A program made the position numbers and the translations under genes. Below the pieces are notes generated by a model. It was given only the letters and a program-made list of their open reading frames with translations. It was not told where the DNA came from and did not search any database. Below are positions 1-64,000 of a stretch of DNA of 64,000 bases, one piece after another. This DNA is from Podarcis vaucheri. Lineage: Eukaryota. The number at the start of each line of letters is the position of its first letter. The first letter of the stretch is position 1. Location: assembly GCA_965113315.1 (NCBI GenBank), contig OZ220365.1; one strand, given 5' to 3'.

Positions 1-711
1 CTCTAGTGAGACAGTTTGAAGGCAGATAGGGTCTCAGCCTGCATACCAGATGGAGCTTGTAAAAAGCTGCCCTGGACATAGAATTGACCTGCGCCTCCAT
101 GGACACCTGTGAGTCCAAAATGACTCCCAGGCTGTGCACCTGGTCCTTCAGGGGCAGTTACCCCATTGAGGACCAGGGAGTCTTCCACACCTGCCCACCT
201 GTCCCCCCAAAACAGTACTTCTGTCTTGTCAGGATTCAACCTCGATCTGTTAGCCACCATCCATCTTCCAACCACAGATACTCACAAAGGACCTTCACGG
301 CCTTCACTGGTTTGATTTGAAAGAGAGGTAGAGCTGCGTATCATCCACATATTGATGAACACCCAGCCCAAACCCCCTGATGATCTCTCCCAGCAGCTGC
401 ATGTAGATGTTGAAAAGCATGGGGGAGCGGACAGAACCCTGAGGCACCCCACAAGTGAGAGCCCAGGGGTCTGAACACTCATCCCCCACCACCACTTTCT
501 GAACACGGCCCAGGAGGAAGGAGCAGAAACACTGTATAACAGTGCCCCCAGCTCCCAGCCCCTCTAGATGGTCCAGAAGGATGTTATGGTCAATGGTATC
601 AAAAGCCGCTGAGAGATCCAGCAGAACTAGGAAACAGCTCTCACCTTTGTCCCTAGCCTGCCGGAGATCATCGACCAGTGCAACCAAGGCAGTTGAAGTT
701 GTGGTGCCCAT
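1..711 (-). mobile_element. L2-clade LINE fragment (RT region, frameshifted), runs off window start
   Basis: ORFs 304..711 and 3..275 give LLDLSAAFDTIDH, GVPQGS..SPMLFNIY, YVDDTQLY and LNPDKTEVL; closely similar to the copy at 9101-10003 where they overlap. Confidence 0.92.
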
Positions 712-1984
712 CGTGTGATGTGTGCAATGTCACACACACCACACACCAGGCCCCCTAAACATTGAGGGGGGCCACCCCCCTTTCAACTATCAAGGGGGCA
801 AAGACACTTTGGCCCCCTAAAGTTGGAGCAGTTACACAGATCACCCAGTCAGTCGCCCTCACTATGATGAGAGGGATTGCATTTCTATTTAAATTATCAT
901 AATTAGCTCTAAATTTGTATATTAATACATACATTAGCATACATACTTTTTTGGCAAATATTATATTGTGGGGAGAGTGATGACTTCGTTCTTTTTTATG
1001 GTAAGTGTGCACCCTAGGAATCACTGATTTCAGTGAATGCAAGAGCAACCATAATGAACAAAAATGTCACAAGGAGCTCGCATTTGCAGTGGCAAAAATA
1101 GTCAAATAACTTAAGAATTGGTTCATGGTAAAATACAGCACATTTTTCTTCTTTTTCTTATTTTTAACTGTATGTTTATAGAGTTGGACTTTCTCCCATG
1201 GTCCTGTTGCTGCTGCTGCTGCCAGGATTAAGCCATAGTTTTACTTGTGAGCCCAGTCTCATTCTACACAAATCACAAGCTATAGCTTACCAGTTGTGGT
1301 TTGTTTGAGGGGAAACAAAACACCAGCATGGGTTTGGCATGGCACTAAGCCTTGCCAAGGGAGCAGGACCAAGGGAGGAGTGAAAGGGCCACAAGGTTTT
1401 GCTCTGTGCATCAGAATGCTGACCCATTCACACTTCATTTGACTTAGCCTTAAGTGTGAGCCTGAATAAATAAATAAACCCAAGCAATAAGAGAATAGCC
1501 TTGTGGGTTGCATCTAATCCAACGTCCTGTTGTTTTTATGTTGCCCTGAATGAAGTTGGTCTCCTTGCCTGGTTGTTTTCATCTTCTTGTATTCATATAT
1601 GCACTCCCTCCATACATGAAACATTCCTTTCCTTGTTAGTCTCCAAAGCATTCCCTGACAGCTCTCTCCATTGTAAATTATTTAGGGTAATTATTATTAA
1701 TTTAATACTTGCTTATGTCAGCAGCAGAGTTGTTTTCAGCATACCCCAATAGTTAGCGATGATGATAGGATGGCAGATTTTACATGTCAAAGAGTATACT
1801 AAAAAGTTGTATGCATACAGCTGAATGAACTTCAGTAAGTCAGTGGTGCGCCTACTTTAATTACAAACCTTGAACAAAACAAAACTCTGTCCTGCCTCGA
1901 AGACAACCTCTGTGGTATCAAAGTCCCCAGATCCTCAATGTTTGAGGGTTTGTTGTAGTTCTCTGCTGAGGTTGAGAAAAATCA

Positions 1985-2370
1985 ATGCTACATAGGCACA
2001 GCTAGGAGTAGCAGAGCCTCCACCAAAGATCTCAACACACAGGCAGGTCAAAATGAGAAAAGATGCTCCTTTAGGTATTTCAGTCCCAAGTTGCTTTAGA
2101 GCTTTTGAAGTTAACACAAGCACCTTGAATTTGGCATATAAGCTTTTTGGCAACCAGTGTGGTTCTTCAAGAATTAGTGTTATATTCTACCAACAGGCCA
2201 TCCCACATAAAAGTCTAGCCACATACTATAGCAGGTGCAACTTCTGGACCATCTTGAAGGGCAGCCTACAGTCCGTTTTTGAAGTTACCTGTGCATACCT
2301 CACTGTACCCAGGCAAACCCAGTCCAAGAACACCCATAGCTGGCAAACCAGATAAAACTAGCAAAAGCTG
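1985..2370 (-). mobile_element. Old degenerate L2 fragment
   Basis: Minus-strand translation AKFKVLVLTSKALKQLG matches the L2 ORF2 C-terminal motif of the 9101 copy. Confidence 0.7.
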
Positions 2371-3574
2371 TGCATCATCTCAGAGACCACTTTGCCTGTA
2401 GCAACAGTGCTGGATCCAAACCCATCCAGTTCAAGCAGCCTCCTAAATTATTGCCTGACTACCAACATTAATTTGAAGTGCTAGGCTGGGCTACTTGAAG
2501 GGCCCTCTTATCCCACACAAACCTCCTTGAAACCTTCATTTTTCATTTGAAGTTCCTTATTATTTGAAGCTATTATTATTATTTGAAGTTGTTCTTTCAA
2601 TCTCTTACTAGCCCTCTAACATAAGGTCTCAGGGCAGGTGGCAACAATCTAGAATTCAGTGCCTAAAACAAGTCAAAACAAATTAAAGTCACCGGAATAG
2701 CGGTGGGGTCACCTGACGTAGGTGGTGACCCCAAGGAGGGGCTTCTCTGTGGATGTGGAATTCCCTCAGCAAAGAAACTCACCTGGATCCAAACTTAGGT
2801 GTCTTTTCATCAGTAGGCAAAGACTCTTCTGTTTCTCCAGGCATTTCAGCATACTGTATGGCACAGGGTGTGTGCCAGGGGTGCATTATTTTAAAACTTT
2901 TGCTGCAGTTTCCATCGTTTTTCTTGTTTTGCTTTTACAATTCCATTGCTTAGTTTTAAAATGCTACCCTTCCCCAAGAGTTCTGTCACCAAAAGCTGAC
3001 TTATAACTTGACTTGTAATATAATTAATAGCACCCATTTACATTAGTGTAGCTGTTTGGATAGAAGATGATAAGAAAACACTACAGAAGCAATCAAATTA
3101 AACATGAGAGTGAGCAACTGGAGGCAGGGAATAGACTCACCAGAGTAGTAGAAATTACAATAGTTCAGCCTGCAATCACTATATTTTATCACTAGAGGGA
3201 GATCATTCTTAGTACAGTACTCCTGTTTAAACCCATCAACTCTATGAAATGCACACACACAAATACTGCCTATTTGTCTGGTCACATTCAGAGACTGGTT
3301 TTCTATCTGTTCCCTTGATTTCCTCCAATTCTATTAATGAGCATGCCTGTGCATTTAGCAATATATGGAATGAAAAATGGGCAGGCTGCTTGCAAAGACA
3401 GGCAAGAGGAAGAATACAGAGCACAAGCAAGCTGAGGACAAATGTGTTGATTTATTCTCCTGATCTGATATGCAAATTTCAGTCTTGGCAGGTCACCCTT
3501 GCTGACTTAAAGGAGCCATTCAGTTGTGTCTCTACAGTCATGTTTATACATATCTTTGCAGGTAACATTCTATG

Positions 3575-4137
3575 TGTCCGGAACCCCTGTCCTACCTGGC
3601 AGGAAGTCAGTACCTCAAGTCTCGAGTCCAAAGTCAGTCCTCATGTCCAAACTGAGGCACAGACCCACAGAGGACCCAAGCTGAGGCCAATCCACAGGGG
3701 CAGTTGTACAGACACAGCCCCTCAGCTCTGCTTCCCTTTTGTACTTTGCATGCTGATTGCAGCACCTGGGCTTGATGGCGCATATGACCCTCACCTGTTC
3801 CAAGCCTACTTCAGCTGAAGAATCACACCCCTCCCTCCTCCCACAGCTAAGGAGCTGGGCTGTGGGCCCTTGCCTGCCTCGGCCTGCAAGAGTGCCACTC
3901 CCACTGTTCCCTATACCTCAGAGCCCACTGTGTTTGTGGAAACAGGGGACCCTCTGGCTCTGGTGATGGGTCCTGATGGTCTGGTTCCTGTGCACTGCCC
4001 CCCATCCCTCATCAACCTGTGAGTGCTTCTTAATCTCTCCTTCCCAATCCACAGCTTGCCCTGGTGTGTCCCAATCCCAGCTACACCCCTTCCTAGGATC
4101 TTCCTCCTCCTCCTTGTTGTCCTGCCAGTTTGTGACA
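3575..4137 (-). mobile_element. Solo LTR (Gypsy-like), older
   Basis: TGTC...GACA termini; flanks CTATG (3570-3574) and CTGTG (4138-4142) form a 5-bp TSD with one mismatch; purine-rich minus strand as in the 46663 LTR. Confidence 0.6.
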
Positions 4138-5712
4138 CTGTGCATGTTTCTCTGGTTCTCTTCATTGTAGGTAATGCCAGTGGGTCATTTAGAATCTGCA
4201 TATGAGTGCCCAGTTGTGCAAAGGCTTTCTTTAAATGGCCCCACCTTCATTTTTTGAAGGGGAAAGGCATGTAGCACTGGACATCTATGCAATTGGTCAT
4301 TCATAGGGAACTCAAAGGTGAAGGTGACTACATCACCTTCCCAAATGGGCTTTAACAACCCATGGTCTCTCCTGACTGAAAGTTCTGGTAAAATGGATTC
4401 ACAACATTCAAGAAGGTGTAGTTTGACCTGACCACATATAATACCCTCAGCTCTCCCAATGGCTGTTCTGAAATTATTATTTCGTTGATATGTTTATTTT
4501 CCAAGTTTGGCTTTTTTCTGATTTGTACAGCTTTCCGTCATCGAGAACCCAAAGGAGCACGTATGGACTATGAATATACTTTGCTGTTCAGACTGTGGAC
4601 AAGCAAGTTACGGCCAGAGGAAAGGAAGACAGCACACACATTCACAAACATAGGTACCAATTCTACCAAATAAAATTTACATATGTAAGCACTTAGCAAG
4701 CTGAACTGAAGATTTTTGAATACTTTTGTTCTTTAGAGGCAGAAAATACAAAGGATCCTTGCAAGTAATTAAACTAATTAAAACATTAATTAATGATAAA
4801 GGAACAATGAGAGTGTACCATCTGAAAGATGCACTGATTGAACTATTTAAATAAGTGTGACCCATTTTAACATTGTGCTTATATATGTGGATCCAGTAGC
4901 GCAGAGTGGGGGAATCTAACTTCTTTTTGGGGGGAGGGGGTCCCTATTCAGAGATTGCAAATAGCAACAGACAGCTACCATACCCATGTTTGACTTTGGT
5001 TCAGCAAAGTTTCCCTGGAGATATGAAACTATTGTTTTAGTTCCACACTCATTTATGGCGTCAGATGGAATAGAATATGACAGGGAACTCCATGGCAATA
5101 ACAAAATCCTCACAGGTATCCCACAATAACAGCTCAGTGATGTAAGACACTCAGGAGTCCCTTTAAGACATTACAATTTTGTTTGAGCTAGGACTCGGGT
5201 TTGCCCTACCATTAGAATGAGACAGCTACCTCAAGCATCAGGTGAGTGCTACACAAAATGTCAGTGAGGTGTTGGAAGACAGAGTTATGTGTAAAATTAA
5301 CAGTAGATTAATAATTTATTTATATATGCCTGTTTGTACACACTTTCTAGTTGGAGAACTGCATTGCAAAATTCAGGCAAATATGCATTTTGAAGCATAG
5401 TTGTGTTCTGGGTTGCGTAATCTGTCAATGGGTGTGAATTAGGTAGTTTCTTTTTTAAAAGAAAACAAATTTCTCCCCATTCCTTCTTCTCTGCACTCTT
5501 TATTCTATTCTTACTTTCTTCTATTTTCATCATCCACTTTAGCTAAAGCTCTTCCTCAGTTACCCTATATTCACCTCAGCTGCCCAATGGCATATTTCTG
5601 TTCTTGGTTTCTTGTCTCTTCCTCAACCCACTCTTGTGTTTCAGTATTTTCAGGTGATACAGTGGTGCAATCCAAGTTAAAAGCACAAAAATGTGCATTC
5701 ATTTTCAAAGTA

Positions 5713-5958
5713 CAGTGGTACCTCTGGTTGCAAACGGGATTCATTTCAGAGCCCCGTTCACATCCTGATCAGAACACAACCCACATTTGCACCCGCACGG
5801 GTCTCAATTCGCCACTTCTGCGCATGACATCATTTTGCGCATCAGCACATGTGTAAGCGGCGAAACCCTGAAGTAACCCTTTCCGGTACTTCCGGGTTGC
5901 CGTGGGACGCAACCTGAAAAGACGTAACCTGAACCGAACATAACAAGAAGTATGATTG
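5713..5958. mobile_element. Non-autonomous Tc1/mariner (Tigger-like) MITE
   Basis: TA-CAGTGGTACCTC start, degenerate inverted end GAAGTATGATTG-TA; same TIR family as 16034, 19299 and 40919. Confidence 0.75.
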
Positions 5959-7687
5959 TATAAGTAAATAAAACTGAGGTATACCAAAATGACTGGGAAG
6001 AATTGATAGGTTATTAATATTTGTGTGCTGTTTTTGACTGGGGAGGAAAGATATTTTTTGAAATCCAGTAACAGATATTTTGAACCATTTCAATGAGCTT
6101 GAGGAAGGTTAATTGCTCTTCTTATCCATTATTAAGTACTCTGGAGTGCTCCTGAAGTGTTCCTGCAACACTCTGTAATCCTGCATGAAGCACCATCAGA
6201 AAGCAATGAAATGCAGACACTCATCATCTTCCCTAAGTTGTTCCAACTTCCCTTCTTTGCCCATCTCTCACTGCATTTATAGTCCTAGGCTTCTATTTCT
6301 CTTTGGAAACAGAACAGTACTATAACAGTCAGGTGAGAAAAGTTGTCACATGGAAGCAGCATCCCATAAGATGTGTAAATCAGTTTTTAAATTGGGCCCA
6401 TACGCCATGAAGGGAAGGGCAGTTTGATGAAATCTTCATAGTGTCAACTGTCCCAGAAATACAAGGGCCTCAGATCGTGGTGCAAAATGGCTTCCACCCA
6501 AAAGGCCACTCTACCACTTCTCAAGATCCCCAAGTCTGCTATAGATATGGATAGATCCAAACAAAGTTAGTTGAACTTCATTCCCACTGAAATCCATGGG
6601 ACTCAAGTCATGACTAACTTGATCCAGTTATTTTAACTTCAGCTAACTTCATCTGGGTCCAACCAATAATAATTAAGAGTTTTAATTTTTTTATCACTTT
6701 TCTAATGATTACTCAAGGATTCTGTCTTTTTTCATAGCTGAGGCTCCGGGTTGAGATTTAATCAAGCTAAACACCACATCCTCTTTCCTGGCCCACCCTG
6801 GCCAGTTTAGACCCCCTAAGCATATATGTGAAATTTGGAATTTTCACTTTACACATGCTTACATCGGATCACATTTGTCATTTTTATTCCCGTTCACCCA
6901 GTTTGGAGAGATCCTTGAAGTACCTCACAATATTTTTGGTTCTTTATCATCATGAATCATTGGGTGTCATACCAATGTCCCTGTGTAACCCTTTGTCGGC
7001 CCTGGATGAAATAATGCTCTTCTCCACACACCTGTTTCAGGCTCAGGAAAAAGAGTGGAACTGGCTAAAATGCTTCTCTCCAGTCCTCATTTACCCCTTC
7101 AGAGAAACACCTTGAAAACAAGGACTCTGCACATGAAAATGAGGAAGAAACGACCATAAAGACCTCCGTAGAGAGTCATTATATGGTGGTTTTTTAAAAA
7201 AATAAAATAAATAAATTGAAGCAGAGCATAGAAAAATGTGGGACAGGAGCACAGGAAGCTGATGCATTATTTCTCAGTACACTGATGCGCAGTGGCTATC
7301 AAGTATTTTAAACAGGAGTGTCCAGTCCTTGCTGGAGGTGCCAGAGAATGAACTTGGAACTTGATTCATGCAAAGCGCATGGCCCTTTCCTTGCATTTTT
7401 GTTGTTGTTCCAGATGAGAGAGAAATGGGTGAAAAATTCATTTAGGGGGCATTTATATAGTCCATTTATAATCAGTACTAGAGACCATGCTTCTTGGTGC
7501 AAACTTAAGATTGGCAGCTGCTACAGACAGGACCTTCTTGGTAGTGCTCAGTTAGTTCTTGAAGCTGTAGTATCAAATCCCTGCTGGTCTGGATTGGCTT
7601 TTCATTGATGAGTTTTATTGATCATGCTGTTGTTTTACTGCTTGGGCTCTTGAAATTGTTTTCCTAATGGCTGAATTAACATGTTAA

Positions 7688-7756
7688 TTCATATGTATGA
7701 ATTTTAAATTTTTAGAGTATGAATTTTCATATGTATGAATTTTAAATTTTTAGAGT
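7688..7756. repeat. Local direct duplication (31-nt unit, period 38)
   Basis: TTCATATGTATGAATTTTAAATTTTTAGAGT at 7688-7718 and 7726-7756. Confidence 0.85.
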
Positions 7757-8679
7757 TATTCTATTTTCTTTGTCACCTTTAGCCAACTTGGTACAGGATG
7801 GCCCTTATAAATTTGAAGTTAACTAACATTGTTGGGTTCAGCTCATGACTCCATGTTCTCCTTTACATATGTTTTCATAAGGACTATACATGTGCCTAAC
7901 TATACAAGGTTCCTCACACTGAAGCCTTTGCACATACAGGCGTACATGCAAAAATCTCCCTTTTGTAGGTGTTTGTATCAATGCATGGACATCAGGACTG
8001 GAGGCTATGCAGAGCTGGAAACAAGGCCAGGAGTTTCATCGCTGTTTCCCAGTCACCTGTTAAGCTCTAGCAAGTGAAGAGGATGTAAAACCTTCACAAA
8101 TGACAAACTTTGACACAATATCTTAAGCAATGTAAAGTGAGTCTTTTTCTTTATCAGCTGAAGAGACCCAAGCTCTATGTGCACTCAGAACAGAAGATTT
8201 GATTCAATCAGATCTCATGGCTAGGCACTTTTTAGCAGAGCTTGATTTACATGTCAAGTGTCTTTGGGAATCAGAACTGAGTGTTAATGCCTCTGGCAAA
8301 CTCTTTCAGCCTCGTGACTGAAAACTGCAAGAAGGGGCATGTCTGGCATTGAAAGGCGGTTCAGCAAGTAGATAGCAAGCTTGTTTGTGATCATATGGAT
8401 GGCCTACTGCACCCATGCAGCAGAATGAAATGGAAATGAGATGGTAGAATGGAGGGCACCACTTCAGATGACAGATGATGGCACTTTTAAATATTTTCCT
8501 ATGTAAAAATCTTCCTGCAAACTGAAAACTACATAGTGGGGGGCAGGGGGGCAACATTAGAACTTTCCTTCCAGAAGTGTTGGATAGTTGTATTGGCAGA
8601 TTAAGTATAGGTTAGGTTAGTAACCTCATTTATATATTTGCTTCCCACAAAAAAAATCTTAAAGTCCTTTACAACAAAA

Positions 8680-9000
8680 AGTCTTAAAGCCTCCTTCACA
8701 AGAAGTCTGGGGCGTAGCAACATGAGAACAAGCCTTTTTTGCAGTGGCTCCTTGCTTGTGGAATGCCCTCCCCAGGGAAGTTCGACTGGTGTCCTCATTA
8801 TACACCTTTAGGCGCCAGGCAAAAACATTCTACTTTAACCAGGCCTTTGGTTGACTGTCACCTAATGCACTTTTAAAATATTGGGGGGGGGGGTAATTTG
8901 GTTGTATCCGTATTTATTTTGATTATGTGCTCTGTGCTACTGCAATTCTAGTGTGTGAACTGCCCGAGACCCACGGGTATAGGGTGGTATATAAATTTTA
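8680..9000 (+). mobile_element. Old L2 3' end
   Basis: GCCTTTTTTGCAGTGGCTCC..TGTGGAATGCCCTCCC and a 3' tail GGGTGGTATATAAAT resemble the younger L2 3' ends in this window. Confidence 0.65.
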
Positions 9001-9100
9001 AGAAGAAGAAGAAGAATGCCATGATATAATCACAAAACAGGTTTAAAACATATTGCACAATGCAATATCATTTGCTGCCCAAATACCTAGAGGGTGGGGT

Positions 9101-10003
9101 GTGTGAGTGTCTGGAGGTCCTGTGTGAGTGTCTGGAGGCGGTTGGAGGATGGATGGCGGCTAACAGATTGAGGTTGAATCCTGACAAGACAGAAGTACTG
9201 TTTTGGGGGGACAGGAGGCAGGCAGGTGTGGAAGACTCCCTGGTCCTCAATGGGGTAACTGTGCCCCTGAAGGACCAGGTGCGCAGCTTGGGAGTCATTT
9301 TGGACTCACAGCTGTCCATGGCGGCACAGGTCAAATCTGTTTACCAGCTCCATCTGGTACGTAGGCTGAGACCCTATCTGCCTGCAGACTGTCTCGCCAG
9401 AGTGGTGCATGCTCAGGTTATCTCCCGCTTGGACTACTGCAATGCGCTCTACGTGGGGCTACCTTTGAAGGTGACCCGGAAACTACAACTAATCCAGAAT
9501 GCGGCAGCTAGACTGGTGACTGGGAGTGGCCGCCGAGACCATATAACACCGGTCTTGAAAGACCTACATTGGCTCCCAGTACGTTTCCGAGCACAATTCA
9601 AAGTGTTGGTGCTGATCTTTAAAGCCCTAAACGGCCTCGGTCCAGTATATCTGAAGGAGCGTCTCCTCCCCCATCGTTCTGCCCGGACACTGAGGTCCAG
9701 CTCCGAGGGCCTTCTGGCAGTTCCCTCACTGCAAGAGGCCAAGTTACAGGGAACCAGGCAGAGGGCCTTCTCGGTAGTGGCGCCCGCCCTGTGGAACGCC
9801 CTCCCATCAGATGTCTAAGCGATAAACAACTACCTGACATTCAGAAGACATCTGAAGGCAGCCCTGTTCATGGAAGTTTTTAATATGTGACATTTTAGTG
9901 TATTTTCATCTTTGTTGGAAGCTGCCCAGAGTGGCTGGGGAAACCCAGCCAGATGGGCGGGGTACAAATAATAAATTATTATTGTATAATTATTATTATT
10001 ATT
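9101..10003 (+). mobile_element. L2-clade LINE, 5'-truncated, young; ORF2 C-terminus, 3' UTR and (TTA)n tail
   Basis: ORF 9060..9818: LNPDKTEVL, SRLDYCNALYVGLP, LQLIQNAAARLVTG, HITPVLKDLHWLPV; tail GGGCGGGGTACAAATAATAAATTATT; GTGTGAGTGTCTGGAGG duplicated at the 5' junction. Confidence 0.95.
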
Positions 10004-10153
10004 AAACATTTAAAAGCTTCCCTATATGGGGCTGCCTTCAGATGTCTTCTAAAAGTTGTATGGTTACTTATCTCCTTGGCTTGGGGGTGACATAACTGAC
10101 CATATCTTCCAACGTTTCTCCAAAGAAAATAGGGGTGTCCTACTATACTCTTT

Positions 10154-10521
10154 GGGACGCGGGTGGCACAGTGGGTAAAACCTCAGCACCTAGGGCTTGC
10201 CAATCGCATGGTCGGCGGTTCGAATCCCCGCAGCGGGGTGAGCTCCCGTCGTTCGGTCCCAGCTCCTGCCCACCTAGCAGTTCGAAAGCACCCCTAAGTG
10301 CAAGTAGATAAATGGGTACCGCTTTATAGCGGGAAGGTAAACAGCGTTTCCGTGTGCTGCGCTGGTGCTGGCTCGCCAGAGCAGCTTCGTCACACTGGCC
10401 ACGTGACCCGGAAGTGTCTCCGGACAGCGCTGGCCCCCGGCCTCTTAAGTGAGATGGGCACACAACCCTAGAGTTGGACACGACTGGCCCGTACGGGCAG
10501 GGGTACCTTTACCTTTACCTT
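10154..10521 (+). mobile_element. Sauria SINE
   Basis: GGGACGCGGGTGGC head, B-box GGTTCGAATCC, (ACCTTT)n tail, TSD CTATACTCTTT. Confidence 0.93.
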
Positions 10522-10534
10522 GCTATACTCTTTA

Positions 10535-10874
10535 GGGATGCAGGTGGTGCTGTGGGTTAAACCACAGAGCCGAGGACTTGCCGATCAGAAGGTCAGCGGT
10601 TCGAATCCCTGCGGCGGGGTGAGCTCCCGTTGCTTGGTCCCTGCTCCTGCCAACCTAGCAGTTCGAAAACACCTCAAAGTGCAAGTAGATAAATAGGCGG
10701 GAAGGTAAATGGTGTTTCCGTGCGCTGCTCTGGTTCGCCAGAAGCGGCTTAGTCATGCTGGCCACATGACCTGGAAGCTGTATGCCGGCTCCCTTGGCCA
10801 ATAAAGTGAGATGAGCACCGCAACCCCAGAGTCATCCATGACTGGACCTAATGGTCAGGAGTCCCTTTACCTTT
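10535..10874 (+). mobile_element. Sauria SINE (different subfamily variant)
   Basis: Same head, B-box and tail; followed by a third copy of the target ACTATACTCTTTA. Confidence 0.93.
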
Positions 10875-13019
10875 ACTATACTCTTTAACATTTGTCTGAT
10901 GAAGATAGGGATGTCCTAAGGAAAAGCAGGACATTCCAGGATCAAATCAGAAACCAGGATGGTTTCTGTAAATTCAGGACTGTCCCTGGAAAATAGGGAC
11001 ACTTGGAGGGTCTGCCTTTTGTCCAAACAACTTTCCATATAGTCTTAAAAGGCAGCCTCTTGAACTACACATTGCAATAGTCACTGGAGCACATAGACAA
11101 CTGGTTCAAGTTTATTCCCCCATCCAGATAGTCACAATTGAGATACCATCCAAAACGGTTCAAAGGCACTCCATGCCACTGTGTCTCCTTGTGCCTCTAA
11201 GGACATTGTTGGTTCCAAGAGTGGCCCCAAGCCGCACAACTTCTCCCTCAAGATAAATGTAACCCTATTCAGAACAGGAAGTTTTGTATTCATCTAGACA
11301 GAAGAACAGTGGAAGCTGCTAATGTTGTCTCAGTTTCATCTAAATGGACTTCACACTTTGTTTGCTCTAATCTAGCCTATTATCAAGACCAGGCACCAAT
11401 CCAGCATACCCACCCATTGCCTTAAGTGATAACAGTCTCCTCTACTGCACAGGGCTCTTTTAACAAGCTATTCTTCTGCATGTGTAAACCAGGCCTATAT
11501 TTATTCATCCAGCATGAGACATGGATCTGAAATGAAATGACTCAATTTACAACTTCATGCTGATCTTCTCTCCTTTATTCCTGAGATGGCAGCAGTAAAC
11601 CCTACAGCACCGCAAAAGCAGTTGGATATTTCCATTCACCCTATTCCTTCCTGTTTTTGAGAATGCAAGGATTTTTTTACACTTTTGTTTTTAAGCAAAG
11701 GATCTTATTCTGCCTTACCTATAGACATAAAAGTGAGCCAGCATCTATCCAATCTGCTGTCTCTTCATTGTTTAATCATCACTTTGCCTCCACCACATTG
11801 TTAGAAAAAGTGAGTCGCCTTTTTAAAAAGTATATTTTAAACCAATGTTTCTATTCTTATCTTGTTACTTATACTTAATAGTACCTTTTCATTTCTAAAA
11901 GAAGTATATTTCAGACATAATTCAATAGTGTTAGATGGGATAGTAAGAAGTAATTTCTTAGATGAGGTTAATTTCCAAAAAGGACTGTTAGTTAAAAAAC
12001 ACAGGAAACTCATCAGGCACATATCTATATTTTAATGTGATTGTGAAAATTAGTTATGACTTCAATCCTAACCCCACTTATCTGGGAGTAAGTTCCATTA
12101 ATATCTATTCTGTATGGTTAGGATTGCAATGTATGTTGTCAAGCAACATATTTGGAAATGCAGAAGGGTCTGTGAAAAATTAACATAACAATTTATTGAT
12201 GGCTCTTGGAAATATGGTTTCTTAGATCAAGAGTATGATACTACTTATGTGATAAGACTCTCCTGAATCTCTCTCACCAGAATGTCAAATTACTATAAAT
12301 ATTTCATCATTGCAATTCACTCTTTGTCCCTTCTTGTTAAAGTGATCACCTATAAAGTAAATTGTATTTACCTAAGCTTTAATTGCCCAAATTTGTATTT
12401 ATCTGAACTTTAATTGTCCAAACGTTTTTTTATATCTCCAATGCAAGTGATGTTCTTGAGTAACCATATGAAGAGAATGGTAATGTTCATCTGCTCAGGG
12501 CCTAAGATATGCCTTCTCAACAGATGAAATAATAAATTATTCACACAATTTACATTGGGTGCTTGAAAATAATAAAGTAAGTTAATGTGTGGGAATAAAT
12601 GGAAATACATCTAGATAGCTGATATCAAGAGACTAATCCTGACACACCACTTGTCATGGAAATCCCAGGGGGTGTGGGTGGGAGCAAGGTTTCATTCTGT
12701 GCAACACAAAAGCTTCCAGCTTGTATTATCATCCTTGATTTGTATTGTTAATGTTCTAAGATAAAAGATGACAATCTTGTGCCTTTGCCTATGGCTCATG
12801 TATCAATAACAAACAGGATAACTGTTCTTTACAGTAAGGCAGAAGAGCCACTCTATTAAAGATATCACCCAAGCTGAAAATCAGGCTCTAAAGGTCTAGA
12901 GACAAGTCTAAGGTTAAATACACTGACAGCAAGTTGGATACAGAACAGCAGTAGTTTCTGTGAGATTCTAGTCTATTGGGAGTGTTTTCAAGATTTTGTC
13001 TTAACTGCATGGGGCAGGA

Positions 13020-13150
13020 GCAGGGCTTTTTTTCAGCTGAAACTCACAGGAACTCGGTCCCAGCACCTCTCAGGTGGGCGCCATTGCCGTAATAAGATAA
13101 CAAGGGAGACGTTCATGGTGACTTCCCTTTTTCTAGAAAAATTAGCACTG
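13020..13150. mobile_element. Short MITE-like DNA element
   Basis: CAGGGCTTTTTT...AAAATTAGCACTG imperfect terminal inverted repeats. Confidence 0.45.
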
Positions 13151-13194
13151 GACAGGAAAATAGAACATTCCCCCACCTGCTTAGTAACACCAGT

Positions 13195-13305
13195 ATTGTA
13201 GAGTTGGAAGGGATCCTGAGCATCATCTAGTCCAACCCCTTGAAATGCAGGAAACTCAGCCAAATCATCCATGACAGATGGCCTCCAACCTCTGTTCAAA
13301 ACTTC
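13195..13305 (-). mobile_element. CR1 LINE 3' end fragment
   Basis: GTAGAGTTGGAAGGGATCC..CATCTAGTCCAACCCC is the reverse complement of a typical CR1 3' terminus; similar short piece at about 33188-33222. Confidence 0.65.
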
Positions 13306-13384
13306 TCTGCAAGAATATCATAGAGGACTTTGTCCAAAATAAAAATTACCCATTACTATATAATGACATTATTTAAATATATTA

Positions 13385-13617
13385 TGTTGTTTAGTTGTGT
13401 CCGACTCTTCATGACCCCATGGACCAGAGCACGCCAGGCTCTCCTGTCGTACACTGCCTCCAACAGTTTGGTCAAACTCATGCTGGTAGCTTCGAGAACA
13501 CTGTCCAACATCTCGTCCTCTTCTTCTTGTGCCTTCCATCTTTCCCAACATCAAGGTCTTTTCCAGGGAGTCTTCTCTTCTCATGAGGTGGCCAAAGTAT
13601 TGGAGCCTCAGCTCCAA
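13385..13617 (-). mobile_element. BovB (RTE) LINE 3' fragment
   Basis: LRLQYFGHLMRREDSLEKTLMLGKMEG; matches the 3' end of the 37547 copy. Confidence 0.9.
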
Positions 13618-16033
13618 TATATAATATTATATATTAATATATCCAATATATTACATTATATATTACCATAATGAGACTGTTGGGTATTTGGATGTACTGT
13701 TTATTACTGATCCAACAGTTTAGGAGGGAAATAGTTTCTATTAATATAAATAAATCCAAACAGCAATGCTATTAAGGGCAACTAACGAGAAAATCAATGG
13801 GATTAACATCTTTATCTTAAACTCACCTGAAATGAAGGTCCATAAAAAAAATCAATGTGACTTCTATGTTGCTTTCATGGTTGAGAAAACAATCCAAATA
13901 CTTTGGTTAAGCCAAGATAACCGCAAGTGCATCACAGTTGAGGTAAGATCACATTTTTTTCTGTACAACTTTCACCCACTTTCTTATTGCTTTTGTGTGA
14001 TTGATATGAAAGGACAGAATTAATGCAGAGCTCTCAAGCATTATTGTTTTTGTCTCACTGTATATTTGTACTATATTTCATAATAATTTGGTCTTTAAAC
14101 TTAAATGTTATTAATATATCATGTGGATCTCAATGGCTTTCATGCTCTGATAATGGAGGTTGCAGCCTCTCCCTCTGTGTCCTATGACTCTGGTGATATT
14201 TTGCTTACCCTATCTTAGCAAAATAAAAGGTACCACTTAGGATGAAAAAAGGGACACTTTTGTGCAAGATTTTAACATTGGATTTAAGGTTGGATGCATT
14301 TGACCAGTCCAGTTTCCTCTTTGTTCCATCGGTGATACATTCCATTTTTGGTTTTTTTCTGTATGTACAGATAATTTCTCCTATGAGGTTTGCTTGGCTG
14401 CATCATTGAATGCATCCAGGTCCATTATTTCATGCAATAAAAATGAGCTTCCCTTTCACCAAAGTGCCCAGAGGAGGAAATAATCCTCCTCTGGATTGCA
14501 TACCTTCTACCCCCTCTCATCAGTTCAAAGAAAGGACATGGGATGGGATGAGCTTTTAATGATTTATGTGTTGGCATATCTCTCTGTAGCAACTCCCCAG
14601 AAACATTGAACTTCAACAGGCCATGACCAATTTGTTCCGTGTTCCTGGAAGCATGTCTGCAAACAGGAGGAGGAAGCTAAGGATACCTTGATGTAACTGA
14701 TTATTGTTTTCTGCTGGGTGTTGAGCACAAAAACCATTGGTGCCGAACTCGCATGTCAATTTCACTTTTGCAAGCTTCACACACCATAGCAGGATTATTT
14801 TGCTCCTTGTCTATACTGTAATGAGGTCATCTAAAAGTCCAGATCTAAGAATGTATCAAATTTCTTTCTGTAGAGACTTGTTCACATGTTACCTTTTTAA
14901 GGCATGCATCTAAAGCTAGATATAGATGAAGTGCTTTTTCATGTGTTTACCCCTAAGTAAACAACTGCATCTTGTTTCCACATTAATTTCCATTTTTAAA
15001 AATAAAACAATCCACACAAAAACAACTAAACAACACTTCACATTCAAATATGTATTTTCTCTCAAAGTATGCATTTTTTAAAAAAAGTACTGTAATAAAG
15101 TTTATTTGAGGTTAGAACTGCATTTGATATTAAGTGAAAACTCTGATGGGTAATGAAGTTGTGATCTGCATATCAGGCAGGACTTGTCCAGGCAGCAGAG
15201 CCACATCAACAGCCACCCAGTAGCAGATTCACTGCCACATCCCCAGAGCCGTAGCTCTGCGCCCCTGGCAGAACTGTCCAGATTGTGCCCCCTATCTTAA
15301 GGACAAATTAGCTCTTCTTTCCACCTCCCCTCCATCCCTCCCCCCATTCAATTCACCCTCTATTAAAAACCTTTTCTTATGAGGAAATAATCAATATTTT
15401 TATTTATGGACATATTTTTTAGCTGATTTTGCACGCCCCCTCGCCTGCACCTCTGGCGGGGGCCCACCTCACCACCCCCTAGCTACAGAGGGGAAGAGGG
15501 AGGAGCAAGACAGCATCAAAGCTGGGACTATGTGGACCTAGCAGGAAAGCTAATCATGTCTTCTACTGGTAAATTTCTGCATCCCACCCTCACAACCACC
15601 TTGCCGCTCCTCCCCAGCACAGAGAGGCTATTGTTGTTACTCTGCCTCCCAACCCCCAACAAGCCTCTCCTGCTGAACATCAGTTCAGGAGTTAGTGAAT
15701 ATGCTAGTTCACAATAGAATTCAGAAAGTTCAAAGACCACACTCCACAGAATACCATAGGAACATGACTAGAAGATGGATATTTTCTGTGGTTGCTCCTA
15801 CACCAACATCACCCACCTTCAAAGGTGAGCAGATACACCTCTTAGGGATTTTTGAAATATTAGGTGGCTTTGAAAGGCTTTTAATCAAATCAATAAACAA
15901 AACTTAAAACAGCCTAATTCAATTCAAAAAACTGTTTACATCAAAGAAGTATCACTAGTTGAATGTTTTAAGTTATTATCTCTCTCTCTATAAACTTGGA
16001 AGGGACTATGATTTCTACACTTTGAATGAGTTA

Positions 16034-16263
16034 CAGTGCTACCTTGGGTTACAGACGCTTCAGGTTATGCAATTTTGGGTTGCACACTGCACCAAACCTG
16101 GAAGTACCGGAACGGGTTACTTCCAGGTTTCGGTGCTCGCGCATGCACAGAAGCACCAAATTGTGACCCGCGCGTGCGCAGACGCGATGCTGCGGGTTGC
16201 AAACACTGTGGGTTGCGAACGTGCCTCCCACGCGGATCACATTCGCAGCTCGAGGTTCCACTA
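16034..16263. mobile_element. Tigger-like MITE
   Basis: TA-CAGTGCTACCTTG ... CGAGGTTCCACTA-TA. Confidence 0.75.
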
Positions 16264-16807
16264 TAATTGACTGTCAACTACAGGTGTATTACAACTGGTA
16301 TTTGTCTGCAGTCCCACGAATGCTTACCCCAAATGGAGTGCCATTGACATCAGTGGCATCAGGTGCCACATTTGCGCGGACAGGCAGAGTCCCCAGATCC
16401 CGCGCAGTCCCCCCCCATCATGTGAAATAACGACTCATGACAACTTGCTATGGGATTAAATTGGCCACAACTTTATTAAATTTCAGATGTGGGTAGACCT
16501 TGGCTCAGGCATTGGGCGTTCTCCCTCCCCAGTCCCCAGCCGGGGACCTAGGGAGCATCAGGGTCATCCAGTGTGTGTGTGGGGGGGATGGACCGGCTCT
16601 GGAGAACATATGTTCAAGCAGAGATGGCCACCCCCGTTGCGCCGCCGCCGCAGGGGAGAGCAATGACGACCTTTCGGCGTACGGTCAAAGCCTCCCTTCA
16701 GAAACCCCTTTAACGGGGAACCCTGGTATCGCCACCTCAAAGAGGAAGATGGACTAAAGGATTCCGCCCAAGGCCTGATACCGCCAAAGTTGTGACGTTT
16801 TGCTACG

Positions 16808-16846
16808 GGAAAGGCGAAACCTGCCAATGCAGGGAAATTCCTTTCC
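16808..16846 (-). ncRNA. ENE-like U-rich internal-loop RNA hairpin (copy A)
   Basis: Minus strand GGAAAGG-AAUUUC-CCUGC-AUUG-GCAGG-UUUCG-CCUUUCC: 7-bp stem, U-rich loop on both strands, 5-bp stem. Confidence 0.6.
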
Positions 16847-16885
16847 GGCCCTTTAACAGCGACCTTAACGTAGCAGCGCCCGCAT

Positions 16886-16939
16886 ACCTGTGAAGAAAAG
16901 TTAACCTGCAAAACCTGTGAAGAAAAGTTAACCTGCAAA
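16886..16939. repeat. 27-bp tandem duplication inside copy A
   Basis: ACCTGTGAAGAAAAGTTAACCTGCAAA x2, exact. Confidence 0.95.
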
Positions 16940-18239
16940 TAAGACATTAACTGAGGGTGGGTAGGGTGGGAGAAGCTCTGGAGCCAAGTGAGGATTCCCA
17001 GGTAAGATCCTCCCTCTATTGTGTGGGCAGGTAATCCCTCCCCTACCTGGCCTGGTCTCCTTGGCAACGCTTCCCCCAGGTGGGATTGGACAACTGACTG
17101 GGGTAGGCGGAGACCTCCAGGTATCCCACCTGCGTCCACGCAAAGGGTGCCCCCCGTTTTAAGCGTGGAGCGGTCATTCTCTCCCAGTTTTCCCCTGACA
17201 AATAATATGTCTCTTTGTCAACGATGGCCCACAGAAGCACTTCAAAAATATTAATTGGTGGGGTGAGCACAAACATGGAAGAGTTAATTACTACACTGGA
17301 GTGAAGTGATTGTCCTTAGGGGAAGATGACCTGTCAAGCGATAAAACTCACAAACAGCGCCTCATGAATATAAACACGGTTCACAGCTGACAGGATTATT
17401 TCAATGAGAGACCTCCAGGTCAAAGTGGCAGAAGTGAAAGTTCCTCACCCCTCACCTCTACGCATCATCAGCTAAAAGTGTTAGGGGATCTTGGGAATCG
17501 AGTGGCAAGATTTTTGGCCCAACGCATATGAGTCAGCACCTATGTGACAGCCATATGCAGTCTCCAATCATTAAATGGGCTATTTCCCCCCCTCTCTCCA
17601 TATGAAGCAGTCTTTGTCAGTTTGACAAGTGACTTTGTACAGGGTCAGTAAGCAAAGCTTGTACTTGAGGGCCTCCTCTCCCTCCTCCCCACCTTCTTGC
17701 CAGCATTTGGCTGAATTTAAAAACAGAAGCACAACCATGCCATCCTTATGCCTTTCTAAACAGCTTTAAGAAGGCATTTATTCTTCCCCAAAACCACCGT
17801 GTTCAGGGCTGCATGAAAACATGCTATTCGTGATTTTATTAAATGCTATTTATTTTCCACACAACAGCAGGTAGACTACTCCCAGCAATGGTTTAAAAGT
17901 ACCTCCAAGACTGTTGAGAGAGTGGGTGGTGGGGTGACAGTCTTTTACACGGGTATTGCTCTTGACAGGAAGTTTTATCTGAAGAAAATGAAGCAATTTT
18001 GATTCCTATATCAAATTACCCTTTATCAATCATTTAATACCAGACTTCTAATGTGCAGAACTATTTATAAAAAGGGCAAACAAGACAGATTCTCAGGGCT
18101 TCCTGCAGTAGACCAACATATGAATTCTTACATGCTTTGAGAATTGGAATGCCCTTGGCCCAATGCATGAAATGCATATTCAGTTAGCAGGGGTATATAA
18201 ATGGGCTCTACTTCAAAAGCTTTGGCTCTTCCCTAAAGG

Positions 18240-18400
18240 GAAGATACTCCAGTCTCATCAGTTTGGTCAAACCTTTCAGCACCTTTGCCAGCTCTACAAT
18301 ATTCTTTACGAGATGGTGCACCCAGAACTGTACACATTACTCCAAGTGTGGTATGTCAATAGATTTGTAGAAAACATTGTAACGCTGGCATTTTAATTTT
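18240..18400 (-). mobile_element. Old CR1 ORF2 fragment
   Basis: CCCAGAACTGTACACATTACTCCAAGTGTGG corresponds to a degenerate PHLEYCVQFW motif on the minus strand. Confidence 0.55.
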
Positions 18401-18508
18401 TGATCCCTTTCCCATCAAGATAATCCCTAGCATTGCACTTTTCTGTTACAGATGATGTACACTGGCTTCATGTAGTGATACATTGTGATCTTTTTGTTTG
18501 TTCTTTAT

Positions 18509-19295
18509 TTGCGTGTTCAGACACAGAAACCTCCCCCTAAATAAATTCATACTTGTCTCAAAATTTGGTTTTGGTTTTTGGCAGAATTTAGGCCACAACT
18601 TTATTGATTACAGAAAGTGAATGGTTGCATAGGCTCTGGTTTGACTAGCTGCCTGCCATGCAGATAACACTGACCCAGGGTTCCAGCATAGGTCAGCCAA
18701 GGGTGAACATCTGGATAAGTGGAAAGCTGGGAACAGGCTATCTCCGCCACCCAAATGTCCCCCTGGACTCAGGCACAGGCACAACCCCCTCTCAGGGGTT
18801 GACCAAACCAAGTTGAGTCCCTGGATTCCTTTAATGGAATACCCTTCACATAGGGATGGCGAGAGCGTTCTCCCATCCCTATCACCTGAACCAGTACCTA
18901 TCCGCAACCTTACAAGTTGTGATGATTTGCTACGCAGCAGGTGAAACCCAAATGGCAACAGCCAATCTGCCAAGTGGGAAAATTCCTGCCGTGTCCCTGT
19001 CCCAATGACAGACGACGGCATAGCAAGGTCAAACGCATAAGCCCTAAAAATAGGGAGGGGTGGGCGGGTGTTCCAAATGCATGCACCAAAAGAAGAAGCT
19101 CTGGGTCACGTGCATGGGCATAAATAGGTCCCTCAATCCCTTTGGACTCTGCCCCATTGGCCCAATTGAACCCAGCATTGAGGGACCTCCAATCGGGTGT
19201 TGTGGCTGACCAATCAAACCCACCCACAACACAGGGTGTCAGTTTCCAGGTCTCACTGCAATATGTGCCCTCTTTAAAGGAGGACCCAATTTCCA
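18509..19295 (-). mobile_element. Non-coding retroelement terminal segment, copy B
   Basis: Same motif blocks as copy A; AATAAA at 18600-18605 (minus); CCAAT boxes and TATTTAT in the 5' part. Confidence 0.7.
18935..18991 (-). ncRNA. ENE-like U-rich internal-loop hairpin (copy B)
   Basis: CGGCAGG-AAUUUU-CCCA-cu-UGGCA-loop-UGCCA-uu-UGGG-UUUCA-CCUGCUG; stem sequences differ from copy A but still pair. Confidence 0.6.
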
Positions 19296-19298
19296 AAA

Positions 19299-20090
19299 CA
19301 GTGGTTCCTTGGTTCTCAAATTTAATCTGTTCCGGAAGTCTGTTCCAAAACCAAAGCGTTCCAAAACCAAGGTGCACTTTCCCAAAGAAAGTAAATGGAT
19401 TACTGTAAAATGGATTAATCCGTTCCAGACTTTTAAAAGCAACCCCTGAAACAGAAATTTAACATGAATTTTACTAACAAGACCATTGATCCATAAAACG
19501 AAAGCAATAATCAACGTTCTGTGCTATAAATTAAATAAGACAATATTGTAGATGATAAAAATTAAAATTAACTTTTTTTCTTACCTGCACTGATGATAAT
19601 CATTGTTTGGATGGGGGCTTTTATCCATTTCTGTGGTCACACAATCAATCAATCAATCAATCAATCATAAAACGAAAAACAAGCCATAGTCACAAAAATG
19701 AAAAAGCCACACAAACAAAAGCGCAGAAAATAGCAAAAACAAAAGCACTAAATATCACCTCAGAACACTGCAATCAGAAATGGAAGGCTTTAATTAAGGG
19801 GGGGGGACTTAAATTAGCTGTGAAAGGGTAAAAACTGGAGGAAAAAATCCTTAATTATGAAAGGGGGGACTTAAATGAGCTGCACAGGGGTAAAAACAGA
19901 AGGAAGGAAGCCTTAATTACAATTGGGGGGGGGACCTCAAATGAGCTGTGCAACAGTGAAAACGGAAGCTCAGGAGCACTTTCGGCTTCCAAGGCAAAGT
20001 TTGATAACCGGAACACCTACTTCCGGTTTAGCAGCGTTTGAGTTCTGAGTTGTTCGGGAACTAAGCTGTTTGAAAACCATGGTACCACTG
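19299..20090. mobile_element. Long Tigger-like non-autonomous DNA transposon with three internal ~60-bp repeats
   Basis: CAGTGGTTCCTTGG ... CCATGGTACCACTG-TA TIRs; TTAATTA..GGGGGGAC..AAAT(T/G)AGCTG x3 at about 19790-19970. Confidence 0.8.
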
Positions 20091-21681
20091 TATTTATAGA
20101 CTGCTTTTCACCACAGATGGTCACAAAGCCATTTAGAGAAGAATCAGTAAAGCATTTAGAACAATCTATTAGTCACTGCTAGTTCTGTCCCCATCAGTGT
20201 GTATGCAAAGGTATCTATCTACAGTGGACATCCTTTGTACTGTTCAGATCGCAAGATATTAAGAAGGATACTATAGAGCTAGAAAAGGCGCAGAGGAATA
20301 ATTCCTTACTTTCATCTTTAAATTAACGTTGAGAGAGAGAGAGAGCGCAAAGCCTATTTTTCCTTTCAGACTTTGGAAATTTTGACCGTTCTTTCCTCAT
20401 AACAGCATCTTAGTACAATAAAATAGGCTGACTACATAGCATATCATCCTGAAAGAAAATAAAATGCAATGCTAAACAATAGTTGGCATTATGACACCTG
20501 AAATATAGATTTCCTTAAACTTGTTTGGACTTCAGTGAACTAGAAAATAAGAAAAAGTGGAGAAAACAACTCATTCTAAGCATACTGAACTCAAGTAAAG
20601 GATGTAATTAAGTCACTTTAAAATGTGTTTAAGCATGATACTCAGCTAAACAAGAACAACTAATCAAACTCTGAAATGCAGGTTTGAGGCAAATTAGTGA
20701 TCAGCCACCATAGAGAATGTTGCTTGTTTCTTTTCGCAGGGTGTGCTCAGAATGCTAAAATTCAATCTGCACTATTACCTTTAAAACTCGGTTTAAAATA
20801 ATATTATTATAAGTTTTGGTTTTCTGCCCTAAATAATTATATTTAGCTCTCGTCACCGCTAATGATGGATCATGACCAGAGTGTTCATCTATCTAGCATA
20901 TCAACATTACAATGATCTTGAGCCATGGTAATTTCAATTAGCAGAACTCTGCTCAGGAGACACTCCCACTGACAGAGGACACTCCGCTCACAGAAAAGTT
21001 CCATAAGGACATCATTGATGGGCAAAACAGAAAGCAAGGGGCCAGATGAGTTACCTTCAATAGTAAGAGGTGGGACCTACAAGGCTCCCAGGCGATGCTG
21101 GGTTGAAGCAGTGACTCTTACTGGGAATACAGAGCCATACTTGGCAGAGCAGAATTGAGATACTCTATGCAGCATGGTAACAGTCAAGGCACAGAACCCT
21201 GGCTGGAACTTGCCCAAGGATGGCGGTGGTATCAGCAGCATAACATGTTATTGTCTTCTGAGGGCTGGCAGATCTGTATTTGCTGTTAACCTCATCCTCT
21301 CTGAGGAGCTGTTTCTTAAAGAGCTACTGCCTCATTCTGCAGTCACAGGATAAAGCCATGTTCTCTGTCCAGGAGGAACATGGTGGTTCCCCAGGAAATG
21401 TCTCCTCTTTGTGTCTTCCTCTGAGCCAGAATGGGAATGAAGCCACAAAAATAATACCTCCACAAAGGTCAATCTGTATTGCAGAGATGTAGCATGCAAA
21501 TTAAAAAATAATAATAATGGTGTGGTGGTGTTCAGCTATGCTTTCCTCAAAGTAGCCCCACTGAAATTAAAGGACCTTACTTAGTCATGTTCATTAATCT
21601 GAATTATTCTAGTCTGAGGAAAACTTAGTTGAGAACGATGCAGAATACTTCCAGTGGTGTAGACAGAATGAACGATGAACT

Positions 21682-21799
21682 GTCTTGTGGCACCTTAGAG
21701 GCTAACACATTTATTATGGCAGATGTGTTCTAGACTGTAGTCCACACAAAAGCATATTCCACAATGTATTTGTTTTGTCTTTATAGCTCTACAAGACTC
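21682..21799. mobile_element. Penelope-like element palindromic remnant
   Basis: GTCTTGTGGCACCTTAGAGGCTAACACATTTATT...TGTCTTTATAGCTCTACAAGAC imperfect palindrome, resembling reptile PLE terminal repeats. Confidence 0.55.
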
Positions 21800-24700
21800 T
21801 CTGCTGTTTTGCCCACATCAGAGGAACACAGCTTATATTCTTTGGCTCCAGTTACTATACATTGTAATTTTGTTTGGGGCCAGACTTCTTTGCTTTACTG
21901 CTGGTTTTATTAGGGTGAGATAATGTTGATTGTTTGCATTTAATATTTTATGATGGCAGCCACCTTGAGTGAGTCTTTACTCTTAAAAGTAGCCTATAAA
22001 TGTCGTAAAATCAAATCAAATAAATGCCCCTCTAGAAATGGTCACGGACAGAACGGGCAGCGCTCAATTACATCTTTCCGCTTGACAAGCAGGAATTTTG
22101 ATCCAACAGAGGCTTCTGTGAATGGAAAGAGGGGAGGCAATGTTTACTGATTCCCCCTTCTCTCTACAGATTATGTATTCTGTCTTTTTATATTGTTGAT
22201 TTTATCCTGCGAACTGCCCTGAGACCTGTGGGTATAGGGCGGTATATAAATTTAATAAATAATACAGTTTCCCCAAGCTTATACAGTGATGGAGGGCAGC
22301 CAGGTTCATTTGCCCCAGGCCTTGGAAGGCTAAGCTGGCCAGGAGCCCCTGCGAGAACCAGCTACATTTTTGTTTGAGTTTATGACGTTATTCTAACAAG
22401 ACATCTGTCACAGGCCTTTCCTACACAGACCTGGTCCCTCTGTACCCCCACAAAATCTGCTCCAGAAGGTTAGGGGACCCCATTGGAACAGGATGTTGGG
22501 GGAGCACAGGGAGCTTCAGGAGAAAGCAAAACACTGCAAATATCACCTTTCTACTTCTGGTAGTCTCCATTGGATTATTTAGCCTTTCGTCAGTGGAGGG
22601 GCACCAATTGGATTGAAGTTTCTTCAGTAATAAACAGATGGTTACAAATCAGTCACAGCGTCCGTGACTATGTACCGTGTGCTCACTAAAACGTGCACGC
22701 CACATTGGGTTTGTTTGTAAGCCTCAGCACTAATGCAAATATTTGGATTTCAATATTGTTGGTATTCTGCTATTATTTCCTTTCATACGGAGCATCTTTT
22801 TTCTCTGTGCAGTTGTTTCCGCAGCACTGCTATTTAAGGATTATGGTACCTTGTAAGAGGCCAAAGCATAAGTTAAAGATGCCTTTGGGCAAGCATAATG
22901 CACACATGAAAGAACTAGTTTATCACCCTTCTTTGTCAGCAAGCAACAGCACACTGAAAATGCTGAGCAACAACAAGAAAAAGCCTACTTTTTGTTTCCT
23001 CTCTTTGATTTGGAAATATTCCTTCCCACAATGCAGTGGGAACTCAAGGGCATATTACTCAGTTTAACATACCAACATCTATTAGGAATATGTGTCAAAA
23101 TCTATCTATATGTAACCAGATGAAATCTGCAGAGGAGGTTTGCCGGATGATACCAGAAATCTTTTCCTGTATGGCCAGAATAAGATTGCCTCAAATTGTA
23201 ACTCTTGGTGCTAGAAAAGGCTAGTTAGTTCAGACTGCTGTGAATACCAGCCATGTTGGTATGTCAACAATTTTTCTTCGTGAATTGCGTTATTTCTGAA
23301 GCACCCAAAGCTGACCTTTTGGAATATGTTTGTCACAATTCTTATCATTATTCTAAATGGAGCTGCTTCCGAAACTAATTATTTGGCTTAAAAAAAGAGT
23401 CTAAACCTAAGAACAGATGCTGCTTTCATTTCATTCTTTCCTATTGTGCCTGTGAGAAAGAGCAGTTATGAAGATGCATAACATGGCTTTCATTTTCTGG
23501 ATGATTAAGTCCGCCAGAGGCCACCAGACAAAACATTTCATAACATCCTTTATTCCTGCATGTATATGAGTTTGTTGGAAATGTGGAAAAGCAAAAGTGT
23601 TCCATTTGTAATATTTAAGTTTTTTTCTGTTTGCTTGCAATAGAATTACTATGCTGGTATTACTACTACTCCTTCTTCTTCCTTTTCTTTCATGTATATC
23701 TGAGATCAGGCTGCTGGCTTTGTTCTCTTCTTCCAGTATGTTGACAGGATGCTCACTCCATATGTAACTTGGGTGCAAGCTATCCGCTGTTGCCTTAGCC
23801 CTCATGCAATCCCATCCTAGCCATGTTTTATCAACAGTAAATCCCCCTGAGTTATTGGGGAATTATAAATTAACATACAAACAAAGCCTTACTAAGAACT
23901 AGGACTGTCATTTCAAGGAAGTTGGCAGCAACAATAATCCCTTTGACATTAATTGTATTTTAAAGCCATGACAATGTGTAAGAGGAGGAGTCAGCTTTTC
24001 CTGTGGAAATGGAAGGAAGTTATGAGCAGGGCTTTTATGACACAGCTTCCATGTCCTGGTCATGTAGGATGAGAGCATCTAATAAAGGAGGCATTGGGCT
24101 GGCCAATGGTGATATACACCACATCACAAAAAATATGCCTCATTCTGTGCTCAAGAAGTGCAGGACACCTTGCCTTGCGGCAGTGGAGTCTATAGATTGC
24201 AGCAAAATACTGGGCAAGCTTTTGCCCAGTATCTTGCCCATGTGATAGAATCATGGGGGGAAAGCAGCTAACTTGTGAGAAAACTTTGCACAGTGCTTTG
24301 TGTACAGCAATATAAGAATCTGGAAAGACCCTAGCTATTAGTTGTGGAATCCATAGCGTTTACAGCCTAAATGTACATCATCCCCATAAAGTTTAGAGAA
24401 CTTGTACTTAGTAGCCAAAATGGCAATTAGACAGGTTTCGGGTCTTTGTGTGGAGTGCATGACAGAGGCATTGCTGATGGACCTAATTATCACTGATTTT
24501 GGAACAAAATTGAATGAGGATCATTAGCTGTAAGAACCACTTACATAGATGTGGATCCTTTGAGTGCGGAATAAAAGCAGACAGAAGAATATGTCAGCAT
24601 TTAAAAAAGTGTTTTCCACCCTGAAATAGTCATAAGTGCACTTTAGGAGATTAACTAAGAAAAAATATATTGGTTTAAGGGTCACAATAGGGTGAAGTGT

Positions 24701-25022
24701 ATTCAAGTTGGTTCTGCTTAGGATGGAACTCACCAGTGATGATAAGACTGAGAATAGTCATCATTCAGGACTAGAAAAAAATGAAGCAGATGATAATTTG
24801 AACAGATGCATCAAAGAAAGGGATCACTGCCCATGAATTGAACACTTGCACCAGCAGTCTTTCTGATATACAGGATAATATAGCAACATAGCACAATATC
24901 AAAATAATCAAAGTTTAAAAAAGCAAAATAGATCAACATAATTTAATTAAAAGAACTGGAAAATCAAAAAGGTCTTCAGCTGTCACTGAAAAGACATCAG
25001 AGTAGGCACCTTGTCAGAAAGG

Positions 25023-25240
25023 TAAAATAATAATAATAACAACAACAACAACAACAACAACAACAATAAATTTATACCCCACCCATCTGGCTGGGTTTCC
25101 CCAGCCACTCTGGGAAACTCCCAACAGAATATTAAAAACACGATAAAACATCAAACATTAAAAACTTCCCTAAAAAGGGATGTCTTCTAAAAGTCAGGTA
25201 GTTTATTTCCTTGACATCTGATAGGAGGCTGTTCCACAGT
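25023..25240 (-). mobile_element. L2 3' end with (AAT)/(AAC) tail
   Basis: CCCATCTGGCTGGGTTTCCCCAGCCACTCTGGG is the reverse complement of the 9101 copy's 3' UTR. Confidence 0.85.
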
Positions 25241-25995
25241 CAACTCACACTGTGCACCTATATTTCTTCTGTCCCATTTCCAATAGAAAAGCCCCTTGCC
25301 CCCCAACTGAACCATGACAATAGTGGTGGATGTGTTCACACAACAGAGAAAGATTTTATATCACCTTCAACTTGACAAAATTGTCTTTTGTTTCCATTTC
25401 ACATCTGGAAAGGCTCTCTCCCAAGTGTCTACCTGCCACATTTCAAGTAGCAGGGAATTATAGATGAGGCCTTCTGATTGCAATCTCAAAGTCAGTGCAG
25501 GCTCTTTTGAGCAGTGGGGGGGGGGAATGTGGTGTTCCTAATATTTCTGGACTCCAACTCTCTTCTGACTGCCTCTGCATTAGAGCTCTGAAGGGCAAAG
25601 CCATCAGTTTGTGTTATGAATTAGGAGCCAGGGAAGTTTTCCAAAGACAGTTACTAAATGCTACATGTAATGGTAGCCTGATAGGATCATGTGTCACTGA
25701 TCCTGAAAATACTACACTTGCCACCAGCGATCTCACAGGCCAAACACAAAGTGAATGTTGTAGCATATAAAGTCCTAAATGGCTTGGGATCCTGAAAGAG
25801 CACCTTTCCCCCATAACATGCACCTTGGACACCATGACTGGCAGGTATGGCATTGACCCATGACAGGGCCTTGTCAGGGGTGGTTCCCCATTTGTGAACT
25901 GCCCTTACTGGTGAGGTGCATCTTCCTCTCTCATTTTTTATTTATAGGATGAATGTTAAAACATATTCTTGTATTATTATTATTATTATTATTAT

Positions 25996-26453
25996 TTAGT
26001 CGTTTAGTCGTGTCCGACTCTTCGTGACCCCATGGACCAGAGCACGCCAGGCACTCCTGTCTTCCACTGCCTCCCGCAGTTTGGTCAGACTCATGCTGGT
26101 AGCTTCGAGAACACTATCCAACCATCTCATCCTCTGTCGTCCCCTTCTCCTTGTGCCCTCCATCTTTCCCAACATCAGGGTCTTTTCCAGGGACTCTTCT
26201 CTTCTCATGAGGTGGCCAAAGTATTGGAGCCTCAGCTTCACGATCTGTCCTTCCAGTGAGCACTCAGTGAGCTGATTTCCTTAAGAATGGATAGGTTTGA
26301 TCTTCTTGCAGTCCATGGGACTCTCAAGAGTCTTCTCCAGCACCATAATTCAAAAGCATCAATTCTTCGGCGATCAGCCTTCTTTATGGTCCAGCTCTCA
26401 CTTCCATACATCACTACTGGTTAAACCATAGCTTTAACTATACAGACCTTTGT
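25996..26453 (-). mobile_element. BovB LINE 3' fragment
   Basis: ORF 25996..26241 KLRLQYFGHLMRR...WRALVHGVTKSRTRLND. Confidence 0.93.
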
Positions 26454-26550
26454 CATTATTATTCCCCGTCCATCTGGCTGGGTTTTGCCAGCCACTCTGG
26501 GTGGCTTCCAACGTATATGAAACATAATAAAGCATCAAACATTAAAAACC
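26454..26550 (-). mobile_element. L2 3' terminus
   Basis: CCATCTGGCTGGGTTTTGCCAGCCACTCTGGGTGGCTTCCAAC. Confidence 0.75.
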
Positions 26551-28457
26551 TGTTTACCCAAGTGTTTGATGACTAAATGCCCTATTCCAGGCAACTCTGA
26601 AATCACTGGTTGAATGTTTTTAATTGTTTTTAGAGTATGGGTTTTTACGGTTTGCAAAACGCTTTTTAAAAGCTTTTATATTATAGATATATTTGCCACC
26701 CAGGGTTCCTTCAAAAAGAAGGGTGGTATATAAACTGGGAAAGAATAAATGGATATTGTCATTGAATCGGAATCAAGTGTAGTTTCTGAATGGCTTACAA
26801 AGGCAGTCCAATGTATAACATATTGCAGTAATCTTACCTGGGGGCTGGTAAGGGATGCATATTCCCTGGGATCCTCTGAGATGAGGATGGCTTTTAAATG
26901 CTTAACAGATCACCATTTAGATCACCTCGATGTGATTTTCTTTAAAGCATGCACAACCCTGTTTATAATTTCTTCAGTATGAAAAGAGAACTCTAATCAC
27001 AAAAAAGCTAAATATGAATACCATGTAAGTTGCTCAGAGACATTTTTGTAGAAAGTGCTGAATAAATGTAATAACAATAAATATAGAATGGAATCACAAA
27101 AGAAGCATGTTAGGTAGGAACACTGAGACAAATCATGGAAGGAAAAATGCAATGAAATTTGGGGGTCTCAGAGCATTAACCAAAAGACAGAATGAGAGGC
27201 TGCATTAAAAATCCCAGGTGGAAGAATGTGTATCATGGGATCCTAGAGGAAACAACATCTGAACCAGGTTCTGTTTTATTGCTGATTTACACAAAATGGC
27301 CCAGACAGGGAGACAAAACTATAGCACCGTTAAATTTTGTTCATGGTAGAATAGAGTAACCAGCAACGTGAACTGTGAAAAACTGGATTGCTAATGCATA
27401 AGACATGAATCTTGGGAATTGAGGTTGCACTGGAAGAGTTTATGACTTCAGTTTAATAACATGCTCATCTGTAAATATTTCTAGGCAAGCTGAAGGAATG
27501 GGGGGAGATTATCAAATCCAGCAACATTTCAAAAAAAGTGCTTCTAGTTGAAGAGATTAAAAAGAGGTTTGTGCAAGTTTGTGTAAGTTAAATGAACTCA
27601 AACAAATATTAATCAAAGTTAGCTTCTCCCTTTCACTGCCTTTTCACTCCATTCTGCTAATGTTCTCTTTCTCTCACAAACATGCAGGACAAACTTTCTG
27701 TTCTAGAGGACTTTGAATATATATATATTGCTAATATTCACTTTGGTTTTCCTGCTAAGCAACACTGGTGAAAAATTGAGGCAAACTTATCAAATGTGAT
27801 TTTCCCATTTTTACGTCTCTTGGAGTCCAAAGTAAAAGATGCAGATTTAATAAATCAGAAACAGATAAATGGAATCTTGTTAAGATGGCCTGGCTGAGAG
27901 ATTGCAGGGAATGGAAGAACAGCTCTTGAGTTTTATTACTTGTTGAACTGATACTAGCTCCAATACTTGTCCCCATTTACATCCATAGATTGTGAGAACT
28001 TGCCATTTATTCATACTGTCCGCTTCCTGTTATTTCACCAGTTACTGATCTATAAGAGGACCTGTACTCTTTTACCATGTCAGCAATGTGTGTTCAAGAG
28101 TCTTCGGTGAGAGGCTTTATTGAGTGTTGAGCTCAGGGAGTATGAATGCAAACCTCACTCACCTAGAAGGAGTGCTTTATTTATTGTGCACCCAGCGCTG
28201 CACCTCCATTGAATTGAATGGAACACACTCTATCACACTGTGGAATGCAGAGAACACCATATCTTACCTCTGCAGTTGCTCTTTTAAACAGCCCATGAAC
28301 TTCTAATATAGTGTCATTGTTGTTGTTGTTCTTGTTGTTGTTGTTGTTATGGACCAGCTGCTGCTGCTGCTGCTTCCATTTTCAGCAGATAGGCCAATTG
28401 CACTTACTCAAGTTCACAGCTTGAGAGGTCTTCTTAGTCCATCTTTGTCATCTTTGT

Positions 28458-28858
28458 CCCAGTACGTTTCTGAGCATAATTCAAAGTGTTGGTGCTGACC
28501 TTTAGAGCCCTAAACGGCCATGGTCCTGTATACCTGAAGGAGCATCTCCACCCCCATTGTTCTGCCTGGACACTGAGGTCCAGCTCTGAGGGACTTCTGG
28601 CGATTCCCTCCCTGTGAGAAGCAAAGTTACAGGGAACCAGGCAGAGGGCCTTCTCGGTAGTAGCACCCACCCTGTGGAACACCCTCCCATCAGATATCAA
28701 AGAAATTAACAATTATCTGACTTTTAGAAGACATCTGAAGGCAGCCCTGTTTAGGGAAGCTTTTAATATCTGATGAATTATTGTACTTTAATATTTTACT
28801 GAAAGCTGCCCAGAGTGGCTGGGGAAACCTAGCCAGATGGGCGGGGTATAAATAATAG

Positions 28859-28910
<52 letters not shown>
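28458..28910 (+). mobile_element. L2 LINE 3' fragment with long (TTA)n tail
   Basis: Closely similar to 9575-10003; tail at 28860-28910. Confidence 0.93.
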
Positions 28911-28911
<1 letters not shown>

Positions 28912-29019
28912 CAATGTGACCCCTGTGACTAGGACTGCATTCTACTAGCCACAGTGGTCAGGTTATCCCAATCTGGGACATGCCTTGTAACCTCAAGGTT
29001 TAATTATCTGGTCCCAAAG

Positions 29020-29410
29020 ATGCAGCTGGTATGATATGAGGAAGCCAGGTTGGTAGCAGCAGAAGGCTACTGGCAACACATTACCCTGCTGCTGAGAGAG
29101 CTGCCCCGGTTATCAATTTGCTACTGGGTCAGGTTCAAGGTTATTGCGTTAATTCACAAAGCCCTAAACAACTTGGACCTAAAGCACTTGATTCTTTATG
29201 TTCTACCTTGATTGCTGAGGTCTTCTGATGGAGCACATTTCATGGTCCTTCATGCCCCTGATGTTCAGCTGATCTTTACTCACACCAAGCCCCTAGTGTC
29301 AGAGGCCCTGCCCTGTGGAACTTCTGTCAATAGAGGTTCAACAGGAACCATTCCCGCTCCTTTTTAGATGGCTTCTGAAAACTGTATTATTCATATAGGC
29401 CTTCCAAACC
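29020..29410 (+). mobile_element. Old L2 fragment
   Basis: TTCAAGGTTATTGCGTTAATTCACAAAGCCCTAAAC and CCCTGTGGAAC motifs. Confidence 0.6.
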
Positions 29411-29970
29411 TGAGATTCTATGCCGACCAGCTTTTATCAATGTGCTCAACATTTTTAATTAGGTTTTTTAAAAACAGTAATAATGTGTTTTAGATTATAT
29501 ACCAACTTGTGGTATTTTATATGAAAGTGCAGTTTATAAAAAAATAGAATAATTAAGTTATTGTACACAAAATGCCAGAGCTCGTTCCAAGAGGTGTGTG
29601 TGCAGGCAGTCGTGCATGTTTGTGTTAAGTTTGCCAAAGGCTTTTCAAGCTATTTTGCTACCTAAACAGCATTTAATCTATATTGACCTACAACATTTGT
29701 TGAAGTGAATGCCCATGTTCAGCTGCTAGATATTATCCAAGGGAAAAGGTTGCATAGTAACTGGGATGACCTTTTAATATATATATTTTTTACCAAAAAA
29801 AAAAAATTATAAACCTAGAAGGTCATTATAGTCTTCAGTTCAGAACCTCAGGGCTTCTGGGCAATGTAATAAAATGCTTGTATATGGTAGAAATGAGTAC
29901 AATATTGATCACCAAACAGAAAATAGCAGCTCTTTGAAATTCATTCCACTGAAGAATAGAAAGTCAACTT

Positions 29971-29972
29971 GA

Positions 29973-30003
<31 letters not shown>
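29971..30003. repeat. (GAAA)n microsatellite
   Basis: Direct reading. Confidence 0.95.
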
Positions 30004-30004
<1 letters not shown>

Positions 30005-30706
30005 GTTTCTAGAAGTAAGAAAAGTCTTGTGTGTCACAATTGTAGCTCAGTAACAGATTCTGAATGATATTTTTCAGACATAGGTTTATGCAGACATCCT
30101 CAAAAGGCTAAAATAAATTCCGGATATCTACAGCTAGAGCAGATGTTCTCAAAGCCATTATTTTCTTACAAAAGGTGACAGGCAGGAAGAAAGGAAGGGC
30201 TTCCTGTCCTTAAGGTATGCTAATTACTGTTAATAGGTTGACCAACAGTAGTATTTTTTGGGGGGGGTACTTATTTTTACTGCCGAGTAACTTAATTTTC
30301 TGCCTAATTCAGGGTACGCTTGTGGATGGTCGGATTAAGTTACAAAGAGAACACAGCTCATCAGTGCAGATTAAGGCTCACCCACACATACCACACCATA
30401 CATTTAAAGCACATGATTTACCCCAAAATAATCCTGGGAACTGTAGTTTGTTAAGGGTGTTGAGAATTGTAGCTCTTTGAAGGGTGAACTTCTGTTCCCA
30501 TGATTCTTTGTTGGGGGGGGGACCATGACTGTTAACATGGCATAAATGTGCTTTAAACATATTTTCTATGACTGAGACAATTTTTTTATCATTGGATAAC
30601 TCTACATTTTAAAATATTCTTGTTTAGACAAGCCTACCCAGATGCTTATAGAGGTAATTTTAATCTAGTTTAGTCGTTTAAGTTTTGTACATTTTTAAGT
30701 AGTATT

Positions 30707-31212
30707 TGTGGTGATCACACAGGGTCACCAGACGTTTCACCATCTATTGATCCCTGTGCCACCACTTTATTTCTCGCTGCCACCACCCAGGCCCTACCTG
30801 GTAAAATACTGAGTCCAGTTAGGGTTAAATTGGAACCTAAATTTCTGTTTATTTATTACAGTTTTACAAGCGTGTGGTTTCATAAACAGTCTCAGTCAAT
30901 TACAATCATGGGGTGCCTATCTAGACCTATAACTTCCACTACCTGCTCTCACTCACTAAACCACCTCTCAGATATTTACTTGTCTTCCTAGCGCCTAACT
31001 GTTCCTGACTCAGCTTATTTCGCTACACTAACTCAACCTACCCACAGACTTACTCCCAACTCACTCCCACTCCAACCAACCACCCAACAAACTCCCCCCT
31101 TCGCCCCTCCCAGAGCTGGTTTTATAGTCCCTCTGACTCCACCCCCCTGGGTTCTGATTGGGTAGCCTGTTTCACTATTTCATCTCCAGCACTCTCATAT
31201 GTTAATGTCACA
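30707..31212 (-). mobile_element. Solo LTR
   Basis: TGTG...CACA termini; flanks GTATT/ATATT (5-bp TSD, one mismatch); on the minus strand CCAAT (~31157), TATAAAA (~31120) and AATAAA (~30852) in U3-R order. Confidence 0.7.
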
Positions 31213-32370
31213 ATATTACAGTTTTTTCTTGATTTATGTTTTGTAAACTGCTTTGAGGTCTTTTACATTCAAGCAGTGTATAAATTTTGTTAAACAAACA
31301 AACAACATATTATACTTTAAGGCAGTGAAATAAAGTTAAGTTTGGCTAAAATTAAATTGGACAAATTAAACTGTATTGAAGATGTGCTTCAGATGTTGCT
31401 TTTGTGGGTCAGGAATAGATAGCCCAGTGTGGAGGGTTTATTTTGCTTTTTGAAACATTGATGTCAATTGTCAAAGTGAAATACCAGTGCTATTTTGGTG
31501 GGAAATTGCTGCTCATGTTTATCAAAAGAAATTCTCTCCCTCATGCACTTTTCTTTCTTTTTGGTAAATATTTGGAGAGACTTTCAGTCTCCCAAAATAG
31601 CACTAAACACGTATTCTCAGAAATTCAAAAACACACAGCAGAAAAAAAACAGCCCAGTTTGGGAAACAGAGAATAGCACTCACCTTAGAATGTTTTCCCA
31701 TTTAATTTAGCAATTGCTGAGCTGTTATATTCCAAAGCCTTGTGCTTACAAAAGGGAGAAAACATCTTGTGGAGTACTATGCCACTTTCCAGACACTTTC
31801 AAGTTCAAAGCAGACTAAACATTGTATTTTACAATGCTCTTAGGCTGTTTGCTTTCTTAAAAGTGATAAAAATTACCGAGTGGTCTGCACTCTCCCAAAT
31901 GTCTCTGAAAATGCCTCCAAATGTATTTACTGGAGCATTACTGAAGAAAATACCCACTAGCATTTATAAATGGAAAAGCTTCCACGTGCAACTGGCATAA
32001 TTTGAAAGCTGCAGATGGGAGTGTGGGGATAAGAAAAAACACTTTCAGACCTCAAGAACATCATACAAAACAAAAGCAGATCAGGTAGTATGCCTTACAC
32101 CTAGACTTTAAACCGAAATTCTTGAGAGCAAGTTCTGCACGAATCAATGGGATTGGCTTTCACTAAAAAGTGCTGAAGAATGAGGTGTGTGGGAGCTAAT
32201 ATTGTTGACAGAGAGTTCCATTCTGCAATTGTGTGTGTCTCCTCACAAGCACTGTGGCTGAAAGGCTATATTTTCTGTGGGAAAGTGAGCTAGTAAGGAA
32301 TAAGTAAATCAGGGTCATGTGCACTCAAGTTTTCCACCAAAAGCGCAAGGGAGTTTCCGCACCCTTTATA

Positions 32371-32495
32371 CCAGCCTTTCTCAACCTTGGGTCCCCAGCT
32401 GTTGTTGGACTACAACTCCCATCATCCCTGACCACTGGTGCTGCTAGCTAGGCATAATGGGAGTCGTAGTCCAATAACAGCTGGGGTTCAGAAAG
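32371..32495. mobile_element. Palindromic MITE-like repeat (GGACTACAACTCCCATCA family)
   Basis: Self-complementary CCCCAGCTGTTGTTGGACTACAACTCCCAT...ATGGGAGTCGTAGTCCAATAACAGCTGGGG; relatives at about 35890-35970, 38960-39050 and 59575-59705. Confidence 0.7.
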
Positions 32496-33092
32496 TTCTT
32501 TATACACTAGCAAGGGTCCCCCTGAGAGTGTACATGCCCAGCCTTCCTCTGCCTTCTAATCTAATCAAAGCAATCCTGTACCACATATTAATTGGGCTGC
32601 AGAGCACCCAAGTCTAGATCATCTCCTTATTTAAGCAGGAATAAGACAATCATATTTTTCATGCACCTAGAAGTTATCATTCCAGGGCCATCCAATTCTT
32701 TTGTGCATCTTTGTAACCAAAAAAACAAACAAACCCAGAACTGCTGCAGATACTTGGAGCTCAATGAATTTTCACATCGTCCTTAAAGTGTATCCTTTGT
32801 GAGTTTTACTAACAGATGTTCTTCACTACATTTTTAAAAAAGAGCTGCGTTCTCAGTGTCCATTCTTGAATCTCTGAGCTCTTGCATAGCCTAAGCCTGG
32901 ACTCTTAGGCTCTTGGGTTGTTGGTTTTTGTACTCTCGATTTCAATGGACTCTGCCTGACATTGTGTTGTTCTGCCCCAACCAAAGGTCTCTAGTGTTTA
33001 CTTGTTTTTTCGTAGTTACCATGACAGTAAGGATTCTTACTTCCTTTCCCTATGTTTTAGACATAAGATTGGGAAAATATATATTCTCTCTG

Positions 33093-33093
<1 letters not shown>

Positions 33094-33138
<45 letters not shown>
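33094..33138. repeat. (CA)n microsatellite
   Basis: Direct reading. Confidence 0.97.
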
Positions 33139-33142
<4 letters not shown>

Positions 33143-34339
33143 CAGCCTTCAGTTCCACCCCATAAGAAGATAAAAAAGCCCTGCTGGATCATAGAATTGT
33201 AGAGTTGGAAGGTACCCTGAGGATGGGCAGAACACTCTAGTCTAGAATCCTGTTTGCACATCAGCCAACCAGATACCTCTGGGAAGCAAGTGAACAGGAC
33301 CTCCTTCCTTCCCACTGAGCTGTTCTAGCCATCTGCCTGAATCGAAGAGAATGAAGGAGTTGGGGTGCATTTATATGACCTGTACCGGAACCTGGGGCAA
33401 TCACCAAACCAGCTAGGAAGATAGCTTGCCATAGTTTTTAGCACCTCGGTGGGTAGTGAACATGGCTGATGTCAAACAGACACCTGGTGACTGAGTTACC
33501 GGTGACTTCAGCACTTATTTTTCTTGGGGGGGAAGCACCATAGAGAGGTATGTGGTGAAGCCAGGGGTGATGGTAATGATGGTATAAGAACAACGAGATT
33601 CACTTTAAGGATTGCTTTCCAGTCGCAATACTAAGTGCTAAGAAGCTATGAGGCCTTCAAGAGTTCAGAAAATGGCTTCTCTGATGGTAGAGGAATTATA
33701 GACATGGGTAAATGCAATGCCATATATGGAAATTTTGACTCACCGCCTCCCCCAATTTCCTTTTTTATTCTTTATTTCATAGTCTTCTATGAAATGTTTT
33801 CTATTGCATAGTTTCAAGCTCGTTAGCATATCAATGCACATGCACTGTGCATTTCATTTGTTAACACAGTCCTATCAGCGTTCACAGAAAACCTATCATT
33901 CTCAATGTGTCCGGAAATATATGCTGCATATTTATATGGCAGAAACACAATGTAGCCAACTTCAGAATAATGTAGTGGAAAACCGCTACTTACAACAGAA
34001 AGTGATTTTAAATCTGTGACATTGTTTTATTTGATTTTATTGTATTCTAATTTTTCAAATTAGCACACACAGCTTCCTGGATCAGCAGTTAGAAATGTTT
34101 CCAAGACAAATAATGTATTTGATATTTGTTTCAAAACCATCATGATTATTTATCTATCTATTATGATTCTTGAAACATCAAACGAAACATGTATTGGTGA
34201 GCATTTGAGTTTTGCTCCATGCCAGGCAATGTTTGGCATTATTTGAGTGTCTGCTCCTTGTATAATTCTACCTCCACAATTAGCTCTGGCACTAGTCCTA
34301 AGCCCCACTTAACTCAACAGGTGGTAGTCAACTAAATAT

Positions 34340-34512
34340 TTGTGCTACCAGAAGTATAAGCACTGTAGCTTTGCATGCAGAAGTTCATAGGAAGGATTGA
34401 GAAGAGAACCTTTTTTCCTAAAACCTCAGAGCGCTGCTGCCAGTCATTATGTACAATACTGAGCTAGATGGACCAATGGCATGACAGTATAAGCCAGTTT
34501 CCTATGTTCCTG
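34340..34512 (+). mobile_element. Degenerate SINE with CR1-type tail
   Basis: GCTGCTGCCAGTC...AATACTGAGCTAGATGGACCAATGG...TTCCTATGTTCCT. Confidence 0.55.
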
Positions 34513-34754
34513 TGTTATCTATTACTGAGCGGCAGTAAAACTGAGACCATCCCTAATTTTCAAATCCATCCTCTTGTCATTATTGCATCATTTCCTATTG
34601 AGGTTTAGGGTATTGGTGGCTTTTCCTCTCCGCCAGGCTGGGAACCTAGTGAAATTGCCTGTCTGGTGAAATCAACTAATTCATAGGGACCTGGGCAAAT
34701 TTTTCAGCTAGCAAGGCCGCAGCTCCTGTCAAAGCCCTATCTGGTCTCTTGAAT

Positions 34755-34900
34755 GGAGAGAGAACAAAAGCAGTTGACACAATAGCTCCCAAGAGCCCTG
34801 TTCCACTGGAAATAATCTGTACAGCTCCTTGGTACACACCTGAGCTGAGGGCATTGAAGCAAGCAGGAAGGCAGCTGGAACACATGAAAAGTCATGATGA
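34755..34900 (+). mobile_element. L2 ORF2 internal fragment
   Basis: AVDTIAPK...APWYTPELRALKQAGRQLE, the conserved PW(Y/F) motif between endonuclease and RT. Confidence 0.7.
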
Positions 34901-36100
34901 ATCCAATTGCATGCTGTCCTGGTCCAAGCTCAGTGGCAGACAGATGTTGTTCTTGTACCTCAGATGGGGCATTAGTTAGAATCAAACATATGCATCGATT
35001 TAAAAAACATGTTTGGATTCTGCATATCATTGCATGCTTCTTTGATTTGCATTGTAGGTCAAATAAAATATTTAGGAAACAGACTGTTAAAGCTGAATCT
35101 CATGCTGGAAACTTGTTTGGAATGTTACTAAACCTAAAATCTATTATTCAATTGGAGGCTGGAACCTTTAATAATTAAAAAAGAATCCACTGATATAAAG
35201 ATCTTGCCTACAAATTAGCACCTGTTGTCTAGGATAGAACCGCCCTTAAAACCATCCCTTATGCCTGCAGACCACAACAGATGTTGGATGAGAAGACACA
35301 ACCCTTCACCAGGGACCACCATGCCACATCAGAGGAGCATAATGCCACCATCATACTACTGGGATAACAGTGGGAAGAAACATGGATCTCAAAGGCCAAG
35401 CGTCCATGCACTTCCGGGGATGAGAAGGGCTGAATAGCTATTGGCAGTCAGCATTCTGCTGTCAGAGTAATTATGTGGTGATTTATGATAGCCAAGGACA
35501 ATCCTGGTATCACCCTCTCCCTCTGAAGATAGGGAGATTAAATGGAATAAACCACACTTGCTCTGGAGGAGTCATTTGTCACACTGAGACCATGAGCTGT
35601 TTTCAGATGGGAGGAGTGTCTCAGAGACAGGAACCCCCCATTGGGCCCGGATACCACATTAACCTTAAGGTTAGCACTTAGGGCATCAGGTCAGCAAAAC
35701 CTCCCTTCTTTTAACTATATTTGAGACTGGAACAAATTACAACTGTGGTGACCTATCTGTCTATTAACCCTCACCCAGAGTGTAGATTGGCTGCTGGTGT
35801 AAGGAAAAGGCCACATGTTCATGGCAATATGTAGTTTGGCCCACAGAGAACATATAGAGTAATTCATATAAATTCATAACAATAGTATAAATCAGATGAT
35901 GGTGGACTCCTGACTTCCATCAGCTCCAACCAGCATAGCCAATGGCCAAGGATAATGAGGGCTGTAGCCAAATAAAAAAAAGAAAACTTACATCATTATG
36001 CAAATAGCGAGAAATACCAGACAGAATAAGTTAATTAAATAACATGCTTGTGGCTCCTGAAAGAGAACACCAGCCATTTCAAGCTATATCATGTTCTGAA

Positions 36101-36360
36101 GAGAGCCAGTGTGGTGTAGTGGTTAAGAGCGGTAGTCACGTAATCTGGGTAACCGGGTTCGCGTCTCCGCTCCTCCACATGCAGCTGCTGGGTGACCTTG
36201 GGCCAGTCACACTTCTTTGAAGTCTCTCAGCCCCACTCACCTCACAGAGTGTTTGTTGTGGGGGAGGAAGGGAAAGGAGATTGTTAGCCGCTTTGAGACT
36301 CCTGAAGGGGAGTGAAAGGCGGGATATCAAATCCAAACTCTTCTTCTTCTTCTTCTTCTT
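36101..36360 (+). mobile_element. Squam3-type tRNA-derived SINE
   Basis: A-box TGGTGTAGTGG, B-box-like GGTTCGCGTCTCC, CORE-like GGGTGACCTTGGGCCAGTCAC, (CTT)n tail, TTCTGAA on both flanks. Confidence 0.8.
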
Positions 36361-37546
36361 CTGAAATGAAAGTAAATCATCATTGGCTTTTAATGCTAGA
36401 AATAAGTGGAAAGGAGTTCTACACAAGTTGGAGCAGGTTTCTAGTCATCTGTGTTTGCTTTTTTTCTAAATCATGTACCTCCTACATCTGTATTTGCTAG
36501 ATAAAGATAAATGACTTGGTAATTGAAATTACAAATGGTGGTGGTGGGAGGGGAGCATTTCCATAGTACTTAGGAGATTGTTTCAGATGCTGATTATATG
36601 GGTAATTTGCAGCCAGCCATATTTCCTCACATATGCTGAGACAATCCCATCTCTTTGCCAGTGTGTTATTTTTGCACTGAAATGGGATCTCAGAATGCAC
36701 AAATGGCTTAGCTGAACTTTCATGAACTTATAAAAGAAAAGGCTAAGATAAGCTTGACCTGCAAAATACAGGCAGTGCTGTTCCAAAGGGCTTATGGTCA
36801 CGTATCAGCGGGCCACAAGCGATATCATACTCAGATCTGAAGTCGAATCCAATAAGAGTCCAAAATAAGAAGTGTCAAAAAGTTAATAGCTGCTATATTT
36901 TGCTCACTAAACTTGGTAGCTTTCCTTCCATTACTTCCAATCTCAATGAGGTTGTTGCAGAATAGTTAGTTCTGATCTCATGTCATGGTAGTCAGACTCT
37001 AGCTGTATGAAATCAAGAGGATTTAACTGTTCTCATTTCAGAGAAACTGAAGATATATCATATTCTGGGTAGACGTATGAAGATATTTGATAAGATTCCA
37101 TGAAGGTGAGTTGCCAGTAAGGTTTTAAGTGAACCAGAGAAGCTTGACAATTGGAGATAATTATGTGGAAAGCAACAGTATGACTTTTCCCAAGTTAAAT
37201 ATTTGCTCTTATCAATAAATTCAAAATAGAGGTTTTTTATATATATATAAAATCCAACTTAAGTACAGAAAATGCTTGAATGCTCACCTTTCTCAGTTCT
37301 ATTATTGAATGGTTAACATTACATAGAAGATATGATATGATACACAGATGGATCTTAAACCAAGTTAAGCCAAAATATTAGGATTAAATCCTATTTAATC
37401 ATAGGAGTCAAAGAACTGCAAAACTAGATACACACATCCAAGGGTGCTTTGAACGTATGTTTTTCAAACAGTTCCCCTCCTCTAATGCCATGTAACTGAT
37501 GGAATGTGCTTTTCAAACTGATGAGAGTTTCAAAGGCATTTTGTAT

Positions 37547-38660
37547 AGTTCCAGAAAGACATCTACTTCTGCTTCATTGACTATGCAAAAGCCTTTGACT
37601 GTGTTGACCACAGCAAACTATGGCAAGTTCTTAAAGAAATGGGAGTGCCTGATCACCTCATCTGTCTCCTGCGAAATCTCTATGTGGGACAAGAAGCTAC
37701 AGTTAGAACTGGATATGGAACAACTGATTGGTTCCAAATTGGGAAAGGAGTACGGCAAGGCTGTATATTGTCTCCCTGCTTATTTAACTTATATGCAGAA
37801 TTCATCATGCGAAAGGCTGGGCTGGATGAATCCCAAGCCGGAATTAAGATTGCCGGAAGAAATATCAACAACCTCAGATATGCAGATGACACAACCTTGA
37901 TGGCAGAAAGTGAAGAGGAATTAAAGAACCTTTTAATGAGGGTGAAAGAGGAGAGCGCAAAATATGGTCTGAAGCTCAACATCAAAAAAACGAAGATCAT
38001 GGCCACTGGGCCCATCACCTCCTGGCAAATAGATGGGGAAGAAATGGAGGCAGTGAGAGATTTTACTTTCTTGGGCTCCATGATCAGTGCAGATGGTGAC
38101 AGCAGTCACGAAATTAAAAGACGCCTGCTCCTTGGGAGAAAGGCGATGGCAAGCCTACACAACATCTTAAAAAGCAGAGACATCACCTTGCCAACAAAGG
38201 TCCGTATAGTAAAAACCATGGTTTTCCCAGTAGTGATGTATGGAAGTGAGAGCTGGACCATAAAGAAGGCTGATCGCCGAAGAATTGATGCTTTTGAATT
38301 ATGGTGCTGGAGGAGACTCTTGAGAGTCCCATGGACTGCAAGAAGATCAAACCTCTCCATTCTGAAGGAAATCAGCCCTGAGTGCTCACTGGAAGGACAG
38401 ATCGTGAAGCTGAGGCTCCAATACTTTGGCCACCTCATGAGAAGAGAGGACTCCCTGGAAAAGACCCTGATGTTGGGAAAGATGGAGGGCACAAGGAGAA
38501 GGGGATGACAGAGAATGAGATGGTTGGATGGTGTTCTTGAAGCTACTAGCATGAGTTTGATCAAACTGCGGGAGGCAGTGGAGGACAGAAGTGCCTGGCG
38601 TGCTCTGGTCCATGGGGTCACGAAGAGTCGGACACGACTAAACGACTAAACAACAACAAC
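37547..38660 (+). mobile_element. BovB (RTE clade) LINE, 5'-truncated, young; RT domain
   Basis: FIDYAKAFD, GVRQGCILSPCLFNLY, LRYADD; ORF 37639..38508 ends at a TGA (CGA in the 25996 copy) near the C-terminus; (CAA)n tail. Confidence 0.97.
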
Positions 38661-39291
38661 AAATATGGTTCGCTGTTCAAAGGCTGGGGGGGGGGAGAGA
38701 GAGAGAGTTGAAAATTGTGCAGAGTGTGCCTAAAATAGGTTTCTGAAATGCTTTATTCAAATGGTGGAAGGGGCTAAATATGTGATGTATATTGCAATAA
38801 TTTATACTATATCTATGCCATCAGAAACATGTTCTCTTTTCTATTAATAAGCAACTAACCCAGCACAATCCTTTACATGTCTACCCAGCAGTCCCATTAA
38901 CTTGAACAGGGCTTACTCCCAGATAAGTAGCTATAGCAGAGATAGTCAGTGTAATCCAGACGTTGCTGGACTGCAACTTCCATCATCCCTGACCATTGGC
39001 CATGATGCCTGGGGCTGATGGGAGTTGTAGTCCAGCTGTATCTGAAGGCCACCATGCAAGCTGTTTGTGAAGGAATCTGTATTTTTTATTTTTGTGCGGT
39101 ATCTGGAATTTCCCATGATGATTAACATCTTGTTATTAAATGGTCAACTAAGAAACAAGACTAAGGATGACCTTTGAGGATTTACTTCTGAAGAAATGGG
39201 CTAGGGGTACATTGAAAGGCTGCAATTCTATGCACCTTACTTGGGATAAAGTTTCACTGAAGTCAACGGGAGTGCCATGAGCCTTGCAACC

Positions 39292-39748
39292 TGTTCGGGC
39301 TTGGATTGGCAGGCTCAATAGGAGATGGAGGAAAATTAAGAATGGTTGAGGGGGCTGAATTATGAGAACCTGGGTTGGATGAGGGTTCTCCATTTCTGCC
39401 TTGAGTCAATTTGGAAGGAGGAACAGGGATGTCAGCTCTCCTTCCTGACCCTCCTGTGGAGCCAAGTGCCTCAGTGGGGACATTCCCACAAGGCAAGAGA
39501 ATCTCACGAGTAGCCACACTATGCCTTGTCTTTAAAAGCTTGGTGGGAGGGACAAGGACACTTGTTGGGACACCTTTGTCACTTCCATCCAGTTTTGCAC
39601 TTCTTGCTCTGCTCCTAAATTCCTAAATAGTGACTCCTGAGCACTGTGTTTGCTGCTAAGTCTGAACTATTACTTGCCTGAATAAAGATCTATTTCTTAC
39701 TCGCAGGTAAGCACCTCTGCATGCATGTTTCAGATGGGAGACAGGACA
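39292..39748 (+). mobile_element. Probable degenerate solo LTR
   Basis: TG...CA limits, purine-rich 5' part, TTTAAAAG (~39531), AATAAA (39681); no TSD found. Confidence 0.4.
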
Positions 39749-40918
39749 AGAAGTTCCATAAGCATGGAAATGATTGCATTGTAGAAAAGCCAGCAACTCA
39801 GAAGGCTTTCTTTATTTTTCCTTAACTAGAGGAGGAAAATAAATCCAGTGTTGCATCTCAGCATTGGATGATGAGAGAGTGAGAGGCATCCAGTTGCCTG
39901 GGCCAGAAGACAGAGAAACATTTCCCCATCACCTAGGCAACCAAACAGATCCTTGTGGCAAAGCAGAAATAACATGAAGGTATGTCAGGAGGTTTTTTCA
40001 CACCCCAGAAACCCTGCTTTCACCATGAAGATTCAACTGAACTCTACTCAGCACTTCATTAAATCTCTCATGTTCAGATGTGGTCCCTCCATCTTCTCAG
40101 TAACTAGGTATATTTCTGGCTAGTTGTGATGGAAACCATCACCAACTGAGTGCCTGTATTACACTAGAAACATCTAGTTCATATACTGTCATTGCCTTAT
40201 CTAGAAGCAATCACTGTTTTTCACCATTAATTCCAAATCTCTAAATTGAAAATAGGAATAAGCACTTTAAATGTGTACTGTGAGGATGAAAACAGTAAGG
40301 AAATCCCATTTATTCCCCCTCCTCAATCCCTGAAATTGTAGCTATAGGGCTGATTGAAGATGGAACAATATATTTTCCAAATGAAGCATATCCTTATGCT
40401 AAAAAGGAGAAGAAAGTTAACACATTTATCTTTGTTAGAAGTGTGGTAACTTTTATTTTTCTGATTCACCTTCATTTATCCTTCATGACTATTTAGCCAG
40501 TGACAGGCTAAAGATATTAAGACAGATACGTCTGAAGAGCCACTTATGTCAAAAATGAAGCAGAGTCTGAGATGGCATAGAAGAAGAGGTGATATTGATT
40601 ATAGCAAATGCCGCAAGTTGGAGTTAAATATCCAATTCCAAATCGTGAAAAAATATCTGATAGTAAGCTTCCTGGAGTGACAGGATAAATGAGGTTCCAG
40701 AAAGACATAGAAAATATGTAATGCGAATTTTCAAGTGTAGTCAGTGTAAATAATCTTGGTAAACGCAGAACTTGAACCCGTAGAGAAGAAGTGACAGCTT
40801 TGATTTGATTTGAAAGCTAACAATTCTAGATAACCTGGATTAAATTATCCATTGTCAGTATTAAAAAGAAATATGGAGACCAAAGGTGGAATGAGAGATT
40901 TGAAATAAAAATCAAGTG

Positions 40919-41160
40919 CAGTGGTACCTTGGGTTACATACGCTTCAGGTTACATACGCTTCAGGTTACACACTCCGCTAACCCAGAAATAGTACCTCGG
41001 GCTAAGAACTTTGCTTCAGGATGAGAACAGAAATCGGGCTCCGGTGGCGCAGCGGCAGCAAGAGGCCCCATTAGCTAAAGTGGTACCTCAGGTTAAGAAC
41101 AGTTTCAGGTTAAGAACAGACCTCCAGAATGAATTAAGTTCTTAACCAGAGGTACCACTG
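40919..41160. mobile_element. Tigger-like MITE
   Basis: CAGTGGTACCTTGG...AGAGGTACCACTG-TA; internal GGTTACATACGCTTCA x2. Confidence 0.85.
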
Positions 41161-41295
41161 TATAGAAAAACAAACAAACAAGCAAGCAAACAAACCACCC
41201 ACCTAATCTAGAGCTTCAGTAGCAACCATCTCTTTCATTTTAAATAACGAGGGGGGAAAGTACAGGATGATATAAAGAGTCTTCTTAACTTCCTA

Positions 41296-41646
41296 GACGC
41301 GGGTGTCACTGTGGGTTAAACCACAGAGCCTAGGACTTGCCGATCAGAAGGTCGGTGGTTCGAATCCCCGCGATGGGGTGAGCTCCTGTTGCTCAGTCCC
41401 TGCTCCTGCCAACCTAGCAGTTCGAAAGCACACAGTGCAAGTAGATAAATAGGTACCGCTTCGACGGGAAGGTAAACAGCGTTTCTGTGCGCTGCTCTGG
41501 TTCACCAGAAGCAGCTTAGTCATGCTGGCCACATGACCTGGAAGCTGTACGCCAGCTCCCTCGGCCAATAAAGCGAGATGAGCGCCGCAACCCCAGAGTC
41601 GGCCATGACTGGACCTAATGGTCAGGGGTCCCTTCACCTTTACCTT
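41296..41646 (+). mobile_element. Sauria SINE
   Basis: Head, B-box and tail; TSD TAACTTCCTA/TAACCTCCTA. Confidence 0.93.
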
Positions 41647-42247
41647 TAACCTCCTAAGAGTATAAGCCCCATAATTCACAGTGAAAACAGCTATTTTGTG
41701 CTCTGCCCTGCACATGCAAAAGGATGTGGCACAAGCAGTTTTTTAAAGGTTTAATTATTTCCAAAATTGGTTTCAAAGGCTCTGGGGGTCAAAAGAATAT
41801 GTTTTTCATGGAACAAAACATAGCTGATCATGACTGCATGCAACCTGTAGTCCCTTAACCATCAAACGACTACATTAGATACATTGTGTGAACAATTGCA
41901 CAGAATAAGCTACTTTTGAGTCTGTGTGATCCTGCTGGATTGGGAGGCTCACTAATTCCAATAGGGTCCCTGTGGGTGCAATTTACTTATCAAACTAGTG
42001 CTTTAGTCATCTAAATAAACTAACTAAACTCAGACACACATGATTATTGCCCTTAATGAGGTTAAGATGCCTTGAAAAAAATTGCACTAATTTTTATCTT
42101 GTTTTGAATTGGTTGGCTGAATATTTATTTCTGCTAAGGTTTGCATTTATTTATTTTTGTTCCTTTGCATGCCAGCCCACTGGGCTCAGAATTGTTCACC
42201 AGACGTGCACAGGATTCCCATTCCTATTTACTCAGAAGTAAGTCCCA

Positions 42248-42608
42248 GCACAGGTGGCACTGTGGTCTAAACCACAGAGCCTAGGGCTTGCCAATCGGAA
42301 GGTCGGCGGTTCAAATCCCCGTGGCGGGGTGAGCTCCTGTTGCTCAGTCCCAGCTCCTGTCTACCTAGCAGTTCAAAAGCATGTCAAAGTGCAAGTAGAT
42401 AAATAGGTACCGCTCCAGCGGGAAGGTAAATGGCATTTCCATGTGCTGCTCTGGTTCGCCAGAAGCGGCTTAATCATGTTGGCCACATGACCCGGAAGCT
42501 GTCTGCAGACAAACACCAGCTCCCTTGGCCTATAGAGCGAGATGAGCACGCAACCCCAGAGTTGTCCATAACTGGACTTAATGGTCACGGGTACCTTTAC
42601 CTTTACTT
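42248..42608 (+). mobile_element. Sauria SINE
   Basis: Head, B-box and tail; TSD TAAGTCCCA. Confidence 0.93.
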
Positions 42609-44044
42609 TAAGTCCCACTTGTGTGTTCACTGGGGGCTTTCTCCCAGAAAAGTGTGCATGGCCTTGCAAACTGGAGCCATTAAAATAAATGCCCATAACA
42701 ATACAACCCTAAATGACAAGTACCCATGAATGCTTAATGCTAACTATTAAGAGCCAGGAAAGACAAAAATATTTTGCATCTGCTCTAGAAAATGCTAAGG
42801 CTTAGATAGTGGAAGGCCTCCAGTGGGCATACATTGATGACATTGTTCATACCTTTTAGAATGGATGTTGTACTCAGAAATGTTCCATCTTAAAGACTAT
42901 GATGGAAGAGAAGGAACAGACTTGTCTCAAAGGTACATTGAGGGTCCAAATGGTTTGCATTTCTAAGCATTTCTCCCCATTCTTCCTTTTCAAATCTCTG
43001 TAATTTGTCAATTATGTTAAAGATCATTCCCCATTCACTTAATCAGACCTGTGCCAATGACAATGGTTTGAAGAAGCTGTTTTGTGAAGGCAAATGACAA
43101 TGATGACTTGTTTACGTGATTCATCTTTAGAGATAGACAAATCACAAATATTATTCCACATTAGTAGACATGAACAATAATTAGATACTCTAATAAGGAA
43201 CAAAGCGAAATCATATCTTGGATTTTAACATGGGGGAATATATTAGTCTCTAAATGTGTTTCATCCTCTGCCAGTTGGTACAACTGCTTCTAATGTGTCT
43301 CCAGTGATATTAAAATCAGTTTCAGGACTTCCATGTTTTAACGTGCGTATCTAGCTCTCATTCCTCCCTGCTTCGAATCACAGTCAGCCTCGAATCTGTT
43401 GCTACTACAATAACACATTTGTACATTTTCTTTAAGGCAGGGTTTTTTTTTACCATGCAGTTAAGTCAGGATTGTGTGTTTCTTCTATGTGTGTTGTTGT
43501 TTTGTTGTTGTTGTTGTTTAATCACTTTTAACTATTAGCTTTTATCCCTATCCTCTTTAAGTCTGATGTGCTTTATTTTATTTGCATGTTTTTATCTTAC
43601 ACTGGTCTGTGACCGTAATCAAGTTCGATGATGGTGGTGGTTCTTCTTTCCTTCCTGGAAATTTAATTTTAATGGAAATCCATGCTGACACCTCTTGTGG
43701 TGCTGGTACCCAGTGCAGCTAAACAAGTCACACTTCTCTAAAACTGACTCTGGTAGGTGGCCAGTTACCAATTGCCCAAAAGAAAATAGAAAATATATAC
43801 ACTACCAAAGCAGAGGACAAAATATGGCACAACAGCACACATGATAAATGCAAGGCACAAATAATTACTAGGAGCTAAATTTCACAGAAATTAAATTTCC
43901 CATCCATATTATCCCAAATAAAACAAGTTCATTCAATTAACTTGCACCCTATGTCCAGATAATCAGTTCCTTTTCAATTAATTTATCCCTGATTAATTAC
44001 CCCATTCATCAATTGACAGCTGCAGAGGGCAACTGCTCTTATGT

Positions 44045-44160
44045 CTTGCTTAGGGGTTCCCTACAGGTACCCAGTTAGCCACTGCAGGAAACAGGATGCT
44101 GAGCTAGATAGGCAGCCTTTAGTCTGATCCCGCAGGTACTGCTCATCTGTCATGTTCTTG
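44045..44160 (+). mobile_element. CR1-type 3' end fragment
   Basis: AACAGGATGCTGAGCTAGATAGG...GTCTGATCC...ATGTTCTT; inverse-orientation relative at about 58908-58990. Confidence 0.55.
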
Positions 44161-46662
44161 AGGTAGAATGGACATGTAAGCTTCAAAAAGTTGCCACTTA
44201 TTGCACATATACAGCATAGGACATTTTGACTGAATATAGATTAACAATGAGCTTTGTTCTAAAAACAACATCATCATTCATCACCATCAGCTGTGTCTGG
44301 CCCCTTTCAGAAAGAAGCAGAGACAGTGACTGTAAAAACACTGCTCTTTCTATCTTCTTGTCAGTTCAGTCTGAAGGGCAGTGAAGGTGTTTTGGCTCAT
44401 TTGACTAATTTGGAGCCCCCCGTGAATTGGCCTGGATTCCAAAGTTCAAGTCAAGTCCAAATACTGAATCTGTGTCCTCCTTGTGGGGGAGGGGGACCTG
44501 AAGTGTGCAAAGAGTTCCAACAAAGGATTCTACGGGTTGTTTTTTCTAAAATGAAGAAGGGGGAATGAGGGAAGTAGAAGGAAGAAGAAATGAAGACAGC
44601 TCTTGTTCAAAAAGCCTGAAAACTTGATAACAGATGGAAAATATAGTGGTATCTAAATGCAATAGAGTGGGAACATATTGCAGGTCTGGACCGCACTCAA
44701 CTGTTTGAAATAATCACGCATTTGGGTAACTTGATTATTGCAATTATCACATATTAGCCTGATTGTCTGAAATGTCAGCTGTCATCACAGAGCTTTTTAA
44801 ATATGTGCCGATCCCATTGATGGGGATGAGAGATTGCAGAAGGCAACTGCAGCACATTAAAATCACCATATGAATTGGCTGTGTGAATCATGTTAAGTGT
44901 GTTGTTTTTGATCACACATCTCTTCCAATAACAATGTACACTGGGGGGGGGGGGGTCCAGAGGAAGGGAAGGAGGGCAAAGGAGCAAAAACCCTCCAGAC
45001 TGTCAGCATAACAGATTGCACCCCTATTCTAACACTATGAAATAAGGGGAGCGCTGACACAAATAATTCTCTCTACAATACTGAAACACATCCACACCGC
45101 AATGCCACTTTTACAAAACAGAACCCTATGTGCTGCCAACCTTCATGTTACGTGAGCACATGATATTTCACATTTGCTAATGCATTGCACATTGTAATCC
45201 ACTCAAGCTCCCTGGATACCTCGGAATAAAACTGAAATAAATGAGTTACCGATGGGGGTTTCCAGGGTTACAAAAAAATATGCAACAATAGCACCTGTAC
45301 CATTAAGTTTAAGATACAAGTTGTCAGGTGCTGGCAAATTTGTAGCACATCAAGAGAAAATGAGACAGGTGGCATAAGCTGGAATGGTTAGCCTGCTCCC
45401 ATCAAGCAAGAGGGTGGGGAAATCAAGAAACACATATCTTTCACTCATGGTAATTGCTTGCAATTAAAAGATATGGAAGCCCTTGCATAACTCATATTAT
45501 TATTATTCATATTATTATCTAGCATTGAGACAGATGCTCAAACCAGAATGCAGCCTGATGTTCAAGGCTTTGCCTCTAAGCTATTACCTGAATCACCTTG
45601 TCCCTCAATACATTTTAAGACATGACAGTGACTCAAAGGGACAATTTCATTGCATAGCATGTGAAGTGGCATTTGTAGTGCAGCTCTGTAAATGTCTTCT
45701 TAAAAGAAAGCACCATTCAATGGGACTTGCTGCCATGTATGCACATATAAGATTTCACACCTAGTGGAATAAAGACACAGATAACAGGAGCCTATGTTGC
45801 GTAGCATACAATATACATTGAACTCATTTCATCTCTTAATGGTCCTATACATTTATGTACTGATTAAGAGACACAGCTAGAAGTGCTTCCAAAATGAAGC
45901 AAGAAATGAATGGGGGACAAAATGACCCTATTATCTACCTCCAAGAGCCATCTATTACAGGTTAAGATCACACTTATTTGTCCTTTGCCTTTTGGATAGG
46001 AACAATAATTATCTAACTTGTACATAAAAAGTACTGAGAGGAAACTCCAAAAATCCTTCTTTTGATAGCAAACTCAGCTGGCCGAGTGCTGGTCAGATTG
46101 AAGCAATAACAATGCAAGTCAGCATGGTCATTCCAAAATATTTTGCTTGAACATGATGATACCCATATGTCATATAATAGACTTGATTGGATTGACAGTT
46201 GAATCTTATTTTGGCACTGGAAATGTCCTCCCGAGGGCACCAGATTAAGAGGCACAGGCAAGCAGTCTTCCAACACCTGGTCATCACTCCCTGCCTCCCA
46301 TCATCTGCCACCTGAGGCAGATGCCTCACTTTGCCTAGTAGTAGGGCTAACCGTGCCACTGTGAAACAAAAAAGAGGTTCCAGACAGCTCAAATGAATCC
46401 CACAGAATGCCAAGTAACAAAAACAAGGGTGACAGAAAAAGAATACCAACAGCCCAAAGATGACTGAGCATGCTGAAAGAGGCCACAGACCATCTTGGCT
46501 GTGAGTCTTGGAAGACCTCCTCCCTGCTTGAGTACTTTTTAAGGGGTGGGGGTATTGCTTATGACTGCTTTTGTTATATTTATAGTTATGTATTTTTCCC
46601 TGTTATAAGCCACCTTGAGCATGTTTTAACTACAGAAAGATGGCATACAAATAAAATGGTGT

Positions 46663-47419
46663 TGTCAGAGCTGCTTCCAGATCCTAGCTCACAGAGGATC
46701 ACGCTAGCCAGCAATCACTTTGTAAAAGTCTTTATTGAGTTACAGTTTCCATTCTCCAGCTGCTGCGTGCAACTCTACGTCTTATGGGTTAGACCGGCGA
46801 AGCTCCGTCTGAGTCTCCGCCCCTTGTACACCAACTTAATATCCTAGCCTTACTCCACCTTTTCCGCCTGACTGTTCTTCTCTGGGTCCCTCTGCCCCCC
46901 TGGGTCTCTTCCTTCCTGGATTCTTCTGACGCCGACCCCCCGAACCCTCCTGCCTCCTTGCGCCGGGCTTTAGGACCTGGCTCCCTTTCCGGGCTGCTTA
47001 CTGCGCCACCTTCCTGTGCATTTGAACTTGGCACGCGCGCCCAACCTTCCACTTTCCGTCTGACCGTTTCTTCGCTCCCCGATGGAGGTGTGGCCACTCC
47101 TGACTCGTGCCCTCCCTCCTGTTGTGAGCTGCCAGCGCTTGATACCTGACGCCCTTCCTCTCCCCTGCTCTCTGTTGGTGACGCTGGTCCCGATTTCCAA
47201 CTGCTCCCCTCTGAGCCCCCTCTGGCCCTTTCCTCCTGGGGTGTCCCCCTAGGCTCCCCCCTTGCCCTGGCCACTGGTGCTCCTTTCTGTGAATCTTCTG
47301 ATTCACTGGAAAGACTCGGAGATCTCGGGTCGTCGTCATCACTCATCCTTTCTTCTGCCTCCTCCCCCTCGCTCTCTGTTTCCTCCCTTGCCCTTGCCTC
47401 TGCTCCTGAACCCCTGACA
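46663..47419 (-). mobile_element. Young solo LTR (Gypsy-like), 757 bp
   Basis: TGTCAG...CTGACA inverted termini; perfect 5-bp TSD GGTGT (46658-46662, 47420-47424); AATAAA on the minus strand at 46731-46736; CpGs retained. Confidence 0.9.
46789..47346 (-). CDS. Putative LTR-encoded low-complexity protein (185 aa from the internal ATG; frame open to the LTR edge)
   Basis: MSDDDDPRSPSLSSESEDS...RRTVRRKRWSKARILSW...; stop about 50 nt before the LTR AATAAA; no homology recognised. Confidence 0.35.
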   Translation of the reverse strand: MSDDDDPRSPSLSSESEDSQKGAPVARARGEPRGTPQEERARGGSEGSSWKSGPASPTESRGEEGRQVSSAGSSQQEGGHESGVATPPSGSEETVRRKVEGWARVPSSNAQEGGAVSSPEREPGPKARRKEAGGFGGSASEESRKEETQGGRGTQRRTVRRKRWSKARILSWCTRGGDSDGASPV

Positions 47420-49100
47420 GGTGTATTTACGTCTGTATGAGAACAGGATGCAGGGTTTTTGAGCTGCCATTTTGTGACAGCCTTAGTCTCTAACAACCCC
47501 TAGTCATAATGTTGATGTTCCTCTGGAATACAAATGTAACCATTGCTTTTAACAACAGATGAACACAAGTGTATTACTTTCCTACTGAAATAGATCGGAT
47601 TCTGGCTATAACCACTTAGAGACTTACTTCACACACTTAGGTTCTTCTTGTGTGAAAAATTTCATTTTGTCTGGTTAGAGACATATTCTGTTCCAATGCT
47701 TCTTTTCAATAAAATTATAATATTAAATGTCATTACCAATGCATGCTATCCAACTGCTGTTTACACACAAAAGCATTGGCATGAAAGTGGCTCGTTTTTA
47801 ATTTTGCCACAGCCATGCACTTGGAACAAAAGTAATGTGACAGATCAACTGGAACCCATGCATGAATTCCAGCTGGAAAGCACAATCCTTGCATTTTGCA
47901 CTTCTCTATCAATCTTTTGGCAGCAAAAGTGCTACAGCTAAGAAGAGGGAGACCCAGCTTTCAACATTATTCATGTGTCTTGACCTTAAATTGCTCCTTT
48001 CCCCAGATGGCCATCATCACTCGGTCCTGAAATGCTAACTGGCACCACTGGATTTGTTATGTCGCTGAGCAGCAATTTCTCCTAAATTTAGAACCATATG
48101 CAGTGTTTTGTGACTGCGTAAGTGGTGCCAAGGCACACATTAAGGAACGGAGAAGCTGCACATCTGAGGAAGCAAGTAAATGGGTGCTTGTTATCTAGCA
48201 GAGCTTCCTGGCATGGATTCTGGTGTCCTTTGGTTTTCTTTTCAGATGTCTCCTCCCACATAGCATCCGTCTAAGCTAAGGTTTCCATACAGGTCCCTGC
48301 ACCCAACTGCCATAAATCACTATATGAAATTCCAAACTGAGGAGACAACTGGTTTTCTTAGCAACAAGTGCCCAAGCCTACATTTATACAGTCTAATGGA
48401 GAAATGCCTTTTTAAACTATATGCGACCAACAGAAATGGGGGGGGGGTGGAGCTTCAGGAAATGATGGCAAGAGAAGTGTGCTGGTAGAAGGTTTATTGC
48501 AAGCCTTGGAGGTGGGGTGGGGTGGCAAGCATTCGCTGGACTGATTTGTTAATTCTCTTTCTGAGCAATGCCACAGAGTGTTCTCAATGTGCATCTAGGA
48601 AGCAAACTGAAACAAACAACAATTTTTCAAGCTGACACATTACAATTCAATTTCTCAGGGGACTATTTTAATTTGGATTCACACACCATGCAGTGCCGTG
48701 ATGTTCATCAAACTCAGCCCATGAAATGTGACTTTGCATGCAGAACTACTTCCAAATTGCAATGATGTAAGTGTGGTCTTGCTGCATCAGACCAACAGGG
48801 AAGATCCCTCCTTGTTGAGGCCTGTATTTCTGCAGGGGAAATCTATCAGGGGCTGCATTCTGGTGGCAGATGTGGCCAGAATCAGTGGTGGGCAGACCCA
48901 GAATCAAAAGGGGGTGGGGCCACCTGCCTGCCTGCCTGCCTCTCTCTCTCTCTCTCTCTCTTCCTCATCACCCAGAAGGATGACAAGGGGGGACAAATTA
49001 TTCTTGCTAGAGTTCAGAGCTGAACATTTGCAGACAGCTTTCCTCCCTTCCATCATACCATCTATTTCAGTTCCTTTACCAACGACCCCACTCCATTATT

Positions 49101-49628
49101 TTTTTAATTAATTTTTAAAATTAATTTCCCACATTTATAACAAATATAACATACTGTAAAAAACACAAAACAAAACACATTACAATACTAAAAGAAAAAA
49201 TGAAGAAAAATAAAAACACTTAATAATCTAAAATCCAAATTAACTTTCATTGTTATCTGACTTCCTCTAATCCCCCCTAACTGAATTTCATTGTAACACC
49301 TTTGTAACAGTTCTCCAAGATCATCTTTCTAATACAGTTAACTCCTTCAATTTACTATCTTCATCTCTTTTCTTATTGGCTTAAATCCATATTACTATAC
49401 AACATTCTTGTTCTAATCCTAGGCCTATTTGATACTTTCAAGTACCTTCCAATTATCTTATATTACAATATTTAGCTAGATAATCTTTAAATTTCTTCCA
49501 ATCTTCTTGGTATTCCTCTTCTTTATGATCGTGGATTCTTCCAGTCAGGTCGGCCAGCTCCAAAAACTCCAACATCTTCATCTGCCATTCCTCTACCGTT
49601 GGTATTTCTTGAGATTTCTAATTTTTAG
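49101..49628 (-). mobile_element. L1-clade LINE, 5'-truncated (ORF2 C-terminus and 3' UTR)
   Basis: Minus translation EIPTVEEWQMKMLEFLELADLT...EDWKKFKDYL; A-rich tail; 11-bp TSD ACTCCATTATT (49090-49100, 49629-49639). Confidence 0.85.
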
Positions 49629-49839
49629 ACTCCATTATTCTCCTGTTGCTGTCCATCCCAGGGCTTCATCAACTCACAAGAAATTAGACCTATGCTCTCA
49701 CACTAATGGTAGCCAGTCTGAGGTCCCCCAAGAAGTTCACACACAAGTAGAAATAGGGAAGGAATTTGATTTTGTTTGCCTTTTAATGAGAAGCTACCCA
49801 ATTTGCCTTTTTTGAAGCAATAAACGATCCAAAATGCAA

Positions 49840-50175
49840 TCATGCCTCAAAATTTGATCCTAACAAAAGATTTTGAAATGCAGTTCTCCAACCAACCAAA
49901 AGTCATATGTTAGGGGAAAGTGTGTGTAAAAATGCATAGGTTGGTGAAAATAACATACAAAAATGTATATAAGGAAAACTGCTTGAAAACAATGTATGTT
50001 ATTCAGAACAGCATAAAACTTGTATTTCGGAAGAAATTCACACTAAAACACTGGTGAATTTTAATGTGGGATTAAAAAATAATAATCACAAATTGTTGTG
50101 GGTATGTGGAAAACTGAATTTAAGACTGGAAAAATGAAAAATGAAGAGAACCAAGACTGACAGATTCACCCACCC
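49840..50175. repeat. Old dispersed AT-rich repeat, unclassified
   Basis: TTTTGAAATGCAGTTCTCCAA and AAAATGCATA motifs recur, in inverse orientation, at about 5330-5400, 15050-15130 and 53660-53950. Confidence 0.45.
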
Positions 50176-52247
50176 TACACACAAGAAATACTAGTGTTTC
50201 CTCCTGTTTGTCTTAAGAAGCTGATTCACTGCCCCTGAATATGAAATATCCATTTTTGTCTCTCATGGTTAATGTTTTTTGAGTCACTTGTGGCCATTGC
50301 TATCATTTGAGAAATGATTTCTACTGAGTTACATATAGCACCATCCTAACCATGTCTATTCAGAACTAAGTCCTATTTAAATCAGTGGGACTTGCTACTA
50401 GGTAAATGGGTTTAGGATTGCAGCCTAAATTATGTAACCAGGGAAGAAATAGTTCCTTCTAACTGCGGAATCAGGCTTTCTGTGGTCTACTACTGAAGAC
50501 TTTGTGTAGTTTTTGACACACAATCTCCCTTAGTTCTTCAAAAACCTAAGGAGGTCCATTGGTTTTCTGAAAAAAACTAAGAAAGGTGCCATCATTCCTG
50601 AAGAACTATTCAACATTTTAATTTGGGTAAAAGATCAGTTATCAGAGTTTGAGAAACACTGTTGATCTAGTTCTAAGAAGTGTTCACATAGCACAAATTT
50701 GTGTTGTCTTTGACCCTTTGTCCCTGGCACATTCCTCCAGGCACTATTGTTGTTTAAAAAGAATACAGCAATTTAAACTCCAAACTTTAAATGCAAATAC
50801 CTGGTCTGAATGAAAATTTCTCATGTTTTTTTTAGAATCCTGAGGTGTTTCAGTTATATAACTCCAGGTCTTTAAACTTCAAAGGAAGCTATATAAAGTG
50901 CCAAGCACAGTGTAAATATTTCATTAGGGTGGGCTGAAAAAAATCTAACCACCTCTTTTTCATTTAGAAGTGCTTGTTTATCAGAAACACATTCCCCTTC
51001 CAACAAGCAGCAGAGAAACTAAAGCACAAGACCACACATTTCCTAATTAGCTGTTAATTCTTTTAACCCAGATGGATTTAGAAGACATGATTCAGTTATT
51101 CAGTGACCCTCCATGTATGTTATTGTAAATTGTGGTACATTTACAACAGCATGAAAAAAGCAAAAAGCTGCAGTACCAGGAAAATTCAAACCAGACCTGG
51201 AAACAGGAGTGCTAGCTTGACCCGGGGTCGTGGGTACCATGCAGCATGCATGGCCCTGGCACCAAAAATTTGTGGGTGCCCAGCCCCTTTGTGGGGAATT
51301 TTGTAGGTGCTCGGGCACCCAGGGCCCCATGGAGTTGGTACCTATGCCTGGAAATATTCTGCCAAGTTGGGGAAAGTATTCCCCTCACCCCACCTGCAAA
51401 TGGGGCAGGTTTTGTTTGCTTTTAGTTTTTGGCTTCATTTAGTTAGCTTAGTTTTTGGCTTCATTTATATACTGCTGGAGTGACTGAGGGATTTATTGGT
51501 CTTTAAAAAAAACAAAAAACAAGGGAGCATTGTCCTCTGTAAAGGAGGATACATGGCTAGCCTTAATGCACTTAAGTAGTAGATTTTATGAACTAAAGCC
51601 ACCAGGCTTTTGACAGATGAAACAGCAAATGACTTCTCAAACTAGGTGAACTAGTTATAATTGAGCCTAAGCTGATGCTGTTCCATTGTGTATTCCTGCA
51701 GCCAAAGCCTCATTAGGATGCATTTAACTTTGAAGGAGCAGAACTATAGTGACGAATGGCTATGGCAGGGGCTTTCTTGCTGAGCCAAACACAGGAGACA
51801 AAAGGAAGGATGAGACAAGGTTTATTGCCCAAGTTGTTTGCTTTCTGAATGTTACCATAGTGTAACCAACCTTCTGGCATAACAGGCAGAAGCTGTGTGT
51901 TGATCAGCTGAAAATAATTGTGAGGCAAATAAGCTTGGCTGGAAAAGAAACAAAATTTGCCTCTCTTTTCTACTTATTAGTTGTAATTATAATTTCACAC
52001 AGCGTTTGCATATGTGAGGCTACAGAGCCTGCTAGATTATATTTTCTTACATGTAGAAATGAAAGCCATCAGATCCCATTAATTTAAAAGAGAATTCTCC
52101 AAGGGTGTTCTTTTTATTTTTAAAAAAATTGTACGGTATGGAACATTTTTTCAACAGCACTGACAAAAATGAACTTGTATGAGGATTCAAACCAAACTTT
52201 CAGTTTGTATATGCAGGGATGGCAGTAAAGAGAAACATCTACTTACA

Positions 52248-52596
52248 GTAAAGGTAAAGGGACCCCTGACCATTAGGTCCTGTCGTGACCGACTCTGGGA
52301 TTGCAGCGCTCATCTTGCTTTATTGGCCAAGGGAACCGGCATACAGCTTCCGGGTCACGTGGCCAGCATGACTAAGCCGCTTCTGGCGAACCAGAGCAGC
52401 ACATGGAAACGCTGTTTACCTTCCCGCCAGAGCGGTGCCTATTTATCTACTTGCACTTTGACATGCTTTCGAACTGCTAGGTTGGCAGGAGCAGGGACTG
52501 AACAACGGGAGCTCACCCCATCGCAGGGATTCGAACTGCCGACATTCTGATCGGCAAGCCCAAGAGGTTCAGTGGTTTAGACCACAGCACCACTTG
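52248..52596 (-). mobile_element. Sauria SINE
   Basis: GTAAAGGTAAAGG tail and GGGATTCGAAC B-box, reverse complemented. Confidence 0.92.
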
Positions 52597-55247
52597 TAAT
52601 TTGTAAGCTGTAATTTAGCATAATTCTTGACTGCCAGGCGAGATCTGGGGGGGGGGGTGGATCTCCCTAGCCTATGAGTCCTATGGCCTAGGAGTTACTT
52701 ATATAGACCATCCTATAAAAGCTAAATTATACCACAAATCACAATGTGAAATTATATAGTAGAAAAACCCAAATCTGTTAAAAATTTAACAGATATGATG
52801 TCAAGGAGAAGGGTAGAATCATTCTTCTTGATATGTTACTTTTCTAGATGCAGGGAGCTTTTGACATGAGAGATCCTTCAGGCCTTTTTTTGAGATATAT
52901 TATATTCCACCTCTCAGGGGCAAGGGCACATTAGAGGAGGAGCTAGTTTGCAAGATTACTCATTTAGCTCACATGCTGGGAGCATGCTGAGCTTCTCAGC
53001 TGTGGCTGTGTACTCTGCCCACAGGAACCTAGAGAAACCGAAGCCCCACTTCTGTGCTGATGCTGCAGAACTTGACCAGAACACAGTGCCCTCCGTCAAA
53101 TGTCAGATGCCTTATCGTCACCTTTCGTGGTGGTAAAGGTTGAGAATTCTGGAGAAGAAACCAGAAAAGGTCCTATAACACACAAATCATGAAGAGAGTT
53201 TTCTGAATGAGCAGAAGGGCTCCCAGATCTTTCCTCAAGTTCTTTTTGGAAAACATGGCCAGCTCTGATGTTTTGCAGCATCCCCCCCCCCTTTGTAGGT
53301 AGTAGCAACCACTCTGTAAATTAGTGAAGGAGAAAAGACAGAGTTTTCTCTGTTCCTCTGCCAGAAGATCAAAGATTGCCATGTAAACAAGCAGCTCAAA
53401 TATCGAAAGCCCTTGCCTGTTCAACCATTTGTTCCAAATTTACTGCCATACTTGAACACTGATTTTGAGCAACATATGGAAATATTGGGCTATAACTGGA
53501 ATACTCTTATGTGTCTTTTCTTAGAAAAAGAAGAATTTTCAAAATCAGAATGAGGCAGTGCTACATGCCATTATAGTTATTTCTTGAGATACTGTGTTGT
53601 CAAAGGCCTTTAAGAAATGTGGACTTGAGTGGCAAGAGCCCTATTCAGTAGGAACTGATCCATCCATTTTGGCTCTCTCCGTTTCTCATTTTTCCCATCT
53701 AAAATTCTGCTCTCTGCATTTCTTCAGAAATTTGCTTATTTTTAAAATCCTCATGAAATTTATCAACAAATAATGCGAATGACTCCTAATGAACATTTTT
53801 TTTGTATGCATTTTTGAATATTGTACAGATTTTTGCAAGCATTTTCTCCAGTGTTTATTTTTACAAACATATTCATTCTTCTTTAGAATGTGTATGTGTG
53901 TGAGAGTGAGTGAGTGAATGAGAGCAGAAGTTGGCAAATTATTCATATTTGCCTAAATCTAATGGAGCTTATTGTGTATTGGGTAAGATCACCTATCCAA
54001 AGGTACTGTAAGTAGGCTGCCCAAGCTTTATTACTGTGAACAATCTGGAAAGAATCCCTCATAACCTCTGATTTACCAAGGTTAGTATCTTAAGGTCTCA
54101 TTGTGGCCTTTTGCAAGCAGAATTAATAGTTAATAATGGACCTGCTGCCAAACTTTAATTAAATCCCGGATACAGACATCACAAGGCAATAAGATCTCCC
54201 TGCTGTATGTTCATCTTAAAGTTCTTCTTAGAGGCTTAAGTATTTTAAGGAAACCTTCAAGTTAAAGAATTATCTAACTTGGTGTATTACTCTCTGAGGA
54301 GGAATTGCTCAAATTTAAGGTTTCAGTCATTGGATAGTAAGGCAATTGATATCAAATAAATTTGTGATGTGGTCTACAAATACAGTTTGTTATATGATAC
54401 TTTGGATCATTATGGATTTGCACCATTATTTCAACCACTGTTCCTTGTATATAAGCTTTGAATACCTGACCTGTTGCATATTGTTATAGGACTCGGGTTG
54501 GGCAAGATGCCTTCTGGGATCCTTTCAAACCCAGTGACTAGTTGCTAAACTAGAGCCTGGAGAATAGGAAGTCTACTGCACAAAATTAAATAAGATCAGG
54601 AGGGAAGGGGGGGAGCAAACTTCTGATCTCACTTTCAAATATCATACAATGGCCAGTTGGAATGGTGGAAACAGTTCAAGAAAAGGGAGAACCAAAAGCT
54701 GCTGATCTCTCAGCAGAGCTGCTGGAGTGGCCCTGCTTCCCTTTTCTCTCCACTGTAGGCCTGTGTAGCAGCTGCTGCCAGGTAACACTTGAGAGAAGGG
54801 AGGAGTTCCATATGAATCAGTCCCTAAAGATCATTGAAGTAAAGAAACAGCCTCATCTTAAGTCTGAAGAATTGTATCTCTCAAATGACTCCATGACAAG
54901 ATTGATGAGCTCAGTGCCCACTTTAAATTATGAATGACAGGGTAGATAAAGTAAGCTTGTTTTAAGAAAATGTTAAGGCCATTATTTGAATAACACGGGT
55001 GTTTCCTACACAAAACACATAACATGTGGATGTCATATATACATGAAAATCTAGGTTGTGGCTATATGTCATCTGTCATGCAAGAAACAACTGTGTTTCC
55101 TACAAATGTTGTATTCTTTAGAGCTGCTGTCATTCAGCATCCCTCTGTGTGTATCATCATCATCTGAGTTAATTTATCTTAGGAAACTTATTTGGAATAC
55201 ATCAGCTTGATTGTGGTTATGGCTTTGGAATCAGCCTGTAGGAGAAT

Positions 55248-55256
55248 CTATCTGTC

Positions 55257-55301
<45 letters not shown>

Positions 55302-55305
55302 CTAT
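55248..55305. repeat. (TATC)n microsatellite
   Basis: Direct reading. Confidence 0.95.
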
Positions 55306-55970
55306 CATCTCTTTCATTTGTGTTCCTCTTTGGCATGTGGAATTCCCAGGGTGAGCACAAAACAGTGTAGCACTGAAGACTCACTCATTGAACACTGATA
55401 GTTTGTTCTGTTTACCTTTAGAACCAAAGAAATAATTCTCTGTCCCTAAATATTTCAATTTTGCATAATATCACCCTATTTTGCTTTTGTATTTTGGTTG
55501 CTGGTCAGCCACCCAGTCCTGTCAGTCGAAATTCCTAATTCATTCTTAGAGATTGGGTAGCATGCCTTCATTGTAAGCACAGACCATAACTTTGACCTCA
55601 AGCTGGTCCTTGTGCTTTTCAGAATGTTGTTTATGAGCAATAAACAATATACACAGCATTTCAAGTAAAAGTAAAAGTGATGGGGTTGGTTGGAAATGCT
55701 GGACCATCACAAACAAGAGCAGACAATCAAAAAGAATCCATCAAGACCTTGCCAGCTATAGATAGAACCTGAGATGCCCTGTTAATTGCTTCTGTCAAAC
55801 TTCCCTCCTTTGGACTTATATATCTTAATAATCTTGCATCTTTCAAGTCCAGTGGGATCTTCTCTTCTCTCCAGATTAGAGCTAACAGCTTGCAGAGACA
55901 TTCAATGAGAGCTCTGCAACCAATCTTATGTAAATCTCTACAGGATTGCCATCTGGCCTTGATATCTTAC

Positions 55971-56055
55971 CATCTTTCATAGCCCTCACGACGGCATCTT
56001 TTTCTCTGATGGTTAGCAGAGCTTTTGAGATGAAGTGGATCTTACTAAATCCAGA
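55971..56055 (-). CDS. Candidate isolated internal coding exon (85 nt), gene unidentified
   Basis: Minus strand TTTGCTGCTTCTTGTAG|TCTGGA...AAAGATG|GTAAGA; one open frame, SGFSKIHFISKALLTIREKDAVVRAMKD; non-repetitive, CpGs retained. Confidence 0.35.
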
Positions 56056-56566
56056 CTACAAGAAGCAGCAAATCTCAAACTTCACATTTTTTGTGGCAAA
56101 TGTAGAGCCACACAGAAGACTGCATGGAGTCATGAATGATAGTCCCTTATGGATGAGTAACACTGGACATTTTGCTTGATTTATCTTCACTAATAAATGC
56201 CAAATGGTCACCCAAAATGTATAAATGAAATGCAGAAGCAAATGGAGATTCAAAAATCCAGCTGTGCTTGTAATCTTCATACTTAAAGCATCAAGCCTAA
56301 TTCTTGATCAGGGAACAGAGGAGCTGAATGGAGAGGTGGCACCACGGTTGTATCTGGATCCCTTCCACTTGTACCAGCCAAGGTGGAAGTTGGTAGAAGG
56401 TGAACGCTCCAGCAGAAAGGCCAAGATTGAGCCTCTCATGTTAGATCAGCTTAGTATCTAGTGGATCCATAGCCAGTCCAGCTCTGCCTGCCAGCCCACA
56501 CTGTTGACACGTAGAGTGGGACACCCCATTGTGGCAGAACCCAGTGGAGACAGGAGGCAGGAAGTA

Positions 56567-56735
56567 CCGTATTTTTCGCTCTATAACACGCACCCAACCA
56601 TAACACGCACGTAGTTTTTAGAGGAGGAAAATCCGTAGGCATGCCACCCATAGGCATTCCCTCCATAACACGCACAGACATTTCCCCTTACTTTCTAGGA
56701 GGAAAAAAGTGAGTGTTATGGTGCAAAAAATACGG
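56567..56735. mobile_element. Tc2/mariner-like MITE
   Basis: TA-CCGTATTTTT ... AAAAATACGG-TA TIRs with TA TSD; sub-terminal ATAACACGCAC x3 plus one inverted copy. Confidence 0.85.
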
Positions 56736-57989
56736 TAATTTTCTTATCCTACCACCACCACCACAGCAGCAGTACAGATCGTGGATTTAGATTGCTTTGT
56801 TATTGTTTCAATTTAGGGAGGAAAAACCTAACTTTGCATATCTACTGAGGGCATCTGAGCTGGTTCCCCATCACTGACCTAAACATTCATGTTCTGGAAG
56901 CACTTACTGACTGAACATGGGACAGCAGTCTACAGTCACATGGGCATGTATTCTGAGCCAGCATAGTAACAGTGATGAAAAAAAGAGGGAGAGCTAAAAA
57001 TGAGCACATTACCCCTGGGAAGAGATATCTGGTACTGTGCTCAGTGTGGAGCATTGGTAGCTTATGCATAGACATATGCATAAGCTACCAGTGGCACAGA
57101 CATTTTCTGTGGCACAGACAGCTCAAACACATAGAAAATAGATAGTATTACAGATTTTAGTGTTAAGGAAGAGGGGTGGGATTAGAACAATGACATATTT
57201 ACAGTTGCCTTAGGAATCAAAATAAAACTGGCAAACTTCAGAATATTTATAGATTACCGAACATAACAGAGGTAATGTTTAGCTGTCATATTTTTCAATT
57301 TTCAGCTGTTAGGGACAAAAGCTAGAGATTTCACAGTACTGCTCCAAGATATCTTCATTATAAAGGGGATTTTTTTCCAGTCTGTCTATTGTTTTTTGAA
57401 GTATTCCATTTTCTGCACTTCCAATTTAACACCCCACTATTCATTTATCACTGTAGGGCATCGTGGACAGCTGCAAACTAAAGATTCAATGGGATATTGG
57501 CAGGCGCTTCTCCCAGAAATTTAATTTTGCCCCAGGATACAGCTACAGACTAATTTTGCCTAATGAGCAAATGCACTAGAAGTTGGGTGTTTGTTTTGTG
57601 GTTTGCTCTTGTTGATCTCCCCAGTAATACTATGCAAATCCTTTGCTTGACATCATAATTTGCTTTTTTAAAAAAAACATTTCATTTTATTCCTTCAGCT
57701 AGATCTAAGTAGCTTTGAAAATGGGACCACAACTCCCTTTCTTCTTTCATGCTGTTCAGTTTTTGTAAAAATTAGGTTGGTGCTACAAATTAGAATTCAG
57801 GCAAGTTTTTCCTGTGACATAAAATATGAACAAAATTCACATGCATATAGTCTGGGAGCCCTGCTCCATGTGGATATGGTCCGGTGTGATTACACAAAAA
57901 AAGATGGAGTATTCTATGTTTAATAGTAAAATGGGGTGTATGGCTGAGGAGTACAGAAAGCTCACTGCTTGTCCCTCATACATACAAGA

Positions 57990-58506
57990 GTGACCTGTTT
58001 CCCCACAACTCCTCTCCAGTAGTGACAGGAGTTTTTTCTAATTGGCAAATTGGCACCAGCCTCTTGGTTTTTTTCGTCTACCTCGTAGCAATCGTCACAA
58101 CTTTCTTGGTATATGGCGGTTAGGTATTGGAATGTGGTGTTGATGTATGGAAGGGCAAGGTGTGGCCATTGCCTACCCCTTCACTTATGGGTATTCCGTT
58201 AAAGGAATCTGGTGGTCGTGGATCCTGTCTGATGCCCTGTGGCGGAGGGCCATGGCACGACCCTCGGTGACATCAGGGGGGAGCTTATAGTTGTATTTGC
58301 ATCAAAAGGCTCCCCCTACTGGTGGTTAACCCCTCATCAGGCTCATCCCTCTAGGAGTGGGTGGAGTCAAATTTGCTGTGGTCCAATGCCTAAGCCAATA
58401 CCTTCTCACATGCTGTAATCAATAAAGTTGTGACCTTTTCTAACCTAATATACTATGTCCACGTGTCTTCATTCCCCCAAGCGGGGATTGGGTCCTCGAA
58501 TCACAA
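57990..58506 (+). mobile_element. Non-coding retroelement terminal segment, copy C (older; 5' limit uncertain)
   Basis: CAGGAGTTTTTT..TTTTTTTCGTCT..CGTAGCAATCGTCACAACTTT and AATAAAGTTGTGACC (58421); ends ..TCACAA. Confidence 0.65.
58023..58083 (+). ncRNA. Degenerate ENE-like hairpin (copy C)
   Basis: AG-U6 / U7-CG internal loop; upper stem CUAA/UUGG plus GGC/GCC; lower stem only 4 of 7 paired. Confidence 0.4.
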
Positions 58507-61104
58507 TCTGCCAGCTTTTGGTTATTCTCTTCTGAACTCCCATATTCCTTTTCTGCTGTCCCCATCAGTTCTCTCAAACTTTCCTGGTAGTAGGAAGGAG
58601 AATCCTCAGCAGCAAAATCTCTCCCCACCCCTTGTCTCTTTTTTCTGGAGGTTTCTCCCTAGTGTTTCCTTTTTAGCACCCGTGATGCTGTAGCAGGAGA
58701 GGACCTGGTGCAATGCAGAGCTCAAGGCCTCCATAAGAAACAGGAAAAAGTGGGAAAAGGCAGAGGCCTCCTAACAGGATAGATAATCTGCAATCGTCAA
58801 TGATGCTGCTGCACATTCTGTGCCATCAGTCAGTTGAGAACAAGTCAAGGTAAGGGGACAGCAATGGAGAAAGGAATGGGTTGCAACTATGAAGGGTAGA
58901 CCCTAATGAGAACATAGCATGAGACCTGCTGAATCAGACCAAAGGCCCATCCAGTCTAGCATTCTGTTCTTTATAGTGGTCAACCAGAAGCCACAGCAGA
59001 TGCTGCAATTCTCCAACGCTTTGACTTTACCCCCAAAGGCACACTCTTCCATTGTCTCTTGAGACAGACAAATGGCAACAATGTTTTAATGCACAAAGTA
59101 AAACTAAGTCGGCCCTAACTTGCATCCTTCATAAATCATACATAAACAGATTGTCAAAGCTTCTTCCTGTCCTGCTAAGTATATTTCCTATTCCTTTCTT
59201 TGCAAATAGAAGCAAGCCCTGGAATGTTCACTTCATGATGAGTTATTGAAATAGCTATCATAAATTACACGTGAAAGCTGAACATTTCTAAGTATACCAT
59301 GACTGTACTCCCCAAAACACTTGTTCTTCTGCTGCGGCATTTGCACCAATCTAAAATATCATCCTTCAGCATTTAAAAGCTACAGGGGAAGTCCACAATA
59401 GTCTTCTTTAGCTTCACAACTACAGTACTTACTTGTTGATAAAATTGTATCCAGCAGCCTGTCAAAAGGAATTGCATATGTAATCCATTTGTCAGTTATT
59501 TTATAATGTATTATTTCAAGGCTATCAAATTGACAAGATTGAAGAATATTTTCCCCTTTTTTCTGCATCCACACCAGGGATGGGGAACCTTTGGCTCTCC
59601 AGATTGCTGAACTTCAACTCCCCTCATCTCTGGTCATTGGCCATGCTTGCTTGGGTTGGTGGGAGTTCAAGTTCAGGCACATCGAGTTCCAAGATTCCTC
59701 ATCCCTGAGGTAGGCTGTAACATTCCAGACATTTCTAGAAGGATCAGTACCAGCACCCTTTGGAGTCAGGGATTATGGGAAATGTAGTCTAAGAATATCT
59801 GAAGGACCAAAGGCTTCCCATTCCTAATATACAGAAAATTCCAGAAAACACTAACCACATAATCAAAAGCCTGATCCACTTTCGTCCACTATAATATAGC
59901 TAAAACTTGGATGAGCATATTTTGTAAGAGATAAGGATACAAAAGAACCATGATGATCCTGATTCCCTTTGGCCTTAGTACTTTAAACAGACCCATAATG
60001 GGATACAGGTTTTTATTTATGTGCTGTAAAAAAGCTGTAAAAGCTGTAAATAATCAATTATTCCTATGTTTTCAGCCTTCATAAAAATTGATGTGCATTC
60101 CTTCTGCAATAAAATCAGCATAACATGCTGGACTAAAGTAACCACATGAGTAAATACTTGGTTGGCCTGGGGCCTAATTAGCAATTGTTTCCCTTACCTA
60201 AGCTGGCTCACATCACTTCACTTAACATTCAGTGCTCTTCTCAAGAGGCCATTGAAAACTGGGACATGAGTCCATCAGGGAGAGAATTCTGTCAAAGTCC
60301 TCACACTCTTGCATCTTACTAATAGCACAGCCTTGCCTATTCATTGGTACCTGTCATGATGAGGAGTTACATTAAGTTTATTAATTACCAATTGTAATTG
60401 ATGCTCAGAAGAAGTTTACTACCGAGGGGAGAAATCTCAAACAGCTCCTTTGTTCTACGAAAACATATAAATATGAGAGGAATACGGTAGGTCATAGTTC
60501 AAGAAAATATATGCAGGTGATTGATTGAAAAGGGCTATTAGACACTTCATAATTTTATGCTTTTAGGTCAAAGCCTTTATCAAAATGGATTTTTAAAAAG
60601 CTAGGGACAATGTTTGACAAGAAAAGCCAACCCAAATGATAAAAGGTTCTAGCACCTTGTTTTCCAGGAAAGGAAGGCTAAAGTACTGGGGAATTTTTGT
60701 GCACGGGGGGGGGGGGAGACCAGCAATGAGGGAGGACATGACAGACAGACATTTATAAAATAATCCATGATTTGGGAAAAGTAGACAAAAAATGCTCTTT
60801 ATCTTCCATAGTATTAGAACTTGGAGGTCACACATTGAAACTGATTGCCTGTAGATTCTGAACTGACAAAGGAAAGTCTTTATCACACAACACACAATGA
60901 AATTATGGAAGTCTCTGTGACGCAGTGCGATAGCCATGGTACTGTGGTAATGGCTTAAACATATTCCTGGCAATAGTTACTAACTACAAGAGAAATATAT
61001 ATCACTGGGCTAAATATGCATATACGTCTTCAGTTCATAGCACTGAATTATATTGGAATAGATCCCCACCCCCCACCCCCAGAAATGTTGTAATTTGCAA
61101 TATC

Positions 61105-61410
61105 ATCATCAATCTTTATTACGGTCCAGAGACCCAACAAAACATTACAAATTAATACAGAGTTCATGCCGTCTACCTCCAGGTTAATCAAGCACTTTGT
61201 TTGGAATATAGGGCTCGTTTGTTCTTGTAACCACTGATAAAAACTTTGCCACTGCCAACGTTCTAGCTTTTGTCCGGTCTTCCAGTAGGAACCTGACATA
61301 GTGAGCCTCTGACTTTCCCAGGAAAGGCACCAGCAAGGGTAGTATCAGTTCAGCCCTGGCCTGCTCATACTTCGCACAATGTAACAAAATATGATCTATG
61401 GAATCAATAT
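61105..61410 (-). mobile_element. Non-LTR retrotransposon 3' end (RTE-X-like)
   Basis: DSIDHILLHCAKYEQAR, a C-terminal zinc-knuckle-type motif; ends GACCGTAATAAAGATT(GAT)n; similar terminus on the + strand at about 43600-43632. Confidence 0.65.
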
Positions 61411-61609
61411 AAAGGTATAAAATCAGCACTGTAATATAAATTTATTTCATGGGTAACTGCAGTTTAGTATAACATGGTCTTTTTTTAAATTTAGTTTAGA
61501 TATTATTTATGGTTTTTGAAGTTATTTAATGATTAGGAAGGAAAATTATACATAATAAGTTAAAAATTGCAATCTATTTTTAGGTTTTCATAGCAAGGAG
61601 GAAAAGCCA

Positions 61610-61641
<32 letters not shown>

Positions 61642-63937
61642 CATCATTTTCTCAGTTCCTCTATTTACTCTAGTTCCTCATTCCCCCCTACTTCTTTCAA
61701 TGATTCCCTCTGTAGCTATGTCCATGAAATCTCTTGCAACTTCATAATTCTACTAGACTGGAGCAGACCTGGCTAAGTAAAGACCTAGTAGTAAAAAGTA
61801 TCATTTCAAAAGGCTGTTACTTGGCACCTATGCTATTAAACTTTTTAATGAATTGCTCAGCAGAAGCAGAGATTGGGGTGAGGGTGGGGATCTTCAAAGA
61901 AATAAAGTCTCTCCATTCTGATACAAAGTGAAACTTGCTACAAAATGGCACACAGCCTTTAATTATTGGCAGCTCTGAATTTTAAATCCATACGCCATAT
62001 TCTATGAATTGTACAGCTACCACCGCATGTCCTGCAAATTCTGCAAGTGAAAAGGGCGCGTTTTACAGTCAAGTCCAATAACGCTTGGAAGGCCAGCTGG
62101 CAGCCCACGATTACAGACACATTTCCAATCTCATGACTATTTTTCTCTTGAATCACCTGAAGAAGACAGGGGACATGGGAGTCATGATGTGCGGTACAAT
62201 AAAGGGGACTGCCAAGTGGGCAGCCCCAGTTGATGCAGCAAATGGGCTTTCAGAATATAATTATTAGTGGATGTCAGTTATGGAATTAGATGTTGTGCCC
62301 TGGGTGGCTCCTTGGGTCTCCATGGCTCCATCTGATGTGAAGAACAGAGTTCTGAATGGACATTTTGTTCTCTGGGTCCTTGGCATTCCGAAATTATTTA
62401 AAGGCACTAAATCTTAAACACATATACCTAGAAGAAAGACACACTGAATTCACTGAGACTTTCTTCCAAACAAACATGCATGGGATCAGGCTGCAGGAGT
62501 CAGAAAGCTTGTGCTAACAGCAGAAGCAGGGAAGTCTTAAAGCTGTCCTTAGCTGATAAAATTTGGTTATGTTGAGGGCACTGTTGGACAAACATCTTTG
62601 TCTTCCCATGGTTGTCACTGCAGGCAATGCTCCTTTTAAATATTCTTGAGAATGTCAGAGGAATAGAATCATTCACCAGAAATAGAGCAGAAATTCTTGT
62701 TTGGGAGAGTTTCCCTTCCAGAATCCTTGCCAGTCATTCCTGCTTCAGTTTCCACAGGACTGTGATTCTTGTTATTGTTATTTCATTGTTATTCCATGCT
62801 TCTAGAGCATTATAGGCAGATTAGATCTAGAAATATCTAGAAGATATACAAAGAGATAACCTAAAATTAAATTATTTTTTTTAATATAAACTGTGCACTA
62901 AAACACAGCCAATGCAGGCACTGTACAAAACTAGTCCTATGACCCCATGGAGGGCTACTGAGGCACAGCCCTCTCAGTGAGAATTTTAGACAATTTTTAA
63001 ACATCCCACCCAATGTCACACATTCTTTCCCTTACCACAAACGTTTTATACTTCTGTGTTAACTCAGAGAAGCCCTGCAAACATTTCCGTCAATCTACTG
63101 TTCTCTGGCCAATCAGGTCTCTCTGGCACTTAGCCAAACCTACTTCACCTGTGGTTAGGAGGGCTGTGCAAAATCTCAGCATTGGCCTATTGGGCTTTTT
63201 TCTTAAAAGCCTCACCTCAAACACAACCTTTGTAATTAGCAGGAAGAAGGTGGTGGCTGCTAGTTTGAGTAATGCTGGGCTTGTTTGTTTGTTTGTTTTT
63301 AAATATTTGTTAAGAGAGAGCAACAATGGACAGAGTATGTGAGTATGTGAGTATCTTTCTCTCAATATCTGATCCTTTCCCTTAATAATTTGTGTTTATA
63401 TTTTTGTGACTGGAGAAGGGAGATTGTGAGGAGAAATGGTAGGTGGCTTCTGTGCGTGGTGCAAATTTCAATACTTGTGTGTGTTTGTGCAGTCTTGGAG
63501 AGAAGTACGGAAGTATTGCATTCCTATTTTTATTCAGGATTAAAACTGCTGTTTCGGCTACTGTGAGAAAAGGAGCTATGCTTGGTGGGCCTCTGGCATG
63601 ATTCAGCTGGCTCTTCTACGGTGGGGGTCAAAAGCTATATACTAGATAATATTCAGAATGCATATTTTTTTTCCTGTCCACTTGATCCTCAGTCTGCGTT
63701 TCAAAAAAGAGTGGGGTGCATATAATTTCAGCATGACACAGGATTGTGAAATACATTATTCTTAATAATTCACCCTACATCATAAATTTTTTTTACCATG
63801 TTTAGTATATAACAAGTCAATCCTGGAGCTCCTTGACTTGCACATGGGTTTTTGTTTTTTATATATAAAAAAAGATTTCCCCTTTAAGCAACCTTCCCCT
63901 GATCCCCTTCCCAAGATCAGGAGGCCACTGGGCCACC

Positions 63938-64000
63938 CAGTGGCGTAGCGTGGGGGGTGCAGGGGGGCCCGGCCGCACCGGCCGCAGCATCTGGGGGTTA
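63938..64000 (+). mobile_element. Start of a GC-rich MITE-like DNA element, runs off window end
   Basis: CAGTGGCGTAGCGTGGGGGG terminus and an abrupt GC/CpG rise. Confidence 0.5.

Follow-up and report, generated by a model that had tools for sequence, protein, structure and literature searches.

The window analysed here, 64,000 nucleotides of the lizard Podarcis vaucheri (contig OZ220365.1), contains three copies (A, B and C) of a sequence in which an AAUAAA hexamer follows a hairpin with a U-rich internal loop. The motif of hexamer plus complementary arm occurs three times in the window, where 0.02 occurrences are expected. The original prediction held that covarying long-range helices fold the poly(A) site back beside this ENE-like hairpin in all three copies and partly occlude AAUAAA. 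The question raised by the locus is what kind of element the copies belong to, and what such a fold would do for its RNA.

Identity and architecture of the element

The three copies are solo A-spacer-B units of Ngaro tyrosine-recombinase retrotransposons and not host elements; for copy B, the Ngaro origin would follow from shared ends and motifs only. The coordinates of their parts are collected in Table 1. In the 1.6-Gb genome the repeat families of copies A, B and C comprise 1742, 3320 and 3636 first-look candidates, respectively, and 40 per family were scored. The solo units are ~790–870 bp long with the fixed termini AAT...CAA(T/A), and a target-site duplication of at least 4 nt is present in 1 of 27. 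A host regulatory element was rejected. A solo LTR of a retrovirus or LTR retrotransposon was rejected as well, since the ends are not TG...CA and the duplication is confined to that one unit. A DIRS1-like element with inverted terminal repeats and an ICR was rejected because the repeats are direct; the inverted pair on C1 consists of two separate solo units. The RT fragments and dispersed repeats elsewhere in the window we take to be squamate LINEs and SINEs. Two dispersed hairpin repeats, at 32398-32481 and 38959-39042, match Rfam mir-5408 below the gathering score and are probably MITE-like.

Table 1. Features of copies A, B and C in the window
Feature	Position	Strand	Remarks
Copy A, solo A-spacer-B unit, Ngaro family A	16371..17178	-	808 bp; relatives 826-870 bp; same unit as A2-spacer-B2 of longer elements
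A repeat, copy A	16969..17178	-	internal deletion; likely part of the promoter
Enclosing helix 0 around small hairpin and ENE-like hairpin, copy A	16801..16875 (16869-16875 with 16801-16807)	-	predicted
ENE-like hairpin, copy A	16808..16846	-	internal loop with 3 U per side; lies in the spacer, hence only before B2
Helix 1 5' arm, copy A	16786..16796	-	ends at the B boundary; not before B1
B repeat, copy A	16371..16786	-	starts TGGCGG; sequence common to B1 and B2 from here on
Helix 2 5' arm, copy A	16765..16787	-	with GG-containing bulge
Small hairpin with GUUAAA loop, copy A	16705..16718	-	conserved and covarying between families
Helix 2 3' arm, copy A	16500..16518	-
Segment pairing with the B1-specific antisense arm in full-length elements	16478..16504	-
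AAUAAA hexamer, copy A	16472..16477	-
Helix 1 3' arm, copy A	16464..16474	-	final three A of the hexamer plus GUUGUGGC
CCA, predicted cleavage site, copy A	16451..16453	-	ends 21 nt past the hexamer; in 38/38 family-A sequences
Copy B, solo unit, second family	18508..19291	-
ENE-like hairpin, copy B	18936-18990	-
Helix 1 arm, copy B	18914-18923	-
Hexamer, copy B	18600-18605	-
CCA, copy B	18579-18581	-
Copy C, 5'-truncated solo unit, third family	58022..58507	+
ENE-like hairpin, copy C	58025-58082	+
Helix 1 arm, copy C	58094-58103	+
Hexamer, copy C	58421-58426	+	CCA after the hexamer lost

Full-length elements of these Ngaro have the layout A1-gag-RT-YR-SGNH-B1-A2-spacer-B2, with direct repeats. 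For family A, a search for the head-to-tail junction pattern found 11 places, all with the order B1-A2-spacer-B2 and four with a separate upstream A1, which corresponds to positions 1-267 of the solo unit. Broken RT-, YR- and SGNH-like frames lie between A1 and B1 at these loci; in the broken copy L084 a profile search gave no RT or YR match, and the fragments were recognised by eye. A permuted element (A-spacer-B-A-ORFs-B) was seen at none of the 11 family-A B/A junctions (L083-L093), though a circle would carry two identical junctions. The junction-pattern search for full-length elements of families B and C gave 0 and 0 matches. A complete family-C solo unit is 70-71% identical over ~825 nt to the A2-spacer-B2 part of L203 and L214.

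From 150 SGNH matches listed, 100 loci were taken for analysis. Both B copies are present in 31 elements (30 of these 100 loci plus L084), which fall into seven clusters. Locus L155 matches the profiles RVT_1 (E 3e-14) and Phage_integrase (E 1e-6) above the cut-off, and SGNH frames that follow YR, that of L155 included, match Lipase_GDSL_2 (E 5e-5 and 4e-4) below the Pfam cut-off. SGNH is in frame with the preceding YR stop in several families (L137, L138, L155, L203 and L206) and in another frame in others (L156, L194), and a pyrimidine-rich stretch ahead of it may point to a splice acceptor. A single 41-Mb contig holds a large share of the SGNH matches and 7 of the 11 family-A junctions, several within near-identical duplicated blocks. 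A second B is absent from 58 of 89 hexamer-bearing SGNH loci (L124-L223), nearly all of which, by inspection, stop at the B terminus and continue into unrelated flank. Such loci are apparently what is left behind when a solo unit forms, the reciprocal product either of repeat recombination or of the recombinase acting between two B/A junctions.

Ngaro elements with an SGNH hydrolase have been described in Xenopus (DIRS-53_XT and DIRS-54_XT, PMC9210276), and solo AB repeats have been described for Cafeteria Ngaro (PMC8547959). The lizard elements share with known SGNH Ngaro the split direct repeats (A1-B1A2B2), the gag-like, RT, YR and SGNH frames, and solos derived from the repeats. They differ in the length of B, ~360-410 bp here versus 152 bp, and in the 150-180 bp spacer between A2 and B2.

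Helices 1 and 2 and the ENE-like hairpin

The six predicted duplexes, helices 1 and 2 in each copy, are all present where they had been placed. The helix 1 duplexes have energies of -12.8 (A), -9.4 (B) and -13.4 kcal/mol (C). For helix 2 the values are -28.6 (A), -23.3 (B, 18889-18909 with 18623-18641) and -21.3 kcal/mol (C, 58114-58131 with 58382-58397). The fold of copy A has a z score of -4.6, and none of 100 shuffles was equally stable.

Seventeen copies from 10 families were aligned. Because the 114 sequences from which they were drawn had been chosen by the presence of the hexamer and of the 3' hairpin strand, the conservation of these two motifs is partly a selection effect. RNAalifold recovered helix 1, the inner part of helix 2 and the lower stem of the hairpin unprompted, and the whole structure is 91% paired in the alignment, compared with 29-52% when the partners are slid. 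The description of the helices as covarying holds for helix 2, where 6 of 13 pairs are changed on both sides, and fails for helix 1, where this is the case for 0 of 11; four of these 11 pairs vary, on one side only. In the lower stem of the hairpin, 2 of 6 pairs are changed on both sides. Duplex energies agree with this division: cognate helix 2 arms pair at -31.2 versus -24.6 kcal/mol across families, and helix 1 arms pair equally well between families (-12.7 versus -12.7).

Helix 1 had been described as occurring in all three copies and as perfect in copy C. The perfect match of copy C is a change absent from all 19 family-C relatives, and 15 of the 17 aligned copies keep a U-G pair at this position. 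In copy A, helix 1 is not part of the favoured fold (P = 0.03, 2.4 kcal/mol above the best), because the helix-1 arm lengthens helix 2 instead. Helix 1 is predicted with P > 0.5 in 22 of 33 folded copies, in none of the five from family A, and is disfavoured in 11 of the 33. Its G-U pairs number 22 on the sense versus 5 on the antisense strand, which supports a conserved fold of the sense strand; helix 2 shows little bias (13 versus 10).

The strongest covariation in the alignment belongs to the small hairpin with a GUUAAA-like loop inside B (columns 251-264, with 10 and 6 both-side changes by RNAalifold), which is present in all 10 families and lies at 18826-18839 in copy B and at 58194-58207 in copy C. 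By eye, 17127-17145 is complementary to 16371-16387, so a stretch in the 5' part of family-A units matches the complement of their last 17 bases.

The predicted ENE-like hairpin was found, and it occurs only before the last B copy. Its internal loop is U-rich on both strands and adjoined by G-C pairs, as in known ENEs; the U-runs on the two sides count 5-7 in families G, C, H, I and F and 3-4 in families A, D and B, and the G-C pair beside the loop is kept in 17 of 17 aligned copies. Rfam gave no relevant match in the window or in L137:6600-8000, and the viral contigs contained neither an ENE-like match nor a YR relative. The U-rich loop pattern has four matches in 80 distant loci, none of them in a mapped B2 spacer. 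In distant Ngaro without SGNH (L249-L306), a conserved CTCCAC...GTGTGA hairpin was noticed by eye just before B2, where the lizard elements have the U-rich hairpin. A likeness to CR1 3' ends was considered and dropped, as a search of this genome gave no match.

The hairpin resembles the single-domain ENE of KSHV PAN and the transposon ENEs (Evade/Copia93, PMC12501189; reviewed in PMC7583470) in being a stem-loop whose U-rich internal loop adjoins G-C pairs, and in its location ahead of the 3' end, in unique spacer before the last repeat. It differs from them in its host, a lizard tyrosine-recombinase element; the review lists plants, fungi, slime mould and stickleback retroviruses (PMC7583470). 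It would also differ in the long-range helix that is predicted to tether the 3' end beside the loop, and in families A, B and D the loop is short.

A different arm before each B copy and a proposed choice of poly(A) site

The position of the B boundary is documented for 12 of the 31 two-B elements. B starts with TGGCGG, directly past the helix-1 arm in family A and ~10 nt past it in most others; in L203 and L214, the identity of B1 and B2 begins a few bases later than TGGCGG. Because B starts just 3' of the helix-1 arm, this arm and the ENE-like hairpin precede B2 only, whereas the hexamer is in both B copies and helix 2 can form at either. Ahead of B1 there is instead a short hairpin and a different arm of ~25 nt. 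This arm is absent from the window, and its complement is the stretch bounded by helix 2 and the hexamer.

The B1 arm is matched to its own family. Across 13 families, cognate pairs have -28.8 versus -18.7 kcal/mol for cross-family pairs. None of 100000 label permutations was as good, and within clades 3 of 720 and 43 of 5040 were; these are counts rather than probabilities, because the families are related. Of the 13 families, 8 have their cognate partner as the column optimum and 4 as the row optimum, and the old family O fits badly. RNAalifold recovers the fold of the B1 arm unaided, with both-side changes at 10 of 11 predicted pairs. The arm covers one to three bases of the hexamer in 8 of the 13 families, not including family A, and stops 1-7 nt short of it in the other five. 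In several families it partly overlaps the end of the SGNH frame, so some of its conservation may be coding.

The B1 arm contains 41 G-U pairs on the sense and 9 on the antisense strand. This excess, like that of helix 1, would mean mismatches on first-strand cDNA, and together with the compensatory changes between families it argues against pairings that act in single-stranded DNA or are functionless relics of an inverted duplication. A DNA-level role or such an origin fits with the linear, single-stranded cDNA of DIRS-1 (PMC7192593), with the weak bias of helix 2, and with the B1 arm losing its sense-strand advantage when DNA energies are used (9 of 17), but we consider it highly improbable. 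The elements are like DIRS-1 in that complementarity is tied to the termini of a DIRS-order element. They are unlike it in that in DIRS-1 the pairing is one of cDNA, between the internal complementary region and the inverted terminal repeats, in contrast to the direct repeats, imperfect pairing and sense-strand G-U bias seen here (PMC7192593).

The layout of the poly(A) signal is canonical, as had been supposed. Among 113 hexamer-selected sequences, from which one cluster of B1 context is left out, 111 have a CCA that ends 20-22 nt past the hexamer, and 63 have a UGUA within 14 nt upstream of the hexamer. For 14 of the 31 two-B elements, the cost of opening the hexamer was calculated. In an RNA that ends at the hexamer, this cost is 1.0-3.4 kcal/mol at B1 versus 0.0-0.1 at B2 in 13 of the 14, and for the hexamer with the eight upstream bases the median is 12.05 versus 0.5. 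With 25 further bases, the medians for the hexamer alone become about equal (3.55 at B1, 2.65 at B2), as helix 1 partly closes B2, and a difference between the copies persists in the upstream segment only (10.75 versus 4.1). An exception is family A, with 0.0-0.1 at B1 versus 1.4-1.7 at B2 and thus no occlusion of B1. The claim that the fold occludes AAUAAA at the last copy is not supported as it was put, since this would block the site that the element needs; occlusion is predicted at B1, before the downstream arm exists, by an arm outside the window.

Our preferred reading of these folding calculations, to which we would give an even chance, is that the main role of the fold is a copy-specific switch for the choice of poly(A) site, combined with protection of the tail. 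As the complementary arm ahead of each B copy is a different one, two alternative folds of the RNA are predicted. At B1, helix 2 would close a 300-nt domain, and the B1 arm would pair with the upstream element, often including the first bases of AAUAAA, as soon as this is transcribed. The pairing would lower cleavage there, and the first poly(A) signal would be read through, perhaps only in part; an incomplete block is conceivable, since an RNA ending at B1 still carries all ORFs. At B2 the hexamer would emerge unpaired, and the RNA would be cut at the CCA 20-22 nt downstream. After cleavage, the closing of helix 1 would leave ~12 nt between the tail and the base of the U-rich hairpin; this hairpin may then hold the poly(A) in a triple helix and so make the genomic RNA more stable.

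Several of the results above speak against the switch, namely family A without B1 occlusion, helix 1 without covariation, the arm that stays short of the hexamer in 5 of 13 families, the similar cost for the hexamer alone once 25 more bases are present, and the 3-4 U in families A, D and B. The raw reads on L084:1041-2329 in four runs of the same species (16, 14, 121 and 99) are few, come from both strands and show no pile-up of ends; with no poly(A) loose end among them and nothing covering the sequence just upstream of B1, they neither show nor exclude use of the sites. In two runs, stranded sense reads over the end of SGNH (L084:2078-2329) share one stopping point; their apparent source is a single truncated copy. 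None of the matches listed for copy A is an RNA record, and a search of the genome for polyadenylated retrocopies gave one match, a whole solo unit with an expanded A-run and not a retrocopy.

The predicted switch is like the retroviral choice of poly(A) site, in which identical duplicated signals are used depending on context and RNA structure, as with the polyA hairpin and U1 of HIV-1 (PMC5961354) and the flanking context or RNA structure in foamy virus (PMC3694450). It is unlike the retroviruses in that the 3' end holds the two signals, with ~800 nt between them, and in that a copy-specific 300-nt long-range arm, not a local hairpin, makes up the context. The hexamer does not sit in a local hairpin of the HIV type; its partners lie ~300 nt upstream and cover at most three of its bases.

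The B boundary, reverse transcription and relation to known systems

The sharp start of B also bears on the main alternative reading, in which the fold chiefly flags the points where reverse transcription begins, halts or changes template. RT/RNase H would recognise the UGGC-GG bulge, for instance to self-prime once helix 2 has been cut, or as a second-strand primer at B1, and the poly(A) signal and the hairpin would be later additions in this lineage. As the main role we find this doubtful. The original prediction had itself named complementarity at the cDNA level only, as in DIRS-type circularisation, as an alternative, and a role in replication fits the identity of the elements as members of the DIRS order and the position of the B boundary at the helices. 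B1 and B2 are homogenised from end to end, and the 5' limit of this homogenisation is sharp: in 15 of 18 family-G elements there are 138 shared variants versus 16 and 12 in single copies, and the 5'-most bin has 16 shared variants versus 0. Because variants are shared up to this boundary, some synthesis step starts or stops there. The boundary is at TGGCGG, between the arms.

The same motif is found in distant relatives. Four of 80 distant loci carry SGNH, and in three of these TTGGCGG and then a predicted hairpin follow 59-211 nt after it; the fourth has only 71 nt of sequence. The three are the sole occurrences in 16,434 nt, and L270 repeats TGGCGG past the hairpin, as in lizard B1. Arms were compared in 9 of 13 distant two-B elements. 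In six of the nine, the best pre-B2 arm stops right at the boundary and is aimed at the segment that the pre-B1 arm also targets; shuffle controls for these arms are modest, with 0-19 of 40 shuffles reaching the observed value. Since none of the nine has AATAAA in B (three have ATTAAA) yet six keep two arms onto one B segment, the layout needs no hexamer. The primer of DIRS-order elements is unknown, as stated for DIRS-1 (PMC7192593).

Self-priming from the end of helix 1 is disfavoured, because it would lose the arm or restore a perfect complement, and the U-G pair persists in 15 of 17 copies. A role in reverse transcription also leaves unexplained why the B1 arm ends at the hexamer and why the loop is U-rich. 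It is compatible with the switch in poly(A) site, and both can hold.

The domain might instead be a scaffold that is bound by a Gag-like protein and marks full-length RNA for packaging, its overlap with the poly(A) signal being incidental. This we regard as improbable, since a putative scaffold does not account for two different arms or for the U-rich internal loop, even though the conserved loops with covarying stems (the GUUAAA hairpin and the GG bulge) and a CCCH zinc-finger-like match in ORF1, below the Pfam cut-off, would suit it, and the 5' AAUAAA of HIV-1 also acts in packaging (PMC5961354).

In the literature covered, which extends neither to Goodwin and Poulter 2004 nor to Tycowski 2016 with its tables or to Repbase, no description of an RNA structure, an ENE or a choice of poly(A) site was found for Ngaro. 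PMC9210276 has no mention of 'polyadenylation', and neither its passages on Ngaro nor those of PMC8547959 name a poly(A) signal or an RNA structure; PMC3783388 contributes nothing on structure. Thus, a known element carries known kinds of RNA device in an arrangement that is apparently undescribed.

With the switch and tail protection as our preferred reading, a wider proposal is that in SGNH-bearing Ngaro one RNA switch does three jobs, choosing between an end at B1 (message) and one at B2 (genome), clamping the tail of the genome only through the ENE, and starting reverse transcription at the UGGC-GG bulge of the B boundary. We think this unlikely in full; if it were true, the ancient bulge would supply the primer that DIRS-order elements so far lack. 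The poly(A) signal of Ngaro elements is present twice, and no primer is known for them; for both questions the fold names the bases to mutate, in the arms unique to B1 or B2 and in a B-boundary motif that is kept in very distant relatives. If the preferred reading is true, ENE-type protection of the tail extends to a tyrosine-recombinase retrotransposon of a land vertebrate. With 1,700-3,600 first-look candidates per window family, many host transcripts may cross such signals.

Follow-up and report, generated by a model that had tools for sequence, protein, structure and literature searches.

A U-rich-loop RNA arm within a structured domain of an abundant, terminal-repeat-like lizard repeat family

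Results

Repeats and reading frames of the window

The window, a stretch of 64,000 nucleotides of Podarcis vaucheri (contig OZ220365.1 of assembly GCA_965113315.1), contains no N. A 289-aa reverse-transcriptase-like ORF with a YADD motif, apparently of the RTE/BovB type, lies at 37639-38508 (+); this element has inverted arms at 25983-26453 and 38194-38662 and copies at 13380-13616, and its 3' region occurs three times in the window with 89-95% identity. Two LINE reverse-transcriptase fragments of opposite orientation are located at 304-711 (-) and 9060-9818 (+), with inverted arms at 1-273 and 9140-9402 and flanks that are 88-95% complementary. Copies of a SINE-like repeat at 10162-10880, 41302-41646, 42253-42613, and 52241-52564 carry (ACCTTT)n-type tails, which we take to be typical of squamate SINEs. 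The ORF at 46789-47496 (-), 235 aa long and of low complexity with much Ser, Glu, Arg, and Gly, may represent an exon or may have arisen by chance in GC-rich DNA. At 19801-19924, a 62-nt unit is repeated in tandem (two copies, 77% alike) beside a (GATT)n microsatellite near 19650.

The repeat family examined here is present in three copies, designated A, B, and C. Another repeat family, with the perfect palindrome AACCTGGAAGTAACCCGTTCCGGTACTTCCAGGTT and CCGGAAGT motifs, is found at 16000-16270 (-), 19330-20090 (-), 40919-40952, and 5861-5898, and lies directly 3' of copy A and directly 5' of copy B. The features of the three copies are as follows.

16371..17183 (-): copy A, a terminal-repeat-like repeat unit of about 0.8 kb; edges approximate, from contig depth, single-copy contig ends, and RNA-read loose ends
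16869..16875 (-): 5' strand (UGCUACG) of the basal stem P0, paired with CGUAGCA at 16801-16807 in both MFE and centroid
16847..16864 (-): small 5' hairpin of the three-way junction, predicted with upstream context
16808..16846 (-): the arm, with 7-bp outer helix, AAUUUC/UUUCG internal loop, 5-bp inner helix, and AUUG loop; it folds, and its helices are kept in copy B with three pairs changed on both sides
16801..16807 (-): 3' strand (CGUAGCA) of P0, within the near-invariant island CGUAGCAA; invariant in the three copies and paired
16785..16796 (-): 5' strand of the long-range helix, GUCACAACUUUG, in which CACAACUU is invariant in the three copies
16701..16723 (-): hairpin 2 with conserved GUUAAA loop, in all three domain folds
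16464..16477 (-): AAUAAA (16477-16472) and 3' strand of the long-range helix (16475-16464), with AATAAAGTTGTG(G/A)CC invariant in the three copies
18508..19300 (-): copy B, repeat unit, with arm at 18935-18991; 5' edge uncertain
18914-18922 with 18593-18601 (-): long-range helix of copy B, with AAUAAA at 18605-18600
57960..58470 (+): copy C, edges uncertain, with degenerate arm at 58023-58083 carrying U6 and U7
58094-58104 with 58424-58434 (+): long-range helix of copy C, with AAUAAA at 58421-58426

A hairpin with facing U-runs upstream of a poly(A) signal

The minus strand at 16808-16846 reads GGAAAGG AAUUUC CCUGC AUUG GCAGG UUUCG CCUUUCC. A preliminary description of the sequence had drawn two perfect helices around an internal loop on this strand, and the MFE structure is exactly that, with helices of 7 and 5 bp separated by a 6/5-nt internal loop. 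Its energy is -17.2 kcal/mol, the MFE accounts for 93% of the ensemble, and the folding z is -3.57, with an equally good fold in 1 of 200 dinucleotide shuffles. The AATAAA reported downstream at 16472-16477 was confirmed on the minus strand, 331 nt 3' of the arm. Both window strands were scanned for the same architecture, defined as perfect helices of 7 and 5 bp, internal loops of 3-8 nt each containing UUU, and an apical segment of 3-40 nt. The sole site in the window was 16808-16846. Since dinucleotide-shuffled windows yielded a mean of 0.16 such sites (at least one in 3 of 25 shuffles), the arm as a single copy is not significant alone, and its significance comes from the existence of homologous copies.

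Abundance and edges of the repeat

Onto 16250-19250 were mapped the contigs of one genomic run and of two probable RNA contig sets, together with the reads of one raw RNA-seq run. On copies A and B, 7,718 contig pieces of the genomic run were placed at a likeness of at least 80%, with a summed depth of 1e4 to 2.8e5; in the single-copy 1.3 kb that separates the two, depth was about 30. The repeat family is very abundant, with thousands of contig pieces in genomic runs. For copy A, the summed contig depth was 1e4-2.3e5 inside and about 30 in the single-copy flanks; single-copy contigs stop at 16407 and resume at 17153, and loose ends of RNA reads fall at 16371 and 17178. Edges defined by depth lay near 16371-16377 and 17178-17183 for copy A, and at 18508 for the 3' side of copy B. 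The 3' ends of both copies are ..CGCA/AA, about 100 nt past AATAAA. The arm, described initially as part of a retroelement end, is thus located mid-unit in an abundant terminal repeat.

The deepest bins included the arm bin and the poly(A) bin, as would fit if these parts are the best conserved from one subfamily to the next. None of the best-supported differences listed for the mapped contigs fell inside the arm of copy A or of copy B; therefore, the window copies resemble their families there. No fourth copy was found in the window by nhmmer or by a covariance model, and a 20-mer of the poly(A) island, searched against metagenome and viral contigs, gave one chance match, in an AT-rich microbial contig (L001).

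Runs X1-X14, labelled as seven organisms, hold 49-82% of the 31-mers sampled from 16250-19250. If these shares reflect sequence identity, several closely related species would have in common the A and B insertions together with the intervening single-copy DNA.

Conserved islands and compensated pairing in the arm

Pairwise identity among copies A, B, and C was just 45-50% over the alignable part, on which four near-invariant islands stood out. The first is the arm with its flank (..GGAAUUU..UUGGCA..UUUC.CC..CGUAGCAA..UCACAACUU), the second a small hairpin with an invariant GUUAAA loop, the third a stretch containing CCAAU, and the fourth AAUAAAGUUGUG(G/A)CC. As judged from the sequences, such islands on a near-random background look like the divergence of active lineages under constraint, and not like the decay of one master copy.

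Copies A and B have the same arm architecture, with the inner helix rebuilt in copy B. The outer helices were compared without gaps, in a register set by the conserved flanks, with the pairs numbered from the loop outward:

Outer pair 1: A G-C, B G-C
Outer pair 2: A G-C, B G-C
Outer pair 3: A A-U, B A-U
Outer pair 4: A A-U, B C-G
Outer pair 5: A A-U, B G-C
Outer pair 6: A G-C, B G.U
Outer pair 7: A G-C, B C-G

Three pairs are thus changed on both sides and one on a single side, and pairing is always kept. The inner helix is not position-homologous between the two copies: GCAGG pairs with upstream CCUGC in copy A, whereas copy B has about 22 extra bases and its UUGGCAG pairs with a new downstream strand.

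The arm was retained by RNAalifold on the three-sequence alignment, where all 38 cells with letters on both sides were paired, copy C being gapped out of four outer-helix pairs. When the 3' partner was slid by 1-3 columns, pairing fell to 30-60%. Four pairs carried double changes, a result reached by 15 of 500 column shuffles. The covariation that the preliminary description would look for across copies is thus visible in the three copies of the window, as a suggestive and not decisive signal, because n is 3 and the structure was derived from the same sequences.

Facing U-runs are found on both loop strands in all copies. Counted on the 5' and 3' strands, the tracts are 3/3 in copy A, as short as first described, 4/3 in copy B, and 6/7 in copy C, in which the helices are absent as such. 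The helices of copy C retain about three pairs each beside the U6 and U7 runs, and the arm fold did not form there (z +1.13 and -0.39). At least one extra subfamily was recognized from the loose-end consensus at 18957 (four contigs, sense), which reads AGGAAUUUUU-CCAUUUGGCUG.., joined to ..UGCCAUUUGGGUUUCACCUGCUGCG. Its arm has five U's on the 5' strand and again UUUC on the 3' strand (5/3). The arm is probably an RNA structure under selection.

ORFs run over the arm in copy A (16564-17139) and copy B (18608-19021). A protein-coding reading was rejected on comparison by hand, in which the frames agree at TTGGCAG and differ at CGTAGCA and at the GTTAAAGG island; no protein relatives were found for the copy A ORF.

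A three-way junction and a long-range helix to the poly(A) signal

With upstream context, copies A and B both fold into a three-way junction composed of P0, a small 5' hairpin, and the arm, which stacks directly on P0. The homologous P0 stem of copy B is UUGCUAUGC/GCGUAGCAA, and a hairpin of other sequence stands where copy A has its small 5' hairpin. A candidate A-tract in cis, the CAAAA just after the arm folding back as in MALAT1, was ruled out, as CGUAGCA there is paired in P0. Just upstream of the junction, in copy A only, a stretch of about 27 nt is tandemly duplicated (TTTTGCAGGTTAACTTTTCTTCACAGG twice, 16886-16940, minus strand).

Four bases past the junction, copy A carries GUCACAACUUU, which can pair with AAAGUUGUG(G/A)C of the poly(A) signal. 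The invariant CACAACUU has its complement, AAGUUGUG, at the poly(A) signal, and this pairing was retained in the RNAalifold consensus. The resulting helix is 12 bp long in copy A, 9 in copy B, and 11 in copy C, where a G-to-A change turns a U.G pair into U-A. It was present in the MFE of copies B and C and in the alignment consensus, and absent from the whole-domain MFE of copy A. Because both 9-mers are invariant, the long-range helix is beyond the support of covariation; going by the sequences, it appears very unlikely that two conserved islands are mutually complementary by accident. The 3' partner, AATAAAGTTGTG(G/A)CC, is common to other subfamilies, as seen from loose ends at 18605.

The long-range helix closes a strongly structured region of about 350 nt. 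For the whole domain of about 420 nt, which has the junction at its 5' edge, z values were -3.98 in A, -4.78 in B, and -2.20 in C. Two pairs of hairpin 2 are double-changed between copy A (CCCC/GGGG) and copies B and C (AUUCC/GGAAU). The sense (minus) strand folds better than the antisense by 6-7 kcal/mol, because several pairs are G.U. This strand bias, together with T-runs of the same strand on either side of the loop, argues for an RNA feature rather than one of duplex DNA.

An LTR-like element

In copies A and B the poly(A) signal is inside the repeat and is followed by a short U5-like tail, as in an LTR. Such an interior signal fits a terminal repeat with an R/U5-like tail and not a LINE or SINE end, because a non-LTR element would lose its own end. 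At the depth-defined edges, which are good to a few bases, neither a convincing TG start (of TG..CA ends) nor a target-site duplication was found, and next to the three copies no coding region or interior was found. The repeat is LTR-like, and the split direct repeat of a tyrosine-recombinase element is a possible alternative; absence of a target duplication would weakly suit a split direct repeat of the Ngaro type.

Two more specific assignments were tried and rejected. After copy A, TGGGGGGGGACTGCGCGGGATC resembled a PBS-Pro with leader, making A a 5' LTR, but read depth places this stretch within the repeat, and copies B and C have its homologue. Copies A and B as the two LTRs of one provirus are at odds with their identity of about 45% and with the single-copy state of the 1.3 kb between them.

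RNA reads over copies A and B

The raw RNA-seq run contributed 238 reads on 16250-19250, three quarters of which continue into unlike sequence. They came from both strands, with some sense bias in copy B. Among these sparse reads, no pile of RNA 3' ends was seen at the presumed poly(A) site in 16250-19250. The AATAAAG, with CCAAT boxes before it, could be a TATA-like promoter element, instead of or besides a poly(A) signal.

Discussion

A tentative role in 3'-end control

The reading that we favour, tentatively and at somewhat less than even confidence, is that the domain acts in cis to control the 3' end, and that the arm with its U-rich loop serves as a binding platform. We infer that RNA of the family is produced and ends at the site marked by the hexamer. 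In the proposed mechanism, GUCACAACUUU would pair with AAAGUUGUGRC, which overlaps and follows the AAUAAA hexamer, and the RNA, once folded, would therefore have its cleavage and poly(A) site beside the arm. Access to the hexamer would be set by the closing helix. The arm would most probably bind a U-rich-RNA-binding protein, such as a processing or stability factor; binding of a few A's of the tail is the less probable variant.

Known viral 3' ends offer partial parallels. In HIV-1, a U-rich upstream element (USE) precedes the hexamer, and the poly(A) hairpin occludes the hexamer by base pairing as a means of regulation. The lizard module would share with these a U-rich RNA that precedes the hexamer and occurs in the 3' repeat copy alone, and pairing of the hexamer itself. 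The USEs known so far are linear and lie no more than about 100 nt from the hexamer, whereas the U's of the lizard arm are in an internal loop 331 nt away and would be brought near by folding. The Rex-responsive element of HTLV-1 and the Rec-responsive element of HERV-K are large structured domains in or beside the LTRs, near the poly(A) signal. They resemble the lizard domain as multi-helix terminal-repeat domains of several hundred nucleotides, whose folding alters how the 3'-end signals are placed in space. The HTLV-1 fold forms a bridge between AAUAAA and the cleavage site; in the lizard domain the hexamer is itself the 3' strand of the closing helix. The lizard element has no known Rex- or Rec-like protein, and shows no similarity to these elements in sequence or model.

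Comparison with ENEs

The preliminary description had called the arm an ENE-like element that stabilises the RNA of its own family. Hallmarks of ENEs are a U-rich internal loop between short helices, loop-adjacent G-C pairs that serve in A-minor contacts, proximity to the 3' end, and triple-helix formation that depends on the tail (PMC7583470, PMC13541005, PMC12501189). An ENE here would clamp its own poly(A) tail in the U-rich loop as U.A-U triples, blocking deadenylation and 3' decay, with the long-range helix delivering the tail to the loop. We regard this as unlikely, though several properties of the arm speak for it. An internal loop with facing U-runs lies between two helices in copies A and B, each helix being closed by two G-C pairs; U-runs occupy both strands in every copy, with the run of five on the 5' strand of the extra subfamily at 18957; and in the modelled fold the long-range helix would put the cleavage site within about 15-30 nt of the arm. 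Such elements are known in the LTRs of plant and fungal elements and are predicted in stickleback retroviruses (PMC13541005, PMC7583470), and natural triple helices of three U.A-U triples occur, for example in telomerase RNA (PMC7583470).

Against an ENE stands first the length of the tracts. In copy A, copy B, and the extra subfamily, the conserved UUUC of the 3' strand limits the facing triples to three at most. The five U.A-U triples of PAN are accompanied by three A-minor triples, and reporter tests of MALAT1 indicated a need for at least four base triples (PMC7583470). The U-tracts of the arm are shorter than both of these. A helix of three triples would be physically feasible by analogy with telomerase RNA (PMC7583470). 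AA and CG (or CA) intervene between the U's and the G-C pairs of the lower stem that would be expected to give A-minor contacts, and copy C, with its U6 and U7, has lost the helices and does not form the internal loop (z +1.13). Along the sequence, 331 nt separate the arm from the hexamer, and the arm is part of a three-way junction in a larger domain, not a free-standing stem-loop. Covariation supports the helices, weakly with n of 3. Rfam 15, whichever ENE models it holds, gave no family at gathering score and, for each of the three copies, none at E<=10, so that the comparison with curated covariance models yielded no match; no tRNA-like or other known RNA family was found either. On tract length the arm falls outside the ENEs compared, and the evidence is too thin for the label. 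What stands of the original proposal is the helices, the G-C closure, the facing U-runs, and the compensation in copy B; the short tracts, the blank Rfam search, and the arm's place in a junction weigh on the other side.

The closest single comparison is the ENE of KSHV PAN, which is likewise a stem-loop with U's on both strands of the internal loop, G-C closure on both sides, and a place upstream of the poly(A) site. In PAN, five U.A-U triples are directly beside the A-minor stem (PMC7583470), whereas the lizard arm has three facing U's that are two non-U bases away from the lower stem. It also differs from PAN in belonging to a three-way junction and in lying 331 nt from the hexamer, with a proximity that depends on the long-range helix and tail binding that is only hypothetical. 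Among transposable elements, ENEs have been described for TWIFB1, Copia93/Evade, and plant and fungal elements with LTR-embedded copies, besides the stickleback predictions (PMC12501189, PMC13541005, PMC7583470). The lizard arm resembles these in its 3'-terminal place in a retroelement, some of them being inside the LTR, and in the proposed protection of the element's own polyadenylated RNA (PMC12501189, PMC13541005, PMC7583470). They are mostly double-domain, with longer U-tracts, and several have been validated by reporters or melting, in contrast to the single loop and short tracts of the lizard arm, which is a prediction. Because stickleback fish retroviruses are already listed among the ENE predictions (PMC7583470), an ENE in a vertebrate retroelement would not be the first; the initial statement was that no description was known for this vertebrate family. 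The triple-helix reviews that we searched for lizards or reptiles held no mention of them. We know of no earlier squamate case that is ENE-like.

A more specific form, which we consider rather improbable, is a miniature ENE: a clamp of three U.A-U triples set in the three-way junction, which would receive the start of the tail as the long-range helix folds the cleavage site back, and would protect the RNA of a very successful vertebrate family. If true, this would be a structurally new coupling of an ENE to its tail.

Other explanations

The domain may instead be a recognition structure for the replication machinery of the element, in packaging, priming, or template switching of reverse transcriptase, or a structure for nuclear export. 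A 420-nt, strongly structured multi-helix domain matches in size and style the structured elements in or near some retroviral LTRs, and the arm is one among several conserved helices, including hairpin 2 with its invariant GUUAAA loop. What makes us judge this unlikely as well is that no coding region or partner protein is found here, that the blank Rfam result provides no tie to a known response element, and that pairing with the AAUAAA region makes 3'-end formation the more direct interpretation.

That the arm has no function, being a chance hairpin in a stretch conserved for other reasons, with compensation as an accident of three sequences, is a still more doubtful explanation. The motif's chance rate of about 0.16 per window, the absence of the fold from copy C, and the number of sequences, three only, all leave room for it; yet the architecture recurs at the homologous place in copy B despite changed helices, several other nearby helices have double changes, and the domains fold far better than shuffles.

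Least probable of all, and in our view very unlikely, is a site acting in DNA, with U3-like enhancer motifs or a recombinase site and an incidental hairpin: although GGAATTTCC is similar to a Rel/NF-kB site and TTGGCA to NFI half-sites, AGGAATTTCC is present in copy A, two direct ATTGGC repeats are spaced 8 bp apart in copies B and C, and the region is upstream of CCAAT boxes and a possibly TATA-like AATAAAG, the T-run in the Rel-like motif varies (3, 4, 5, and 6), which a fixed 10-bp site could not tolerate, the outer helix changes in sequence with pairing kept, the G.U pairs are valid on one strand only, and the T-runs are on the same strand on both sides, not palindromic.

Implications for the repeat family

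Structured RNA modules in terminal repeats govern whether the transcripts of a retroelement are processed, kept, and copied. The family described here is among the most abundant repeats on the window, so that whatever its domain does has worked very well. Should the arm clamp A's, stabilisation of the ENE type would extend to reptile elements, and a short clamp would be workable when a long-range helix positions the tail. Should the arm bind a processing factor, in line with the 3'-end control module that we favour, it would be a clear natural case in which folding brings an upstream U-rich element to the poly(A) site.

Follow-up and report, generated by a model that had tools for sequence, protein, structure and literature searches.

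An RNA junction with an ENE-like hairpin lies ahead of the second B repeat in Ngaro-like retrotransposons of a lizard

Results

Two solo units with U-rich hairpins

The window is a stretch of 64,000 nucleotides from Podarcis vaucheri (assembly GCA_965113315.1, contig OZ220365.1), and the features considered here are two retrotransposon units, A and B, and a third, decayed copy:

18509..19291, minus strand: unit B, a solo A-spacer-B unit of an Ngaro-like family, starting AAT and ending CACGCAA (ends taken from 30 family copies)
18509..18907, minus: B repeat of unit B, its start placed from full-length elements of related families
18600..18605, minus: AATAAA of unit B inside the conserved AATAAAGTTGTGGCC, a putative poly(A) signal
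18914..18923, minus: conserved RUCACAACUU, whose first bases pair with an upstream UGAC (helix P0)
18927..18934, minus: 3' strand of helix P1 in unit B, CGUAGCAA, closing a three-way junction
18935..18991, minus: hairpin B (arm P3), a stem-loop with a U-rich internal loop (ENE-like), from folding and family comparison
18993..19016, minus: arm P2, a predicted hairpin, variable among families
19019..19026, minus: 5' strand of helix P1 in unit B, UUGCUAUG
16372..17178, minus: unit A, a solo A-spacer-B unit of a younger family with full-length relatives
16472..16477, minus: AATAAA of unit A
16808..16846, minus: hairpin A, a short form with three U per strand, from folding
16869..16876, minus: 5' strand of P1 in unit A, with its partner at 16800-16807
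58026..58501, plus: third copy, of another family, 5'-truncated and decayed, with CGTAGCAA at 58084-58091 and AATAAA at 58421-58426

Both hairpins are present on the minus strand and can fold as a preliminary description of this DNA had proposed, with AATAAA 329 nt away in B and 330 nt away in A. Hairpin B folds at -25.3 kcal/mol (z -4.2) and hairpin A at -17.2 kcal/mol (z -3.6). Their opposite strands are almost as stable (z -3.5 for B and -3.7 for A), so the strand is not set by energy alone. The near-fixed sequence said to follow the hairpin is indeed shared, with CGTAGCAA directly 3' of both (18927-18934 in B, 16800-16807 in A). The third copy has lost the fold (z 0.15); the form typical of its family has 6-7 U per strand. 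A loose ENE descriptor matches the window three times, where 20 shuffles average 1.15 matches and reach at most 4, and since a single match is thus within chance, the evidence rests on the family comparison described below. No Rfam covariance model among those scanned (ribozymes, SECIS, MALAT1 and others) matches the window at its gathering score, and none falls on either hairpin even at E values up to 5.

Several other features accompany the units. A CCCACCC-type tract opens the spacer (16956-16969 and 19053-19067, minus strand), as it also does in the distant elements L201, L224, L232, L246 and L250. Acceptor-like pyrimidine-CAG tracts occur in the spacer at about 16885-16945 (minus) and are duplicated in family A, and a splice-donor-like AG/GTAAG lies about 30 nt after A1 in the full-length elements L103 and L105; no splice joints are seen in RNA reads over solo units A and B. 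A short element with inverted ends, resembling a MITE of the Tc1/mariner type, adjoins unit B at about 19298-20090 and attracts many RNA reads, which come from other copies.

The host is an Ngaro-like tyrosine-recombinase element

Searches of the lizard's own genome (1.6 Gb; the best 40 of 1,503-3,634 candidates per query) return copies of units A and B of about 800 bp that start at or near AAT and end in CACGCAA, and no target-site duplication is seen around them. The pattern expected of an end-to-start junction in family A occurs at 12 places in the genome. In the family A elements L103 and L105, A1 (268 bp) is followed by an internal region of about 6.4 kb, B1 (410 bp), A2, a unique spacer of about 190 bp and B2. 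A family related to B is represented by eight loci (L313-L320), all of which have a B1/B2 pair and recombinase remains, and in six of the eight both A1/A2 and B1/B2 were found within the sequence examined, with repeats 98.6-100% identical. Split direct repeats in the order A1-ORFs-B1-A2-B2 are therefore present in two families, A and a relative of B; a search with one exact pattern found no B1-A2 junction for family B itself.

The internal region carries coding remains. The tyrosine recombinase matches PF00589 (E 4e-4) and has 318 homologues, the nearest named ones being from lizard (49-52%). Reverse transcriptase/RNase H remains match intact open reading frames containing RVT_1 (tblastn E down to 1e-47), with no direct Pfam match for the local pieces themselves. 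GDSL/SGNH-like remains are seen weakly in three elements (E about 0.002-0.003, below Pfam's cut-off), and no methyltransferase of the DIRS/PAT type is matched among the pieces and frames scanned. The host of the hairpins is an Ngaro-like tyrosine-recombinase retrotransposon with the layout A1-ORFs-B1-A2-spacer-B2, which matches the Ngaro descriptions in the available parts of PMC9210276 and PMC7192593. Xenopus DIRS-53_XT, an Ngaro-like member of the DIRS order, has the same A1/B1-A2-B2 arrangement together with RT/RNase H, tyrosine recombinase and an SGNH-type hydrolase (available text of PMC9210276).

The units in the window are solo leftovers (A, spacer and B) of such elements that inherited the fold. 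Judged by motif counts, solo A-spacer-B units (5,072 matches to a tail motif) far outnumber elements with B1 (484 matches to one pattern). Recombination between A1 and A2 could produce them, as could a two-junction circle resolved by the recombinase. SIRE of Trypanosoma cruzi VIPER is likewise short and dispersed and consists of A2, a unique spacer and B2, but its unique part is about 30 bp, according to the available text of PMC6681497, whereas the unique spacer here is about 160-190 bp and holds a folded domain.

The eight L313-L320 elements, about 7 kb long, have no open reading frame above 200 aa despite their near-identical repeats (98.6-100%), a combination that suggests recent mobilisation in trans. 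Copies of family A contain nested retroelements with gag and a zinc knuckle (L104:3270-4313, minus strand, and L109). Seven junction-bearing copies, L101, L107, L108, L111 and L112 among them, lie within about 2.7 Mb of contig C41, and most of the seven share a 127-bp tandem array. Another conserved element follows directly on the last open reading frame, at the start of B1, and consists of TTGGCGG, a short hairpin and TGGCGG. Its stem sequence varies with pairing kept, and it has 484 exact genome matches; it is seen in L283-L312 (at 1501-1540), in L103 and L105, and in L179, L180 and L184, and distant elements from metagenomes are similarly arranged. This element is a candidate replication signal, seemingly older than the U-rich loop.

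A three-way junction kept by compensating changes

The 164 hits (155 distinct) formed 34 clusters by B-repeat sequence, and one real copy from each of 26 clusters was aligned, leaving out four family B singletons, the damaged F22 and F26, and the singletons F24 and F32. Unaided, RNAalifold returned a three-way junction of P1 (UUGCUAUG with CGUAGCAA), the variable arm P2 and the hairpin. The constancy of CGUAGCAA is accounted for by its pairing with the upstream UUGCUAUG, which closes the junction. Across 22 named pairs, 95.8% of cells are paired and six pairs are changed on both sides; none of 500 shuffles scored as high, and controls with the pairs slid out of register reached 30-61%. P1 and P0 show one-sided changes only. 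P1, the closing pairs of P2 and GUCACAAC are conserved in sequence.

The strongest signal comes from the 6-bp lower stem, in which 155 of 156 cells (99.4%) are paired among the 26 representatives. Ten cells carry double changes against 1.3 expected, a number that none of 500 shuffles reached, and on the B-repeat tree they amount to at least five independent events: U-A to A-U and U-A to C-G at one pair, and G-C to A-U at two others, with a fourth pair that varies between G-C, G-U and A-U. Several branches of this tree are long and unsure, and the clades with double changes are mostly well supported. G-U and U-G wobbles exceed A-C and C-A mismatches by 36 to 9, which favours the sense strand.

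Compensatory change, first described between the lower stems of A and B, is seen among the 26 family representatives, with four of six pairs altered on both sides. A similar claim for the upper stem did not survive: the upper stems of A and B have no column-by-column alignment, that of A looks like a shortened, re-formed stem, and true compensatory substitution is accordingly established for the lower stem only. The loop is also less constant than proposed, in that AAUUUU/UUUCA belongs to B alone and A has AAUUUC/UUUCG. UUUCG occurs in 13 of 28 family copies and G-C at stem pair 2 in 14 of 28; the final A of the UUUCA in B and the U in its CCUGCUG look like CpG decay of this copy.

A set of 30 loci had come from a pattern that itself fixes the G-C pairs and U-runs (1,647 matches), so the test was repeated on 30 loci chosen by the tail motif alone. 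Of these, 27 have the stem and U-runs and 28 have the P1 partner; among 119 chance occurrences of the motif in viral contigs the figures are 0 and 8. The viral contigs, used as controls, hold what appear to be chance motif matches and one recombinase locus. A looser criterion, at least five of six stem pairs in any register, was discarded as uninformative, as 91 of the 119 controls pass it.

Could the fold nevertheless be a neutral or chance feature of repeated sequence? The loose descriptor does match shuffled sequence about once per window, and the copies share ancestry. Neither point accounts for a 6-bp stem that has one unpaired cell in 156 and has undergone double changes with pairing preserved at least five times independently, in families whose B repeats are only 56-70% alike, and we regard this explanation as extremely improbable. 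The hairpin is a real fold under selection, kept by compensating changes across families, and the idea that selection acts on RNA structure across subfamilies is supported by the lower-stem double changes on at least five branches, unequalled in 500 shuffles.

Matched U-runs in the internal loop

The hairpin consists of two stems separated by a U-rich internal loop, the upper stem having a median of at least three pairs in all 28 clusters. The U-runs on the two strands range from 2-3 up to 6-7, with 4-7 U in most clusters, and their lengths correlate across the 28 clusters (rho 0.81, uncorrected for kinship). At least three U stand on both strands in 135 of 152 copies; the short runs are found in family A (3/3), family B (4/3) and cluster F6 (2 on the 5' strand). 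Two positions part the U-runs from the stem: at the first, A faces G in all 28 clusters, and the second is A-C in 15, A-U in 11 and G-C in 2. G-C pairs beside the loop are present in 26 of 26 representatives (pair 82-139) and 24 of 26 (pair 83-138) in a sample selected in part by a pattern for these pairs, with two bases per strand intervening between them and the U-runs.

Matched U-runs lying close to G-C pairs form part of the ENE descriptor (PMC7583470, in its available part; PMC13541005), and the ENE label appears to fit the hairpin in both shape and position. A genomic A-tract as the third strand, as in MALAT1, is not conserved across families: the sequence downstream is A-rich in some, and no such tract is present in family A. 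An Sm-site-like AAUUUUG was rejected as a general feature, since it occurs in some families only.

One hairpin per element, ahead of B2

The hairpin lies in the spacer, 20-30 nt ahead of the start of B2, and other sequence precedes B1. The tail motif that flanks it has 5,072 genome matches against 5 for a control. Among 30 loci chosen on a pre-B1 motif (484 genome matches), the tail motif was absent from the 300 nt upstream of B1 in all 30 and present downstream in 24, and in 23 of those 24 a B1/B2 pair was detected with the tail motif 20-40 nt before B2. When 30 loci were chosen instead on the AATAAA motif (3,217 matches), 22 had the tail motif upstream, and four of the eight that lacked it are B1 copies.

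The distance from hairpin to AATAAA is 319-364 nt (5th-95th percentile; 143 of 155 copies measurable), with medians of 326 to 368.5 in 15 multi-copy clusters. Six of these medians fall within 326-329, which explains the agreement between A and B. The equal distances in the window are thus real, but a separately tuned spacing is not: the hairpin adjoins the start of B2 and AATAAA lies inside it, so spacing tracks B length, and a fixed spacing was rejected as a signal because it reflects how far into the B repeat AATAAA lies. The intervening sequence was rightly called barely alignable, as the B-repeat parts are 64% alike in a gapped alignment of family representatives, shuffles giving a mean of 57% and a maximum of 62%.

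A location within 20-30 nt of B2 might point to a domain that controls the choice of 3' end, favouring cleavage in B2 over B1, or that pauses reverse transcriptase at B2 for a template switch. Splice-acceptor-like tracts upstream in the spacer would be compatible with such a role, and priming and end restoration are described as unresolved for this order in the available part of PMC7192593. We nonetheless find it rather improbable: the domain is more than 300 nt from AATAAA, the matched U-runs are left unexplained, and pairing between the pre-B1 element and the spacer is no better than in shuffles. Such long-range pairing was rejected after 31-193 of 200 shuffles did at least as well in each of the 14 elements examined, out of 24 available.

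RNA reads and distant relatives

In four raw RNA runs, of which about 6-12% each was read, reads map to both units A and B, and over unit B one of the runs shows a strong strand bias. The reads are mostly 90-95% alike and so come from other copies, showing that relatives are transcribed. The AATAAA region is covered by 153 reads, and of their loose-end groups the 18 listed include no poly(A), several continuing into element sequence; given depth, tissues and passenger transcription of solo copies, the missing poly(A) ends are weak evidence.

Metagenome contigs supplied 80 related loci, 17 of which, with B1/B2 pairs, were folded. Spacer hairpins are present in these distant split-repeat elements, a U-rich internal loop before B2 in none of the 17, and AATAAA in B in one; the U-rich loop is therefore not general to Ngaro. 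The ENE descriptor matched twice in the 80 loci, neither time in a spacer.

Spacer hairpins that lack U-runs would also be expected if the junction marked the full-length RNA for recognition by a protein, in packaging or in the loading of reverse transcriptase, with the U-rich loop as a protein site. The same logic of position, before B2 and not B1, would apply; the sequences of P1, of the closing pairs of P2 and of GUCACAAC are conserved; and decayed genes beside 100% identical repeats suggest mobilisation in trans, which would require a signal in cis. A protein site would, however, tend to fix the size of the loop, and the U-runs here vary from 2 to 7, on both strands together. We consider this reading rather unlikely.

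Discussion

The conserved junction is probably a poly(A) clamp of the ENE type that protects only the full-length template RNA. The facing U-runs would grip the poly(A) tail of the same RNA in a triple helix of the ENE type, and the fold would keep deadenylation away from the replication template. Selection would act on the fold because an element's own RNA is the source of its copies. B1 and B2 would bear identical AATAAA signals, and a transcript ending in B1 would carry the genes and no hairpin; only a read-through transcript to B2 would have both the B1-A2 junction needed to rebuild the ends and the hairpin. A stability element solely before B2 would favour RNA that ends in B2, much as the Evade ENE stands before the 3' LTR. 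We assume that the model of end restoration built for DIRS-1 extends to these Ngaro elements; if ends are restored from the internal junction, the template must pass the AATAAA of B1 and end in B2. In the DIRS-1 models, the RNA lacks both ends, which are restored from an internal junction (PMC7192593, available part).

For this reading we observe the element type, the once-per-element site before B2, the conserved pairing and the matched U-runs. Counting against it are the short U-runs in some families, the invariant A-G opposition and the purine-pyrimidine position beside it, which part the U-runs from the G-C pairs, the distant elements that lack the loop and the reads that show no poly(A) ends. 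The presence of further helices and fixed motifs points to roles that an ENE alone would not cover. A clamp and a protein-recognition signal are compatible, and the junction may serve as both. We propose more tentatively, as something quite possible, that Ngaro elements of this vertebrate lineage resolve the clash between their two identical poly(A) signals with an ENE ahead of the second alone, its triple helix with poly(A) marking and protecting the template but not the shorter coding RNA.

The closest known structures are the single-domain ENE of KSHV PAN RNA and the transposon ENEs, which also have U-runs on both strands of an internal loop with G-C pairs nearby, and which also occur upstream of a poly(A) signal, the latter in a retroelement (PMC7583470, PMC13541005 and PMC12501189, in their available parts). 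Unlike the PAN ENE, the hairpin here is built into a three-way junction and has two extra bases per strand between the U-runs and the lower stem, and whereas PAN forms five U-A-U triples, some families here have U-runs down to 2-3. The host also differs from those of the PAN and transposon ENEs, being a tyrosine-recombinase element. The transposon ENEs reviewed in the available part of PMC7583470 come from plants, fungi, slime mould and stickleback retroviruses only. In Arabidopsis, the ENE of Evade (Copia93) protects the element's RNA and raises its mobility, and like the hairpin here it lies in the spacer between coding region and terminal repeat (PMC12501189, available text). On the same source, Evade belongs to the LTR elements and has four U-tracts and a single 3' repeat, while these elements have two identical B repeats and the fold before the second only. 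The ENEs of MALAT1 and MEN-beta share the U-rich internal loop but have a genomic A-rich tract (available part of PMC13541005); here no such tract is conserved downstream and no tRNA-like element is seen, which makes poly(A) the likelier third strand.

The literature searched yielded no report of an ENE in Ngaro or DIRS elements, the search having covered sources other than the original 2016 ENE survey and its supplementary list, and an earlier DIRS or Ngaro entry in that list of Tycowski, Shu and Steitz is possible. Nor did it yield an ENE for fish, zebrafish or vertebrate retrotransposons, an RNA structure for tyrosine-recombinase retrotransposons, or a spacer RNA structure in Ngaro-like elements (the last including the available text of PMC9210276). 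The fold would most likely be a new variant ENE.

A domain backed by covariation now sits exactly where the full-length RNA differs, and bears on how Ngaro and DIRS elements define and protect their template. If it is an ENE, it would bring a new order of animal retroelements into the range of transposon ENEs, as the first example from an animal's tyrosine-recombinase retrotransposon. Loops that naturally range from 2 to 7 U would then bear on how short a poly(A) clamp can be, and the thousands of solo units would scatter a cassette of ENE and poly(A) signal through the genome, able to stabilise host transcripts that end there.
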